Source: an uncultured Gammaproteobacteria bacterium
GTDB taxonomy: Bacteria > Pseudomonadota > Gammaproteobacteria > UBA9214
DNA length: 64,000 bases
Direction: 5' to 3'
Assembly (NCBI GenBank): GCA_963773065.1
Contig: CAVYZN010000026.1
Location: 46,672-110,671 of the forward strand
Part shown: positions 1 to 64,000 of the stretch, one piece after another
Position numbering within the stretch: position 1 is the first letter of the stretch
Layout of the letters: each line of letters begins with the position of its first letter
The notes under the pieces: model-generated
Databases searched by the model: none
The model's input: only the letters and a program-made list of their open reading frames with translations
What the model was told of the DNA's origin: nothing
Made by a program: the position numbers and the translations under genes

Positions 1-2
1 AC

Positions 3-131
3 GTGCCTGTAGGAAAGATCCTAAATGTTGAAGAGCCGACACCCGGGCACTACTACTGGCCGGATCTGGACGTTGATTTGACCGAAGAAATAATCTCGCA
101 CCCTGAGCGTTTTCCACTTAAAGCACGGTAA
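3..131 (+). CDS. DUF2442-family protein, 3' partial (probable antitoxin)
   Basis: Manual translation VPVGKILNVEEPTPGHYYWPDLDVDLTEEIISHPERFPLKAR*; the WPDLDVDL..HPERFPL motif is typical of DUF2442. Confidence 0.7.
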   Translation: MPVGKILNVEEPTPGHYYWPDLDVDLTEEIISHPERFPLKAR

Positions 132-249
132 CGCATAACACTATCAGAAATTACCCAACAACCATCAAATGCAGAACGATCGCAGATGGCAAATAGCAAA
201 GGACATGACACCAGCTCAACGCAACCTCATTTCCGCGTTCGAGTACCTA

Positions 250-513
250 CTACATTTGGACAAGATGGTGGTTCACCACGGTAGGATGGGTGGAGCGAAG
301 CGTACCCCATCGTAGCTGTCGCGATGATGATGGATGTGGCGAGGTCGATGTCGGCTTGATCTGACTGGTCACGGCCATGATGATGAGGTCAGGTCGCTCG
401 GTGTTGTAGGCTTGCGAGCTGATAACGACCGCCGGTCGCTTCTTGTTTGTGGACTGGTCGGTGAACGGAAACGGTACCAGGACGATGTTGCCGAACTCAA
501 AGGGCGTCATAGA
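250..513 (-). pseudogene. PemK/MazF-family toxin, C-terminally truncated
   Basis: GNIVLVPFPFTDQSTNKKRPAVVIS..DLIIMAVTSQ is the PemK N-terminal half; the ORF then runs through a REP element and loses homology. Confidence 0.75.
281..311. repeat. GTAG-type REP palindrome
   Basis: GTAGGATGGGTGGAGCGAAGCGTACCCCATC: GTAG tetranucleotide followed by an imperfect hairpin. Confidence 0.7.
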
Positions 514-706
514 CGGCATCGTCCGGGTTATCCCATACCGTTGCAAACGCTGGCGCAGCCGTCTTCGCCGCCGCTCGTGTGAGCTGCCGGTCCTGATCCC
601 GGGTCTTCAAGAAATCGATAAAGTCCTCCACCTCGGCAATGCGCTCCGGGGGCAGTGCTTCGAGCTTATCGATCAACTCGCGTATATGATTGCGATTCGT
701 GGCCAT
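497..706 (-). CDS. DUF2281-like antitoxin
   Basis: LPPERIAEVEDFIDFL and WDNPDDAVYDAL motifs; overlaps the PemK start. Confidence 0.75.
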   Translation of the reverse strand: MATNRNHIRELIDKLEALPPERIAEVEDFIDFLKTRDQDRQLTRAAAKTAAPAFATVWDNPDDAVYDAL

Positions 707-850
707 CTTAAATCCTCTTGGGCCAATTCCGGGAACAGTATCCGTATACCTATTTCTCCGTCACCGGAGTGGGGTAGTTTCCCGGCTTTCTGCCCGGTGT
801 TTGTGGTGCCAGAATACGCCCGGTCAGCAACTACAATTTCACAATACAAG

Positions 851-876
851 GTTGGGCTGAGCTTGCGAAGCCCAAC
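851..876. repeat. REP-like palindrome (same family as 30920-30945)
   Basis: GTTGGGCT-GAGCTTGCGA-AGCCCAAC. Confidence 0.65.
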
Positions 877-897
877 ACACCGCCTCGCCGCCGCCAT

Positions 898-1242
898 TCA
901 TACCCCTGATTGGTTCCAGTTGCTGAACGCCAGCAGCCAACTGGAAATATCGGGATGCTCATTGCCGCGCGCCTGCAACTGGCTGCCCAGTTCGATCATC
1001 AGTTCCCGCAACTCCCGTATTTCCGCGTGCCAGATCCGCTCGTCTATGCCCGGGTTGTCCGCCAGGGCTTCATTGGCGATGGAGCCCGCTCCGCCCCACA
1101 TACGTTTTGAATTCAGTTCCCGATAGAACCGGGCTTCATCCCTTGCGCCGAGTTCGATCACTGACCCTATCCAGGCAGCACTCTCTCCGGGATGGTTCCC
1201 CAGGATCTCACGGATACGGTGCAGGGTGGTCAGAACATCCAT
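898..1242 (-). CDS. Hypothetical protein, 114 aa, paralog of 15801-16145
   Basis: Starts at MDVLTTLHR; same length as, and highly similar to, the second copy. Confidence 0.8.
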   Translation of the reverse strand: MDVLTTLHRIREILGNHPGESAAWIGSVIELGARDEARFYRELNSKRMWGGAGSIANEALADNPGIDERIWHAEIRELRELMIELGSQLQARGNEHPDISSWLLAFSNWNQSGV

Positions 1243-1552
1243 CGTCGATACCATCAGCGGGTTTGGTGAATCCGCCCTTAATTGCAGGAGCGGCCGGTCT
1301 GTAGCGTTTATAGCAGTGAGTGACTTCAGGGTCACGATATCAGGCAGTTTACTGCACAGTTGTGCTCGCCTGAATAAGCAGTACCGGCCGATCCCAGACC
1401 GTCGAGTCACAATCGGCTGATTATGATAACGAAGAATTGTGATCCAAAAGTGGAAGATCAGCGTCACAGTATCTACTATTCGCACAACGGGCCGAGGCGG
1501 CTTATCACTCAATACCGCGTAATCCGCCTAACACACCATTTGGTAACAGAAG

Positions 1553-2422
1553 ATGCCAGACGATAAATCAATATCTCTAGTGAATCTCGGAAAGCTTTCA
1601 AAACCGGCTGATACCCTGATCAAGAAGGTATCTTCCGCAGTGGGTGGCATTTTTGAGCCGTGGCAGATAAAGCGTATTGCTAAAGCAAAAGCTGAAGCAG
1701 ACCAAATACAAGCGAGATCGGGAATCGAAATAACTGACTTGCATCGTCGAGCAATGCACCGTGTTGTTGAAGAGGAAGCGTTGCGGCAATATAACATGGA
1801 GAAAATAACCGTGAAAGCCTTGCCACTACTTAATGAAGTTTCCGATCCAAGCGCAATGGAAGACGACTGAGTAACAAACTTCTTCGACAAGTCTCGGATC
1901 GTCTCCGATGAAGGAATGCAGAAGCTTTGGTCTAGTATCCTTGCCGGGGAGGCAAATGCACCTGGAACATATTCGAAACGAACAGTCAACTTCCTTTGTG
2001 ATCTCGACAAGCAAGATGCTGAACTTTTTCAAACTCTGTGCCGGTTTGGTTGGGTTGTTGGGGGATTCACCCCGCTAATATTCGATCATCGGGCTAAGAT
2101 CTATAACGACCAAGGTCTGAACTTTAGTACTTTGACGCACCTAGACAGCATTGGGTTGATTCAATTTGATCCGCTTTCGGGGTTCAGTCTATTAAATCTT
2201 CCGAAGAAGTTTGTCGTCTTGTACTGTGGACAGTCACTTTTTTTGGGAATGGAGAAAGAAACCGATAATAAATTACCCATGGGTCATGTCTTTCTTACCA
2301 AGATTGGCGAGGAACTAGCTACTGTATGTCCAGTTATGGGGGTGGATGGCTTTGAAGAATACGTCAAAGTAACGTGGGCGAAGTATATTCCCCAAGAACC
2401 AGAGACCGAACGAAGTAGATGA
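1553..2422 (+). pseudogene. DUF2806-family protein with internal TGA at 1868-1870
   Basis: Two same-frame ORFs joined as EDD*VTNFFDKSRIVSDEGMQKLWSSILAGE; DUF2806 normally has DDW here; low GC. Confidence 0.7.
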
Positions 2423-2700
2423 GGTAACGCTTAACAGCGCACCTCACATTGGGCGTTATGAATGTCGACTTTTAGCCGCTTACGCACCACCCCGCAATCG
2501 ACTCGCAGCGGATATCCAAAGACCCGTGAACTTACCTGGAATGTCACCCTACTCCGGCATCCCATCCCGGTTCGCGGCGGATCGCGGCGGTGTCTGATCG
2601 CCCTGCCGCTGCCGCACCCGGCGTGCAGATCGGATCGCGCACGGCCATGCCGAAGACCGGAGGCGGATGCAATCCCCGCGGCGACAACGCCAGCGGCCTC

Positions 2701-3162
2701 TCAAAACGCCGAGGCCAGCGCCCGCACCACGCGGCCGCCGAGCGTCGGGTGTTCCGCCTGGAGGGTGAGCACGTCGAAGGGAAGCTGACCGCCCCAGCCG
2801 TTGAGCCCGAGGCGGGTGTGCGCCCCGACCACGACCAGATCGGGCTGCCAGGAATTCACCAGATCCGCGAGCGCCGCCGAGCGTGATCCCTGCGCGGCGA
2901 TGACCTCGGCCCCCGCGGCGCCGATCCGGTCCCCGAGCAACTGCAGCTTGCTGCTCACGTCCTGTGCGATCGCCGCGCGCATGCGGTTCGGCGTCATCAC
3001 GGGGATATAGTCCTCACACTCCTCACCGGGCGTGTAGTCCACCAATCCGGCCAGGGCAAGCGTGGCGCCATGCAGACGGGCGAGTTGCAGGCCGCGGCGC
3101 GCCACCGCTTCGGCCTGGCTGTCGAAATCGACGAGGGTGAGAATGCGACGATAATTGTTCAT
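2701..3162 (-). CDS. Universal stress protein
   Basis: MNNYRRILTLVDFD...PDLVVVGAH...FDVL; AAGGAG RBS upstream. Confidence 0.85.
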   Translation of the reverse strand: MNNYRRILTLVDFDSQAEAVARRGLQLARLHGATLALAGLVDYTPGEECEDYIPVMTPNRMRAAIAQDVSSKLQLLGDRIGAAGAEVIAAQGSRSAALADLVNSWQPDLVVVGAHTRLGLNGWGGQLPFDVLTLQAEHPTLGGRVVRALASAF

Positions 3163-3176
3163 GATGCGGTACTCCT

Positions 3177-5006
3177 TTAGTGAGCCGTCACGAGGCGGAC
3201 GGGCGCCGGGACCAATGGCGCCTCCGCTGCCTGCGACACGGCAGTCGCTTGACATTCGAGAAAGATGCGGCGTGTGCACGATCGGCAGATCTCCGGATCC
3301 AGCCGCTGATAAACCTGGGCGATGGCCTCGCCGCGCGAGGTGAACAGGTGATCTCGTCCGATGTCCTCCAGGTAACCGCCGGCGTCCAGGGCCTCCTTCA
3401 CCTGCGGCTTGATCTGGATCAGCCACAGATCGCCGCCCTGGGAACGGCGCGTCTGCGCTTCCCGCGCCAGGAATTCGGCCCCGGCGAGATCGATGAAGTT
3501 GATCCCCGTCGCCACCACCGCCAGATGCCGCTGCCGGGGTTCGGCGGCGCGCATCCGGCGCAACGTCTGCTGCACGTAGCTGACGGCGCCGAAGAAGAGC
3601 GAGCCGTCGATGCGCACGATCTTCAGTTGCGGGCACTCCGGCAGGTTCGGATCCCCCGAGAACTTGCGCCGCGGCTGGCCCGGATCGGGCACCCGCGTCA
3701 CCACCCGCGGACGGGAGGTGCGGCTCAGGTAGAAACCGATCGACAGCACCACGCCCAGCATGATGGCCGTCTCCAGGTCGAGAAACAGCGTGGCACCGAA
3801 GGTGGCGGCGAGGATCGTCACCTCGGCCCGGCCGGAACGCAGGATCTGTCCGATGTGATGAAAGTCGATCAGACCCCACGCCACCAGGAACAGCACGCCG
3901 GCCATGGCGGCGTTCGGGAGATAGGCGGCGAACGGCGACACCAGCAGCACGATCGCCACCAGCAGGCCGCTGGCGAAAATCGAGGCGAGCGGTGTCTGCG
4001 CGCCGGCGGTGTAGTTGAGGCCGCTGCGGTTGAACGAGCCGGTGGCGACGTAGGCGGAGAAGAAACTTCCCAGCAGATTCGACAGCCCCTGCCCGATGAA
4101 CTCCTGGTTGCCGTCGATCTCCTGGCCGGAGCGCACCGCCAGCGCGCGCGCGATCGAGATCGCCTCCGTGAGGGCGAGCAGCGAGACGGCCAGCGCCGCC
4201 GTGGCCAGTTCCTTGATGGTGCCGAGGTCGAACCCGGGCATCGACAGGGGCGGCAGGGAACCGGGCAGCGCGCCCACGGTGCTGATGCCGGCGGCCACCG
4301 TGCCCGCGTAGGCCTTGAGCAGGACGGAGAGCAGGCTGCCCCCGAGCATGGCGGCGATCATGTAGGGCAGTTTCGGCAGAAAGCGCCGCACCGCAAGCCC
4401 GATCGCCAGCGTGGTCAGGCTCACCAGCAGCACGTAAGGATCGACCTCGTGCAGGCGGGTCGCCAGCGCGCCCCAGGTATCGACAAACGAGGTGCCGCGG
4501 GGTATCGCGATGCCGAAAAAATGCTTGACCTGGCTGGTGGCGATCAGGATCGCCGCGCCGGCCGTGAAGCCGATCACCACCGAGTGGGAGATGAAATTGA
4601 CCAGCACGCCCAGGCGCACCGCCCCCAGCGCCAGTTGTATCGCCCCGACCATGAAGGTGAGCGTGAGCGCCATCTGCACGTAAGCGGCGCTGCCCGGTTC
4701 GGCATGGGCGGACAGCACGGAGAACAGCACGATCGAGGCGGCGGTGGTCGGCCCCGACACCAGGTGCCAGGACGAACCGAACAAGGCGGCGATGACGGCC
4801 GGCACCATGCCCGCGTAGAGACCGTACTCCGGCGGCATCCCGGCGATGGTGGCGAAAGCCACCCCCTGGGGCAGCACCACGACGGCGCCGGTGAGCCCGG
4901 CGAGGAAGTCCTGCTTCAGGGTGCCGCGGGTCACGCGCGGCCACCACTGGAGCATCGGCAGGAACTGCCGCAGGGGAAACGCGAAGGATAAGGACGATGT
5001 ATTCAT
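3177..5006 (-). CDS. SulP/SLC26 inorganic anion transporter with STAS domain
   Basis: DFLAGLTGAVVVLPQGVAFA, GPT, NQEFIGQG, TGSFNRS, and STAS motif RIDGSLFFG. Confidence 0.95.
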   Translation of the reverse strand: MNTSSLSFAFPLRQFLPMLQWWPRVTRGTLKQDFLAGLTGAVVVLPQGVAFATIAGMPPEYGLYAGMVPAVIAALFGSSWHLVSGPTTAASIVLFSVLSAHAEPGSAAYVQMALTLTFMVGAIQLALGAVRLGVLVNFISHSVVIGFTAGAAILIATSQVKHFFGIAIPRGTSFVDTWGALATRLHEVDPYVLLVSLTTLAIGLAVRRFLPKLPYMIAAMLGGSLLSVLLKAYAGTVAAGISTVGALPGSLPPLSMPGFDLGTIKELATAALAVSLLALTEAISIARALAVRSGQEIDGNQEFIGQGLSNLLGSFFSAYVATGSFNRSGLNYTAGAQTPLASIFASGLLVAIVLLVSPFAAYLPNAAMAGVLFLVAWGLIDFHHIGQILRSGRAEVTILAATFGATLFLDLETAIMLGVVLSIGFYLSRTSRPRVVTRVPDPGQPRRKFSGDPNLPECPQLKIVRIDGSLFFGAVSYVQQTLRRMRAAEPRQRHLAVVATGINFIDLAGAEFLAREAQTRRSQGGDLWLIQIKPQVKEALDAGGYLEDIGRDHLFTSRGEAIAQVYQRLDPEICRSCTRRIFLECQATAVSQAAEAPLVPAPVRLVTAH

Positions 5007-5035
5007 GAACACCCCGGTAAAATGATTGCAGGATC

Positions 5036-5090
5036 ATTCTAGCGGGGGCGGCGTCAACGCCGCGTCAAGGCAACGTCAAGGCGGCGTCAA
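5036..5090 (-). promoter_or_regulatory. sulP promoter: four TTGACG direct repeats with 11-bp period plus TAGAAT -10
   Basis: CGTCAA at 5052, 5063, 5074 and 5085; ATTCTA at 5036-5041. Confidence 0.7.
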
Positions 5091-6364
5091 GACGCCGCGG
5101 GACCGAACTCCAGTCGCGCGGAGGTGCCCTGCGCCTCGCGGCTCTCGATCGCCAGCGTCCAGCCGTAGCGATCGCAGATGCGCTTGGTGAGCGACAATCC
5201 GATGCCGCTGCCGGTGCTGGCGGCGCCCTTGTAGTAGCGCTGGAACACGCGGCCGATTTCCTCGGCCTTGATGCCGATGCCGGTGTCCGACACCACCAAC
5301 CGGCTGCTTTCCAGCCGTATCGTCACCCGGCCGGTTTCCGTGTAGGCGAAGGCGTTGCGGATCAGGTTGCCGACGACGACGGCAAACAGCGCCGGCTCCG
5401 CCGCCAGATGCGGGTGGGCGCCTATATCCACCTCGACCGTCGTGCCGCGGGAACCCAGCAGATGGCGGCTGCGCTCGACGCAATCGTGCAGCACGACCGC
5501 CGCATCGCAGTCCGCCTCCGAAGGCCGATCCGCTTCCTCTTCACGCGCCAGCAACAGCAGGGAGCGGATCAGTTCCGTCATCTCGGCGGCGGCACGCTCG
5601 ATGCGGGTGACGCGCTGGCACTGGCCCTCGTCCAGACGCGCATCCTCCTGCAGCACCTCGCTCGCTCCCTGGATCACCGCCAGCGGCGTGCGCAATTCGT
5701 GGCTGACGTCGGCGACGAAGGCGCGCTCACGCTCGATGAAGGCGCGCAGGCGCGCCAGATACTGGTCGAAGACGCCGGCCAGTTCGCCGACCTCGTCCGC
5801 CGGCGCCTCGGCGTCCGCCAGTTGCGCCGGCTGATGGGGATCGGCGGAACGCACCCGCTGCGCCAGTTCCGTCACCGGCGCGATCACCCGGCCGGCGAGC
5901 CACAAGCCGCCCACCGCCGAGAGGACGGTCATGGCGAGCGCGCCGGCGATGAGATAGAAAAGGAAGCGGCTCTCCCGCGTGACCTGCTGCGCTTCGTTGA
6001 ACATGAGAAAGAAGCGTTCGCCTTCGCGCTGCATCACCACCACGCGATAGGGAACCCCATCGAGCCGGATCTCGTGCCAGCCCTCCGGCAGCGATCGCAC
6101 CGCGGAGGGAATTTCCTCGCCCGCCTCATCCCCGCCCACGACATAGCCGCGCAACGTCAGCGAGGACGGCGGCAGCGAATGGGGATTGCGCGTGCGCCGC
6201 GCCATGTAGTCCTCGACCTCGGCGTGCAGCGTCTCGTCGATCAGACGCCGGGAGACGTCGTGGGCCGCGAGGAACAGGCCGCTGGCCAGGACCAGGCTCA
6301 CCACGGCGCCGAAGGCGGCGAAGGCAATCGCGACGCGTAGGCGCAGACTATGGCGGCGGCGCAT
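5087..6364 (-). CDS. Sensor histidine kinase (ColS-like)
   Basis: Two TM segments, HAMP, DVSHELRTPL H-box, NLIRNA, DTGIGI, GIGLSL. Confidence 0.92.
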   Translation of the reverse strand: MRRRHSLRLRVAIAFAAFGAVVSLVLASGLFLAAHDVSRRLIDETLHAEVEDYMARRTRNPHSLPPSSLTLRGYVVGGDEAGEEIPSAVRSLPEGWHEIRLDGVPYRVVVMQREGERFFLMFNEAQQVTRESRFLFYLIAGALAMTVLSAVGGLWLAGRVIAPVTELAQRVRSADPHQPAQLADAEAPADEVGELAGVFDQYLARLRAFIERERAFVADVSHELRTPLAVIQGASEVLQEDARLDEGQCQRVTRIERAAAEMTELIRSLLLLAREEEADRPSEADCDAAVVLHDCVERSRHLLGSRGTTVEVDIGAHPHLAAEPALFAVVVGNLIRNAFAYTETGRVTIRLESSRLVVSDTGIGIKAEEIGRVFQRYYKGAASTGSGIGLSLTKRICDRYGWTLAIESREAQGTSARLEFGPAAS

Positions 6365-7046
6365 CGCTGTCCGTGATCTGCCAACCGCGCCCGCGCAGCG
6401 TGCGCAGCAGCGGCTTCTCGAAAGGCTTGTCGATGGCGGCGCGCAGCACATGGACGTGCGCCCGCAGGGCGTCGCTGTCGGGCGGCGTATCGCCCCACAC
6501 CGCCCGCTCGATTTCCTCGCGCGCGAGCACGCGCGGGGCCGCGCGCATCAACTGCTCGAGGATGCGCAACGGGATCGGCGGCAGTTCGATCGGTCGCGCG
6601 CCGCGGCTCACCCTCAGGGTGGCGGTGTCCAACACGAGATCCGCGACCCGCAGCTTCTGGCGCGGGTCCTGCGCGGAAGCGCGCCGCGCCAGCGCCCTGA
6701 GCCGCGCCTCCAGTTCGCGCAGGGCGAAGGGCTTGACGACGTAGTCGTCGGCTCCCGATTCGAGACCGATGATCTTGTCGTCCAGCGAGTCACGCGCGGT
6801 CAGCATCAGCACCGGTGTGGATCGGCCCGCCTCCTCGCGCAGCTTGCGGCACAGCGTGATGCCATCCATGCCCGGCAGCACCAGATCCAGAACGATCGCG
6901 TCGTAGGCATGCGTGACGGCAAGATGCAGGCCGGTCACGCCGTCGCCGGCGGCGTCAACCAGATGGCCCTTCGCCCCCAGGAAATCCACGAGGTTCGCTG
7001 CCAGATCCTGGTTGTCTTCGATCACGAGTACGCGCAATGCGGTCAT
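6348..7046 (-). CDS. OmpR-family response regulator (ColR-like)
   Basis: Receiver domain (IEDN, LDLVLP, KPF) plus winged-helix TLRGRGW. Confidence 0.95.
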   Translation of the reverse strand: MTALRVLVIEDNQDLAANLVDFLGAKGHLVDAAGDGVTGLHLAVTHAYDAIVLDLVLPGMDGITLCRKLREEAGRSTPVLMLTARDSLDDKIIGLESGADDYVVKPFALRELEARLRALARRASAQDPRQKLRVADLVLDTATLRVSRGARPIELPPIPLRILEQLMRAAPRVLAREEIERAVWGDTPPDSDALRAHVHVLRAAIDKPFEKPLLRTLRGRGWQITDSDAPPP

Positions 7047-7134
7047 TGGCGCATCGTATCAGCGACGCATCGCGGAGGTCCATGCCCCGAGCGGTCTCTC
7101 ATCTTCGCGCGGCGGCGTCGGTGACTGGAAAAAT

Positions 7135-7197
7135 GGGTCAAAGCCCTTATTCTTTGGAGTCAGAAAACAGAAAAGGCAAGAAAAGGGCTTTGATCCC
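7135..7197. repeat. Inverted repeat / REP-like hairpin
   Basis: GGGTCAAAGCCCTT ... AAGGGCTTTGATCCC. Confidence 0.6.
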
Positions 7198-7337
7198 TTT
7201 TTCGCACGGCCACTGTGACCGTTCCCATTGGTTTGGGCATGTAACAATCGTCGGATGAGGGCACGGATTCGTGCCGGCCGGTTTACGAGCTGGCGTTATG
7301 CGAGTATCCCGGATTCCCGGTTAAAACGAGCGGTGCT

Positions 7338-8615
7338 TTATTTGGCGAAGCACCGTGGACCCGCGATCGCACGCCTGAACAGGCGTTGCGCCTTGTTCCA
7401 GAGCAGATCCTGCGTGGAATCAATGAATGGCCGCGGATCACCCCAGTCGGCAACGGCCCACAGCTTCTCTCCCGCGAGTGACTTGAGCCAATCTAAAAAG
7501 GAAAGCGTACCCTCGCGGTGATACTGCCTGAAGGCTCGGTAGTCGAGTACCATCGCCACCCATTTCACGCCGGCCCGGTAGCTCGGGCACCGCTCGACCT
7601 CCTGGTCATTCGCATCGAGGTAGGCGATGTAGGGAATGTCCATGCCGCAGCGTTTTGCCAGGATATCCCAAAGACCAAACCTTGCATTGAACTCGATGGC
7701 CTTGAACCGCCCATCCCGATCGTCAAGCTTGTACTCGATCCCCAAGAGCCCCCGGTATCCAATCGCATTCAGAAAGCGCAGGCTGGTGTCTATGATTTCC
7801 TGATGATGAACGCTTATAACGAAACTGGCGCTACCCAGATGGATTGGCTCACATCGCAGCTTCTGACCCACGAAAGCCGCCAGCGGCCTTGCCTTTTGAT
7901 CAATATAGCCACAGCAATAATAAAGCGCACTGTCCGGGCCCGGGATCAGTTCCTGGATGACAAGCGACGGGTTCACACGGGCAACCCTGTCGTACTTATC
8001 AAACAATTGCACGGTATCGTTTACGCGCAGTGCCTTGGTACCCGGTCCCACGACGGCAACCATGTCGGGGTGTTTCCAGTCGTGAGAGTGCGTGGGCTTT
8101 ATAACGGCGGGTAATATCAGCTGGTCCAGGCGCGCCTCGACCTCGGCCCGATCTGTGGGGAAGAATGTTTGCGGCGCCGGGACACCGTGAAGCGTGCAGA
8201 GCCGGTCGTAGCCATCCTTACTCACCAGCGCCTTCATGAGATCCGTATCCGGCATTACACAGCGATAATAAGGCGCCAGCACCTCCCGGTGCCGCGTGTA
8301 GAACAGTACGGTGTTGTCACCCGTGGGAAAAAAGACCGCCCGTCTGCCGAGAAGCCGCCCCAGTTCGAGCAGAAAACTCAGGTAATCCTGCTCGGCTTTT
8401 TTCTGGTCCGGGCATTGAAGCGCGCAACAATACCTCGAGGACATGCCCAACTGCCGGGGGTCAGGGTCGAGGGCCACCACGGGAATACCGCGCCGGCCCA
8501 GGCTGCGCGCGATGCCAAGCCCCGAAAAGCTCATGTAGGACAGCACTACGGGTGCCAGGCTGGTGTTCCGGAATGAGTCCGGCAGGGAGTCCTTTAGTGT
8601 CATGAAATCTTCCAT
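7338..8615 (-). CDS. ATP-grasp carboxylate-amine ligase (D-aspartate ligase-like)
   Basis: ARSLGRRGIPV, PAVIKP, IQELIPG, EYKLDDRDGRFKAIEFNAR. Confidence 0.85.
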   Translation of the reverse strand: MEDFMTLKDSLPDSFRNTSLAPVVLSYMSFSGLGIARSLGRRGIPVVALDPDPRQLGMSSRYCCALQCPDQKKAEQDYLSFLLELGRLLGRRAVFFPTGDNTVLFYTRHREVLAPYYRCVMPDTDLMKALVSKDGYDRLCTLHGVPAPQTFFPTDRAEVEARLDQLILPAVIKPTHSHDWKHPDMVAVVGPGTKALRVNDTVQLFDKYDRVARVNPSLVIQELIPGPDSALYYCCGYIDQKARPLAAFVGQKLRCEPIHLGSASFVISVHHQEIIDTSLRFLNAIGYRGLLGIEYKLDDRDGRFKAIEFNARFGLWDILAKRCGMDIPYIAYLDANDQEVERCPSYRAGVKWVAMVLDYRAFRQYHREGTLSFLDWLKSLAGEKLWAVADWGDPRPFIDSTQDLLWNKAQRLFRRAIAGPRCFAK

Positions 8616-8624
8616 GTAAAATGC

Positions 8625-8798
8625 TTAAGGAAGGTCTTATGTGTGGTCATTGCGACGACTGCATGGATGCAGGAGGTAGAGTAACGCATGGAGCAGTTAC
8701 CGAGGAACAAAGTGACAAAGCAATCCCTAAACGACTGATTCTAATCAATGAGATTGCCGCGCTGCGCTCGCAATGACGACTCTTGATAGCTTCCTTAA
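8625..8798. mobile_element. MITE-like element containing a GTCATTGCGA..TCGCAATGAC palindrome with a nested 48-bp insert
   Basis: TTAAGGAAG/CTTCCTTAA ends; insert at 8656-8703 with duplicated CGA. Confidence 0.6.
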
Positions 8799-9108
8799 AA
8801 GTGCAGTGAGAATATCGACTTGTCCGCCACCTGTCTATTCATTTTCCCGACCGCGACAGTCAACAACCTGGCCGTATCAATCCGTATGCAGTGCCTGCCT
8901 GCTGCAGCTTCCAGGCTTATCACCAGCTCCCGCTACCGCTTCTCTGCAACCCTTCTTCGAGCTGTGGCCTCTTCCCTCCACCCGCATTTCCCGGCCTCAG
9001 CCTCCCAGATACTGCGAGCCTGCCGCAACCCCACACGGTCCGGCAACGTCCTCACGGGTTGCCGGTTAGTGGACGTGCCCCACCACGGCAAGCTTTCCCG
9101 TTCAGAAC

Positions 9109-10476
9109 TTTGTCATCTCAACCCAACACCACCTCGATGCGATACTCCCCGCCGGCCGTGGGCAGGGTGATACGCGCGAGGCCGTCGGTGATCGGCTCAT
9201 CCCGGCCGTCCAGGCGGGCGGCGATCACCTGCCCGCCGCCGTGTGGATTCTCGACCGCGATCGCGCACTGCGTTGCGCCATCGGGCAGGCGGTAGCGCAG
9301 GCGAAACCCGGGCCAGTCGGCCGGGATGCAGGGGCGGATCAGGAGGGTGCGTCCCTGCGTCACGCGCAGGCCGAGCACCGACTCCAGCGCCGCGCGATAC
9401 AGCCAGCCAGCGGATCCGGTGTACCAGCTCCAGCCGCCGCGCCCGACATGCGGCGGCTCGCCATAGACATCCGCCGCCACCACGTAGGGTTCCAGCCGGT
9501 AGGTCGCGACCCGCTCCGCGGTGACCGTATGACTGACCGGGCTCAGCATCTCCAGCACGCGCGCGGCGCGCTCGTTGCGCCCGAGCTCCGCCAGCGCCAT
9601 CACCACCCAGCACGCCGCGTGGGTGTACTGGCCGCCATTCTCGCGCACGCCGGCGACATAGCCCTTGATGTAACCGGGGTCGTGCGGAGTGTCGACGAAG
9701 GCCGGTGTCAACAGGCGCACGATGCCATCAGTCTCCGAGATCAACTGCCGTTCCACCGCGTCCATGGCCTGTTCCGCCCGCGCGCGCGGCGCCGCGCCGG
9801 AGATGACCGACCAGGACTGTGCCAGGGCGTCGATGCGGCACTCCGCATCGCCCTCGCAGCCGAGCGGCGTGCCGTCGTCGTAGTAGGCGCGGCGATACCA
9901 GGCGCCGTCCCAGCCGCTGGCCTCCAGGACCTCCGCGAGGCGGGCACGGTAGTCACGGTAACGGGCGAGGCGCGCCGGGTCGTCGCGGCGCTCGCACAGC
10001 GGCAGAAAGTCGCCGAGGATGCGGTAGAGAAAAAAGCCGAGCCAGACGCTCTCGCCGCGCCCTTCCCGCCCGACGCGGTTCATGCCGTCGTTCCAGTCGC
10101 CCGTGCCCATCAGCGGCAAGCCGTGGGCGCCGCGCGTGAGCGAACGGTCGAGGGCACGGCAGCAGTGCTCGTAGAGGTCGGCGGTGTCGGTTCCGACCTG
10201 CGGCGACAGGTACACCTCGTCCTCGCCGGGTTCCAGCAGCCGCGCATCGAGAAACGGCGCGCGCGCCTCGAGGATGGCGGCATCGCCGGTGACGTCGATG
10301 TAGTGGCTGGTGACATAGGGCAGCCACAGGAGATCATCCGAGAAGCGGGTGCGCAGCCCGCGCTCCAGCGGCGCGGGATGCCACCAGTGCAGCACGTCAC
10401 CCTCCACGAACTGGTGGGCGGCGTGCAGCAGGAGCTGCGCCCGGGTCAGCTCCGGGCGCACGCCTACCAGCGCGGC
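9109..10476 (-). pseudogene. Duplicated 3' fragment of the GH94 glycoside phosphorylase gene
   Basis: Near-identical to 20107-21474 (offset 10998); 5' end missing, replaced by unrelated AT-rich sequence. Confidence 0.9.
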
Positions 10477-10567
10477 ATGACAAAAGGGGGCAAAGCCCAT
10501 TTCTTGCTTACTGCGCTTACTTTTGATAATTGGTAACATGGGTTTTGCGTTCAACCCAGTTTACCTC

Positions 10568-11323
10568 CTAACTCGTCTTGACTCCTTTGAACAGCGCTCC
10601 AATTGTATTGGTCGCAGTTCGATAACCCGTGAAACCAGCAAGTTCCACATCGATAAATCCGGCTTTGGCTAATATTGACAAGAATGTGTCGGGATTTAGG
10701 GTACCAGATACACAGTTGGCCCAAGACTCTTCACCAGTACAGCAAGCAGGAGGCTCAGTGGACGGGTTGCGTACCATGTCGGCCATCTGCAGACGGCCGC
10801 CGGGCCGCAGCACCCGGAATGCTTCTTCCAGTACGGCATGCTTGTCCTCAGCCAGATTGACGGCCCCATTGGAAATAACAACATCAGCAGTGCAATCTGG
10901 CAGGGGCAGTTCCGTCATCTCCGCCTCATGAAATACAGCCTGCGAAAGTCCGCATGCTGTTGCGTTTTCACTAGCCTTTGTGACCATCGCCGGCGTGCAG
11001 TCTACGCCGAAGACCTTTCCCTCTTTTCCGACCAGCAGTGCTGCAACACAGGCATCAGCACCCGCGCCGCAACCAACATCGACAACTGTTTCTCCAGTGT
11101 GAAGCGGACCCAGACTAAATGGATTACCCACCGCAGCGGCTGATTCCCAGACGGTATCCGGCAAGCGATTCAGCCACTCCTCGGCATAGCCCAGAATGCG
11201 GGCATTCTCCTTCCCCTTTCCCCAGCCAAAATCCTTTTCCGGATGTTGTGCCAACTCTGTGTATAGCAAACGAACCTGTTCGAGCGGATTTTCAGTCAAA
11301 CAATCGTTGTCGCATTGATTCAT
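10568..11323 (-). CDS. ArsM-like SAM-dependent methyltransferase
   Basis: GNPFSLG, VVDVGCGAGAD, VISNGAVNL, RVLRPGGRL. Confidence 0.85.
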   Translation of the reverse strand: MNQCDNDCLTENPLEQVRLLYTELAQHPEKDFGWGKGKENARILGYAEEWLNRLPDTVWESAAAVGNPFSLGPLHTGETVVDVGCGAGADACVAALLVGKEGKVFGVDCTPAMVTKASENATACGLSQAVFHEAEMTELPLPDCTADVVISNGAVNLAEDKHAVLEEAFRVLRPGGRLQMADMVRNPSTEPPACCTGEESWANCVSGTLNPDTFLSILAKAGFIDVELAGFTGYRTATNTIGALFKGVKTS

Positions 11324-11331
11324 GGATCGTC

Positions 11332-12135
11332 CTACTCAGGTTTGACTGCCTCAATGTAGGCAGAGACTACATAGTCTTCCACGCCGCTACCTGGCACCCA
11401 GTCCTTGATGAACTCGCGCGACTCATCTTTGGGGGTGATACGGATTTCGCTGAAGCTTGCTACCTCAAGCATTGTCTGTAATTCATCAACAAGGGCAGCG
11501 CCTGCAACGCAGCAAGCATGGAGATGAGAATCGCCTTTCACCTCATCCGAAAGCTCGGCTGTAGCTACCACGTCGGAGATGGCCAGTCGGCCCCCCGGCC
11601 TGAGCACCCTGTAGGTTTCGCGGAAAACCTGAGCTTTGTGGGGTGAGAGGTTAATCACACAGTTGGAAATAATCACATCCACACTACAATCGGCGACAGG
11701 CAGGTGCTCGATTTCTCCAAGGCGGAATTCCACGTTACTGAAACCTGCCTTTTCGGCATTGTGCCTTGCCTTATCCACCATGGCGGGTGTCATATCCACG
11801 CCGATAACCCGGCCACGTTCTCCCACTTCATGCGCTGCCAGAAAGGCGTCGAAGCCGCCACCGCTACCCAGGTCCAACACCACCTCGCCTGCTTGTAGAC
11901 TGGCAATCGCGCGGGGATTGCCACATCCCAGCCCCATATCTGCGCCATCAGGGATATTGATGAGATCATCCTCTGAATAGCCAAGGCGGGTGGAATGCAC
12001 CGGATTGATGTCGGCTGATACCCCGCAGCAACTGGATACTGCACCGCAGCGCTCGCTGACATCACTGGCTTCGGCAACCTTGGCGTAGCTGTCGCGTACC
12101 GACTGCCGGATTTCATCTGCCTGTTCTTGACTCAT
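11332..12135 (-). CDS. arsM: Arsenite S-adenosylmethyltransferase
   Basis: SSCCG, MGLGCGNP, DLGSGGGFD, ISNCVINLSP, ACCVAGA. Confidence 0.9.
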   Translation of the reverse strand: MSQEQADEIRQSVRDSYAKVAEASDVSERCGAVSSCCGVSADINPVHSTRLGYSEDDLINIPDGADMGLGCGNPRAIASLQAGEVVLDLGSGGGFDAFLAAHEVGERGRVIGVDMTPAMVDKARHNAEKAGFSNVEFRLGEIEHLPVADCSVDVIISNCVINLSPHKAQVFRETYRVLRPGGRLAISDVVATAELSDEVKGDSHLHACCVAGAALVDELQTMLEVASFSEIRITPKDESREFIKDWVPGSGVEDYVVSAYIEAVKPE

Positions 12136-12221
12136 ATTTCCTCCTCACCCATATGACGAAATTCTGCCTTGACAAGGTATTGGACTCGCCTAATCATATC
12201 AAAGTATGAGTGTATGAACAT

Positions 12222-12527
12222 ATGAGCATTGACACATATTCTCGCACCGAAGTCAAGCGTCTTGGTCAGATTTTCAAGCTGCTGTCGGAACCTAATCGAC
12301 TGCGTATTATCTTATCGCTAGGCTTGGAATGCCGCCCGGTATCCAACATCGTTGATGACACCGGCATGAGCCAGACGAACGTATCGTTTCATCTGCGGAC
12401 GCTGCGAGAGGCTGGTTTAGTTCGCCCTGAGCGACGGGGAGCCTTTATCTACTATTGCCTGCCCGACAGGCGGTTACTCTCTCTGCTGGACGACTTGCGC
12501 ACATGGCTGAAGCATCAGCACGAATAG
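12222..12527 (+). CDS. ArsR/SmtB-family regulator
   Basis: FKLLSEPNRLRII, SQTNVSFHLRTLREAGLV; divergent from arsM. Confidence 0.9.
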   Translation: MSIDTYSRTEVKRLGQIFKLLSEPNRLRIILSLGLECRPVSNIVDDTGMSQTNVSFHLRTLREAGLVRPERRGAFIYYCLPDRRLLSLLDDLRTWLKHQHE

Positions 12528-13059
12528 ACAGCGGCTGATCTTGATTAGCAGAATACTTGCAAGAGACTACCGTTCAGGCAAATAAAACCTGGCGAGATAT
12601 TACAATGGTCAATAGCATTTATTGCTAGACCCGTGTCAAAAGCAGAACTGGGAATGTGTGTCCGAAAAGCGCTTTATTGAAGAAGGCTGATTATCGGAAG
12701 TATGGCCGACAGTCGGAGCCTGATACCTACATTGCAGATATCCAATCTGCTTTTCCTTCCAAACATTCGATCTGAGAAGCTTAACTTCCGGGGTGGGTCG
12801 ATGGCTGACGATTGCCCTCTGAACCAGAATGTCCGGCATCAGTAACCTTACAGACATCCAGGCCTACGATGCACACCCTCCCCCTAGCCCTTCGCACCGC
12901 GCTCTGATCCGTCGCCTACCGCTACCTGGCACTGCGTCCTTGGGGAACGGTTGCTGGGAACTCTATGGGGTGTGACTGCGGGCGTCGAGCTCATTGCGTA
13001 GGGCTACGTCTTAACTGGATGCCGCGCAGCGTAATCCGGGGCATGGCCCTCTGCCCTGC

Positions 13060-14280
13060 CTATACAATGCGCGGATCGAGCTTCCGTGTGCAAGCAGGCC
13101 TGAACCAGGCTGCGAGGGTGCCGGTCAACACGCCCAGTACTCGCAATGCCCAGGACAGCGGAGCCAGCAGGAAAAGGGCCAGGCGCAAGGCAATCGAGAG
13201 GGCGATAAACCAGAACACGAACTGCACCAACCATGGATTAATGCCCAGCCAGTCTCCTAACTCTGCTAGGGTTGCATTAATCAATTCTGGATGGGTAATC
13301 ATGAGGTAGATTACCGTGGGTATGGCTCCGAGACGGGCGATGGCGACTCCCAGCCGCCCGCCGCGTGCCAGTACCCGTGACCCAAACACAGCCACTCGCC
13401 GGGAGAACCCACCAGCGCGCGCTGCAGCGGCGCCCGGTGCCGCAGCCCTCGCTGCCCGTACTGCCTTGAGTAGTTTCACAGTCGAGGCGATGACAATTAC
13501 ATCCAGAGCGGCCCAGCCAACATCCGAACCCTCAATCTTTTCCCCCTGTCGCCACTTGGTTTCCAGACCTCGCACACTGCCCAAGAAGAAGCCCGAAGAA
13601 CCCTCCATCACCCGCTCGGTTTGCACCCAGTCGGCCTTACCTTTACGAGTTACGACAAACTGCCCTAGGAAGTCATAGCCATCCTCTTGCAGGAATTGAA
13701 TGGCGTACCAACCGCGGTCATCTGCGGTCAGTTTATGTTCTGTTGCCGTAGTAGGCGGTGCAGCATCCATCGGTGTCTGGCCATTAGGCATTGGTACCGT
13801 GGAAAGGGGCTCCGGAGCAAGGGGCGCGTTACCCCCCGTTGTGCACATCAGTCGGCCATATTGGTGTTTAACCTCCTCTATCCACTCGCTCAGAGTATGT
13901 CGCATATTCAATGAGGTCAGGTCGTGGTCTATGAAGTACCCAATGGGTGGTAGAACCGCCTCCCCATATTTCAGCAGCACCTCCTGAAACTGGGGCTCGT
14001 CACCGTAGATAGGCAGAATACGACGTGCCAGGTCGGGGTATCTCATGAGCGCTAGCCGTGCCTTGAGGAGCAGCGGCTCGTTGTCAGCATAGTCGAGCAG
14101 CAGGGCCTGGATCTCCAACGGCTCTGCCGCGATCTGTGACGCCTCCTCCCCAAAAGATTGTCGGACTGCCACCTCGATCAACTGGTCTTCATAAGGGCGT
14201 GTGGATGAGCCGCCGGTCATCCATGCGGCGCTGGCAGCAACCAGACAGGTCAGCAGAAGGGTCGTTGGATTCAGCTTCAT
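13060..14280 (-). CDS. Hypothetical membrane protein
   Basis: 406-aa ORF with N-terminal signal/TM, C-terminal TM segments and GGAGG RBS. Confidence 0.75.
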   Translation of the reverse strand: MKLNPTTLLLTCLVAASAAWMTGGSSTRPYEDQLIEVAVRQSFGEEASQIAAEPLEIQALLLDYADNEPLLLKARLALMRYPDLARRILPIYGDEPQFQEVLLKYGEAVLPPIGYFIDHDLTSLNMRHTLSEWIEEVKHQYGRLMCTTGGNAPLAPEPLSTVPMPNGQTPMDAAPPTTATEHKLTADDRGWYAIQFLQEDGYDFLGQFVVTRKGKADWVQTERVMEGSSGFFLGSVRGLETKWRQGEKIEGSDVGWAALDVIVIASTVKLLKAVRAARAAAPGAAAARAGGFSRRVAVFGSRVLARGGRLGVAIARLGAIPTVIYLMITHPELINATLAELGDWLGINPWLVQFVFWFIALSIALRLALFLLAPLSWALRVLGVLTGTLAAWFRPACTRKLDPRIV

Positions 14281-14597
14281 AAGTCACCTCCGGGGGAGCA
14301 TAAGGAGAATAGAAGCCCATTTCTCTGAAGTCCACGACCATCGAGCTACCGGACATTGTGCCTGGGCCGTTGTCCTGAGCCCTCCGCCCCTGACACTATT
14401 GCACAGTACGCCAAACGCACCTCCCGACCCTCCCGTGCAGGGAATGATCCTACCACCACCCTGGATTGCCAGTACGTCTTGAGCTGGTTAGTCCTGAGAA
14501 TGAGAATAGACTAGATTATCGAGCAATCTTGGTTTCAGCTGGCTATGCCAGGGTAGGATTTCGTTTAGGTCAACCTCATCACAGGATATTCAACTCC

Positions 14598-15704
14598 ATG
14601 AATGATGATGCATCTACCTCTCAGAACAAACAGACCTTTATTCTGATACTCCTTATTGTCGCGCTCGTTGTCAGTGGCATATGGATTTACAAAAAAACAA
14701 ACGAATCAGCACGCCAAGCTATCCTTGCAAAACTGAACCTTGAGTTTTCTCAACTTGTCAGTACTGCGTGGACGCTTAATGATGTGCAGGTCTTTCTCGA
14801 ATCGCTTCCGCAGTCGGAACTCAAAGAACTCGGCGACATGACAGGCAAGAGCGGTGCTACTCCGGAACAATTAGCAAATCACCTGATGTGGTTATCGAAT
14901 TCTTCATTTACCTATCCATTCAAAGATAAGAATGAGGTTAGTTACCATACGGACATTTTGCTTTGGGCCGCACAAAAGAACGGGGTCGCCGCCTCGGTTG
15001 TACTGAGAGCCTGTGAAAATATCGCCAGCCTGCTGCGGACGCCGCTTTGCGGCTGCGGCAGCGTTGCGCCACGCGAAAACTTCGGTCATTTGACTCGCCA
15101 AACTCCCTTGTTTTCGCGCAGCGCGCCTTGCCTCGCACGCAAATCGACGCCCTCGCGACTGCCGTCGATATTTTCACAGGCTCTGAGTTCCTTTCAAGTG
15201 GAACGCCGCCTTTTTGAAAAAAAGTTCGCTCAGACTTGGGATCACCTCAATCCGCAACAACGAACTGAACTGCTTAAACACATGAATGTTAGCGGCTTTA
15301 GCGACAGCCAAAAGGCGGCGCTCATAGCCGGGACAGGCGCTGCTGCTGTAACTGCGCTGTCTGCAACTGTAGCTCTTAGTGGATTTGCCTTTTACACTAC
15401 GATGTCAACAGCAATTGCCGCTAGTGCTGGCCTACTGGGTGTTACCTTACCATTCAGCGTTTATGCTGGGGCTTCGAGTACAGTCGCAGTGCTTAGCGGA
15501 CCAATTGGTTGGAGCATCGCACTTGTCGCAGGTACAGGTGCTGCAATTGGGGCGGCCGCCTCCAACGTAGAAAAGACGACTGAATTTATCCTTGCATTAC
15601 ACAGTTACAAGGCTAGACGGGCTGAGGAGATTGCCAAAAAGATTCAGAATCTCGGTGGAATCGTAAAAGGAAAAATTGGGACGGATTTATTTTCCACTCT
15701 ATGA
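14598..15704 (+). CDS. YaaW/UPF0174-like protein with N-terminal TM, carrying an in-frame MITE
   Basis: WDHLNPQQRTELL, Gly/Ala-rich helices, VLSGPIGW; family call by resemblance only. Confidence 0.6.
   Translation: MNDDASTSQNKQTFILILLIVALVVSGIWIYKKTNESARQAILAKLNLEFSQLVSTAWTLNDVQVFLESLPQSELKELGDMTGKSGATPEQLANHLMWLSNSSFTYPFKDKNEVSYHTDILLWAAQKNGVAASVVLRACENIASLLRTPLCGCGSVAPRENFGHLTRQTPLFSRSAPCLARKSTPSRLPSIFSQALSSFQVERRLFEKKFAQTWDHLNPQQRTELLKHMNVSGFSDSQKAALIAGTGAAAVTALSATVALSGFAFYTTMSTAIAASAGLLGVTLPFSVYAGASSTVAVLSGPIGWSIALVAGTGAAIGAAASNVEKTTEFILALHSYKARRAEEIAKKIQNLGGIVKGKIGTDLFSTL
15007..15183. mobile_element. 177-bp MITE (IS5-like ends) with TGA target duplication
   Basis: Perfect 18-bp TIR GAGCCTGTGAAAATATCG / CGATATTTTCACAGGCTC; TGA on both sides; higher GC than host gene. 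Confidence 0.9.
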
Positions 15705-15800
15705 CCCGAAGCTGCCATCGACAGCTTGAATAAGAAACGTGGGTCAGCGGCCACCCGGGCTGTCACACAACCAGGCCGATGACCGCACTGAGGCAATCGC

Positions 15801-16145
15801 TTACACCTCTGATTGGTTCCAATTGCTGAACGCGAGCAGCCATGTGGAAATATCGGGATACTCATCGCCGCGCGCCCGCAACTGGCCGCCGAGATCGATC
15901 ATCAGTTCCCGAAACTCCCGGATTTGCGCGCGCCAGATCCACTCATCGATGCCCGGGTTGTCCGGCAAGGCTTCATTGGCGATGGAGCCCGCTCCGCCCC
16001 ACATGCGTTTCGAGTTCAGTTCCCGATAGAACCTGGCCTCATCCCTTGCGCCGAGTTCGATCACGGACTTGATCCACGCGGCGCTCTCTCCGGGATGATT
16101 CTCCAGGAGATCACGGATTCGGTGCAGCGTGGTCTGAATATCCAT
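15801..16145 (-). CDS. Hypothetical protein, paralog of 898-1242
   Basis: Shared HPGESAAWI..ELNSKRMWGGAGSIANEAL..WLLAFSNWNQS. Confidence 0.8.
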   Translation of the reverse strand: MDIQTTLHRIRDLLENHPGESAAWIKSVIELGARDEARFYRELNSKRMWGGAGSIANEALPDNPGIDEWIWRAQIREFRELMIDLGGQLRARGDEYPDISTWLLAFSNWNQSEV

Positions 16146-16158
16146 CGCAGAGTGCTCC

Positions 16159-16292
16159 AGGGAAATGCTGATTTATTCGGAATCTGTCATTGCGAGCGTA
16201 GCGAAGCAATCTCTTCCCGATGAATAATCAGCCGCTGACGAGATTGCTTCGTCGCTTCGCTCCTCGCAATGACGAATAAATCAGCGTTCCCT
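16159..16292. mobile_element. MITE with internal GTCATTGCGAG..CTCGCAATGAC palindrome
   Basis: TIR AGGGAAATGCTGATTTATTC / GAATAAATCAGCGTTCCCT; absent from the homologous upstream region of the paralog at 1243-1280. Confidence 0.8.
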
Positions 16293-16412
16293 TAGCGAAA
16301 CGGGTGAATCCGCCCTTGACCGCGAGACAGGTCAGCCGGTGGTTCTGTCACCGTATTCATGGGACAGGAGGGAACGGGCGCAACCGGCGGCCGCCCGGAA
16401 ACCATGAGCGGT

Positions 16413-16970
16413 TTATTCCTTCACGGGTCGCTTGGCGAGTTTTCGCTGCAGGGTGCGGCGGTGCATCTTCAGGGCGCGGGCGGCGGCGGAGACGTTGCCG
16501 CCATGTTCCACCAGAACCTTTTGCAGGTGTTCCCACTCGAGTCGTTTGACGGACGGCGGATTCTCGGCGGGCGGCACCCCGGCATCACCCCCAGTGCGTT
16601 GCAGGGCGGCGATCACCTCATCGGCATTGGCCGGCTTGGCCAGGTAGTGCACGGCGCCGAGCTTGATGGCTTCGACGGCGGTGGCCACGCTGGCATAACC
16701 GGTCAGCATGACGATGCGGGTGTTTTCATCGAGTTCGACCAGCCCCCTGACCAGTTCCAGGCCGGATTCGCTGCCGATGCGCAGGTCGACAACGGCATAT
16801 TCCGGCTCGTGGGTGCGGGCCAGTTGCAGCGCCGCGGTGAGGTCGCTGGCCGTGATGACCTCATAGCCGCGCCTTTTCAACGCCTCACCGAGTACACGGC
16901 AGTAGAGCTCGTCGTCATCGACGAGGAGCAGCACCGGGTACTCGTTGCCGGTCGCCTTGTCATTCATCAC
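16413..16970 (-). CDS. regA: RegA/PrrA-family response regulator
   Basis: LTGYASVATAVEAIKLGA, LEWEHLQKVL, NVSAAARALKMHRRTLQRKLAKR. Confidence 0.92.
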   Translation of the reverse strand: MMNDKATGNEYPVLLLVDDDELYCRVLGEALKRRGYEVITASDLTAALQLARTHEPEYAVVDLRIGSESGLELVRGLVELDENTRIVMLTGYASVATAVEAIKLGAVHYLAKPANADEVIAALQRTGGDAGVPPAENPPSVKRLEWEHLQKVLVEHGGNVSAAARALKMHRRTLQRKLAKRPVKE

Positions 16971-18255
16971 GTCTGGCTACCGGGATTGCCAGGAGGGGAA
17001 GGGTGATGTGTGTCAGCGTGCCGCCACCGTCCCGGTTGCGAACCGTGATGGTGCCCCCGAGGCGCTGCAGGGTCGCATGTGCAAGGTACAGCCCGACGCC
17101 GAGACCATTATTTTTGGTGGTCACCGGATTTTTGCCGAGTTGTCCCTGGAGGGTCGTGTCGATACCCGCGCCACGATCGGTGATATCGAGTGACAGTTGT
17201 GTCGTGGTCCAGCTCGACTGCAGCCTTACATCCTCCGGCGAGGCATCCGCCGCGTTGTTCAGGATGTTGAGGAGCGCCTGGGTGAGTGTGCGTTCCGAAA
17301 GGATCTCGGCGTACGGCGACTGTTCATCAATGTCGCAATGGAGTGACGCACCCGGTCGCTGCGACTGCCAATCAGCGATCACCTCCGCAAGGAAGGCCCT
17401 GACCTGCATACGGTGTCCGGATTCGGCCCGGTCGGCGCCGGCCTCGGCCGATATCACCGACAGCGCCGCCTTGCAGCGGTCCACCTGGCCGCGCAGGATG
17501 CCGAGCTTCTCGTGCAGGTCGGCGTGCGCGGCATCGTTGTATTCGCTCTCGAGTTCCGATGCCAGTATCGCGATCGTGCCTAACGGTGTGCCGAGTTCAT
17601 GGGCCGCGCCGGCGGCAAGCGTGCCCAGCGCAACCAGGCGTTCGTTCCGCAGGGCCTGTTCCCGGGCCTCGGCAAGGCCCCGGTCACGCTGACGCAGGGT
17701 GTGCGACATGCCGACGATGATCACGGCCACGAAACCGGCGCTCATGACGAAACCCAGCCACATGCCGAAGACATGCATCCGGAAGCCGCTGGCATGCGCC
17801 GGGTGTGCAGGTCCCGTATCGTAGGGTGCATTGATCAGAAACAGGCTCGTGTAACAGATAATGGTGACGGTGGCCATGACCCATGTATGGGTGCGCGGCA
17901 GGATGGTTGCCGCAATCATGAGGGGTAACAAGTAGAACCACACAACAGGATTGGAGGCGCCGCCGCTATAGAAGAAGATTCCGGTCAGCCCGGCGATGTC
18001 CAGCAGCATCTGGCCGAAAATCTCGCCGTCGCCGATGCGTGCGCCGCGCCGGTGACGCAGCCAGGCGCCCACATTCAGCATGATGATCAGTGCAAGGATG
18101 ATGAACAGGGGTTGCAGGGGAAGTGGCAGGTCGAAATAGCCGGTCGCAATGGCGATGCCGGCAGCAATACCGCCAATCTCGACGTTGCGCAGCAGTATCA
18201 GCCGCGTGGCGTTCCGCCGTGAGGTGTCCTTCCGGGTGTCGTTCGATCTGATCAT
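16960..18255 (-). CDS. regB: RegB/PrrB-family sensor kinase
   Basis: Six TM segments, SGGASNP, AAGAAHELGTPL, Cys in DRCK. Confidence 0.88.
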   Translation of the reverse strand: MIRSNDTRKDTSRRNATRLILLRNVEIGGIAAGIAIATGYFDLPLPLQPLFIILALIIMLNVGAWLRHRRGARIGDGEIFGQMLLDIAGLTGIFFYSGGASNPVVWFYLLPLMIAATILPRTHTWVMATVTIICYTSLFLINAPYDTGPAHPAHASGFRMHVFGMWLGFVMSAGFVAVIIVGMSHTLRQRDRGLAEAREQALRNERLVALGTLAAGAAHELGTPLGTIAILASELESEYNDAAHADLHEKLGILRGQVDRCKAALSVISAEAGADRAESGHRMQVRAFLAEVIADWQSQRPGASLHCDIDEQSPYAEILSERTLTQALLNILNNAADASPEDVRLQSSWTTTQLSLDITDRGAGIDTTLQGQLGKNPVTTKNNGLGVGLYLAHATLQRLGGTITVRNRDGGGTLTHITLPLLAIPVARRDE

Positions 18256-18306
18256 GATGGGACCATCATGGTATCAAGACGGTGCATGAGCAACTGCCCC
18301 CTTGCT

Positions 18307-18321
18307 GCGGCAATTTGTCGC
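18307..18321. promoter_or_regulatory. RegA/RegR box
   Basis: GCGGC-AATTT-GTCGC matches the GCGGC-N5-GTCGC RegR consensus; lies in the regB / porin divergent intergenic region. Confidence 0.7.
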
Positions 18322-18411
18322 ATGGCCGCGCCATGCCCGGGTTAGTAGTATCCGCGCCTGGTGCAGACTCAGGCCAACCGTAACTGAAATTGCCGTAAGG
18401 GAAAAACGATA

Positions 18412-19371
18412 ATGAAAAATTCGTTGGGGGCACTGGCACTCGTGGCAGCCGTCGTGGCCACGAATGCCGCGGCTTGTGACTACTGCCTTATCAGTCAAGG
18501 AATATCGCCACTGCTGACGCAGAACGGCGCCGGACTCAAGGTCGCGCAGCGCTACACGCTGCTCGACAACGTCTACAGCGGCACGGACAAGGTCGACAAT
18601 CCCGGCGTCAAGGAGGAGTACTGGTCCACCGAATTGTCGGGTTTTTACGGTTTCTCCGAGCGCTTTCTCGTCCTCGTCGATCTCCCGCTGCGCAAGACCC
18701 GGGGTGACGGCGAACTCACGGAGGGCACCAGCGGGGAGCCGGAACGCGAGGATATGACCGGCGGCGCCACGGGTATGGGAGACGTCTCGGTGCTCGGCCG
18801 CTACACCGTGTTCAGCCGGCACACACTCGATGCCACCACCCTCCTGGCAGGTGTCTTCGGACTCAAGCTGCCGACCGGCAGCACCAACCAGCACAGTAAT
18901 CAGGGCGAGTATCTCGATGCGCATCTGCAGCTCGGTACCGGTTCAACCGATCTGTTGCTGGGGGTGTCGGCGTATCATGTGCTGGGCCGCTATTCCGTAT
19001 CCGCCAACCTGCTGGCTTCAATCACCGGTGAGGGCGAGACCGGCGATACCAAGCACCGCTTCGGCAATTCCCTGAACTACGATGTTACGGGTAAATACCG
19101 GGTATCGCCCGCTGTGATGGGCGAGTCTTCGAATGAGCTGTTCCTCTCACTTGGCGTGAACGGAGAATACCGTCAGCACGAGAAGCTCGACGGCGACACG
19201 GTGCCAGACTCGGGCGGGCACACGATTTACCTGACGCCCGGCATCCAGTATGTTGCCGGTACACACTGGGTATTCGAGACCACTTGGCAGTACGCCGTGT
19301 ATCATGATTTGAACGAGACGCAGCTTGGCGAGAACTACAAGCTCTTCGCTTCCGCGACCTACCTGTTCTGA
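18412..19371 (+). CDS. Outer-membrane beta-barrel (MetA-pathway transporter-like) with N-terminal CDYC
   Basis: Signal peptide, GMGDVSV, GLKLPTG, QLGTGSTD, C-terminal YLF. Confidence 0.8.
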   Translation: MKNSLGALALVAAVVATNAAACDYCLISQGISPLLTQNGAGLKVAQRYTLLDNVYSGTDKVDNPGVKEEYWSTELSGFYGFSERFLVLVDLPLRKTRGDGELTEGTSGEPEREDMTGGATGMGDVSVLGRYTVFSRHTLDATTLLAGVFGLKLPTGSTNQHSNQGEYLDAHLQLGTGSTDLLLGVSAYHVLGRYSVSANLLASITGEGETGDTKHRFGNSLNYDVTGKYRVSPAVMGESSNELFLSLGVNGEYRQHEKLDGDTVPDSGGHTIYLTPGIQYVAGTHWVFETTWQYAVYHDLNETQLGENYKLFASATYLF

Positions 19372-19375
19372 CACC

Positions 19376-19924
19376 GTGGCGGTCGCGCGTTTCCTGCTCC
19401 TCGCCGCTCTGTGGCTTGCGGCGTTGCCGGCGCAGGCGCTGGATGAGACCAGTCTCGAATCGCAGCATATGCAGCGGCTCGACGAGGCGGCGCCGGATTT
19501 TCTGCTGCGCGACGCCTCCGGCAGAGACTTGCGCCTCACCGCCCTGCGCGGTCACCCCGTAATCCTGCATTTCTGGGCGACATGGTGCGAGCCCTGCCGC
19601 GAGGAACTTCCAACGTTAGATGCGATGGCCCGCCATATGGCAGATAGCGGTGTGATATTGGTCGCCGTGGCGATCGATGAGGAAGTGGACGCCGCCCGCG
19701 TCAGGCGTTATGCGCAGGACCTGGGTGTGGCGTTTCCCGTCTATCTTGCGCGGGAAGGCACTATCAGCGCCCGTTACTGGTCATGGGGAGTTCCGGTAAC
19801 TTACCTGATCGATCGAGCGGGGTGGCTGGTCGCCCGTGCCTTGGGACCGCGGGACTGGGCTTCGGTATCGATGCAGACCTTGATCACACAGTTCGTTGCC
19901 CCGGCTCTCCCGCGGACGCCATGA
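19376..19924 (+). CDS. TlpA-family thiol-disulfide reductase
   Basis: APDF, FWATWCEPCREELP, GVPVTYLID. Confidence 0.9.
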   Translation: MAVARFLLLAALWLAALPAQALDETSLESQHMQRLDEAAPDFLLRDASGRDLRLTALRGHPVILHFWATWCEPCREELPTLDAMARHMADSGVILVAVAIDEEVDAARVRRYAQDLGVAFPVYLAREGTISARYWSWGVPVTYLIDRAGWLVARALGPRDWASVSMQTLITQFVAPALPRTP

Positions 19925-20012
19925 ATCTCACGCGCCGCCCGATGTCAAACACGGGTGATATTGTGGATTTTGGCCGGAACTTGCCCATTAAACCCATGCT
20001 GGTTCAGATCGC

Positions 20013-20076
20013 GTAGGAGCGGGCTTGCCCGTGGATGGAAGTTACGCGGTTTGTTCGCGCGCAAGCCCGCTCCCAC
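20013..20076. repeat. GTAG REP doublet
   Basis: GTAGGAGCGGGCTTGC ... GCAAGCCCGCTCCCAC between convergent genes. Confidence 0.8.
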
Positions 20077-20115
20077 CGCGTGAAAAATAAATCACCTTTT
20101 TCTGGATTTGTCATC

Positions 20116-23100
20116 TCAACCCAACACCACCTCGATGCGATACTCCCCGCCGGCCGTGGGCAGGGTGATACGCGCGAGGCCGTCGGTGATCGGCTCATCC
20201 CGGCCGTCCAGGCGGGCGGCGATCACCTGCCCGCCGCCGTGTGGATTCTCGACCGCGATCGCGCACTGCGTTGCGCCATCGGGCAGGCGGTAGCGCAGGC
20301 GAAACCCGGGCCAGTCGGCCGGGATGCAGGGGCGGATCAGGAGGGTGCGTCCCTGCGTCACGCGCAGGCCGAGCACCGACTCCAGCGCCGCGCGATACAG
20401 CCAGCCAGCGGATCCGGTGTACCAGCTCCAGCCGCCGCGCCCGACATGCGGCGGCTCGCCATAGACATCCGCCGCCACCACGTAGGGTTCCAGCCGGTAG
20501 GTCGCGACCCGCTCCGCGGTGACCGTATGACTGACCGGGCTCAGCATCTCCAGCACGCGCGCGGCGCGCTCGTTGCGCCCGAGCTCCGCCAGCGCCATCA
20601 CCACCCAGCACGCCGCGTGGGTGTACTGGCCGCCATTCTCGCGCACGCCGGCGACATAGCCCTTGATGTAACCGGGGTCGTGCGGAGTGTCGACGAAGGC
20701 CGGTGTCAACAGGCGCACGATGCCATCAGTCTCCGAGATCAACTGCCGTTCCACCGCGTCCATGGCCTGTTCCGCCCGCGCGCGCGGCGCCGCGCCGGAG
20801 ATGACCGACCAGGACTGTGCCAGGGCGTCGATGCGGCACTCCGCATCGCCCTCGCAGCCGAGCGGCGTGCCGTCGTCGTAGTAGGCGCGGCGATACCAGG
20901 CGCCGTCCCAGCCGCTGGCCTCCAGGGCCTCCGCGAGGCGGGCACGGTAGTCACGGTAACGGGCGAGGCGCGCCGGGTCGTCGCGGCGCTCGCACAGCGG
21001 CAGAAAGTCGCCGAGGATGCGGTAGAGAAAAAAGCCGAGCCAGACGCTCTCGCCGCGCCCTTCCCGCCCGACGCGGTTCATGCCGTCGTTCCAGTCGCCC
21101 GTGCCCATCAGCGGCAAGCCGTGGGCGCCGCGCGTGAGCGAACGGTCGAGGGCACGGCAGCAGTGCTCGTAGAGGTCGGCGGTGTCGGTTCCGACCTGCG
21201 GCGACAGGTACACCTCGTCCTCGCCGGGTTCCAGCAGCCGCGCATCGAGAAACGGCGCGCGCTCCTCGAGGATGGCGGCATCGCCGGTGACGTCGAGGTA
21301 GTGGCTGGTGACATAGGGCAGCCACAGGAGATCATCCGAGAAGCGGGTGCGCAGCCCGCGCTCCAGCGGCGCGGGATGCCACCAGTGCAGCACGTCGCCC
21401 TCCACGAACTGGTGGGCGGCGTGCAGCAGGAGCTGCGCCCGGGTCAGCTCCGGGCGGACGATGGCCAGCGCGGCGGCATCTTGCAGTTGATCGCGATAGC
21501 CGTAGGCCCCGCCCGACTGGTAGAAGGCCGAGCGCGCCTGGATGCGGCAGGCGAGATTCTGGTACACCAGCCAGCCGTTCAGCATCAGGTCGATGGCCGG
21601 CGACGGCGTCTCGACGTGGAGGGAGGCAACCAGTTCGGTCCAATAAGCCGTGGCTTCATCGAGGGCGGCCTGCACCGCCCCGGGCGCGCGGTAATGGGCC
21701 ACCAGCCGATCCAGCTCGTTCTCGTCCAGGCACTCCCCGAGCAGGAAGGCGCACTCGGCCGTCTGCCCCGGCGCCAGGGTAATCCGCAACTGTTGCGCGA
21801 AGCATGGCTCCAGAGCGGCGCCGCAGGCGCCGTTCAGCCGTGTTTCATCGCGCAACGCGGCCGGGTCCGAGGGATCGCCGTGCCGGCCGATGAAGGCGGC
21901 GCGGTCGCAGGTATAGGCGGTAGGTTCGACGCCTGCCCCGGTGACGACGGCGCAGGCGAAGGCGATCCCTCCGGCGAACTCGCCGGCCGCCGGGTTGACG
22001 GCGCGCAGCAGCTCCCGCCCGGCATCGAACGCGGTGACGATGGGGCTCGGCGAGACCAGCAGGTTGCCGAGCACGAGGCGCTGATACGAGAACACGGAGA
22101 GGCGGCGGGGTTCGGCGCCACGGTGCTTGAGTCGCAGCCGCAGGATGCGGACCGGGTCGCGGCGCGGCATGAACAGGGTGGTCTCCTGCTCGAGGCCGGC
22201 GTACTCGACACCGGAAGCGGGTGAAACCGAAGCCGTGGCGCGCTTCGTAGTCGCAGGGGGCCGGCCGGGGACCGGGCAGCGGCGACCAGGCCGCGCCGCT
22301 TGCCGCATCGCGCAGGTAACAGGCCTCGCCATGGGGATCGCGCACCGGGTCATTGAACCAGGGGGTCAGGCGGTTCGCCTGGCTGTTGCGGGCCCAGGTG
22401 TATCCGGCGCCGCTTTCGCTCACGAGGAAGCCGCCGCGTTCATTCGCGATGACGTTGATCCAGGGCAGCGGCGGCCGGCGCAACGCCCCGCCCCGCCATG
22501 GCAGATCGCACGACGTATTCGGCGCCATCCGGCGTAAATCCCCCATAGCCGTTGTAACACAACAGTCCGGCCGCCTTGTCATCGGCAACGGGCGCGGACG
22601 TTGCCTGCCGGCGTGCCCCGGTGCCACACCGTGCGGGCCGCGCAGACGGCCGCGACCCGATAGGGTTGCAGCAACCCAAGCGCAGCGGCGCGATCCGGCG
22701 CCATGCCGGTCAGGAACTGGAGTTCCTTACGTTCACCCGGCGCCAGTTCGACCACGGTGCGCAGGCTGAACACCGGATCGAGCACATTGCCGACGCTGCC
22801 GGACAAGTGCTCTGCGCCGAGCAGCGCGGCCGGGCGCGCCGGCGTGCCGCCGCGGCCGAGGAAACGCAGGCGGTCGGTCTCCCACTCACTCGCCTCGGCG
22901 CCGGCGAGGGCGTGCACCAGCCACGGCCAAATCTCGTGCGCGGCGCGCGGCCGGCGGTGGGCAAGCAACGCGCCGTGCGCGGCATCGCGTTCCGTCTGCA
23001 CGAACAGCTTGGCGAAAGCGGGGTGAGCGGCATCGGCCGCGGCATGGGTGAGAACGACCTCCAGGTAGCTGGTCACCTCGATGCGCCGCGCCCGCGGCGA

Positions 23101-23478
23101 GGCGTTGTACAGATCGATGCGGCGCAGCTCCAGATCCGCGTCTTCCGCCACGCTCACCTCCATGCATGCCGCGATGCCGTCATCCTCCCGCTCCAGCAGG
23201 AAGCGCCCGCCGGCACACTCGGTCCGGTAACGTTCGGTCGGGGTGCGCGTCGGTTGGTACCCCAGCGACCAGCAGCGCCCGCCGGCGAGGTCGCGCAAGT
23301 ACACGAAACTGCCGAGGTCGTCCTCGACGGGATCGGCCTGCCAGCGGGTGAGCGCCAGACCGTTGCAGAATGACCCGCCGCTGCCGGTGTCGGAGATCAG
23401 CACCTCGTAGTGCCCGTTCGATAGGCGGTAAAGGGTGGCGGGTGCGGCGTTCGGGTCGGTGTAACGGTCTGTGCTCAT
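20116..23478 (-). CDS. GH94 glycoside phosphorylase (NdvB/Cgs C-terminal-like), apparent frameshifts near 22210 and 22620
   Basis: [65 protein letters not shown] across three frames. Confidence 0.88.
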
Positions 23479-23523
23479 GATGGATCCCGTGAAGAAAATA
23501 TATGTATTGTCAGTTCAAGACCG

Positions 23524-23611
23524 TTTTCACCGCAAAGACGCAGAGGACGCAAAGTCGTTTAATTGTTTTTCTCTAAAGAATGCCTTTGCGAACTTTGCGA
23601 CTTTGCGATGA
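23524..23611. repeat. Palindromic CGCAAAG/CTTTGCG repeat element
   Basis: CGCAAAGACGCAGAGGACGCAAAG ... CTTTGCGAACTTTGCGACTTTGCG. Confidence 0.65.
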
Positions 23612-23637
23612 ATTCTTTCTTTATGGATGAAAACCGA

Positions 23638-26600
23638 CTACGACCTCGGCTGGGAAACGCCGTAATACGCGCTTCCCGCGGGGTGAAATCCGCCGAGGGC
23701 GCGCCGTTCACCCGCACCTCCCGCAGCGGCCCATCGCCGGGTGGCGCGAACTGGAAACCGCCGGGCGGCAATCGGTGCGCGCCGCCCAGGGTCAGGTGCA
23801 GGGCGCCGTCCGCCGCGCGGCGCAGACGCAGGTCCAGATGTCCATACCACGTCGGCAGGCCGGTGACCGCGATCTCACCCGCCGCGAGCCACTCACCGGG
23901 GATGCCGGCCGCGATGACCAGCGAGCGGTCCGCCTCGCGTTCATAGGCGAACAGGTCGCGGAAGACGAGGATATACTCGGCGCCGATCCAACTGTGCGGC
24001 AGGTCGCCCTGGTGTCCCGGCGTGCGCGGATCGCGCCAGGCGATCTCGGGCCACTGGTTCCACGCCGGCGGGCGGCGCTCGGCGAGGAAGAAGCGCGCCA
24101 GTTCGTGGGCTTCCCGGCGCCGCCCGAGGCGCACCAGCGCGCCGATGATGCGGATCTCGTAGGGCGTGTAGTTGGTCCACGCCGCCTGCCCGCCGTGCAT
24201 GGCGCGAAAGCGTTCGAGGAACATGGCGAAGGTCGCTTCGAGGGCCGCGGCCGGCAGGCTGTGGGCCTCGTCCACCAGGGTCAGGGCATTGGCGACGGCG
24301 GTCGGATCCGCATCCGCCCATTCCACCGAGCCGGGTAAAAAGTCGATGCCGCGCGTCGTCATGGTGTGTTGCAGGGAAGCGCAGAGCGTGGCGCGGAAGT
24401 CATCACGCAGGGCGGCGAGCCGGGCCGCTTCGGCAGTATCGCCCATGACCTGCGCCAGCTCGGCGGCGTCCTTGAAGCCGCGCAGCGCCCAGAAGTCGTC
24501 CCAGTAGGCGTGCACCGGCTGGGCGAGGTAGCCCTCGTGGCTGACCGACTCGGGCAACAGGCCGAAGCAGCGCCAGCCTATCCGGGGCGCGATAGTCGGG
24601 CGCGAGCCGTTGGCGGCGCAACGCCTCGAGGTACCCGACCGCCTTGCGCACGGCGGGCCAGAGGTCCTCGACCAGGCGGCGGTCGCCGCTGTAGCGGTAG
24701 TAGTCGGCGATGGCGAAGATGAACTCGCCGTGGCTGTCGTGTTCGGCGAGCCAGTCCGGGCCCTTGCGATCCACGCAACAGGGGACGTTGCCGTCTTCGG
24801 CCTGGAACCGGGCGTACCAGCGGATGAACTCCCCGGCCTCGGCGGCGCACCCCATGCGCAGCAGGGCGGCGGCCATGACCGCGCCGTCGCGAATCCAGGA
24901 GCGGGTGTAGCGGCGCGGGCCGGGTTGCAGCGCGGCACCGTCGCGATTGATGAGAATATGGGCCGTCGCGCTGCGGCAGCAGTTGAGATAATCCCGCGCC
25001 GGCTCCGGCACGCGGAAGCGCACCGCGCCGAGCCGGTCCGACCACTGGCGCACGGCGATCTCGAACTGCTCCGGCCCCGACAATCCCGCCGGCAGAAGTT
25101 CCGCTACCTTGCCCGGCGTAACCGCACCGAACGGGATGGCCAGAAAGATTTCCTCCGCGGCGCCGCTCGCCAGGTCGAGGTCGAAGCGCAGTGCGGCGGA
25201 GGCATAGCCGAAACCGTCGCTCACCCGGGTGTCCGCCGGCAGCTCGCCGCCGGCCAGGTAATCGGTGATCGGGCCTTGGTCGAAGGCCGCGGCGCCGCAG
25301 CCGGAAACCGGGCGCAGCGGTATCACCGCCTTCGCGCCGTTGACCCAAAGTATGCCCTCACGGTAGTCGAGCTCGCGCACCGGGCTGACGCCGCCGAGGT
25401 CTTCGAATCCCTGCCAGGTCGGCGTGACCTGCAGCGGACGCACCGCGCTGAACAGGGTCAGCGCGCGCCGCGCGCCGCGGTTCTCCACGCGGTAGCGGAC
25501 ATAGAGCACGGCGCGACCGGACGCGCCGGTGGCGAAGGCGGTGGTGGTCAGCCGCAGATCGCCGCGCTGCCAGAGGGAGGATGGCAGCGGCAGACAGCCC
25601 TGCTCCAGGGTCTGGGTGAGGGCGGCATCGGCCCAGGTGAGCAGCTCCCCGTCCAGGTACAAAAAGGGTTCCAGGGAAAAACTGCCGCGATCGACCTCCA
25701 GCAGGCCCTCCTCGTTGAGCAGCGCCGGTACCGCGCCGGCCGGGATGTCCACGGGCGTCCAGTAGGTCTGCTCGCGGTACAGCCACCGGGGGTAGCGACC
25801 GCGCGCGCCGTGACCGGCCACATGATGGAAAAAGGCGTTGAGGGAGCGCGAGAACTCGTAGGGCTGCACCGCGACGTCGATGAGGCCGGGGGATTGCGCG
25901 GCGCCGGCCCCGTCCACCTCAAGGCGCAGGTAGCGCGACGACCCCTGCGGCAAATAGATGAAGCTGTGCGCGCCGGCCGAGCGCGGCGCCGCGTACAGGG
26001 CGCGCCACTCGCTGCCGCTATCGGAGCCATGCAACGCAAAACTTCGTTCCCGGGGCGCGGGCGTCCACTGCAGGATCAGGCCGCCGTACTCGCGCACCTG
26101 CCGGAAATCAATCTCCAGCCAGGCGCGGCCGGCGGCGGGATCGCCGCGCCAGCTCGTATCCGGGCGGCCGTCCATGGCGCAGGCGGGCGCGTGCCCCGGC
26201 AGGGCGCTCGAAGCCCGCAGCCGGGGCGGTTCGTACACCGTGCGATCCTCCAGGCGCAGGTCGGCGATCCAGAGCGTGCCCTGGCCGCCGGGGCCGGCGG
26301 CTACGGCGAACTCGATGGCGCCGATGTCACCCGGTGCCCCGCCCCCCGCCGGACCCCAGGCGAAGTCGATCCGGCTGCTCGGGATGTGCACGTCGCGCCA
26401 ATCCGCGGCGAAATCGAAGGCCGCGTCCAGATAACGCCAGACGTTGACGCCGCCCGGGTCGACGAGTTTGAATTCGAACTTGTTCGGCGGGGCCGCGCCG
26501 CGCACGGCGAAGTGGATGGCAAAGGTCTCCGGCAGGGTGAAGGCGCAGGGTTTGCGGGCGACCACGAAACCGCCGCCGCCCCCGAAGTCGAAGTCCAGGC

Positions 26601-26715
26601 GCATGGCCTGGCCATGGGGACCCGGCTCGGGGGTGATGGCGAGCTTCGCCTGGCCCGAGGTTACGGCCATCCAGTCGGAGAGGTCGGTGAACGCATCCAG
26701 CAGCCGGGTGTGCAT
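23638..26715 (-). CDS. Discoidin (F5/8 C) domain plus six-hairpin glycosidase-like protein, frameshift near 24575; 3' end approximate
   Basis: ASS..AMDG..TSW..WLEIDF discoidin motifs; QPGPRRYTRSWIRDG, EHDSHGE, GLLPESVSHEGY, YWDDFW. Confidence 0.8.
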
Positions 26716-26941
26716 GGTGGCAACTTTATATTAAAGACATGATGGCGCAAACGGGACATCCGCCCGGGGAAGCGCCCGGCAATCGAACCGGGAATTCCCT
26801 CTCGGCGGTTTTCCATGACAAGGCTATACTGGCTTCCGTCCGAAGTCACCGGTGCATCCGATCGAGCGTCGCGAATATGGCCACGAACCACCCCTGCAAG
26901 CGCGGATTTCCCGGTCAACCCGTCGCGGTGTCTCGTCCGGC

Positions 26942-28685
26942 ATGAACGCCTTCCAGCTCCCGATCAGCCGCACCATCCTCGTCCGGTTCGTCGAGATGAT
27001 AAAGGGCCTCCTCAAGTCCGAGGTCGGCGGCAAGGCCAAGGCGCTGTTTGTGCTGTTGATCCTCTTTCTGTTCGGCATCAATGGGCTGAATGTGGTGAAC
27101 AGCTACGTCGCCCGGGACTTCATGACGGCCATCGAGCACCAGAACATGAGCGGATTCCTCCGCTATGCCCTGCTCTACGTGGGCGTCTTCGCGGCCTCGA
27201 CGGTCGTCGCGGTGCTGTACCACTACGCCGAGGAGCGACTTGGGACTCCTGTGGCGCAAATGGCTCACGGAACGCGCCATCGTGCGCTACCTGGAAAATC
27301 AGACCTATTTCCGGCTGCACGACGCCGGCGACCTGCCGAACCCCGACCAGCGCATCGCCGAGGACATCCGCTCGCTGACCTCGACCACCCTGTCCTTCGT
27401 GCTGCTGTTTCTCAATGCCAGCTTCACGGTGGTCGCCTTCTCCGGCGTCATGTGGACCATCAGCCCGCTGTTGTTCGTCGTGGCGGTCGCCTATGCCGCG
27501 CTGGGCTCCTTCCTCACCATCTACCTGGGAAAACCCCTGATCCGGCTCAACTACGACCAACTGGACAAGGAGGCCAACTTCCGCGCCCGCCTGGTGCATG
27601 TGGGAGAGAACGCCGCCTCGATTGCCCTGCTGCGGCGCGAGGGACGGCTCAAGGCGCGGCTGCTCGACCGCCTCGAGCAGTTGACCACGAATTTTCAGCG
27701 CATCATCCGGGTGAACCGCAATCTCGGCTACTTCACCACCGGTTACAACTATCTCATCCAGATCATCCCGGCCCTGGTGGTGGCGCCCCTGTTCATCCAC
27801 GGCCAGGTCGAATTCGGCGTCATCAGCCAGTCGGCCATGGCCTTCGGCCATCTGCTCGGCGCCTTTTCCCTCATCGTCACCCAGTTCGCGTCCATCTCGA
27901 GCTACACGGCGGTCATCGCCCGGCTCGGGGGACTGCGCGAAGCCATGGACAATGCGCGGCCGCCGGTCATTCCGGAAATCGAATGCTGCGATTCGTGCGG
28001 GGTGCTCGCCTTCGAGGGGCTGACGCTGCGTTCACGGCGCAGAAACCGCACCCTGGTCGATCGCCTGAACGTCACCATCCCCATCGGGACCCGTCTGCTC
28101 ATCCGGACGCAAAGCGATTCCACGAAGCATGTCCTGTTCCGTGCGACCGCCGATTTATGGGACAAGGGCGAGGGGCGGATCCTGCGTCCATGCCTCGACG
28201 ATATGATGTTCGTACCGGAGCGGCCGTACCTGCCGCCGGGGACGCTGCGGGAGGCGCTGCTGCACACCGGCCAGGAAAAACTGGTCTCGGAAGAGCAGAT
28301 CCTCGCGACCCTGCATGCCCTGAACCTGGAATCCGTATTGAGGAGGGTCGGCGGAATCGATGTCGAGCGCAAATGGGGCGACCTGCTCTCGCTGGCCGAA
28401 CAGCAGCTCATCGCCTTCGCCCGCGTACTGATCGCCGCGCCCAGCTTCGTGTTTCTCGATCAACCGAGCCGGGCCTTGAACGTGCTCCAGGTGAATGAGC
28501 TTCTGAGACGACTGCGCGAACGGGGCATCACCTATCTGACGCTGGGCGATGACGACGACCCCTCCCTCTACGACCAGTTGCTCGAAATCGCCGAGGATGG
28601 CTCCTGGAAACTGACTCCCCTGCCTGCCGCCGCGGCGAAAGCGGACGTCGCACCCGCCCCGGGCGTGACGCCGTCGCCGGGCTGA
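26942..28685 (+). CDS. ABC transporter permease/ATPase (YddA/ABCD-like), frameshift near 27240
   Basis: [35 protein letters not shown]; degenerate Walker motifs. Confidence 0.85.
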
Positions 28686-28720
28686 GCACCCAGGACTCTG
28701 TCCCCCTACCCGAGGTGCCC

Positions 28721-30078
28721 ATGCCAAACGCCACACCCTTTCCCGAAGGCTTCCTCTGGGGCGCCGCCACCTCGGCCTACCAGATCGAGGGTTCACCCCT
28801 CGCCGACGGGGCCGGGGCGAGCATCTGGCAACGTTACGCCCACACGCCGGGGCGGGTGGTGAACGGGGACACCGGCGATCGTCGCCTGCGATCACTACCG
28901 CCGCTACGCGGACGACGTCGGGCTGATGGCCGGGCTCGGGCTGAACGCCTACCGCTTCAGCATCGCCTGGGGGCGGGTGCTGCCGCAGGGCACCGGCAAA
29001 GTGAATCCCAAAGGCCTGGAATTCTACGAGCGGCTGGTGGATGCGCTACTCGCCCACGGCATCGAGCCCATGGCCACACTCTATCACTGGGACCTGCCGG
29101 CGGCGCTCTATGACCGCGGCGGGCTGGCTGAACCCGGACAGCGCCCTCTGGTTCGTGGACTACGCCCTGACGATGTTTCACGCGCTCGATGACCGCGTGC
29201 GCCTCTGGGTGACGCTGAACGAGCCGTGGGTCGTCGCCGTGGCGGGCTACCTCAAGGCGACAATGCCCCGGGGCACCGAAGCCTGTATGAAACGCCGCGC
29301 GTCGCCCACGCCCTGCTGCGCGCCCATGCCGCCGCGGTGACGGCGTATCGCGCCACCGGCCGTCACCGCATCGGCCTGGCGGTGAACCTGGAACCGCAGC
29401 ATCCGGCCTCCGCTACCGCGGAGGACCTGGCCGCCGCCGCGCGGCGCGATGCCTTCATCAACCGCTGGTTCCTCGATCCGCTGTTCCACGGCGTCTATCC
29501 GCCGGAACTCCCGGACATCTTCGGCGCGGACTGGCCGGGCTACACGGCCGCGGACCTCGCCGGTCTCCCCGGCACGGTGGATTTCATCGGCGTGAACTAC
29601 TATTCGCGCGGCGTCGTCCGCGACGATCCGGCGGACCGGCCGGTACGGGCCGCGCGCGTGCGCCAGGACCACAACTCCCATACCGCCATGGACTGGGAGG
29701 TCTACCCCGCGGGCCTGACCGAGATCCTGCTGTGGATCAAGGGGCGTTACGGCAACCCGCCGGTCTATATCACCGAGAACGGCGCGGCCTTCGACGACCC
29801 GACCCCCGAGCGACGGCGAGGTACTTGATCCGCAGCGCGTGGACTACCTGCGCCGGCATCTGCTCGCCGCCCGCCAGGCGATCGACCAGGGCGTCGACCT
29901 GCGTGGCTATTTCGCCTGGTCGCTGTTCGACAACTTCGAATGGGCTCACGGCTATGCCAAACGCTTCGGCCTGGTGCACGTGGATTTCGCCACCCAGCGG
30001 CGCACCCCGAAGGAGAGCGCGCGCTTCTATGGCGAGGTCATCCGCACCCGGGGAGGCAATCTCGTCCGCAGCGAGTGA
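28721..30078 (+). CDS. GH1 beta-glucosidase, several frameshifts
   Basis: [47 protein letters not shown]. Confidence 0.9.
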
Positions 30079-30308
30079 TCGCCTGCCGTCCGGTGCCTCG
30101 GCCCTTGCAGAGAGGAAGTACTCCATAGACGGCGTCGACCCCGAGGAGACATCCATCGTTGTGTAGTTCGAGTGTGGATTATCGGGTACTCTAAACCGTG
30201 AAACCGCAATAGGCCGATGTGGCCTGTCGCTCAATACTACGGAAGCGGCCTACTACATTATTCGGCATCAAGTGACGAAGGCTGGTGAATCGGAGTACTC
30301 TTTCTACT

Positions 30309-30533
30309 ATGAAGATTGCTACTGGAAAGGTCGTTGGCGGTAAGGTCGTCCTCGAAGGCGTGACGCTGGAAGAGGGGGCGTCGGTCACGGTCCTGACTAG
30401 AGATGACGAAGGCGGCTCCATCCTAACCCCGGAGGAGGAGGCTGAACTGCTGCTTTCCATTGCCGAGGCTGATCGTGGGGAAACGGTATCCGTCGAAGAA
30501 GTGCTTGCGAAGCTTGCGCATCGTCACGGCTGA
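30309..30533 (+). CDS. Putative antitoxin
   Basis: MKIATGKVVGGKV..LTPEEEAELL.SIAEADRGE; directly upstream of a RelE/ParE toxin. Confidence 0.7.
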   Translation: MKIATGKVVGGKVVLEGVTLEEGASVTVLTRDDEGGSILTPEEEAELLLSIAEADRGETVSVEEVLAKLAHRHG

Positions 30534-30540
30534 GTAGGCC

Positions 30541-30834
30541 GTGGAAGTCCGGGTCACAAAGCGAGCGCAGGCGCAGATCGACAGCGCTGCCCTGTGGTGG
30601 GACCAGAACCGGCCTCTTGCGCCTGATGCCTTTGACGAGGAGCTTGCAGAGGCGTTTTCCCTTCTGAGCGTCGAGCCCGGCATTGGTGCACCCGTCTCGA
30701 ACGCCCGGGTACAAGGCGTGAGATGCTTGCATCTCGCCCGAATTCACTACCCTCTCTACTATCGTGTGCGTGGTGGCCAAGTCGAAGTGCTGAGTCTTTG
30801 GCACACGAGTTGCGGCGCCGGGCCGTCTGTCTAG
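30541..30834 (+). CDS. RelE/ParE-family toxin
   Basis: RAQAQID..WW, PGIG, YPLYYRV..VEVLSLWH. Confidence 0.8.
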   Translation: MEVRVTKRAQAQIDSAALWWDQNRPLAPDAFDEELAEAFSLLSVEPGIGAPVSNARVQGVRCLHLARIHYPLYYRVRGGQVEVLSLWHTSCGAGPSV

Positions 30835-30919
30835 AGTTGTGGCATGACTTTGCCACAAACTTCAGCCAATCTCTCAGGAACAGTAGGTTGACAAAGAAAT
30901 CCCAACGCGCAAGCCGAAT

Positions 30920-30945
30920 GTTGGGCTACGCAGGCTCAGCCCAAC
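30920..30945. repeat. REP-like palindrome (inverted relative of 851-876)
   Basis: GTTGGGCTACGCAGGCTCAGCCCAAC. Confidence 0.65.
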
Positions 30946-30993
30946 CCACAATGGATGACCTCGGAGGATCGGGGCGGACACCGATGAAACCAT

Positions 30994-31287
30994 TCATCGC
31001 GTGCGTTGAACCGCAGCCGAGAGACGGCGCCGTAGTGAATAACGGATCTTCAGCACCAGCATCGTCAGCGCCAGAACCAGGGTGATGCCGTTCGCGAGGA
31101 TGATCGGCAGGGAGTGCAAGGCAAGCCCATAAATCAGCCAGAGCAGCACGCCCACGCTGAACAAGGTGAACATGAACAGGGAAATGTCCTCCGCGGAACC
31201 CGTACGCCAGGTTTTGACGACCTGCGGGACGAAGGAAATGGTCGTAAAGGCGCCGGCAAGCGCGCCAATGAGATCGAACGGTGTCAT
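30994..31287 (-). CDS. SemiSWEET sugar transporter
   Basis: TTISFVPQVVKTWRT.SAEDIS, LWLIYG, PIILAN. Confidence 0.92.
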   Translation of the reverse strand: MTPFDLIGALAGAFTTISFVPQVVKTWRTGSAEDISLFMFTLFSVGVLLWLIYGLALHSLPIILANGITLVLALTMLVLKIRYSLRRRLSAAVQRTR

Positions 31288-31559
31288 GGAAAACGCCTTC
31301 CTGCGTTGATTGTCAGCACGATGATACGGGCTCGGACAAAATCCAGGGCCGCATGCGCTGGCGGTTCACTATAGGCGGGAATGATGAATCCTGACAATGT
31401 CTGCATCGGCAGGAACCGGCGCGGCGCGTTATGGGTAGCGACCCGGCGGAATCTGACGAGCCCGCCGCAAGCGCTCTCATGGTCATGCACAACAGCCTCG
31501 CCAAGCGTGGCTCTCCGTATTATCAAGGCCACCGTTGGCAGAGCCATTTTGCGGGAGAT

Positions 31560-31660
31560 GCTCCGGGATGGGCTTGACGGAACCGTGTGCCGCCAGGACG
31601 GCGGCACGCGAGCCTACAGGGACGTATTCACGGCGCGTTCCGGCAAGCCCATCCCGGAGC
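31560..31660. repeat. About 100-bp palindromic intergenic element
   Basis: 17-bp perfect terminal IR GCTCCGGGATGGGCTTG / CAAGCCCATCCCGGAGC with internal hairpin GTGCCGCC-AGGAC-GGCGGCAC. Confidence 0.7.
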
Positions 31661-31952
31661 GCATGGCATTGCTGTGATTGTATTGGTAACGGCTCGATTG
31701 GCGGGGTAACCAGCCACGCCCGACCGATGTGCATCGGGTCATTGATGGAGCTGCAGTTATCACTCTTCTTCACCGGGGATTGCTGCGATACCGGCCTGAT
31801 CCGACCATCAGGTCCTTTGGTAAAGCATTGAAGTTATGTCACTCTTGTCTACCCAGGCGACGGCACGGGATGGAGACCGGGCGCCGCCGGGGCGGCCCAT
31901 CATCGGCATGGCCGGCGGAACGCGCCATCCACCCAACACGCAGGAGAACGAT

Positions 31953-33311
31953 GTGACGGAGCAGACAGCAACAGTCCAGGAACATGAACGTCTGGACAGG
32001 GTATTCGCCCTGCTTGCCGCAAACGACAGCGAGGCTCTGCGCAGGGAGCTCGAATCACGGCATCCCGCCGAGACCGCCGATCTGCTCGAGTCCCTGCCGC
32101 CTGACGCGCGTCGCCGGCTCTGGGACCTCGTGCCGGAGGGCCAGGAAGGCGAGATTCTTCCCTATCTCGGCGAGGAAGCCCGCGCCGTCATCATGGACGA
32201 AATGGACCACGCCGAGCTGGTCGCCGCCGCGGAAACCATGGAGGTCGAGGATCTCGCGGACGTCATCGAGGAACTGCCGGAGGACATCACCGAGGTCATC
32301 CTGGACTCGCTGGACGAGGACCACCGCCGCCGCGTCGAAGCCACCCTCACCTACGACGAAGGGACGGCCGCCCGTCTGATGAGCACCGATGTCATCAGCG
32401 TGCGCAAGGATGTGACGCTGGCCGTGGTGCTGCGCTATCTGCGCCGCCATGCCGGCCTGCCGAGCCATACCGATACCCTGATGGTGATCTCCGATGACGG
32501 CACCTACCTCGGCAAGCTGCCGATCGCCGACGTGGTAACCGGCGACCCGGATGACCCGGTCGATCAGGTCATGGAGCCCATGGCGGACTGGGTGCGCGCC
32601 GAGGCCACCGAACACGAGGTGGCCGTGCTGTTCGAACGGCGGGACCTGATCTCGGTCGCGGTCATCGACCGGCACGACCGGCTGCTGGGCCGCATCACGG
32701 TGGATGACGTGCTCGACATCATCCGCGCCGAGGCCGATGCCGTCATGCTGCACCGCGCCGGCTTGAGCGAGGACGAGGATCTCTTCGCCCCCATGCTGCC
32801 CAGCGCCCGGCGGCGCGCGCTGTGGTTGGGTATCAACCTCGCGACCGTCTTCCTGGCGAGCTGGGTCATCGGCCTGTTCGAGCATACGATCGACCAGATA
32901 GTCGCCCTGGCGGTGCTGATGCCCGTGGTGGCGAGCATGGGAGGGATCGCGGGCAGCCAGACGCTGACGCTCACCATCCGCGGATTCGCGCTCGACCAGA
33001 TCGCCTCCGGCAATATCCGCTGGCTGTTCACCAAGGAGTTCGCGATCGGCCTGCTCAATGGCGTGATCTGGGCCGTGGTGGTCAGCCTGGTCACGGCCGT
33101 CTGGTTCCACCGCTGGGGCATCGCCGCGGTCATCGGAGCGGCCATGATCATCAATCTCATCGTGGCGGCCGTCTCCGGGGTGCTGATCCCGCTGGTTCTG
33201 CGGCGCCTGGGGATCGACCCCGCCATCTCCGGGGCGGTCATCCTCACCACGTTCACGGACGTGGTCGGCTTCATGAGCTTCCTGGGGCTGGCGACGCTGT
33301 TCCTGCTGTAG
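31953..33311 (+). CDS. mgtE: Magnesium transporter MgtE
   Basis: N-domain, CBS pair, GRITVDD, MGGIAGSQ, DPA, TDVVGF. Confidence 0.95.
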   Translation: MTEQTATVQEHERLDRVFALLAANDSEALRRELESRHPAETADLLESLPPDARRRLWDLVPEGQEGEILPYLGEEARAVIMDEMDHAELVAAAETMEVEDLADVIEELPEDITEVILDSLDEDHRRRVEATLTYDEGTAARLMSTDVISVRKDVTLAVVLRYLRRHAGLPSHTDTLMVISDDGTYLGKLPIADVVTGDPDDPVDQVMEPMADWVRAEATEHEVAVLFERRDLISVAVIDRHDRLLGRITVDDVLDIIRAEADAVMLHRAGLSEDEDLFAPMLPSARRRALWLGINLATVFLASWVIGLFEHTIDQIVALAVLMPVVASMGGIAGSQTLTLTIRGFALDQIASGNIRWLFTKEFAIGLLNGVIWAVVVSLVTAVWFHRWGIAAVIGAAMIINLIVAAVSGVLIPLVLRRLGIDPAISGAVILTTFTDVVGFMSFLGLATLFLL

Positions 33312-33379
33312 CCCGCATTTCTCACCGGGCGACGGCCTCACCGGTTACGCCACCCTTGCGGCCGTTGGACGCTGTGTCC

Positions 33380-34735
33380 TCAGGCGGGGCGGGCGCGCGA
33401 GGGCGCCCGGGGCGATTTACCCCGGGATGGGGGTGGCCGGCGATTGGTGACGCCGGCGGCGGGACGCCTGCCGCCACCCGCCGCATCGCGGGCGCCCGCG
33501 GCCCGGCTACCGCCCGCACCCGGTTTCGATGAGCGCTGAGCGCCGCCGCGCGGGCCGCCGCCTTGGCGCCCGTTCAGAATCGGCTCCGCCCGGATCGCCG
33601 GATCCGGTTCATGGCCCGCAATTACCACCCGGGGAAGATCCCGTTTGAGCAGGCGCTCGATGTCACGCAGCAGATTGTGTTCATCCACGCACACCAGGGA
33701 GACCGCCTCGCCTTCCCGGCCGGCCCGGCCGGTGCGCCCGATGCGATGCACATAGTCCTCCGGCACATGGGGCAGTTCGAAATTGACGACATGCGGCAAC
33801 TGGTCGATGTCCAGACCGCGCGCGGCGATGTCGGTCGCCACCAGCACACGCACCTTCCCCAGCTTGAAGTCCTCCAGGGCCCGGGTGCGGGCGCCCTGGC
33901 TCTTGTTGCCGTGGATGGCCACGGCATTGATGCCGTCGCGATCCAACTGCTGGGAAAGGCGATTGGCGCCATGCTTGGTGCGCGTGAACACCAGCACCTG
34001 CTGCCAGTTCTGCGAACCGATCAGAAAGGAGAGCAGTTCGCGCTTGCGCTCGCGGTCCACCGGGTGGATCACCTGCGAAATGCGCGCGGCGGTGGCGTTG
34101 CAACGGGGCACATGGATGAGCGCGGGCGAGTCCAGCAGGCCATCGGCCAGTTTCCGGATGTCATCGGTGTAGGTCGCGGAGAACAGCAGGTTCTGCCGCC
34201 GGGGCGGCAACAGCGCCAGGATCCGGCGGATATCGCGGATGAAACCCATGTCCAGCATGCGATCGGCCTCGTCCAGCACCAGGATTTCCACGCGCGACAG
34301 ATCCAGCGTCTTTTGCCCGACATGGTCCAGCAGGCGTCCCGGCGTCGCCACCAGGATATCGACGCCGCGCCGCAGCCGGTCGATCTGGGGATTGATCTTG
34401 ACGCCGCCGAAGATCACCGCGGAGGTGAGCGGCAGGTGCCGGCCGTAGGTACGCACGCTCTGCTCCACCTGCGCGGCCAGTTCACGCGTCGGCGTCAGGA
34501 TGAGCGCGCGGACCCCGCGCCGGCCGTTGGCCTGAGTCGGCGTGCCGAGACGTTGCAGCAGCGGCAGGGTGAAGCCGGCGGTCTTGCCGGTGCCGGTTTG
34601 AGCGCCGGCGAGGATGTCGCGCCCCTCCAGTATGACCGGTATGGCCTGACGCTGTACGGGGGTGGGTTCGCGGTAGCCCTGATCGGCGACGGCGCGCAAT
34701 AATTCGGCCGACAGGCCGAGGGTGTCAAATGACAT
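33380..34735 (-). CDS. rhlE: DEAD-box RNA helicase RhlE
   Basis: [31 protein letters not shown]. Confidence 0.92.
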
Positions 34736-35025
34736 GTGCGAATGCTCCTGGGATGGCCTACCTGGAGCAATCGACTCCGGGACGGTCTAGGCGGTGTGTC
34801 GTTGGATGGGGTTCGAGGCTGGCCGGAAGGGTTACCGCGAGGTTCCGGCGTGGACCGGTGTGCGCCGTTACGGGCCGCAGTATAACAGAAGTCCTGTTCA
34901 AAGGGCTCGATAATCGCCGATTCCGGTTTTTATTTGTCACCACCCCTGTTATTGGTTCTAATACGCCGTGCACCGGTAACCGGCCCGGCCCAAGATTTCC
35001 CGTCCATCAACCCGCGGAGCGAGGC

Positions 35026-35250
35026 ATGCCAGAAAGACTCATGATACTACCGGCCAGGGATTCCACCGCCATCCGGCTCGTGCGCGTCCCCGAGGAGATC
35101 GAACAACACGAAGCCTACCGGCATGTGACGGGGCTCATCGCCAGCGTGGAAGAGCGGAAGGCGGACTATGACTGGGAGGATATCGCCCCCACGCTGGAAG
35201 ACCATGGCTTTGAACCCGTGGACTTCATCCTGGGCCCGGCGCTGGACTGA
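35026..35250 (+). CDS. Small acidic hypothetical protein
   Basis: 74-aa ORF with GAGG RBS and typical codon usage. Confidence 0.65.
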   Translation: MPERLMILPARDSTAIRLVRVPEEIEQHEAYRHVTGLIASVEERKADYDWEDIAPTLEDHGFEPVDFILGPALD

Positions 35251-35519
35251 AACTCGCGGCGGCCCCCTGCTCTTCTGGAGCAGCACGCGGGTGCCGGCGG
35301 CCAAAAAAACACGACAATGCCAGGCGCGATCGTGTATGATGCAGGCCGTGAACCGATCCTGTGAGGTCAATACAGCAATTTTCCCGCCAGGGTCGATACC
35401 TTCAATCTCCCGTTGCACGTTATCCAGGTCTAGCCAGAAGTCCCCTCCCGGTACCTCCTGTGCATTGCCTTTCATGCGCTGGGATTGAATTCGTTTTATT
35501 TTTTTACCAGAGGTTATAA

Positions 35520-35726
35520 ATGGCTACAGGTACTGTTAAGTGGTTTAACGAATCCAAGGGTTTTGGCTTTATCACCCCCTCCAATGGCGGTGACGATGTG
35601 TTCGTGCATTTCTCCGCCATCCAGGGCGGCGGTTTCAAGACCTTGGTCGAAGGCCAGTCGGTGAACTTCGAGGTCGAGAAGGGACCGAAAGGCCTGCAGG
35701 CCAGCAAAGTCACAGTACAGGGCTGA
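35520..35726 (+). CDS. Cold-shock protein (CspA family)
   Basis: [26 protein letters not shown]. Confidence 0.97.
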
Positions 35727-35752
35727 CCGGGCTTTCGACCCGCATCAGACGC

Positions 35753-35784
35753 AGAACCCCGCGCCGCCGCGGGGTTCTTTTTTT
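35753..35784 (+). terminator. Rho-independent terminator after csp
   Basis: AGAACCCCGCG-CCGC-CGCGGGGTTCT followed by a T run. Confidence 0.85.
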
Positions 35785-35827
35785 CCGGCCCGGCACGGCG
35801 GTTATCCCATTCAGCGAGGACGTGCAC

Positions 35828-36103
35828 ATGAAAAAGATGTTTGTCGGCAACCTGCCCTTCGACGCCACCGAAGACTCCGTACAGGCGATGTTTTCCGAGT
35901 ATGGGACCGTGCGGTCCATCAAGATCGCCGCGGATGTCTTCTCGGGCCGATGCAAGGGTTTTGCGTTTATTGAAATGGAAGGACATGAGGCGCGCGCCGC
36001 CATCGCCGCACTCGATGGCAAGACGGTCGGCGACCGGTCCCTGCGCGTGAATTTCGAAGATCCCCGTAGCGCGCGCGGGGGGCGGGGGCACGGACGCCGC
36101 TGA
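35828..36103 (+). CDS. RRM RNA-binding protein
   Basis: RNP2 MFVGNLP and RNP1 KGFAFIEM. Confidence 0.92.
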   Translation: MKKMFVGNLPFDATEDSVQAMFSEYGTVRSIKIAADVFSGRCKGFAFIEMEGHEARAAIAALDGKTVGDRSLRVNFEDPRSARGGRGHGRR

Positions 36104-36220
36104 GCGCCGCGGCATAAACAGGCGGGCGGCAGACGCCCGCCCTCTTCAACCATAGCACCCCGCCTTATCTCTTTATCTCTTTCCCGAATAATCCGGTTCA
36201 TCGCCACCGCGGCGATGCGC

Positions 36221-37027
36221 CTATTTTCTTCCGGTCGCGATCAGGTAGTCGTGCGGGATGGCCAGCCCGTTTTCGTTATGGAAGTCCCGGGCGAACAGGG
36301 CGACCTCATCGCGGATGTTGGCACGTTCAGCCTCGGGCAGCGCGTCGTATTGCCGTTTGAGCAGGTCCGAGGCCTCGACCATGTCCCAGTATTCATCGAA
36401 GGAGGCAAACTGGTAATGGAAGGTATGCGCGCGGATGCTGAAATGCTTGAAGCCGGCCAGATGCAGCAGCTCATCCAGCACGCCGGCGCCGCCCAGGGAG
36501 GTGACCTTGGGCAAGGGCGGCGCGAGCTCCGGGGGAATACGTCCCTCGAAGGCCTGATATGACCAGTACAGGGTCGGCATGGTCTCCGGCGTACTCCACA
36601 CCGCAATGGCGAAGCGGCCGTCGGGTTTGAGCACGCGGCGCATTTCCTTGACGCCCCGCAGGGGATCTTCGAACAGCATGACGCCGAAACGGCTGAGCGC
36701 GCGGTCGAAACTGTCCGCGGGAAATTCCAGTTCTTCGGCGCGCATGGTCTGAAAACGGATGTTTTCGAGCTTCTCCTCCGCGACCTTGCGCTGCGCGACC
36801 GCCACCATCGGCGCGGCGCTGTCGATGCCGGTGATGTCAACCTGTCCCCGCATGACTCGCGAGAGCGTCAGGGCCGGTTCACCGGTGCCCGAGCCCAGGT
36901 CGATGATGCGCTCGCCCGGCTGGGCGTTCAGGGCCTGCAGCAGCGTCTCGCCCACGGGCGCGATGTGCGGCAGCCAGAGATCGAACTTCTCCGCGATACT
37001 CGCCCAGTCCGGTTGATTGGCGTTCAT
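36221..37027 (-). CDS. Class I SAM-dependent methyltransferase
   Basis: IDLGSGTGEP, SRFGVMLF, RVLKPDGR. Confidence 0.88.
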   Translation of the reverse strand: MNANQPDWASIAEKFDLWLPHIAPVGETLLQALNAQPGERIIDLGSGTGEPALTLSRVMRGQVDITGIDSAAPMVAVAQRKVAEEKLENIRFQTMRAEELEFPADSFDRALSRFGVMLFEDPLRGVKEMRRVLKPDGRFAIAVWSTPETMPTLYWSYQAFEGRIPPELAPPLPKVTSLGGAGVLDELLHLAGFKHFSIRAHTFHYQFASFDEYWDMVEASDLLKRQYDALPEAERANIRDEVALFARDFHNENGLAIPHDYLIATGRK

Positions 37028-37066
37028 CGGTTTCTCCGTCGGCTGCCGCGGCTGCGATGACGACAG

Positions 37067-37883
37067 TCACTCCTCCTGGGTAAAGCTCTTGATGATGTAA
37101 CCACCCGACTTCTCGTCCAGTTCCAGCTCCAGCAGCTTGCGCGCCTGCGCCTCCTCCAGCAGTTTCCCGAAGGTGCTGAAGCCATGGTAGGTCTCGTTGA
37201 AGCCGGGCTTGCGCCGCTTCAACGTCTGTTTCACCATCGAGCCCCACACCTTCTCTTCCTCGCCGCGCTCCTCGAACAGGTCCTCGACGGTTTCCAGCAC
37301 CAGGTCGAGCGCCTCCTGCTGCTTGTCGGCGTCGGTCTTGACGGCGGTCTTTTTCGGTTTCCTTCTTGGCGGCGGACTTGCGCCGCGAGCGGCGCGGTTT
37401 CTCCGAACCCCGCACCAGGTCGTCGTAATAGATGAACTCGTCGCAGTTGGAGATCAGCAGGTCGGAGGTGGAATTCTTCACCCCGACGCCGATCACCACC
37501 TTGTTATTCTCGCGCAGCTTGCTGACCAGCGCCGAGAAGTCCGAATCGCCGCTGATGATCACGAAGGTATCGACGTGCGACTTGGTATAGCACAGATCCA
37601 GGGCATCCACGACCATGCGGATGTCCGCGGAATTCTTGCCGGACATGCGCACATGGGGGATTTCGATGAGCTCGAAGGTCGCCTCGTGCATCGCCCCTTT
37701 GAATTCCTTGTAGCGCTCCCAGTCGCAGTAGGCCTTCTTGACGACGATATTGCCCTTGAGCAGCAGGCGCTCCAGCACCTTCTGGATATCGAAGGCCGCA
37801 TACTTGGCGTCGCGCACGCCGAGCGCGACATTCTCGAAGTCACAGAACAGGGCCATGTTATGGGTGTTGGGTTTTGCGTTCAT
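37067..37883 (-). CDS. NYN-domain protein with C-terminal OST-HTH/LOTUS domain, frameshift near 37350
   Basis: DFENV, GKNSADI, SGDSDF, CDEF; VKQTLKRRKPGFNETYHGFSTFGKLLEEA. Confidence 0.88.
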
Positions 37884-38062
37884 GGTAGTTCCTTTTTCCC
37901 CGATGTCACACCGGGTCCATAGTCGATACACCGCGACGCCGGCTGCCCCAGGCCAGGCGCGCCGGCGTCATTGCGCGCAGTCTACCCAGTGCGCCGGCAC
38001 AATGTAAGGTGCCACGCGCCGGGAGAAGTCCGGCCTTCTCCGGGCACGTGATGCCCGCGCGC

Positions 38063-38485
38063 TCACGGATTCTCCGCCGCCACCTTTCTTCTCAGGATCT
38101 TGTCCCTGCCGCGTTTGCCTTTCTCGTCCAGGCGTTTCTCCACGATGCGGCGCGGGGGCCGGGTCGGCAGGCGCTTCTTGCGCGTCACCGCCGCCCCCAG
38201 CACCAGCTCCCGCAAGCGCTCGAGCGCCGCCGCGCGGTTTTTCTCCTGGCTGCGGTACTGCTGGGCCTTGATGACGATCACGCCGTCGGCGGTGATGCGC
38301 CTATCGTTCAGCCGGAGCAGCCGCACCTTGTAGAACTCGGGCAATGACGAGGCCCGAATGTCGAATCGCAGGTGAATGGCGCTGGAGACCTTGTTGACAT
38401 TCTGGCCACCCGCACCTTGGGCGCGGATGGCGCTGATCTCGATCTCGCTTTCCGCAATGGCGACGTGACTGGAGATTCTCAACAT
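38063..38485 (-). CDS. arfB: Alternative ribosome rescue factor ArfB
   Basis: [20 protein letters not shown], basic tail. Confidence 0.93.
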
Positions 38486-38767
38486 GATATCAATACGCGC
38501 TGCGGCATAGGCACAAAGGCAGGCGGAAATCCCGTTACGGCCGGACGCCGCAGTTATCGCGCGGAACTGACGCGCGATTATGGCACACTTCGTCGCCACC
38601 CCGCGACAGGCATGAGGCCGTCGACGGGTCCGGCGCGTAAACCCCAATCCACCGGCCGGAAGACCGTCTGCGCCCCGGCGGCAACGGCCGGGATGATGCC
38701 GGCGCATGATGCCGAAGCCGCCCGCGACACTCGCTTTTGACGGCGAACCGATAGACAATGCACGGCC

Positions 38768-40330
38768 ATGATCGAAGACGCACGCCGCCTGCCAAAAGAC
38801 ACGCTGATCGAAACCGACATCGCCATCATCGGCGCCGGGGCGGCGGGCATCACCATCGCGCGCGAACTCGCCGGCACGAACATTCAGTTATGCCTGATCG
38901 AGAGCGGCGGGCTCGAGTTCGAGCAGGACATCCAGAACCTGTACCGGGGCGAGAACGGCGGACGCTGGTACTTTCCGCTGGATAGCGCCAGGCTGCGCTA
39001 CTTCGGCGGCAGCACCAATCACTGGGGCGGCTGGTGCCGGCCGCTCACCCCCATCGACTTCGAGGCGCGCGACTGGATCCCCCACAGCGGCTGGCCGATC
39101 ACGCGCGCGGAGATCGATCCCTACTACGAGCGCGCCCAGCCGGTCACCGAAACCGGGCCGTTCCGCTACGATGCCACCGGCTTCTGGGAGGAACAGGTCG
39201 GCGCGAAAATGCTGCCGTTCCCGCGGGGTCTGATCACCACCACGTTCTTCCAGTACAGCCCGCCGACGCGGTTCGGCACGCGTTACCGCGATGTCATCGA
39301 ACAGGCCGCCAACGTGCGCGCCCTGCTGCACGCCACCGTCACGGAGATCGAGACCAACGAAGCGGGCTCCGAAGTGACGGGACTCAACGTGTCATCCCTC
39401 GAGGGGCCGCCCTTCCGTATCAGGGCGCGCCGCTATATCCTGGCCGCCGGCGCCATCGAGAATGCCCGCCTGCTGCTGCTGTCGAATCGCGTGCAGCCCG
39501 CGGGGGTCGGCAACACCCATGACCTGGTCGGGCGCTATTTCATGGAACATCCGCACATCCCGATCGTCGCCAACATGGTCACCTCACGGCCGGAGGCGTT
39601 CAATGCTACCTACACCCAGCATCTCTCGCTCGCGGACACCATCGTGCATGCCGCGCTGATCCCGACCGAGGCGCTGCTGCGGCGCGAACGTCTGCAGAAC
39701 GCGGTCTTCACTATCGGCGTGCTCGGTGTCTACAACGCCGAAAACCTCGCCCAGCCGGCGCCGGCGGATGACCGGCACGCGCGCGATGTCTTCAACCTGC
39801 TGCGCGATCTCGGACCGCGGCGTGAAACCGACCATCCGCCGGCGGGGTACAACGACTGGCCGCCGGCCGGCGCGCTGGGTGCGAGCTGCGCACTGGGCTG
39901 CGCCTGCGAGCAGGCGCCAAACCCGCAGAGCCGGGTCACGCTGTCGGAGGAACGCGATGCGCTGGGACTTAAGCGCGCGCGCCTCGACTGGCGCCTGAGC
40001 GAAACCGACAAACTCAGCCTGAACCGGATAGTGCACGCCGTGGGGGAAGAGCTCGGCGCCGTGGGCCTGGGCCGGGTGCGGCCGGCGCTGAGCGACGACG
40101 GCAACTGGCCCGATGAAGTCCTGGGGGGCTACCATCACATGGGCACGACCCGCATGGCCGACTCGCCCGAGCATGGAGTGGTGGACGCGAACTGCCGGGT
40201 ACACGGCATCGCCAACCTTTACATTGCCGGCAGCTCGGTGTTCACCACCAGCGGCGCCTCCAATCCGACGCTCACCCTCGTCGCACTGGCGCTGCGCCTC
40301 ACCGATCACCTCAGGACACAACTGTCATGA
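38768..40330 (+). CDS. GMC-family FAD oxidoreductase
   Basis: [38 protein letters not shown]. Confidence 0.9.
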
Positions 40331-40764
40331 GTCTCGGGTTCACCCGCCGCACCATTCTCGCCGGCCTGGCCGCCGGCGTGGCCGGTGTCGCCATCGGCCT
40401 GCGCCTTTACTGGACCGGTGGCAGCGCCGCGCGCGACGCCCAACGGCTCGCGGGATTGCTAAGGCACGCGGACAGCGCGGCCCCGCTCGGCCGGCTCTAC
40501 CTGGCCGGAGCCCCGCGGGAAGCCGATCCGGCACGGCTGGTGGCGCTGATCGGCGCGGCGCAGGGCCCGGCGTTGACACCGATCTCCGCGGCCACGGACG
40601 AGGACTTGCGCGCCGGCCTGGAGGAGCGCATCCGCATCAACTTCACCAGCGGCGCCAGGGTCGCGGTCGGCGGCTGGTTGCTGTCAATCACCGAGGCGCG
40701 CCTGTGCGCCCTGGTCAGCCTGGAGCGGCCAGTATCCGAGACCCCGGTGAGTAACGCGGGCTAG
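40327..40764 (+). CDS. Tat-signal small protein, probable GMC partner subunit
   Basis: FTRRTILAG twin-arginine motif; GWLLSITEARLCAL; ATGA overlap. Confidence 0.7.
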   Translation: MSLGFTRRTILAGLAAGVAGVAIGLRLYWTGGSAARDAQRLAGLLRHADSAAPLGRLYLAGAPREADPARLVALIGAAQGPALTPISAATDEDLRAGLEERIRINFTSGARVAVGGWLLSITEARLCALVSLERPVSETPVSNAG

Positions 40765-40766
40765 TG

Positions 40767-41408
40767 CTAATGCTCGCCCTTGGTCCGGAGCAGGCCGGCG
40801 AGACGATTCCCCTGCTTCTGTGGCCCGCCCGCGGGGAAGAGCCGGTGTAAATAGCGGTTGCTGCCCTTCTCCCGCCCCCAGACGTCCCGGAAGTGTTTGA
40901 TCATCTCCCGCACGGAAGCCTGTACGCCGTGCGCCTCAAAATACTGGCGCAGGAAGCGGATCACCTGCCAGTGCTCGTCGTTGAGCATGAGTCCCTCAAC
41001 CGCCGCCTCGGCACGGACAAAGCTCTCCGACCAATCGCTGGCTTGGATGAGGTAGCCTTCGGCGTCGGTTAGCACTTCCCTGTCGCCGACCCTAAGCTTC
41101 CTGGTCTGCATCCCCGGGTAGGCCGTGCTTCCGCCCTGCAGGCCGCCGGGCGCGCCGGCGGAGACATCCGGGGCTGAAGTAACCGACCAGAGTTCCACGG
41201 TGACCCGCTCATCGAGGACGCCGTGATAGCGTTCGATACCTGCGACCAGCACCTTGCCGCTACCGGGCGGCAAGTCGAACCGGGCCACACCGCCGCGGTC
41301 GGTCCAGACAGCCGGCGTGATCGCCCCATCGGCATCGAACTGCAGTGCGACCGGCACCCGCTTGACCGGTTCCTTGTCCACCTTCATCAGTACCGTAACC
41401 GTTATCAT
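40767..41408 (-). CDS. TusE/DsrC-like protein with N-terminal extension, no C-terminal Cys
   Basis: TDAEGYL..DWSE, EHWQVIRFLR, YLHRLFP.GGPQKQGNRLAGL. Confidence 0.85.
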   Translation of the reverse strand: MITVTVLMKVDKEPVKRVPVALQFDADGAITPAVWTDRGGVARFDLPPGSGKVLVAGIERYHGVLDERVTVELWSVTSAPDVSAGAPGGLQGGSTAYPGMQTRKLRVGDREVLTDAEGYLIQASDWSESFVRAEAAVEGLMLNDEHWQVIRFLRQYFEAHGVQASVREMIKHFRDVWGREKGSNRYLHRLFPAGGPQKQGNRLAGLLRTKGEH

Positions 41409-41692
41409 CACGTTGCTCCGCAAGAAATATCACGCCAATGGCCGAGATGCCCGGCAAACGGTGGATCGCGATAACTCACCCACGGCCGGCCCGCGCCACG
41501 ATGGTACCGCGAGTCCCGTCAATCAAGCCATTACCAGTGATAGGTCGTGGGAAGTCGGTGGAGGAATGCAGTCCCGCGCCGCGCCTCTGCTAGACTTGGG
41601 TATAGAAGCGGTTCCGCCCGCGAACCGGTGTCATGCCAGGCCGCCATGGAGGAGTTGGTTGCCAGCGGCGAGTCCTGACGGTCAAGCCTGCC

Positions 41693-42418
41693 ATGCGTTA
41701 TGAATTGTTCTATTGGCCTTCGATTCAGGGACGCGGTGAGTATATCCGCCTGGCGCTGGAGGAGGCGGGCGCCGACTACGTGGACGTGGCGCGCCAACGC
41801 GCGCGCGGCATGGGGGTGGCGGCGATGATGCGGCTCATGGAAGGTCATGCACTGGAACGTCCGCCCTTCGCTCCGCCCTTTCTGCGTAAGGGCAAGCTGG
41901 TTATCGCGCAGACGGCTAACATTCTGCACTACCTTGGGCCGCGGCTGGGGCTGGTACCCAGGGCCGAGGCGAGCCGGCTGTGGGCGTACCAACTGCAGCT
42001 CACGGTCGAGGATCTGGTCGTGGACATTCATGACACGCATCACCCGGTCTCGGCCAATCTCTACTATCACGACCAGAAGAAAGAAGCGCGCCGGCGCGCG
42101 CTGTATTTCAGGGAAGAACGCGCCCCGGAACTGCTCGGCTACTTCGAGCGCGTGCTCGATTACAATCGCACCGGCCGCGGCTATATGGTGGGCCGCAGCC
42201 TTTCTTACGTGGATCTGTCGATGTTCCAGATTGTCGCCGGACTGCGTTATGCGTTCCCGCGAATGATGGCCCGTCTGGAGCCGCAGTTACCAAGGCTGGC
42301 GGAGTTGCACGAGCGGGTCGCGCAGCGCCCGAACATCGCGGCGTATCTTGTCTCGGAGCGGCGCCTGCCGTTCAACGAGAACGGTATCTTCCGGCATTAC
42401 CCGGAGCTGGACGGTTAG
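41693..42418 (+). CDS. Glutathione S-transferase
   Basis: YELFYWP.IQGRGE.IRLALE, FAPPFL, AQTANIL. Confidence 0.9.
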   Translation: MRYELFYWPSIQGRGEYIRLALEEAGADYVDVARQRARGMGVAAMMRLMEGHALERPPFAPPFLRKGKLVIAQTANILHYLGPRLGLVPRAEASRLWAYQLQLTVEDLVVDIHDTHHPVSANLYYHDQKKEARRRALYFREERAPELLGYFERVLDYNRTGRGYMVGRSLSYVDLSMFQIVAGLRYAFPRMMARLEPQLPRLAELHERVAQRPNIAAYLVSERRLPFNENGIFRHYPELDG

Positions 42419-42474
42419 CGGATCGGGCCGCCCGTGGTAGTATGAGGACCTTCGCGGGTTAAGGAGCGCAACCG

Positions 42475-43047
42475 ATGGACATATTGATCGCCGGACTCGT
42501 TATCTTTTTCGCCGTGCATTCGATCGCCATCGTCGCCGACGGCTGGCGCCAGCGCATGATCGCGCGCCTGGGCGAGTGGCCCTGGAAGGGCTTGTACTCG
42601 GTGATCGCCGCAATCGGACTGGTGCTCATCATCTGGGGCTACGGACTCGCGCGACAGGAGCCGGTGGTGCTGTATACCTCCCCAGTCTGGTTGCGCTACG
42701 TGGCGGTGGTGCTGCTGATCCCGGTTTTTCCGCTGCTGCTCGCGACCTATCTCCCGGGACGCATCCAGTCGGCGACCAAACACCCCATGTTGGCCGCCAT
42801 CAAGCTCTGGGCCTTAGTGCACCTGCTCGCCAACGGCACACTCGCCGATGTGCTGCTGTTCGGTGCGTTCCTCGTGTGGGCCGTGGTCGATCGCATTTCA
42901 CTGAAACGCCGTGCCGAGCCCTGGGTTCCGAGGTTGCCGCGCACCGGCGCCAACGACATCATCGCCGTGGTCGGCGGCTTGGGAATTTATGTCGCCTTCG
43001 TGCTGTGGCTGCACGCGCGGCTGATCGGGGTGTCGCCGCTCGGGTGA
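42475..43047 (+). CDS. NnrU-family membrane protein
   Basis: WKGLYS, KHPML..KLWALVHLLANG. Confidence 0.88.
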   Translation: MDILIAGLVIFFAVHSIAIVADGWRQRMIARLGEWPWKGLYSVIAAIGLVLIIWGYGLARQEPVVLYTSPVWLRYVAVVLLIPVFPLLLATYLPGRIQSATKHPMLAAIKLWALVHLLANGTLADVLLFGAFLVWAVVDRISLKRRAEPWVPRLPRTGANDIIAVVGGLGIYVAFVLWLHARLIGVSPLG

Positions 43048-43146
43048 GCGGTGGCGGTCGCCGCGGGTCTGATCGCTTCCTGCTGTCCGATCGGATGTAT
43101 CGCTCCTCCGCTAGCTAAACCTCGTCGGCTGGACAGCGCCTATCCA

Positions 43147-43461
43147 TCACGCCGCCACCTCAAGCAACACTTCAGGGTGACGCTCGGCGATCTTGAGCAG
43201 GGTTTTTGCGGCGCCCGACGGCTCGCGCCGGCCCTGCTCCCACTGTTCGAGGGTGCGCTTCGAAACGCCAAGGGCTGCTGCGAACTGCGCTTGGGAGAGC
43301 CCGCTCTTCAGCCGCACGCGAACGACGTGAGATTTCGGCTCCACTTTGGTGCGTTTGCCTCCGCCCGCCTTGATCTCTCGTACGCCGTCCAGGACTTCTT
43401 GCCACACATCGCGCCCGGCCTCGAACTTGGCCAACGCCTTTCCAGTAAGCTTCTTACCCAT
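43147..43461 (-). CDS. HigA-like XRE HTH antitoxin
   Basis: GLSQAQFAAALGVSKRTLEQWEQGRREPSG. Confidence 0.88.
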   Translation of the reverse strand: MGKKLTGKALAKFEAGRDVWQEVLDGVREIKAGGGKRTKVEPKSHVVRVRLKSGLSQAQFAAALGVSKRTLEQWEQGRREPSGAAKTLLKIAERHPEVLLEVAA

Positions 43462-43768
43462 TTCGGAATACCTCTAGCAACTGCCTCAGAATAGGCGCCG
43501 GGACGGCGTCATGCTTGGCCTTGGCATAGATCGTCAACATCCAGAATTCATTCGGTTGGTACCGTACGAAATAGATGACTCTCAGCCCGCCACGTTTGCC
43601 CATACCCGGCCGCGCCCAACGTAGTTTCCGAACCCCACCCGAGCCGGGAACGACCTGTCCGGACTCTGGGTTCTGCATCATGAACTGCTGCAGTTCGGCG
43701 TACTCATCGTCGTCCAGGTATACGGGAAGAACCCGTTCGAATGCGGACGATTCAATGAACGTGAACAT
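43454..43768 (-). CDS. HigB/RelE-family toxin
   Basis: FIESS.F, PGSGGVRKLRW, GKRGGLRVIY, LTIYAK. Confidence 0.88.
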   Translation of the reverse strand: MFTFIESSAFERVLPVYLDDDEYAELQQFMMQNPESGQVVPGSGGVRKLRWARPGMGKRGGLRVIYFVRYQPNEFWMLTIYAKAKHDAVPAPILRQLLEVFRNG

Positions 43769-43778
43769 CGAAGCAACA

Positions 43779-43795
43779 ATACGCCATTGGCGTAT
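43779..43795. promoter_or_regulatory. Palindromic operator of the higBA module
   Basis: ATACGCCA-T-TGGCGTAT about 10 nt upstream of the toxin ATG. Confidence 0.6.
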
Positions 43796-43814
43796 AGTAA
43801 TCAACATCGCCTCC

Positions 43815-43894
43815 CAAGTATCTTCCGTACGCCGGCTGTAATGCCGAACCCGGTTTGCAGCACGCACTTGATCGAGAAGGCGGGGTGTGGTCAT
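43815..43894 (-). pseudogene. intI: Integron integrase N-terminal fragment
   Basis: MTTPRLLDQVRAANRVRHYSRRTEDT matches the IntI N-terminal signature; GGAGG RBS. Confidence 0.8.
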
Positions 43895-44067
43895 ATGAGC
43901 CTCCATGCTCCATTTGTTTTTTCCATTAGGCGCCCTTTCAGGAGCCCAAGTCCTTGGTTCCATTCAGGACAGCATGATGATGGAGCCCAAATGCGCTGTT
44001 TACAATGGCGCTTTTCGGCTCCCCAATTGTAGTTGAACTAAACCGCTTCGCGATAAAGCCACGCAGT

Positions 44068-44090
44068 GCCCAGAAACTTGAACGTTAGAC
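44068..44090 (+). other. Putative attI site
   Basis: GCCCAGAAACTTGAAC-GTTAGAC (GTTRRRY core) upstream of and divergent from intI, 30 nt before the cassette ATG. Confidence 0.6.
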
Positions 44091-44119
44091 CGCCATCGCC
44101 AAGTGTGGAGTGCTGACAG

Positions 44120-45159
44120 ATGTCAACCGACGCATACTTTGACACGCGCAATCTTGCCCCGCCAATGGGCGACTAGGTGGCTGCCCTGTGTCCGGTTGCG
44201 CCACGCATCTTGGGAAAGCGGATAGCCAGTGGGGTGAGATGCCTTACTGTCCGGTGCATCGCATTAGGATCCACGCGGGAACTCGGACTTTCGTCTATTA
44301 CAACGGTCCGGATGAAACCTCGAAGCGTAATGCGGCCCTGCGAAATATCTTGTTCGAACGCAACTATTTCAAAGAGCACATCCTGGGTAACTCAGCTAAA
44401 GCCGAAACACATCGGATTTGCCACGAAACCAGTGAAGATGCTCTGACCTGGAATGTGTTCTCTCGACTAGCAAGCGGCGGGTTTCTTCCAATGCTGTTAT
44501 CCACGTTCACACACTTATCGTTGAAGAACGAGCCTGAACTGTACCTGTGGGGCCTTAAAGTCCGTCTTCATGATTCGTCCGCCCCTTCATTGTTTCCTGC
44601 TCTAAAAAGCGCCCGCGGCATCTTCGAAAATGGCATCGCGAAGTTCTTGACTGAGCCGGACATCATGTTATATGTGCCAGGGCAGTTGCTCGTCCTCGTG
44701 GAGGCCAAGTTCACTTCTGGCAACACCATCGCTTCGACCAGCGCAACCCACGATGTCGCCGACGAGAAGCCGAAGTCGCGTGAGGGCATTTTAGGACGAT
44801 ACACACCCACTGCACTGCCACGCGATGCGCTGCTCGCACCGTCATCCTCGGGGCCTTTTTATTCGCAGTTATACCGCAATCTGGTGTTCGCAATCTACAT
44901 GGCGAACAAGTTAGACGTAAGGTGGGTACTAGTTAACCTTGTGTGCGAAGGGCATTTTCACCAACGACAACACAAGGTCGAATTTCAAGATCCGACGCAA
45001 TTTATTCACGCGCTCCTTCCTGAAAAGTCACGTAATCAATTTCTTTTCTACTGGGAACGGCTCTATGCCGATCATGTTGTGAAAGTGACGGAACTGAAAG
45101 ACCTTGCCGAGTACATGTACAACAAGTCTGCCAATGGAGTTAGAGCACTTGCTGTTTAG
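44120..45159 (+). CDS. Cassette gene: Cys/His-rich N-terminus plus PD-(D/E)xK nuclease-like domain, frameshift near 44160
   Basis: CPVSGC..CPVH; SEDALTWNVF, TEPDI, VEAKF, YSQLYRN; low GC. Confidence 0.65.
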
Positions 45160-45199
45160 TGGCGGGCTATCCACCCGCTCAATACGGACGCGAATAATC

Positions 45200-45278
45200 G
45201 GGGACAGATCACGGATTTCGCGGCTGTGCCAAGGAAAAGGGGGACAGACCACGTTTTTAGTCAAAACGTGATCTGTCC
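45200..45278. repeat. GGGGACAGA(T/C)CACG REP-like cluster
   Basis: Two direct copies and one inverted copy (AAAACGTGATCTGTCC). Confidence 0.65.
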
Positions 45279-45348
45279 GTACACCTAGTTTCAATAAAAA
45301 CGTCGCAAAAAGGGATTTATATATCCCCCCTTAATCCAGAATCTTCTT

Positions 45349-45549
45349 TTACCGTCCCGCCTCGATCAACTCGATGTCCTTCTTGAGTAGTTCGTTGACC
45401 AGGTCGGAGAGATCCACCCCCCGGGCCTCGGCCTTCTTGGCGAGATAATCCTCGACGTCCTCGTCGAGATACACCGGCAACTTGAAGACGGACTCGGGTT
45501 TATAGAACTTTCCGCGCTCGCCCTTGGAAAAATCATACCGTGACTTCAT
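45349..45549 (-). CDS. BrnA-like antitoxin
   Basis: YDFSKGERGKFY, VYLDEDV..YL; downstream of BrnT. Confidence 0.75.
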   Translation of the reverse strand: MKSRYDFSKGERGKFYKPESVFKLPVYLDEDVEDYLAKKAEARGVDLSDLVNELLKKDIELIEAGR

Positions 45550-45566
45550 GGCATCACCTTTAGCCG

Positions 45567-45878
45567 CTAGCGCGGCGCCTGTTCGTAGTCACGGATCTCC
45601 CGGCGGTCCGCTTCGCGTGCCGAGATGATCCGTATATGTATCTCCGTCTCATCTGTCTGTGTAAATGTGTGAATCACCACCAGGTATTGCCCGCCAGGCG
45701 TGCGCCCGAGCGTCACCCAGCGCTCTTCATCCTCGCTGTGCTCATCGTCGTAGATACTCAGCGCCAGCGGATCGCGAAACACCGCAGTGGCCGTTCGAAA
45801 CGATACACCGTGCTTTCGTAGGTTGGTCCGGGCCTTCCCCGCGTCCCACTCGAAATGATAGACGACTTTGGCGCTCAC
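45567..45878 (-). CDS. BrnT-family toxin
   Basis: FEWDAGKARTNLRKHGVSF, EERWVTLG, IRIISAR. Confidence 0.9.
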   Translation of the reverse strand: MSAKVVYHFEWDAGKARTNLRKHGVSFRTATAVFRDPLALSIYDDEHSEDEERWVTLGRTPGGQYLVVIHTFTQTDETEIHIRIISAREADRREIRDYEQAPR

Positions 45879-45956
45879 GTAGCTGTTATCCCGCCTTGCT
45901 CAGAAACGCCTCAATCGTAGCAGGAAAAGGGAAATTAAGAATCAAACGTGATCAAT

Positions 45957-46150
45957 GGGGTCATACTCGATTGATTTTGCAGCATTTGGTAAAAATTCCA
46001 GTTGAGTGTTTAACATCTTGCTGAAAAATCAATCGCACGTTCGATGGTGTCAGACTTCATTGAAACGTATGCGGGATTGAGCGAAGTCAACGGGGTCAGT
46101 CTCGATTGATCGATAGGGAGATGCAGATCCGGTCAATCGAGTCTGAACCC
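45957..46150. repeat. GGGGTCAnnCTCGATTGA REP-like cluster
   Basis: Direct copies at 45957 and 46092, inverted TCAATCGAGTCTGAACCC near 46133-46150. Confidence 0.6.
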
Positions 46151-46205
46151 ATTGATAGCTTCTTTATACCATCCTGCCATCGCTGCCGTCGTGCCTCTTT
46201 GCGGG

Positions 46206-47377
46206 CTAGAAATCGATGGTGACCTGCCCGCCAAACTGATTGGCCTTGTGCAGCTCCCGATCCCCGGAACTCTCACCCAGGCCCCGCTTGAAGGTAGCGC
46301 GCAGATACTCGAGGGTAAGACTCGCCTTTTTCAGAAACCGCCAGGAAACGGCCGCGCCCCCTCTTAGATGCGGAGCGTCTTCGACTTCATTGCTTCCTTC
46401 CAGGCGCAGGGACCACTGAAATCGTTGCGGGGGTAATAGGCCAATTCGACATTCCAGGCGCGGGCCTGTTACGGTCGGCTTCGAGTTCCGAGAAAGAACC
46501 CAGGGCGCGCACAAACTCGGCCGTGACCTCAAATGGATCGAAGCCCGCGATGACATTGGCGCTCAATCCGCCCACGCCGTTTTCGTAGCGATCATTGCTG
46601 TCCCTCAGGAATCCCTCCTTCGAGTCCGCAGATCGGACAGAGAACTGATGCCGAAGGAACCGATTTCATTTGGCGATCCCTCGAGGGCGAAGCCCCAGTC
46701 CAGGCTGTCGCCATCGGACCCGGACTTATCGGCACGCCCCTGGTAGACAAACGCCAACACATCCAGTCGATCATCGGGTCCGTAAGACAGCGTCATCCCG
46801 TCGGTCTGTGTTTCCCCGAATCCCAGTATCGGACCACTCACAAAATGGCTGTAATACACGCCGAACGGCATATACTGCCTGCCGAGGCGAGTTCGAAATG
46901 GCCGGCCTCGAAGGCGGCGTAGGCTTCGTCCAGGGTATGTTTGTTCGCCGCATCATCGTACTCGTAGAGCAACTCGCCTTTCACCCAGACCAGGGCGTCA
47001 GTTCCAGACCCGCCAGGAGCGTCTTGAAAAATCATCCCCGCTGGTATGCCCGGAAGCATCGTAGAGACTGGAGCGCTGATAGAGGTATTCAAACTCGACC
47101 AGTCCGGAGACGGCGAGCCAGTCGCTAAGCTCATATTTCAGCCCGGCATCCCGCCTTCCTGGGGCTCTTGTAGACGCGAACCTGTCTCCGGCGCCTCTTC
47201 GTGGATGACTCCCTCCTGGGCGCTCGCGCACAGGGGCGCCGCAAGCGCCGCGAGGACAGCCGTAACCCGGCGGGCGGGAATGCGCGCCAACCGTTTTGAT
47301 GGGCGCTTCCGCGGGCCGCCGCGCATGGAGGACGCGTCGAGGTATCCAGCCAGCCAGGCGCCGGCTCTGTCATTCAC
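46206..47377 (-). CDS. LbtU-like outer-membrane porin, multiply frameshifted
   Basis: Fragments VSGLVEFE, ELLYEYD..LDEA, PFGVYYSHFVSGP..FGET, VGGLSA, SLTLEYL and C-terminal QVTIDF. Confidence 0.65.
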
Positions 47378-47436
47378 GGTTTAACTTCCCCTTGCAACTC
47401 TAACCCCCGTTCATCTCCTCATCACATTTTCTAAAC

Positions 47437-47452
47437 CTTTCCAAAAGGTAAT
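47437..47452. promoter_or_regulatory. Degenerate ATTAC-N6-GTAAT-type box
   Basis: CTTTC-CAAAAG-GTAAT; shares CCAAAnGGTAATGT with 56050-56067. Confidence 0.5.
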
Positions 47453-47558
47453 GTTCAGGAAAGTTTGCTGCAATCATCTTATGTTACGTTAATGAACAAT
47501 AATGAAAGGGGTGGCACGATCGCGTCAAACAATCCACAAACAATCCAAAGGAGGAGCT

Positions 47559-48579
47559 ATGACCAAGAAACGCCTACTCGCACACTGGCGTTCGGCTTCG
47601 TGGTTGTCATGTGTGGCGCGTTCGCGGTAACGAGCGGCGCCCAGACCGGCGACACTGCACGCAGACGGCGGACACGCTGCTCGATGCATGCAAGGCGAGC
47701 GTCATGGACGATGGCGCCGTTGGGAAGGCCGTCTGCATCAACATCACCGACACGAAGGCTCGAAACACCTGCCTCGACATCACGCGAACTCCCAGGATGA
47801 GGCTAACACGCTCTGCGAGGGCCAACATGACACCCGTCTTGCTGCTTGCGGGGTGCTCGGGGAAGGTCGCTACGACCCCGATTTCAGACCGGCCCGCTTC
47901 GACAACCCCAGGCGTCCGTCGAACCGAATCCTTATTTCCCCCTCGGGGTTGGCGAGCACTGGGAATACCGCAGCGCCACGCAAGTTGACATCGTGGATGT
48001 CGGAACGAGACGAAACTGATCGCGGGCGTAACCTGTATCGTGTTCCGGGATCAGGTGTTTGAGGACGGTCTGATCCATGAGGCCACAAATGACTGGTATG
48101 TTCCGGCCAAGGACGGCAGCGTCCGGTACTTCGGCGAGGAGACCAAGGATTTCGAGACCTTCACGGGCGACAAACCGTTGAAACCGGAGACTCGTCAGCA
48201 TCGATGGCTCCTTCAAGGCCGGTCGTGACGGCGATAAGCCGGGCATCATCGCCCTGGCGTCGCCGCAGGTGGGCGATGCCTACCTCTAGCAGCTTTCGGT
48301 GGGTAACGCCGAGGACGTGACCGAAATCCTGTCCACACGTACTCCTACGGTCACGACGCGGTGCTCGACTAGGGAGGCCCCCGGGGAACTGGCGCAACGT
48401 TCTGCGCCGGCAACTGCGTCGTCACCAAGAACTACTCGCTGCTGGAGCCCGGGCTGTTCCGCGCGCAAGTATTACGCCCGCGGCGTCGGCACCATCCTCG
48501 AAGTGGAAAACACGGGAGAGGTCGTCCAGCTTGTCAATTGCAATTTCGATAATCGGTGCGCAAACCTTCCCATGCCTGA
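47559..48579 (+). CDS. Secreted 6-Cys hypothetical protein (paralog A), frameshifts and a TAG near 48287
   Basis: Cys-rich helical N-domain; TNDWYVPAKDGSVRYFGE, KPGII, GNAEDV, KYYARGVG. Confidence 0.65.
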
Positions 48580-48607
48580 AGGGCTTTCATTCTTCCTATA
48601 CACACCT

Positions 48608-51600
48608 TCACCGGGGGACACGCAGCAGCCGCAGCACGGCTGGCAGAACGACGAGAACCATGGGAAGTTGGGCGATCAGCCCGGCGATAATAGCGATGGC
48701 CAGCGGTTGCTGCATCGCCGAGCCCAGACCCAGCGCCAGCGGCAGCAGCGCGAGGATCGCGGCAACGTGGTCATCGTGATCGCCCGCATCCGGTTGACGC
48801 CGGCGGCGAAATCGCGGGTCGCTGCCTGTTCGTCGGGCAACCCGGCAAACTCCGAGTAGTAGAAGATGGCCACTTCCGTCACGATGCCGACGATCATGGT
48901 CATGCCCATGATCGAGGTGATGTTCAGCTCGGTATCCGTGAGCCACAAACCCATGAACACTGCCGCCTGCACCAGCATCGTGTAAGCAGCATGGCCACCG
49001 CGACCCGCAGGCTCTCGTAGAGGAACAGCAGCAGCAGGAACACCAGCGCGCTGGCGGCGATGATGACCACCAGCAGGCCGCGGAAGGCGATCTGCTGCTG
49101 CTCGTACAGTCCGCCCAGGCGGTAGGTGCGCCCGCCGGCATCATGCCCGGAGCTGCAGCACCGCCTGCACGTCGCGGACGGTGGAGCCCAGGTCGCGGCC
49201 GCTGATGCGGGCGGTCACCGCCACCATGCGCTTCAGGTCTTCGCGGGTGATCTCGGGTTGCCCGGTCACGGTCTGCAGCGCCGCCACACGCTTCAGCGGG
49301 AACAGGTGGCCATTGGGTGCCCGCAGCAGTAATTCATCCAGATCCGGCACCGTGGCCCGCTGGTCCTTGGCGGATCCAGACGCGCACCCCAACCAGTTTC
49401 GGGCCGCGAGGAATCTGCGTGGTGACGTTGCCCGTCAGCAGGTCGTTCAGCAGCCGGGTGATCGCGTCGGGGTCGATGCCCTCCAGGGCGGCCTTGACGC
49501 GATCCACCTTGATGTCCAGAGCGTCGCCGGCCAGGACGATGCCGCTCTTGACCTCCTCGACCCCATCGACCTTCTTGATGCCTTCGGCGACGGCCTGGGC
49601 GGTGCTTTCCAGAGTCTTGGCGATCGTCAGAGAAAAGATTCACCTCGATAGGCTGCGGGACGGCGGTGAGGTCGCCGATCAGGTCTTCCATGAGTTGGAG
49701 CGATCTCGATCTCGAGCCCCGGCACCGTGTGCTCCACGCGCCGTGCGCACGTCGTCCATGACCTCTTCGATGCGGACGGCGCGGGCAGGGGCTTGAGGCG
49801 GACGAAGAGGTCGCCGGTATTGGCTTCGGTGAGCCCGCCGCCCAACTGCAGACCGGTGCGACGGGAGTAGGTCTGCACCTCGGGCGTGTCCCGGAGGATG
49901 GCCTCGACCTGCCGCAGCAGCCGGTCGGTTTCCGTCAGCGACGTGCCGGGCGGGGCGATGTAGTCGAGGATGAAGCCGCCCTCGTCCATCACCGGCATGA
50001 AGCCGGAGCCCAGCGTTTTGATAGGCAAGATAACCCAGACCGACCAGCGGAATGATCACGAGGGCAATCAACCACGGCCGCGGCAGCAGTCGGCGCATCA
50101 GCCTGGCGTAGAGCCGGTGCGCCACCCGCGTCACCGAGCCGCCCTCCTCCTGCTCGGCATCCTTCGGCCCCAGCAGATGGGCCGCGAGGACGGGGATCGC
50201 CAGCCATGCGACGAGGAAGGAGATGACCAGGCTGACGGCCATGGTCAGCGACAGGGCCTTGAAGAACGCGCCGGTCACGCCGGTGAGAAACGCAAGCGGG
50301 TGCGAAGATGATGATGGTGGAGGCGGAAGACCCGATCAGCGGCCGGGTGAACTCGGCCGGCGGCCCGCATCACCCGGTCGCTTGCCGGCGCCGCTTCCGC
50401 TGCGCAGCCGGCGGATGATGTGCTCCACGATCACGATGGCGTCGTCGATGATCAGCCCCACGGCGGCCGCCATGCCCCCCAGCGTCATGATGTTGAAGCT
50501 CATGTGCAGCACGTAGAGCAGCAGCACCGTGGCGGCCAGCACGGCCGGCACCGCCAGCGTGGCGATCAGCGTCATCTTCCAGTTGCGCAGGAACAGCAGC
50601 AGCACCAGCGCCGCCAGCCCCACGCCGATCAGCACCGCATCGCGGACGCTGCCGGCCGAGGCGAGGATCAGGTCGCTCTGGTCATACCAGTTGGCCATGC
50701 GGATGTCCGCCGGCAGGCGATGGCGGGCCTCGTCCAGCTTGGCCTTGACCTCCCGGGCGATCTGCACGGTGTTGCCGTCGGGCTGCTGGAAGACCTGGAA
50801 GAGCACGGCGTTGCGCCCGTCGGCGGTGACGCGGGTGAAGTCGCGGGGCGGTGTCCTTGCGCACCGTGGCCACGTCCTCCAGGCGGACCACGCCGTCGGT
50901 CCCGGAGCGCAGCACGGTCTGGCTAATCTGGTCCAGGCTGGCGATCTGGGTATCGGAGATGACCAGGTAGAGCTTGCCGTGATCTTCCACCCGCCCGACG
51001 GCCGTCAGCACGTTGGCCGCCGAGATGCCCGTCGCCACGTCGCCGAGGGTCATGCCCAGCGACTGCAGCTTGGCCGGGTTCGACGACCACGCGGTACTCC
51101 TCGACGGCGCCGCCCTGGACATCGACCTTGGCGACACCGCTGACCGTCGACAGGAGCGGGCGCAGCTCATAGGAGCCAGGTCGCGCAGCTCCACCAGCGA
51201 ATGCGTAGTGGAGGTGAGGCTGTAGGCGATGACCGGGAAAACCGTCGGGTCCATCCGCTTCACTTCGAAGCCGGTGCCGGCCGGCAGCGTGGGAGTCAAC
51301 TTGGCGATCTGCGATTCGGCCTGGAGCATCGCGGCGATCATGTCCTGGCCCCAGTCGAAGTTGACCGAGATGTCGGCGCTGCCGCGGCTGGTGGTGGAAC
51401 GGACGTTACGCACGCCGGGAATGGCCCGCAGCGCCTGTTCGATGGGGTAGGTAACCTCCAGCGCCATGCGCTCGGCGGGCTGGTCCCCCGCCTCTACCTC
51501 CACCCGGATGCGCGGGAAGCCCACCTCGGGGAACAACGCCACCGGCAATCCCCAGCCGCTGACCAGCCCGCCGATCGACAGGACGGCCATCAGGAACAGG

Positions 51601-51641
51601 ATGGAGCGGACGTGGCTGTGCGTCCAGGAGAGGAAACTCAT
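48608..51641 (-). CDS. RND efflux permease (CusA/CzcA/AcrB family), multiply frameshifted
   Basis: PVALFPEV.FP, PIEQAL, FNIMTLGG.AAAVGLIIDDAIVIVE, MDEGGF, RAITMT, QPLAIAIIAGL. Confidence 0.85.
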
Positions 51642-52747
51642 CGACCCGCTTCCTCGGTCACGGCCATGCCGTTTTCCAACTCGTAGTTCCCCACGACCAC
51701 CGCGCGCTGGCCATCCTTGAGATCGTCGCCGCGCACGGCCACCATCTTGGCGTTCTGCAGCCCCAGGTCCACCGTGTGCTTGACCGCATGGTCATGCTCG
51801 ATGGTGTAAAGGGTGTAGCCCCCATCCTCGGGAAGCACCGCCTCACGCGGGACCACGAGCGAGTGTTCCGAAGCGATAGCCAGTTGCCCGCGCACATACT
51901 GATCCAGCAGCAGCCTGGCATCGGAAGGCAGGGACACGAAGGCATCGACCAGGCGGGTATCGGGATTCACCCGCTGGGTGACCAGGCGCAGTAGCCCGGT
52001 CATCGCGTCCGAGGAGCCTCGCTCGGCGGCGAACAGAGAGACCGGTTGGTCAACCTGCAAATGGGCGACATCCTCCGGCTCGATGCCCAGCTTGACCTCA
52101 ATCCGCTTGTCGGCCGCCAGTTCCACCAGCGCTCCACCGGCCGGTACGATCTGCCCCTCCTGCACGTCCACCTTGCTGACGACCCCAGCCAGGTCCGCGG
52201 TCAGGTGCGGCGGCGACGCAATCCCCCGCTTCTCCAGGTTCGCGAGCTTGATCTGCGCCGATTGAAGGTCCTGCTGCGCCTGGAACAGCTCCTGATTGGT
52301 GGCCAGGCGTTGGTCGAAACGCTGCTTGACCTGTTGGAACTGCTTGCTCGCTGCTGCGACGCCGTGTTGCGCCTCCTCCCACTGCAACTGCGTGTCCGGG
52401 CTGGCATCAGCCTCCACCAGGGCGGTGCCGGCGGACACCGGCTGCCCCGCCACCGCCGCCACATGCACCACCCGGCACTCAAAGGGCACCGAGATCACCC
52501 GCACCTCGCCGGGCTGCGAGATCACCGTGCCATAGGCGGTGAGCGTCTGGTGAATGGTCGCTTGCGTGATCGCCACGGTGCGCACGGACACCACCGGGTG
52601 ATCGGCGGCCGCGGGCTGGCTCTCGGCATCCTCCGTGGCAGGTGTTGCCCGGGATGGCAAGCCGCCGGCCTGCCTCCAGAGGTAGCCGGCACACAAAGCC
52701 ACGGGAACCGCAACGATCAGCAGGCTGTGGCCAATCCAGCGTTTCAT
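51638..52747 (-). CDS. RND periplasmic adaptor subunit
   Basis: Lipoyl halves, alpha-hairpin, VNPDTR, VVPREAV. Confidence 0.9.
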   Translation of the reverse strand: MKRWIGHSLLIVAVPVALCAGYLWRQAGGLPSRATPATEDAESQPAAADHPVVSVRTVAITQATIHQTLTAYGTVISQPGEVRVISVPFECRVVHVAAVAGQPVSAGTALVEADASPDTQLQWEEAQHGVAAASKQFQQVKQRFDQRLATNQELFQAQQDLQSAQIKLANLEKRGIASPPHLTADLAGVVSKVDVQEGQIVPAGGALVELAADKRIEVKLGIEPEDVAHLQVDQPVSLFAAERGSSDAMTGLLRLVTQRVNPDTRLVDAFVSLPSDARLLLDQYVRGQLAIASEHSLVVPREAVLPEDGGYTLYTIEHDHAVKHTVDLGLQNAKMVAVRGDDLKDGQRAVVVGNYELENGMAVTEEAGR

Positions 52748-54159
52748 GGTAAGGACTCCGTTGTCGAGGGACGGGTCGCGGGCGAGGGTAAATCATCAGG
52801 CAGGTACTGCCCGGCGGCGATCTCCAGCGCGATCCGGTTCTGCACCAACTGCTGTTTCAATTTCAGCAGGTCCAGCCGCTTCTGCGCCAGGTTGCCGATC
52901 GCCGTGTAGTAGCTGAGGACATCGGCGTTGCCCCGGTCCAGGGCATCGCGGTACGTGCCGACCAGCCGCTCCAGACTGGGAATGGCGGATTCGGCGGAGG
53001 CGATCTGCTCCGTCAACGAACGGATATCAGTCAGACTCATGGCGATCTGCGCTCTCGCCTCGAAGACTCGGTTGAGGTATTCGTCATAGAGTTTCTGGCG
53101 GGTAGCCCGCTCGGTGGCGATGCCGCCCTGGTTGCGGTCGAAGATCGGCAGGTCGATGCTGACGCCCAAGCCTGTGGTGTGGACGTTGCTGGTGTCGCTG
53201 GCGCGATTGAAACCGAGGTTGATCTTCGGGAACTGGGCCAGCACGGCGGCCCGAAGCGTCTCCTCCTGGCTCTCATATCCGCGTTTGAGCGCCTGCAGGT
53301 CAAGCCGCCGGTCCTCCATCGCTGCGACGAGTTGCTGCTCCGACGGGAGGCGCACCCGGGAGGGCAATGCCACACTCGGCTCGGGCCGCACGGCTGCGTC
53401 CGGCGGCAGGCCCAGGGAGTTGTTCAACACCAACTGCTGGTGGCGCAGATCCCGCAGCAGGCCCAGCAGAACGGCATGAGCGTCCTGGCCGGCGGTTTCC
53501 GCGGCGGCCAGGTCCACCACCGTCTTCTGATGCTGCTCCACGGCCAGCCGCAGGATCGCCAGATTCTCTGCCAAGTTGTGATCCACCCGTTCCGCCTGGG
53601 CTACCTGCGCCTGCAGTGCCACCAGGTCGAACAGCGCCGTCCTGGCGGCCTGCGCCACCTGCCATTCCTGCCAGGCCACCTCCAGATCGACGGAGGCTGC
53701 CTGCGTCGCGGCCGCCGCTTGCCTGGCCCCGTGAGTGATCAGCGAGGTGACATCCCAATTGAGCCCGACGTTGTAGCCGTTGACGGTCCCCGCATCGTTG
53801 CCGCCGGTGGGAACATCCAGCGCCGCGCTCAACTGCGGGTTGGGCAGGATGCCGGCCGTCAGCAGTTGCGCCGAGGCCAGGGCGCGGCGGTCACGCTCGG
53901 CCCGCAGCGAGGGGTTGACCAGGACCGCCAGCACCGCCGCCTCATCCGGCGACAAGCCGTTGCGGTAATCCAGGACAAGGGGCTGCAGCAGGGGATGGCG
54001 GATGTCCCGCCCACGGACTCGCAGCACATCATCGGGAGGGACCGCCAGGTCGCGGTTCACCGCCCCGGGAATGAGGGGCGCCGGCCGGTAGGACTGACAA
54101 CCCGCCACGCAGGCGAGCGACAGCAGCAGGAAGCAGGGCCATGATCTGATGACGTTCAC
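52744..54159 (-). CDS. TolC-family outer-membrane lipoprotein
   Basis: Lipobox VAGC, NPSLRA, LPNPQL, IDLPIFDRNQG. Confidence 0.9.
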   Translation of the reverse strand: MNVIRSWPCFLLLSLACVAGCQSYRPAPLIPGAVNRDLAVPPDDVLRVRGRDIRHPLLQPLVLDYRNGLSPDEAAVLAVLVNPSLRAERDRRALASAQLLTAGILPNPQLSAALDVPTGGNDAGTVNGYNVGLNWDVTSLITHGARQAAAATQAASVDLEVAWQEWQVAQAARTALFDLVALQAQVAQAERVDHNLAENLAILRLAVEQHQKTVVDLAAAETAGQDAHAVLLGLLRDLRHQQLVLNNSLGLPPDAAVRPEPSVALPSRVRLPSEQQLVAAMEDRRLDLQALKRGYESQEETLRAAVLAQFPKINLGFNRASDTSNVHTTGLGVSIDLPIFDRNQGGIATERATRQKLYDEYLNRVFEARAQIAMSLTDIRSLTEQIASAESAIPSLERLVGTYRDALDRGNADVLSYYTAIGNLAQKRLDLLKLKQQLVQNRIALEIAAGQYLPDDLPSPATRPSTTESLP

Positions 54160-54330
54160 TTGGAATGGTCAGGCCAGAGCCAGCGGCCTGCCCCGGACCT
54201 TTCTCACAATCATCCCGCTGACCTCCGGGAATGCCGTTGTGTGGCACGGCGGCATGATTTGCCGACGTAACGGCGGCTCCAATCGATCCCGCGTCAACAG
54301 GGGCAGGCTGACAAACCGGTACTTCATGGG

Positions 54331-54726
54331 TCATCCCTGTCGGTTCATTAATCCCTTGATCCGCTGGCCGGCCCAGTCACGGAACCGCCCAGCCACCGCG
54401 CGGTGCGATTCCCAACTGCCGATATAGCCGCGTCCCGGATGCCGCAGCGGACGATAGAACAGCACCTGCCGGCACAGGCCCACTTTGTGAAACTGGGCGG
54501 CGACATTGATCACCCGGTCTTCCCGGCTCTGGAGCGAGATGCAATAGACGCCATCGAGGAACGACCAGTCCAGCGCCTCGGCGTCCCCGATGGTGCCGTT
54601 GCAGTACGGACAGGACGGATCGGGTGGACAGGCGTGAAATACCGGCTCCTCGCGAACCGGTGTCCCGGGTTCCGGTTCTGCTTGTACTTGCAGGCTGTTC
54701 ATCATCATCGAGAGTAGAAGGGACAT
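54331..54726 (-). pseudogene. Glycosyltransferase family 25-like N-terminal fragment
   Basis: VYCISLQSREDR..GSWESHRAV; truncated relative to GT25. Confidence 0.5.
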
Positions 54727-54869
54727 GCTGCATTTCAGGCATCGGCCTGTTGCCTTACCGGCATCGTGAATCCCACGATGCCGGTCCGCCGGGGAAAAAT
54801 GATTACGGTTGCCCCGGCATACTTCTGCTCCAGCGTCAGGCCGGCGATGGACCCGGGGATAGGTACTCC

Positions 54870-55944
54870 TCAGGGAGCGGGGGTAAACTCGACCAGCTCC
54901 TCCCGGAACGTGGGATCGTTGTCATCCAGTGTCACGATCACACCGACGTTGGGCGCATAAAACTTGCTCTCGCTCTTATCGGGCTCGATCGGGCTGTACT
55001 CGTGGGTCTTGAGGCAGTTCCCTGTACAGCTCGCCACGGCGGGCCCGGCTTGGGGTACGGACTCCGTCTCCGTCATGCTCAGGTTCTCGGCGACGTCCTC
55101 CGCATCGCCCAGCAACCACTCCTGGCGATACACATCACCGACGGTGAAAACCGCCGGCATGACAATCCCGGGTTTGGCCCCGTCGACACCGGTTTCCCAG
55201 GCACCCTCGATGCTGATCAGCAGGTTGTCCGGATTGGTCGCCAAGGTATTCTCGCCGAAGTACCAGACGTTGCCGGCCACGTCCTGCGCATACCAGTCGA
55301 TGGTGTTTTCGGTGGTGTTACCGCCGACCTCGACCACGTCGGTCACGGCGACAACCGGGACGTTCTGGATTTTCGTCGTATGATCGGTGACCGTGACGGT
55401 AATGGTCTCGCCCGCCGTGCTTGTTATAGACCCACTTCGTTCCTTTTTTCAGCGGGAAATAGGTATTGCCGACGATTTGATCGGCGGGGACGAAGTTATT
55501 GGGATCGATCGGCGGGTCATAGGGACCACCGCCCATGGTCAATGCGCCGCAGAGCTCGAGACGCGCATCGCGGACATCTCTACAGTGCGATTTGTCGTCC
55601 TGGCGCGTCGAATTGGCATCCGCCAGGCACGTGGCCTTTTCGTTCGCGTCCGTCAGATTCAGGCACTTGGCCTGCGCGATCAGATAGTTATCCTTCACGT
55701 CATTGCCGCAGGCATTGTAGGCGATTTGGGAAGTCTGCGAGCACACCCCTCCTTGACCTGCCTGGCCCTGGTGACCATCCTGGCCCTTGTGACCATCCTG
55801 GCCCTGTGACCCTCCTGGCCTTGGCCGTGAGCCGCGGCGTCAGTCGCGCCGAAAGCCGCACCACCGGCGAGTAAGACCACAATGGCTAGTATCCAGCGAT
55901 GTCCGGACCGGACCCGCTGTATTAAATGTTTTTTTCTTCATCAT
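54870..55944 (-). CDS. Secreted 6-Cys hypothetical protein (paralog B) with His-containing repeats, frameshifted
   Basis: Signal peptide, (GQDGHK)-like repeats, six Cys, NTYFPL, TIDWYAQDVAGNVWYFGE, AKPGIVM, KFYAPNVG. Confidence 0.75.
55749..55820 (-). repeat. 18-bp tandem repeat, about 4 copies
   Basis: GGCCAGGATGGTCACAAG-like units on the minus strand; one copy lacks 1 nt. Confidence 0.75.
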
Positions 55945-56049
55945 TGATTTAATCTCCAGCATTGATTGAAAAGGTAACTCTGTGCCAGAACTCATCGCTG
56001 CATTAAACTATACTATAGCAAACCGGCCGCACTCCAACATGTCCGAATC

Positions 56050-56065
56050 ATTACCAAATGGTAAT
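56050..56065. promoter_or_regulatory. CzcR-type response-regulator box
   Basis: ATTAC-CAAATG-GTAAT palindrome between paralog B and the two-component system. Confidence 0.7.
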
Positions 56066-56100
56066 GTCTCCCCGGTACCATCCGGTTATGCTTAGCCAGC

Positions 56101-56778
56101 ATGCATATCCTGCTGATTGAAGACGATGTTCTGGCCGCTGAATACCTGGTAAAAGGATTCGGCGAGTGTGGCCACGTCGTCGACCACGCGGCCGACGGCA
56201 AGATCGGCCTGAATATTGCGCTAAACGGTCACTACGACGTCATCGTCGTCGACCGCATGCTGCCTCGTCGCGACGGTCTGACGATTATCCGCATGCTGCG
56301 GGCGGACCGGAACCAGACGCCGGCGTTGGTGCTGTCGGCGCTCGGCGAGGTGGATGATCGTGTCGAGGGACTGCGGGCGGGATGCGATGACTACCTGGTC
56401 AAGCCCTATGCCTTCAGCGAACTGCTGGCGCGACTGGATGCCCTGGCCCGGCGCAACCAACCGGCGGGGCAGCAACAGTACCTGCAGATGGCCGACCTGG
56501 TGATCGACAGGCAAAACCAGACGGTCAAACGCGCCGGCAGACTCATCCACTTGCAGCCCCGCGAGTTCCGTCTGTTGGAATACCTGATGCGCAATGCGGG
56601 ACGGATGGTGACGCGCACCATGCTGCTCGAACATGTATGGGATTTCAATTTCGATCCGCAGACCAACGTGATCGACGTGCAGATCAGCCGCCTGCGCGGC
56701 AAGATAGACAAGGGCTTCGGCGTGTCTCTGTTGCATACCGTCCGCGGCGCGGGGTACATACTGAGTGAATCTCTCTAG
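56101..56778 (+). CDS. Heavy-metal-type OmpR-family response regulator (CusR/CzcR-like)
   Basis: VDRMLP, KPYAFSELLAR, TRTMLLEHVWDFNFDPQTNVIDV, TVRGAGY. Confidence 0.93.
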   Translation: MHILLIEDDVLAAEYLVKGFGECGHVVDHAADGKIGLNIALNGHYDVIVVDRMLPRRDGLTIIRMLRADRNQTPALVLSALGEVDDRVEGLRAGCDDYLVKPYAFSELLARLDALARRNQPAGQQQYLQMADLVIDRQNQTVKRAGRLIHLQPREFRLLEYLMRNAGRMVTRTMLLEHVWDFNFDPQTNVIDVQISRLRGKIDKGFGVSLLHTVRGAGYILSESL

Positions 56779-58162
56779 GCTGTTCCGAACGACGGCGGTA
56801 AGGCTGGCACTGCGCTACGCGCTGGTCTACGCCGGCGTGATGGGTCTGTTGCTGGCGGCGCTGTTCTGGACGAGCAGCCGCTACGTCGATTCACAACTGG
56901 AGGCCGGACTCGAACAGGAATTGTTTTCGCTCGCCTCGAAGTTCGGAAGCGGGGGCCCGCAGCACTTGGCGGAGGCGGTCTCGCAACGTGAAGAACATGG
57001 CCTGGAGGAGGGCCGGTATTACCTGCTGGTCGGTCGCGATGGCGCCAGAATCGCCGGCAATCTGTTCGCCTGGCCGCCCGACAGCAATATCCCCTTCGAC
57101 GGCAAGGTGCACAGCGTCTGGGTGGAGGACGATGTCATTCCGGGCACACAATACGACGATGACGCCTACTGGCCCGTGATCGCCCGGGAGCTGCCGGACG
57201 GCAGCCGTCTGTTGCTCGCCCGCAGCGTTCGACACGCGGAGGATCTGCAGGAGTTTACGCTGTATCTGATGGTGTTCATCCTGGCCGTGGCCGTGCTGCT
57301 GGCACTGGCCATGGGCATGACGCTGGGCCGAGCGATACTCGGGCGCATGGACACCATCAGCCACACCGCGGGCGACATCATGGCGGGCGATCTGTCGCAA
57401 CGCATTCGGGTTAGTAACAGTGATGATGAATTTAATGCCCTAGCAAAGCGTCTCAATGCGATGCTGGATCGCATTCAGCATCTCATCAAGGGGATCCGCG
57501 AAGTAACCGACAACGTGGCGCATGATCTGCGCAGTCCGCTCAGCCGCTTGCGCAACCACCTGGAGATTACGCTGCTGGAGGGGCGCAGCGAAGAGGAATA
57601 TCGCCAGGCCATCGGCAAAACGATCGAGGATGCCGAATTACTGATCAAGACCTTTAACGCCATGCTCGGCATCGCGCAGGTGGAATCGGGTAATCACCGT
57701 ACGCCGTGGGGCCGTGTCGATCTGAACACGCTCGCCGCCGATCTCGAGGAACTCTACAAGCCGGTTGCCGGGCTGAAGGGACAGCAATTCATACTGGTGA
57801 CGGGCGAACCCGCGGAAATCACCGGCAGTCGTGATCTGCTCGCGCAGGCGATCGGCAACCTCCTGGATAACGCAATCAAGTACACGCCGGAAGGCGGAGC
57901 GATAATACTGGGGGTCAAACGGCTGGAAGAGGCCACCGAGGTGATGGTGCGTGATTCCGGCGCGGGCATACCCGCGGCGGAACGGGAGCACGTGCTGGAG
58001 CGTTTCGTCCGTCTCGAGAGTTCACGCCATACTCCGGGCAATGGTCTGGGACTGAGTCTGGTAAAGGCCGTAGCCCGCTTGCACGGCGCCGAGCTGCGGC
58101 TGGGTGACGCCGGCCCTGGGCTCACCGTTACCCTGCGGTTCCCGCACACCCGGGTTGGCTAA
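56765..58162 (+). CDS. Sensor histidine kinase
   Basis: Two TM segments, HAMP, NVAHDLRSPL, NLLDNAIKY, GNGLGL. Confidence 0.93.
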   Translation: MNLSRLFRTTAVRLALRYALVYAGVMGLLLAALFWTSSRYVDSQLEAGLEQELFSLASKFGSGGPQHLAEAVSQREEHGLEEGRYYLLVGRDGARIAGNLFAWPPDSNIPFDGKVHSVWVEDDVIPGTQYDDDAYWPVIARELPDGSRLLLARSVRHAEDLQEFTLYLMVFILAVAVLLALAMGMTLGRAILGRMDTISHTAGDIMAGDLSQRIRVSNSDDEFNALAKRLNAMLDRIQHLIKGIREVTDNVAHDLRSPLSRLRNHLEITLLEGRSEEEYRQAIGKTIEDAELLIKTFNAMLGIAQVESGNHRTPWGRVDLNTLAADLEELYKPVAGLKGQQFILVTGEPAEITGSRDLLAQAIGNLLDNAIKYTPEGGAIILGVKRLEEATEVMVRDSGAGIPAAEREHVLERFVRLESSRHTPGNGLGLSLVKAVARLHGAELRLGDAGPGLTVTLRFPHTRVG

Positions 58163-58200
58163 GGGCAATTTGGCATCGCTCGTCCGGCTATCACACCAAC

Positions 58201-58218
58201 ATGTCATTTAAATGACAT
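58201..58218. promoter_or_regulatory. Perfect 18-bp palindrome, candidate operator
   Basis: ATGTCATTTAAATGACAT in AT-rich intergenic DNA. Confidence 0.4.
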
Positions 58219-58338
58219 AAATAAGGGTAATAAAAAAACTGGAGTACATCGGACACCCGGTATATATTTCCGGCGTCAGCAGGGGTTGCAACCGCACCCC
58301 GCGTGGTTGAACAGGAACAACGTATCGAGAGGATCAAG

Positions 58339-58698
58339 ATGGACAAGAAGACGACACCACCCACGAAGAAGACAGTTGCACCGAAAACCGCACCACCCGC
58401 AGCGACTGCTTCGAGGACACCTGAAGCTCCCCCGCGGAAGACCGCCGCACCGACCCCCAAACCTGCCGCGGCGAGTCCCGCAGAGAAACCGGCTCCGGCC
58501 AAGAAGGCCGCCAAGGCGGCAACCCCGACGACAGTTCCCTCCGTCACTCCCGAAGAGCGCTGGCAGATGATTTCAGTGGAGGCCTATTACCTGGCCGAGA
58601 AGCGCGGTTTCGTCGGTGGCGATCCTTGTCATGATTGGCTTCAGGCGGAAGCCCAGGTCGAGGCCATGCTCAAGAAACGCGGCGCCGCCCGCAGATAA
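58339..58698 (+). CDS. DUF2934-domain protein with K/A/P/T-rich N-terminus
   Basis: ERWQMISVEAYYLAEKRGF..DWLQAE. Confidence 0.85.
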   Translation: MDKKTTPPTKKTVAPKTAPPAATASRTPEAPPRKTAAPTPKPAAASPAEKPAPAKKAAKAATPTTVPSVTPEERWQMISVEAYYLAEKRGFVGGDPCHDWLQAEAQVEAMLKKRGAARR

Positions 58699-58834
58699 TA
58701 GTCGCCGCAGCGATAGCTCGGCCCGCCATTTCTCACGGGAATCCCGGCGCTGACGGGTCTTGACTCGCGGACGTCCCGAGTCGTGCCGCCGTCATTGCGA
58801 AGGCAGGTGGGAAATTCTTGTCAGCGAGGTGCCT

Positions 58835-59243
58835 ATGAACGATTACCTGACTTCGAACACCCTGAGTGACACCGGCAAGCTCATCCTGCGAGCTGACCCT
58901 TGGTATCCTGATACTGTTCCATGGCGTGGGCAAAATCCTGCAGGGAATCGATCCGATCCAGGGCATGGTGTCGGGCATGGGACTCCCCGGCTTCCTGGCC
59001 TATGGCGTTTACCTGGGTGAAGTGCTGGGGCCGGTGCTCCTCGTGCTCGGCTTCCATGCGCGGATCGGCGCCGGACTGATCGCCATCAACATGGTCGTCG
59101 CCATCCTGCTGGCGCACACCGGTGACCTCTTGAGCCTCAGCCCGCAGGGCGGGTGGCGGCTGGAGCTGCAGGGCATGTTTCTCGCCACCGCGCTGGCACT
59201 CGTGCTCATCGGCCCCGGTCGGTTCAGCATCAACCAGCGCTGA
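58835..59243 (+). CDS. DoxX-family membrane protein, frameshift near 58890
   Basis: GKLILR / LTLGILILFHG, AYGVYLGE, GGWRLELQ, GPGRFS. Confidence 0.85.
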
Positions 59244-59321
59244 GACGGGAAAATCCCCGCCGCTGGGTTCTATCAGGGAACCCGGATGTAGTGTTGTCGC
59301 GGTCCGGCCCCGGGTGCGGCC

Positions 59322-61290
59322 TCATCCCCGCGTAAAGACAATGACGCCGTTGGCCGGAATGACGAGCTGCGCCACCGCGGGCAGGCCGTGCAGACCGGGT
59401 TCCGTGGCATCGATGCCGCCGCCGTTGCCGGCGACCCAGGGATTCACCCAGTGGTCGTAGGCGTCGCTGTTGAACACCTCCCGCCAGTGACCGGCCGCGG
59501 GAAAGCCCAGCCGGTAACCGTGATGCGTAGCCTCGCCGAGACTCGCCACCACCACGACATCATCGCCAGCGCCGGGAACCCAGCGGTGAAAGGCCAGCAC
59601 GCGATAGTCGTTGTGGACATGAAAGACGTTGAGACCAAACCCGCAAAGACCCCTGAGCCGGCGCCGCAGGCCGATCAGCTCCCGCGAGTAGCGCAGGAAA
59701 TCGGCCATGGACCCGTCGCTTGCCAGACCCTGCCACCAGATCTGGAAGGCGCCGCCGGGTTCGTCGTGCCATTGTTTGTCCTCGAGGAATTCCTGGCCCA
59801 TGAATACCTGCGGGATCCCCGGCGCCGTCAGGGTCAGCGCCAGCGCCACCCGCGAGCGGCTGCGCGCCTGCCAGGAGCGGCTGTCGGAGCCGCCGGCGAG
59901 GCGCGCCATGCGAGGGCCGCGATCGCGGTAAACGAGGCCATGGTTCTCGGTGCATTGCACGGCGCGCCAACTCTCACCCAGCCGGGGAACGTGAAGCTCG
60001 CGGGCGATGCGGTCCATGTCGACGAAGGCGCCGGCGCCTCCGGCCGCCTGGCCGATGGCGCCACGCAGCGCCTCGCGCAGCCCGTCGTTCAGGGTGGCAT
60101 CGAAACCGGCGCCGCCCGCGGCCGTGGCACGCACGACGCTGTCGTCCACGGGCCAGTGTTCGGCGATGTGGATCGCCTCGGGTTTCACGTAATGACAGGT
60201 GTCGGTTAAGTAGCGGCATAACAGCCAGCCATGCTCGCCGCCCTCGTTGCGGATCACGCTGACCGCGTCGTATCGAAAGCCGTCGGCGTGGTATTCCTGC
60301 AAATAGAACAGCGCGTTGTAGACCAGGAACTGCTTGACCTCGTTTTTCCACATGGCGAACACCAGGCCACCCGCCCAGCCATGGTCGGTGAAATACAGGC
60401 TGTTGTTCTGATCGTCCCGCGGCTGGCAGTCGTAGAAGTAAAGGCAACGATCGGTGAAATCGCCGCCGGCGTGGTTGTAGACGACGTCGAGGAGCACGGC
60501 GATGCCATGCAGATGGCAGAGGTCCACCAGCAGTCGCAACTGGTTGGCCGTGCGCTCGATATCCCGGCGCGTGTACGGGGTAAACGACGGGGCAATCCCG
60601 CGCAACAGCCGGTTGGCCGTCTCCAGATACCGGTCCAGGTCGGGGTCGTCTGAGCGGATGCCGTAGTCGGTCTCCGGGGAGAAATAATCGACGCCGTTGT
60701 AGTCGAGGCTGAATAACGCCGGGAATTCCACCACGGGCAGCGGCTGGATGGCGTTGATTCCGAGGGCCTTCAGATACGGCAGCTTCTCCATGACGGCGAG
60801 AAAGGTGCCGTGGTGCCTGTTAGCCGGGATATACCAGGTGCCGACGTGGAACTGGTAGATGATCAACTCATGGACAGGCGGCGGCCGGTAGCCGGCATCG
60901 TGCCAGGTGAAGCGCTTCGGGTCGCACACCAGGCATTGGCAGTCCGGCCACGGCGGATCATCGGTAAGCTCCCGGGCACAGGGATCGCGCTTGATGCCTT
61001 CGCCGCCGCCAACGGGGCCGACGATGTAGAACATGTAGCGTTCACCGTCCTGCGCTTCCGGGACGATACCGCCCCACATGCCGCCATCGAGCCGTTGCAG
61101 TCTGGCCTCCTGCCGATGATGCCAGGCACCGCTGGAATCGCGGGAGTAGTCCCAACGCAGCCGCACCTCGCGCGCCGCGGGCGCCCAGGTCTTGAAGGTC
61201 GCGCCCGCTCCATTGCGCGAGCAGGTTGGCGCCCATCGGCACCACCGCGGCCGGCAGGCTGTCCAGAGTCAGTGTTGTCATGTCATCCAT
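59322..61290 (-). CDS. GH13 1,4-alpha-glucan branching enzyme-like protein, frameshift near 61215, possibly inactive
   Basis: MGANL, TFKTWAP, LDVVYNH, DGFRYD, IAEHW, ENHG (instead of NHD), FMGQEF. Confidence 0.8.
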
Positions 61291-61646
61291 GGCGGTCCTC
61301 TCAATGCGTCGATGGTTTGCCCGCGGCGTGCGGGCGGTGCCCGCTACTTATACGACGATTGTCGCCGTGCGCGCCGGATCATGGCGCGGGACGCCCCCTT
61401 GCCTGTCGCCCAGTATAGTCCGGGAACATGGGACACGAAAAAAAATGGAGGGAATTGGGACATACATGATTATCACGGAAACTCTGCCGGGACGGAACAG
61501 GTTCGATAATTCAGAATGCCCGCTTTTCACTTCCCCTGATTGATCTTCAGAAATCCTTGCTGCGGCGGATGTCCTGGCGACAGGAATTTGAACCTGTGAG
61601 ACACGCGCCACAGGCGGGGTGCAACTCCTCAAAAACCTGCTAGGAT

Positions 61647-62831
61647 ATGGCACCCTTAAACCACTCCACCCTTCATGCCATGCTAAAATCCAGTGCAAGA
61701 ATCGTCCGTATCGAGGAAGGTCATCGGCAAACCCGGCTATCCCCAGCCCAGAAAAAGTTCAATGCCACCATCAAGAAGATTGACATACAAAAACAACTCC
61801 TGGCGGTTTGGCAGGAAACCATTCCCCGGTATCAGCGGTTGGTTGCTGAGAAATTAACCCCCCTGCGGCAAACCTTCGGCGCCCACCAGGAGGAAATGGT
61901 GTATTTGCTGGACGGGCTACACGGCAACAAACGCCTTGCACGCAATCAAAAGGAAAAAATCGGGCATCTCATCCGTGAGCTATGTACCGAATTGATCAAC
62001 GCGCATGACCGGGAGGATTTGAAGTCGATCTACAATAAATACAGCGAGCTTGATTTCGATGCCGAAGATCAGGAAGCCGCCGCCCTGGCGGGCGATTTCA
62101 TAAAATCCATGCTCGAATGTGAACTGGGGATACAGATCGATGACGATGATATTGACGTAAATTCGCCCGAGAAAATCGCGGCGCGTATCCAGGAGAAACT
62201 CGAAGAACAGCAGCGTCGAACCGACGAACGCCGCAGCCGCCGCAAGAAAACCGCGAAACAGTTAGAGAAAGAAGCCCGGCAGCAGGCGGAAGAAGCCAAC
62301 CTCAGCAAGTCCATCCAGGCGGTATACCGGCAATTGGTCACGGCTTTGCACCCCGACCGTGAGCAAGACCCGGTCGAACGGAAACGCAAGACCGAACTGA
62401 TGCAGCAAGTGACGGTGGCCTATGGGAAAAAAGATCTGCTGCAACTTCTGGAGCTGCAACTGGCCGTTGAGCAAATCGACCAGAGTAGAATCAACACGAT
62501 TGCCGCGGACCGCTTGAAATATTACAACAAGATCCTGCAAAGCCAGCTCGATCAACTACAGCAGGAAGTGTTACAGATTGAACTTACGTTCAAGCAGCAA
62601 CTGGGCCTTGCGCCATACGATACACTTTCGCCCAAGCGCCTGATGTCCCTTCTCAATGAGGATATCGCACGTCTGCATGATGAGATTGCCCGCATCCAGC
62701 ATGACCTTGTTGCCTTCCAGGATGTTAATCGCCTCAAGGCATGGCTCAAGGAATACCGGATTCCCGTCGGGATGGGCGAGATGGATGACCTGTTCTTTGG
62801 TGACGGCTTCTCACCTTTTGGTTTCCGGTAG
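61647..62831 (+). CDS. J-domain-containing coiled-coil protein
   Basis: VYRQLVTALHPDRE..KTELMQQVTVAY. Confidence 0.8.
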   Translation: MAPLNHSTLHAMLKSSARIVRIEEGHRQTRLSPAQKKFNATIKKIDIQKQLLAVWQETIPRYQRLVAEKLTPLRQTFGAHQEEMVYLLDGLHGNKRLARNQKEKIGHLIRELCTELINAHDREDLKSIYNKYSELDFDAEDQEAAALAGDFIKSMLECELGIQIDDDDIDVNSPEKIAARIQEKLEEQQRRTDERRSRRKKTAKQLEKEARQQAEEANLSKSIQAVYRQLVTALHPDREQDPVERKRKTELMQQVTVAYGKKDLLQLLELQLAVEQIDQSRINTIAADRLKYYNKILQSQLDQLQQEVLQIELTFKQQLGLAPYDTLSPKRLMSLLNEDIARLHDEIARIQHDLVAFQDVNRLKAWLKEYRIPVGMGEMDDLFFGDGFSPFGFR

Positions 62832-62844
62832 CTCTGGACTGCGC

Positions 62845-63095
62845 TCGGCAATTGCTCCTGCATTGCACTATCTCCTGCAGTCGCTCTGGGCATCCTCTGC
62901 AACTGCTCCTGCGTCTACACCTATCTCCCTGCAGTCGTGCCCTAGGCCACGCCGTCTCTCGACGGCTTCCCTGTGCATCGGTCGTCCCTGGCAGTCGTGC
63001 CCTCCTCGCGACACTCGCACTTCCCTGTGCATCGGTCCCTATAGTCATCGGTAACTGCTCCTGCGTTACCCTACCTCGCTACTTCCCTGTAGTCG
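62845..63095. repeat. Cluster of about 48-bp TCGGYAACTGCTCC..GYAGTCG repeat units and fragments
   Basis: Units at about 62845, 62897 and 63048; the last closely matches the reverse complement of 8656-8703. Confidence 0.7.
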
Positions 63096-63130
63096 TGCAT
63101 CTTCCGATCGCGCCGTCCCTGGCCGCGGCG

Positions 63131-63313
63131 TTAACTAACCAGGTTATCAGTCAAACATCGAGTTATGAGGTCGATGTCATACTCCTTCCAGGGATTCCAC
63201 CCCGTGGCTTGATTAATCTGCCGCCGATCCGCGATATGGCGAGTGTAATAAAACGGCAAACCCTGCTTGGGAGCATTTACGCGTCTATCTATCATTTTGC
63301 GTCGTTCTTCCAT
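63131..63313 (-). CDS. Small hypothetical protein with ERR/DRR motifs
   Basis: 60 aa, GAGG RBS; MEERRKMIDRR..ADRR. Confidence 0.45.
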   Translation of the reverse strand: MEERRKMIDRRVNAPKQGLPFYYTRHIADRRQINQATGWNPWKEYDIDLITRCLTDNLVS

Positions 63314-64000
63314 GTTTATACCCTCACGTTGTTGATCACCCCGGCTAGAACAGAGCTGGCCAAGGTTGGAGCAACTGCCAGTTGGCTACGTCAATGGTGG
63401 TGATGGTGCCGTTGGCGTATTCCAGCAATGCCTCATTGCCAACGACAGTCAACACCACAAGACTGCTGCCCGACTTGTCCCGGTAGATGCCACCGACGAC
63501 CGGATGGTGTATGGAATTTTGTTCTAATTCATATCGACTCTCCTCTTCTCCTCCGCGGTGGCGTACTCATCGAGCCGCCGTAACCGTCTTTAATTTATGT
63601 ACAAGCATTATACTACCTGGAACTCCGTCAACACGCGGCTCTCCACAGCCGGTTTCTGATCTCCGCATTGCGGTTGACAAGCGAGTGACACCCCGCCGTA
63701 TTGCAAAACATAGATGCGAAAGTATAGAAAGAAAATTAGGTCGACTACGTACGTAGCACCACTTAGTCAATTGACACGACATGGGCGCCAGGGACGCCAT
63801 GCCCTGGCGGCAGATCATGCCGGGAAGCCCGGCCGTATCGCTGCCGCGAATGTGCCAGGAAACTGGCGGTCTCACCACCCCCGCCCGGCCTTTCAAACCT
63901 CCCTCTCCTGCACCCAGGAGATGGAAGATCGGCGCGCCAGAGGGTATGGGCTTCCGGCAGGCGAGCGCAGCCGCTGAACCGCCGGTGAGGCGCTCCCGCA

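Follow-up and report, generated by a model that had tools for sequence, protein, structure and literature searches.

Gene organisation of the locus

Within the window (the whole 64,000-nucleotide stretch of DNA that was analysed), every element listed in an earlier note was recovered from the sequence at or near its first-reported position (Table 1). The porin gene diverges from paralog A and paralog B diverges from the regulator and kinase genes, and both of these arrangements, like the TolC-MFP-RND operon, are present as the note had described them. Here paralog B is followed head-to-tail, on the same strand and behind the paralog B promoter, by a gene remnant and the OMF-MFP-RND genes. The remnant is 71-78% identical to the N-terminal parts of two full glycosyltransferase-25 (GT25)-like copies in the relative G002 (blastx) and gave no family hit in Pfam or NCBIfam; in G002, an LptF/G-like gene, two GT25-like genes and an ICMT/PEMT-like methyltransferase gene lie between paralog B and the pump. 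The segment carrying the porin and paralog A had no DNA match in 4 other genomes of the genus.

Table 1. Features of the locus, in window coordinates.
Feature	Position	Strand	Remarks
LbtU-like outer-membrane porin	46206..47326 (end about 47326)	-	broken; named via G010 homolog
Box-like site CCTTTCCAAAAGGTAATG	47436..47453	.	between porin and paralog A; 2 mismatches to half-sites
Paralog A	47559..48560 (end approximate)	+	heavily frameshifted; three-frame reading, tblastn
RND inner-membrane pump	48608..51641	-	broken; Pfam ACR_tran; not CusA/CzcA-type
Membrane-fusion (adaptor) protein, MFP	51638..52747	-	intact, 369 aa; HlyD_D23 and HlyD_3 (Pfam)
Outer-membrane efflux factor, OMF, TolC-like	52744..54159	-	intact, 471 aa; Pfam OEP
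Glycosyltransferase-25-like gene remnant	54331..54726	-	blastx; first ~140 residues only
Paralog B	54870..55944	-	3 frame breaks; intact orthologs in relatives
18-bp tandem repeat, 3.6 copies	55761..55824	-	within paralog B, directly after signal peptide
Perfect palindromic box CATTACCAAATGGTAATG	56049..56066	.	between paralog B and regulator gene
OmpR-type response regulator, CusR/CopR/HprR clade	56101..56778	+	225 aa; Response_reg and Trans_reg_C (Pfam)
Sensor histidine kinase	56765..58162	+	465 aa; HAMP, HisKA, HATPase_c (Pfam); periplasmic domain

Single-base indels break the porin, both paralogs and the RND gene, while the MFP, OMF, regulator and kinase genes are intact. Because relatives (three of them with intact frames) and short-read soil contigs lack the window's indels, assembly error is the likelier cause. 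Contigs from the soil runs differ from the window by single-base indels over the broken genes only, with the extra base in the window in 9 of the 12 listed, and the 6 listed soil records that fall wholly inside the MFP or OMF gene show none (4 of these come from X1 and X2, the two runs with the best coverage). Assembly error most likely accounts for the frame breaks. Were the porin, both paralogs and the pump instead real pseudogenes, nothing described here would work in this strain, and such decay would fit the concentration of breaks in these genes beside intact neighbours, the position of the indels outside homopolymers, their local clustering (ORF cover of 0.20 in the 5-kb bin 43330-48330 versus a genome median of 0.73) against normal genome-wide ORF cover, and the in-frame stops of the porin alignment. 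We nonetheless judge decay improbable: the single-base indels are very many for a base divergence of only 1-6% from the soil contigs, several independent soil runs agree mutually against the window, and broken frames were also encountered, by chance, on two further contigs, C1 (in a third family copy) and C8 (in a general porin). The predominance of extra bases in the window likewise speaks against decay, as such surplus bases are an error typical of consensus sequences built from long reads.

Both paralogs fall in a very large, uncharacterised protein family

Paralog A, whose ATG is preceded by a GGAGG ribosome-binding site, is readable across three frames only, and it keeps the signal peptide, the six Cys and the motifs YDP..NPYFPL, DWY..DG.V.YFGE, KPGI, AEDV and KYYARGVG. 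Its tblastn alignments to intact members of the family, which lie in 2 frames and contain 1-5 stops each, give identities of 27-45%. Compared with an intact 338-aa ortholog, paralog B is 71% identical over the C-terminal 192 aligned positions and 54% identical in its N-terminal part. Its frame is broken at three places, one within the signal peptide, one within the repeat and one around 55410-55420. Its orthologs are intact in G003 (open frame of 361 aa), G002 (363) and G010 (344), and in the tree it forms a clade with those of G002 and G003 (support 100). The tandem repeat encodes a His-rich Gly/His/Gln/Asp hexapeptide, was counted as a hint of metal, and is absent from the aligned G002 and G003 orthologs.

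The earlier note could not assign the architecture shared by the paralogs to a characterised family, and the HMM check bore this out: neither paralog has a Pfam or NCBIfam hit, the family has no model in either collection, and every source-given name among the 120 best homologs listed is 'hypothetical protein'. At E<=0.001, 5473 of 8000 candidates scored were family proteins, and representative clusters, defined at 50% identity, numbered 7152, 4833 and 1796 at E<=1e-3, 1e-10 and 1e-30, respectively. Judged by these searches, the paralogs are members of a very large uncharacterised family.

Behind a Sec signal peptide, its members have a helical domain with six Cys and an acidic beta domain. 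Across 41 aligned members, the six Cys of the N-domain, which probably form three disulfides, and two Cys of the C-domain are invariant or nearly so, and E192, D196, E211, E256, E263, D264 and E306 are invariant acidic residues. The same alignment has no conserved His, no Met cluster and one conserved Met only, so a CusF-like soft-metal site is unlikely. This scarcity of His and Met argues against Cu(I)/Ag(I) chemistry, with which regulators of the CusR/CopR/HprR clade usually deal. An enzyme or a sugar-binding protein could just as well have the acidic and aromatic residues that are conserved. Among 38 members, mostly long ones picked for length or extra domains, five carried RTX repeats, two a T9SS sorting domain and one FlgD_ig. 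Weak Pfam hints pointed to DUF3108_like, DUF6134 and ependymin, which we take to share a LolA-like clan. The acidic beta domain is a remote relative of DUF3108-like proteins, but the sequence evidence for this is weak (an hhalign probability of 11.9% with E 0.0025, and a hit for 1 of 41 members with E 0.037).

A CusR/HprR-type box lies upstream of paralog B

A CusR/CzcR-like two-component system had been proposed, and the proposal holds for the best-matching families and not for the scores. The regulator's best NCBIfam match is TIGR01387, heavy-metal response regulators, at 244.2 bits, below the cut-off of 279.2, and the kinase reaches 204.6 bits on TIGR01386 against a cut-off of 292.55, with residues 148-460 only matched. 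TIGR01387 was also the best NCBIfam family for all 3 distant regulators tested.

As the note had claimed, both divergent promoters carry a related box, exact on the B side and with 2 mismatches on the A side. The perfect CATTACCAAATGGTAATG (CATTAC-N6-GTAATG) is the sole exact match in the 3.84-Mb genome, and the same box is present in relatives. Its half-sites and spacing are those of the E. coli CusR/HprR box, CATTACAAAATTGTAATG in the legend of Figure 1 of PMC9302797. Allowing up to 2 mismatches, we counted 4 matches in the window where 0.89 would be expected, a total also attained in 1 of 100 shuffles, so by count the A-side box CCTTTCCAAAAGGTAATG is not significant. Though at chance level in this respect, the A-side box has its position in its favour, with a centre ~115 bp before the ATG of paralog A, compared with ~113 bp for paralog B and the G003 ortholog, and the conserved half-site has the same orientation on both sides.

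Across 79 other loci (1.29 Mb), we found 14 boxes with at most 1 mismatch in 11 loci, where a composition-based estimate gives ~1 by chance. Twelve of the 14 stand immediately before a family, porin or regulator gene or in the space between such genes, and the box is upstream of such genes in 10 of the 79 loci. G002 has a second perfect box upstream of the genes leading into its pump operon. The adjoining CusR/HprR-type regulator very likely acts on paralog B directly.

The porin is LbtU-like by homology and the pump is not of the heavy-metal type

The window porin is 43% identical over 325 positions to a G010 protein (L009:10013-11113) that passes NF033652, the NCBIfam model for LbtU family siderophore porins (116.5 bits, cut-off 90). 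Since none of the window porin's own 4 fragments matches this model, the LbtU name rests on the homolog. The porin's signal peptide is readable near 47326 in the N-terminal frame, and its one-frame alignment contains 4 stops, with a short out-of-frame stretch in addition.

Alignment pieces of the RND gene to the intact 1011-aa G002 ortholog lie in 3 frames. That ortholog scores 447 on TIGR00914 (cut-off 701), less than its 533 on a multidrug model, and the window fragments show the same NCBIfam pattern; the pump is not recognisable as one of the heavy-metal (HME; CusA/CzcA) type. The MFP passes TIGR01730 (121.6, cut-off 94.9) and is 79% identical to that of G002; the OMF is 84% identical and reaches no NCBIfam model at or above its cut-off.

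Genomic neighbourhoods of the family

We then surveyed family genes in 75 loci from many phyla, in which genes were called crudely (longest ORFs, greedy). In 30 of 75 loci the family gene has a regulator or kinase no more than 3 kb away, and in 18 it has both; 17 loci carry a regulator with at least 40% identity to that of the window. An LbtU porin occurs in 9 loci, all 9 with a two-component system, and the porins of L014 and L069 (both tested) pass NF033652. An ECF sigma factor, FecR and/or TonB receptor is present in about 9-12 of the 75: whole or partial sets adjoin the family gene in L012, L015, L023, L024, L028, L031, L036, L045, L059, L064 and L071, and L067 is included through clustering only.

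RND genes were found in 6 of 75 loci (within 5 kb in 4), which by a rough estimate is about chance level. Two distant loci have the family gene in an efflux operon, in the order regulator-kinase-family gene-OMF-MFP-RND (L049) and OMF-MFP-family gene-RND (L074), and their RND proteins pass TIGR00914 (717 and 793, respectively, cut-off 701). In L028 and L056, a distance of 6-7 kb separates the family gene from RND genes that are 56-57% identical to the window pump type. The two-component system, family gene and porin are all present in G010, where no pump lies close by.

Sister proteins differ in setting, with a two-component system in one genome and an ECF/TonB set in the other (L045/L048, support 96; L028/L056 and L021/L028/L031, support 99). 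In the same tree, 32 of 81 family proteins fall under 'other', having no two-component, ECF/TonB or HME-RND neighbour under the criteria we applied.

A proposed role in extracytoplasmic capture

We favour, at about an even chance, a reading in which the locus encodes a two-component system and its direct target, a secreted protein that captures or hands off a metal or metal chelate outside the cytoplasm. The core unit would be the CusR/CopR/HprR-clade system together with the family protein. Phosphorylated regulator would bind the box ~113 bp upstream of the start codon and turn the gene on, and paralog B may be co-transcribed with the pump. The cargo bound by the family protein would be small, in all likelihood a metal ion or metal chelate, and would have a dedicated gate through the outer membrane, the LbtU-type porin here and a TonB-dependent transducer elsewhere; in some lineages the cargo may instead exit through an RND pump. 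A metal link is plausible because the regulator's best family is that of heavy-metal response regulators, because the family repeatedly has LbtU porins and FecIR/TonB receptors as neighbours, and because two distant loci hold the family gene in a CusA/CzcA-type operon.

Alternatively, the secreted protein could be the kinase's periplasmic partner, a co-sensor or feedback modulator that binds the signal or reports envelope state and is also the main product of the regulon. CpxP modulates CpxA, and ZraP modulates ZraS, in this manner. Many loci (L014, L026, L033, L042, L046, L049, L069, L080) show the order regulator-kinase-family gene on a single strand and offer no other evident target, and the kinase sensor domains, although alignable across phyla, have no conserved His, Met or Cys, so the signal may be read via a partner. 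We consider this role unlikely, since close relatives sit with ECF sigma/FecR/TonB sets and no kinase, or inside RND operons, other members are multi-domain RTX or T9SS-exported proteins, and many have no signalling gene nearby; the kinase-free, RND-operon and exported members imply that the domain's job needs no such kinase.

We are equally doubtful of the interpretation offered in the earlier note, a periplasmic metal chaperone or sink feeding the adjoining RND pump as CusF feeds CusCBA. It draws on the L074 and L049 operons, the serial arrangement of paralog B and pump behind the box, the second perfect box of G002 and the related RND genes of L028 and L056. Against it stand the near-chance RND count, the pump-free G010 locus, the type of the window pump, the lack of a conserved His or Met cluster, and a length of ~300 residues in two domains, unlike known small chaperones. 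From that interpretation, the uncharacterised family, the regulator target and a plausible metal link survive, whereas the HME pump, the RND linkage and the CusF-like site are not supported.

Envelope lipid or glycan handling, in which a LolA/DUF3108-like half-barrel would bind a hydrophobic or glycan ligand under envelope stress and not metals, could draw on the weak Pfam hints, the genes between paralog B and pump in G002, the glycosyltransferases adjoining the family gene in L029, L050 and L060, and the DUF4390, DUF1329/LolA_like and DUF4412 neighbours in L037, L062 and L058, but such neighbours are scattered, each in one or few loci, and it is uptake gates with their sensors that recur as partners, leaving this the least probable reading.

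Under the capture and hand-off reading, this would be a sensor-controlled, uncharacterised secreted family, often beside outer-membrane channels, that probably handles metal or a metal-bound nutrient.

Comparison with known systems

The C-domain Atlas model superposes (TM 0.89) on a cluster with 21% members of PF21347 (DUF3108_like), for which we know of no function. Two long family members pass its Pfam cut-off (42.2 and 36.1 versus 27 bits), and a YFPL..W.Y start and YAPGVG end are common to the family and the G112 PF21347 proteins. However, the match is limited to the last ~50 profile positions, P0001 and the window pieces gave no Pfam hit to PF21347, and the DUF3108-like proteins seen here have no six-Cys helical domain.

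HasA-type hemophore and Fec-type signalling systems combine an ECF sigma factor, a FecR-like anti-sigma factor, a TonB-dependent receptor and a secreted binding-type protein. The ECF/TonB loci of the census place the family protein in such company, and some members have RTX type I secretion repeats; the window version, in contrast, has a Sec signal and a porin only, with no TonB receptor. A profile search found no sequence relation of the family to HasA or any solved structure, the best match (cGAS, E 0.14) being taken as chance.

Legionella LbtU is described in PMC8891985 as a TonB-independent receptor essential for legiobactin use. Family-adjacent porins pass its model in G002 (98.2 bits), L014 (152.1) and L069 (112.1) as in G010, whereas the porin of the window is too fragmented to be scored. 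The window-type porin is paired with a two-component system and a secreted protein, and no siderophore synthesis or lbt genes were seen at the window locus.

The position of CusF within cusCFBA is echoed by the family genes inside or directly ahead of the CusA/CzcA-type operons of L074 and L049, and by paralog B in series with the RND operon. CusF binds metal through Met/His; the family protein is ~3 times its size, has two domains, contains disulfides and is conserved in an acidic core, shows no sequence relation to CusF (no Pfam hit), and mostly occurs with no pump nearby.

Closest in regulatory design are E. coli CusRS and HprRS (YedWV), which likewise pair an OmpR-type regulator with a HAMP/HisKA kinase. 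The window proteins have heavy-metal subfamilies as their best NCBIfam families, yet score under the curated cut-offs, and the kinase's periplasmic domain is unmatched by the model. The operator half-sites and spacing are identical to those given in the legend cited above (PMC9302797), and the box likewise occupies a divergent promoter beside the regulator gene. Where the E. coli systems target cusCFBA or hiuH-msrPQ, the window system would act on an unrelated secreted protein and a porin.

Layout of the locus

The source genome is metagenome-assembled (3.84 Mb in 33 contigs, 91% complete, 6% contaminated). The locus, with its porin gene, two paralogs (A and B) of a secreted protein family, tripartite efflux operon and two-component system, is laid out in the table.

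Features of the locus, in window coordinates
Feature	Position	Strand	State and domain matches
Porin	46206 to ~47326	minus	broken; fragments without Pfam or NCBIfam match
Paralog A	47559 to ~48560	plus	broken; without Pfam or NCBIfam match
RND pump	48608-51641	minus	broken; first fragment confirmed by Pfam
Adaptor (MFP)	51638-52747	minus	whole; Pfam-confirmed
Outer-membrane factor (OMF)	52744-54159	minus	whole; Pfam-confirmed
GT25-like (glycosyltransferase-25-like) gene remnant	54331-54726	minus	131 codons
Paralog B	54870-55944	minus	broken; without Pfam or NCBIfam match
OmpR-type regulator	56101-56778	plus, divergent from paralog B	whole; Pfam-confirmed
Histidine kinase	56765-58162	plus, divergent from paralog B	whole; Pfam-confirmed

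To the left of the porin lie a BrnT toxin gene (45567-45878; PF04365, E 1.4e-27) and a 323-aa ORF (44188-45159) with a weak restriction-endonuclease-like match (PF22558, E 8e-4, below cut-off), in DNA of G+C 0.52-0.57 compared with 0.67 in the pump. The segment carrying the porin and paralog A found no DNA match in any of the four other genomes of the genus. This part of the window may be the edge of an acquired island. In the related genome G002, two full GT25-like genes, an LptF/G-like permease and an ICMT/PEMT-like methyltransferase lie between the B ortholog and the pump operon (locus L008, 10771-15667); the window's remnant is a hybrid N-terminal piece that looks like the outcome of a deletion between the two copies. 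Downstream of the kinase (58303-59243) are genes for a DUF2934 protein, whose N-terminus is rich in Pro, Ala and Lys, and for a DoxX membrane protein.

Broken reading frames

Four genes are spread over several frames: the porin, both paralogs and the RND gene. The B ortholog is open in three relatives (344-363 codons), and the RND gene is intact in G002 (1011 aa). We compared 46200-56100 with short-read contigs from four public soil and sediment runs, the best-covering two of which contain 0.32 and 0.21 of the sampled words; the others (X3 and X4), holding shares of only 0.07 and 0.06, served only as additional indel witnesses. Contigs of the two best-covering runs were 90-99% alike, and the single-base indels that set them apart from the window coincide exactly with the broken genes. 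Of twelve well-supported indels listed, the RND gene has eleven and paralog A one; nine of the twelve are extra bases in the window. A soil-run record across the porin had nine gaps in 622 bases and a record across the 5' end of B had seven, while gaps were absent from all six listed records that stay inside the adaptor and outer-membrane factor; the two best-covering runs supplied four of these six.

ORF cover was ordinary genome-wide, with a median of 0.73; the 43.3-48.3 kb bin has 0.20 and ranks among the 11 lowest of 751. Since genome-wide cover is normal and the indels fall outside homopolymers, we rejected uniform sequencing error across the genome as the cause of the frame breaks. Frame-broken genes were also met by chance on two other contigs of this genome, C1 (a family copy) and C8 (a general porin). 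We read the breaks as patchy consensus error. Real decay of these genes in the window's strain would likewise fit indels outside homopolymers and a low bin in a genome of ordinary ORF cover; the soil-run differences confined to the broken genes and the open frames of the relatives argue against decay, which we consider quite improbable.

The two-component system and its box

The regulator combines a receiver domain (Response_reg, 81.4 bits) with an OmpR-type winged helix (Trans_reg_C, 91 bits). Its best match among 91 families is the heavy-metal response regulator family TIGR01387 (CusR/CopR/SilR/CzcR), although at 244.2 bits it remains below the cut-off of 279.2; three distant family-linked regulators scored 259-266 bits, just under that cut-off. 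The kinase's best family is that of the heavy-metal sensor kinases, TIGR01386 (CusS/SilS/CopS), with a score of 204.6 bits (below 292.55) and a match limited to residues 148-460, the cytoplasmic part. The kinase's sensor domain occupies residues 36-163, and no conserved His, Met or Cys was seen in this domain among 19 aligned kinases.

Between B and the regulator gene lies the perfect palindrome CATTACCAAATGGTAATG (56049-56066), an exact match to the CusR/HprR type of operator, with inverted CATTAC half-sites and a 6-bp spacer. Its half-sites and spacer length are identical to those of the shared CusR/HprR box of the E. coli hiuH-hprR intergenic region, CATTACAAAATTGTAATG, described in a passage of PMC9302797. 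The box centre is ~113 bp before the start codon both in B and in the relative G003. Genome-wide, we found this one exact match and three sites with one mismatch, against ~2.7 expected by a composition estimate, and so we claim no further regulon members. One such one-mismatch box, CTTTACAACAGTGTAATG, lies ~55 bp upstream of the start of the frame-broken member of two tandem general porins of the GSEDLGNGLKA type (C8, ~262500-264900; L089, 993-3405), and is compatible with chance by the estimate.

In 79 other loci (1.29 Mb), 14 sites with at most one mismatch were found in 11 loci, whereas the composition-based chance estimate is ~1. Twelve of the 14 immediately precede a family, porin or regulator gene or lie between such genes, and the box-bearing loci include Nitrospirota, Binatia and Arenicellales. 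A weaker box (47436-47453) with two mismatches and its intact half-site gene-proximal lies ~115 bp before the ATG of paralog A; it is not significant by count, and we give it modest weight.

A large family of secreted proteins

As a stand-in query for the broken paralogs we used P0001, the intact 338-aa ortholog from G003. A word-indexed search returned 5473 proteins at E<=0.001 among 8000 candidates scored, and the names given by the sources among the 120 matches listed were all 'hypothetical protein'. Exhaustive profile searching across 1.84 billion representatives yielded 7152 clusters at E<=1e-3, 4833 at 1e-10 and 1796 at 1e-30, and in many of them the C-terminal domain is repeated two to six times in tandem. 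At least 593 stretches were confirmed when species genomes were scanned, of which 80, amounting to 75 loci, were kept; nearly all are from metagenome bins, and they fall in Gamma- and Alphaproteobacteria, Acidobacteriota, Binatia, Planctomycetota, Verrucomicrobiota, Nitrospirota, Methylomirabilota, Bacteroidota and others. The family as a whole spans at least a dozen phyla. Keyword searching of the literature, which cannot find proteins by sequence, found no description of it.

The earlier note had described a six-Cys domain followed by an acidic domain in both paralogs, and an alignment of 41 members agrees. Eight Cys, six in the N-domain and two in the C-domain, show little or no variation, the acidic residues E192, D196, E211, E256, E263, D264 and E306 are invariant, and several aromatic and glycine positions are likewise conserved; no His and a single Met are conserved across the alignment. 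Neither the window pieces nor P0001 nor the 41 aligned members matched a CusF-like chaperone or other Pfam or NCBIfam model, and a profile search of PDB sequences with the family gave chance-level matches only (best E 0.14, cGAS).

The ESM Atlas model of P0001 has a pTM of 0.80, and its C-domain (residues 118-338) can be overlaid, with TM 0.89-0.91, on proteins of roughly 230-310 aa that stand alone. In one superposed cluster (TM 0.89), 21% of members carry PF21347 (DUF3108_like). This model found no match in the window pieces or P0001 and one of the 41 aligned members at E 0.037; among other family proteins, P0127 (42.2 bits) and P0142 (36.1) pass its cut-off of 27 bits, while P0226 (24.8) and the long form at L059 (19.7) are below it. 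A YFPL..W.Y start and a YAPGVG end are common to the family and the PF21347 proteins of another genome, G112. An hhalign comparison of the C-domain with a PF21347 protein gave a probability of only 11.9%; it was limited to single sequences because PF21347 was present in just 1 of 121 genomes of the class sought for a comparison alignment. Weighing the Atlas superpositions, the PF21347 passes and the common motifs against the weak hhalign result, we treat the C-domain as a possible, unproven remote relative of DUF3108-like proteins, which are themselves without known function.

Read by eye, the window's paralogs have Sec-type signal peptides without a lipobox. Among 38 mostly long members, picked for length or extra domains, five have RTX repeats, two a T9SS sorting domain and one FlgD_ig, and several have fn3, Ig or lamin-tail domains, fusions which argue that the family domain would also work on the cell surface or outside the cell. 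Some very long members (P0121, P0123, P0143, P0193, P0215, P0218 and others) reach up to 1729 aa, with two to six tandem C-domains joined to RTX repeats or to lamin-tail, fn3, Big_5 or CarboxypepD_reg domains. Paralog B contains an 18-bp tandem repeat (55761-55824; 3.6 copies, 89% matches) that is lineage-specific, being absent from the G002 and G003 orthologs, and whose product is a Gly/His/Gln/Asp hexapeptide repeat starting right behind the signal peptide; the repeat is a small hint of metal binding. A third family copy in this genome (C1, ~39950-40650; L011, ~6960-7653) is short, consisting of a signal peptide and C-domain without the six-Cys part. Its identity to B is 43%, and its own frame changes twice in the space of ~40 bp.

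Sensors and outer-membrane gates beside family genes

Gene calling around the 75 loci was crude: labelled genes had priority, and the longest ORFs were otherwise picked greedily. In 30 loci a relative of the window's regulator or kinase is encoded no more than 3 kb from the family gene, and 18 have both; the regulator reaches 40% identity or more to that of the window in 17. Nine of the 75 have an LbtU-type porin, every one together with a two-component system. Two neighbour porins tested against NF033652, the model for LbtU family siderophore porins, passed its cut-off of 90, at 152 and 112 bits. None of the four fragments of the window porin matched, this copy being too broken; the porin of G010, 43% identical to the window porin's translation, scored 116.5 bits. 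In G010, a complete genome from another genus of the same family, a kinase-regulator pair is followed by the family gene and porin and then by housekeeping genes, and the pump is absent. TonB-independent siderophore uptake is known, according to a passage of PMC8891985, only for Legionella LbtU.

A Pfam scan took in, on either side of the family gene, the two closest unlabelled neighbours, 195 proteins and a few extras in all, and revealed a second recurrent context, comprising an ECF sigma factor, a FecR-like anti-sigma factor and a TonB-dependent receptor. This set is full or nearly full at L012, L015, L028, L031, L036, L045 and L059 and partial at L023, L024, L064 and L071, with L067 counted via clustering only. 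In a quick maximum-likelihood tree of 81 family proteins the two contexts are intermingled: L045, from an ECF/TonB context, pairs as sister with L048, from a two-component context, with support of 96, and contexts are mixed within L028/L056 and L021/L028/L031 (support 99). One kind of family protein is thus found in use with either type of gate and sensor. At two Acidobacteriota loci a calcineurin-like metallophosphoesterase gene lies directly upstream of the family gene (L016, 3680-4729; L024, 8741-9706), and L024 has two very large TonB-like OMP_b-brl_4 barrels downstream.

The efflux pump

The earlier note had tied the paralogs to the pump, a link that is weak in general, because an RND gene was found in only six of the 75 loci (within 5 kb in four), close to chance by a rough estimate of pump density. 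Some observations still favor a local link. The gene order at L074 is outer-membrane factor, adaptor, family gene and RND (793 bits on the CusA/CzcA model TIGR00914, cut-off 701.45), and at L049 regulator, kinase, family gene, outer-membrane factor, adaptor and RND (717 bits). At L028 and L056, RND genes 56-57% identical to the window pump type lie 6-7 kb from the family gene. In the window, B, the remnant and the pump operon follow in series with no convincing terminator between them; a promoter/terminator consensus scan gave sites no more numerous than in shuffles. In G002, a second perfect box (L008:12745) stands ahead of the genes leading into the pump operon.

The view that the window's pump is of the heavy-metal (HME-RND) type had to be given up. 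Its G002 ortholog scored 446.9 bits on TIGR00914, well short of the cut-off, compared with 532.7 on RND_permease_2, and the window's three fragments gave 66.5, 18.2 and 79.9 against 99.3, 28.8 and 121.3. Since RND pumps can export ferric siderophores from the periplasm, as a passage of PMC10760861 states, a pump beside a siderophore-type porin need not mean metal-ion efflux. These results bear on whether the family protein is a CusF-like chaperone for the pump. The family gene does sit inside CusA/CzcA-type operons at L049 and L074; the near-chance frequency of RND genes, the lack of a sequence or domain match to chaperone families and the type of the window's pump nevertheless make this role unlikely.

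Interpretation

We favor a conserved module in which a sensor system would control a secreted protein working beside an outer-membrane gate. That protein would capture a small cargo or pass it along, and a metal or metal chelate is the likeliest cargo. We put the chances of this reading at about even. A role as a co-sensor for the kinase seems to us improbable, and one as a lipid or glycan binder very improbable.

The module with a secreted cargo-binding target could be extended, tentatively and with much more doubt than belief, to a new class of protein shuttles for non-haem metals or chelates, by analogy with hemophores. Such shuttles would work with one of two gates: a TonB-dependent transducer coupled to an ECF sigma/FecR pair, or a TonB-independent LbtU-type porin coupled to a CusR/HprR-type two-component system. 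Some lineages would export them to the surface by type I or type IX secretion, and others would have them wired to a heavy-metal RND pump. If true, this would be among the largest metal-trafficking families still undescribed.

The family comprises more than 7000 sequence clusters without a domain model or a named member. Its function becomes directly testable through the conserved operator of a well-studied regulator clade, the conserved acidic residues, which can be mutated, and a definite group of partners, namely LbtU-type porins, FecIR/TonB sets and, in some cases, CusA/CzcA pumps. Should the cargo prove to be a metal or metallophore, many bacteria of soils and sediments would see their envelope metal traffic annotated differently, and LbtU-type porins, so far represented by one Legionella siderophore system, would gain a widespread context. 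The kind of system, an envelope transport module under two-component control, is already familiar; as far as keyword searches and database names show, the family itself, its size, its link to the operator and its interchangeable use of LbtU or FecIR/TonB partners are undescribed.
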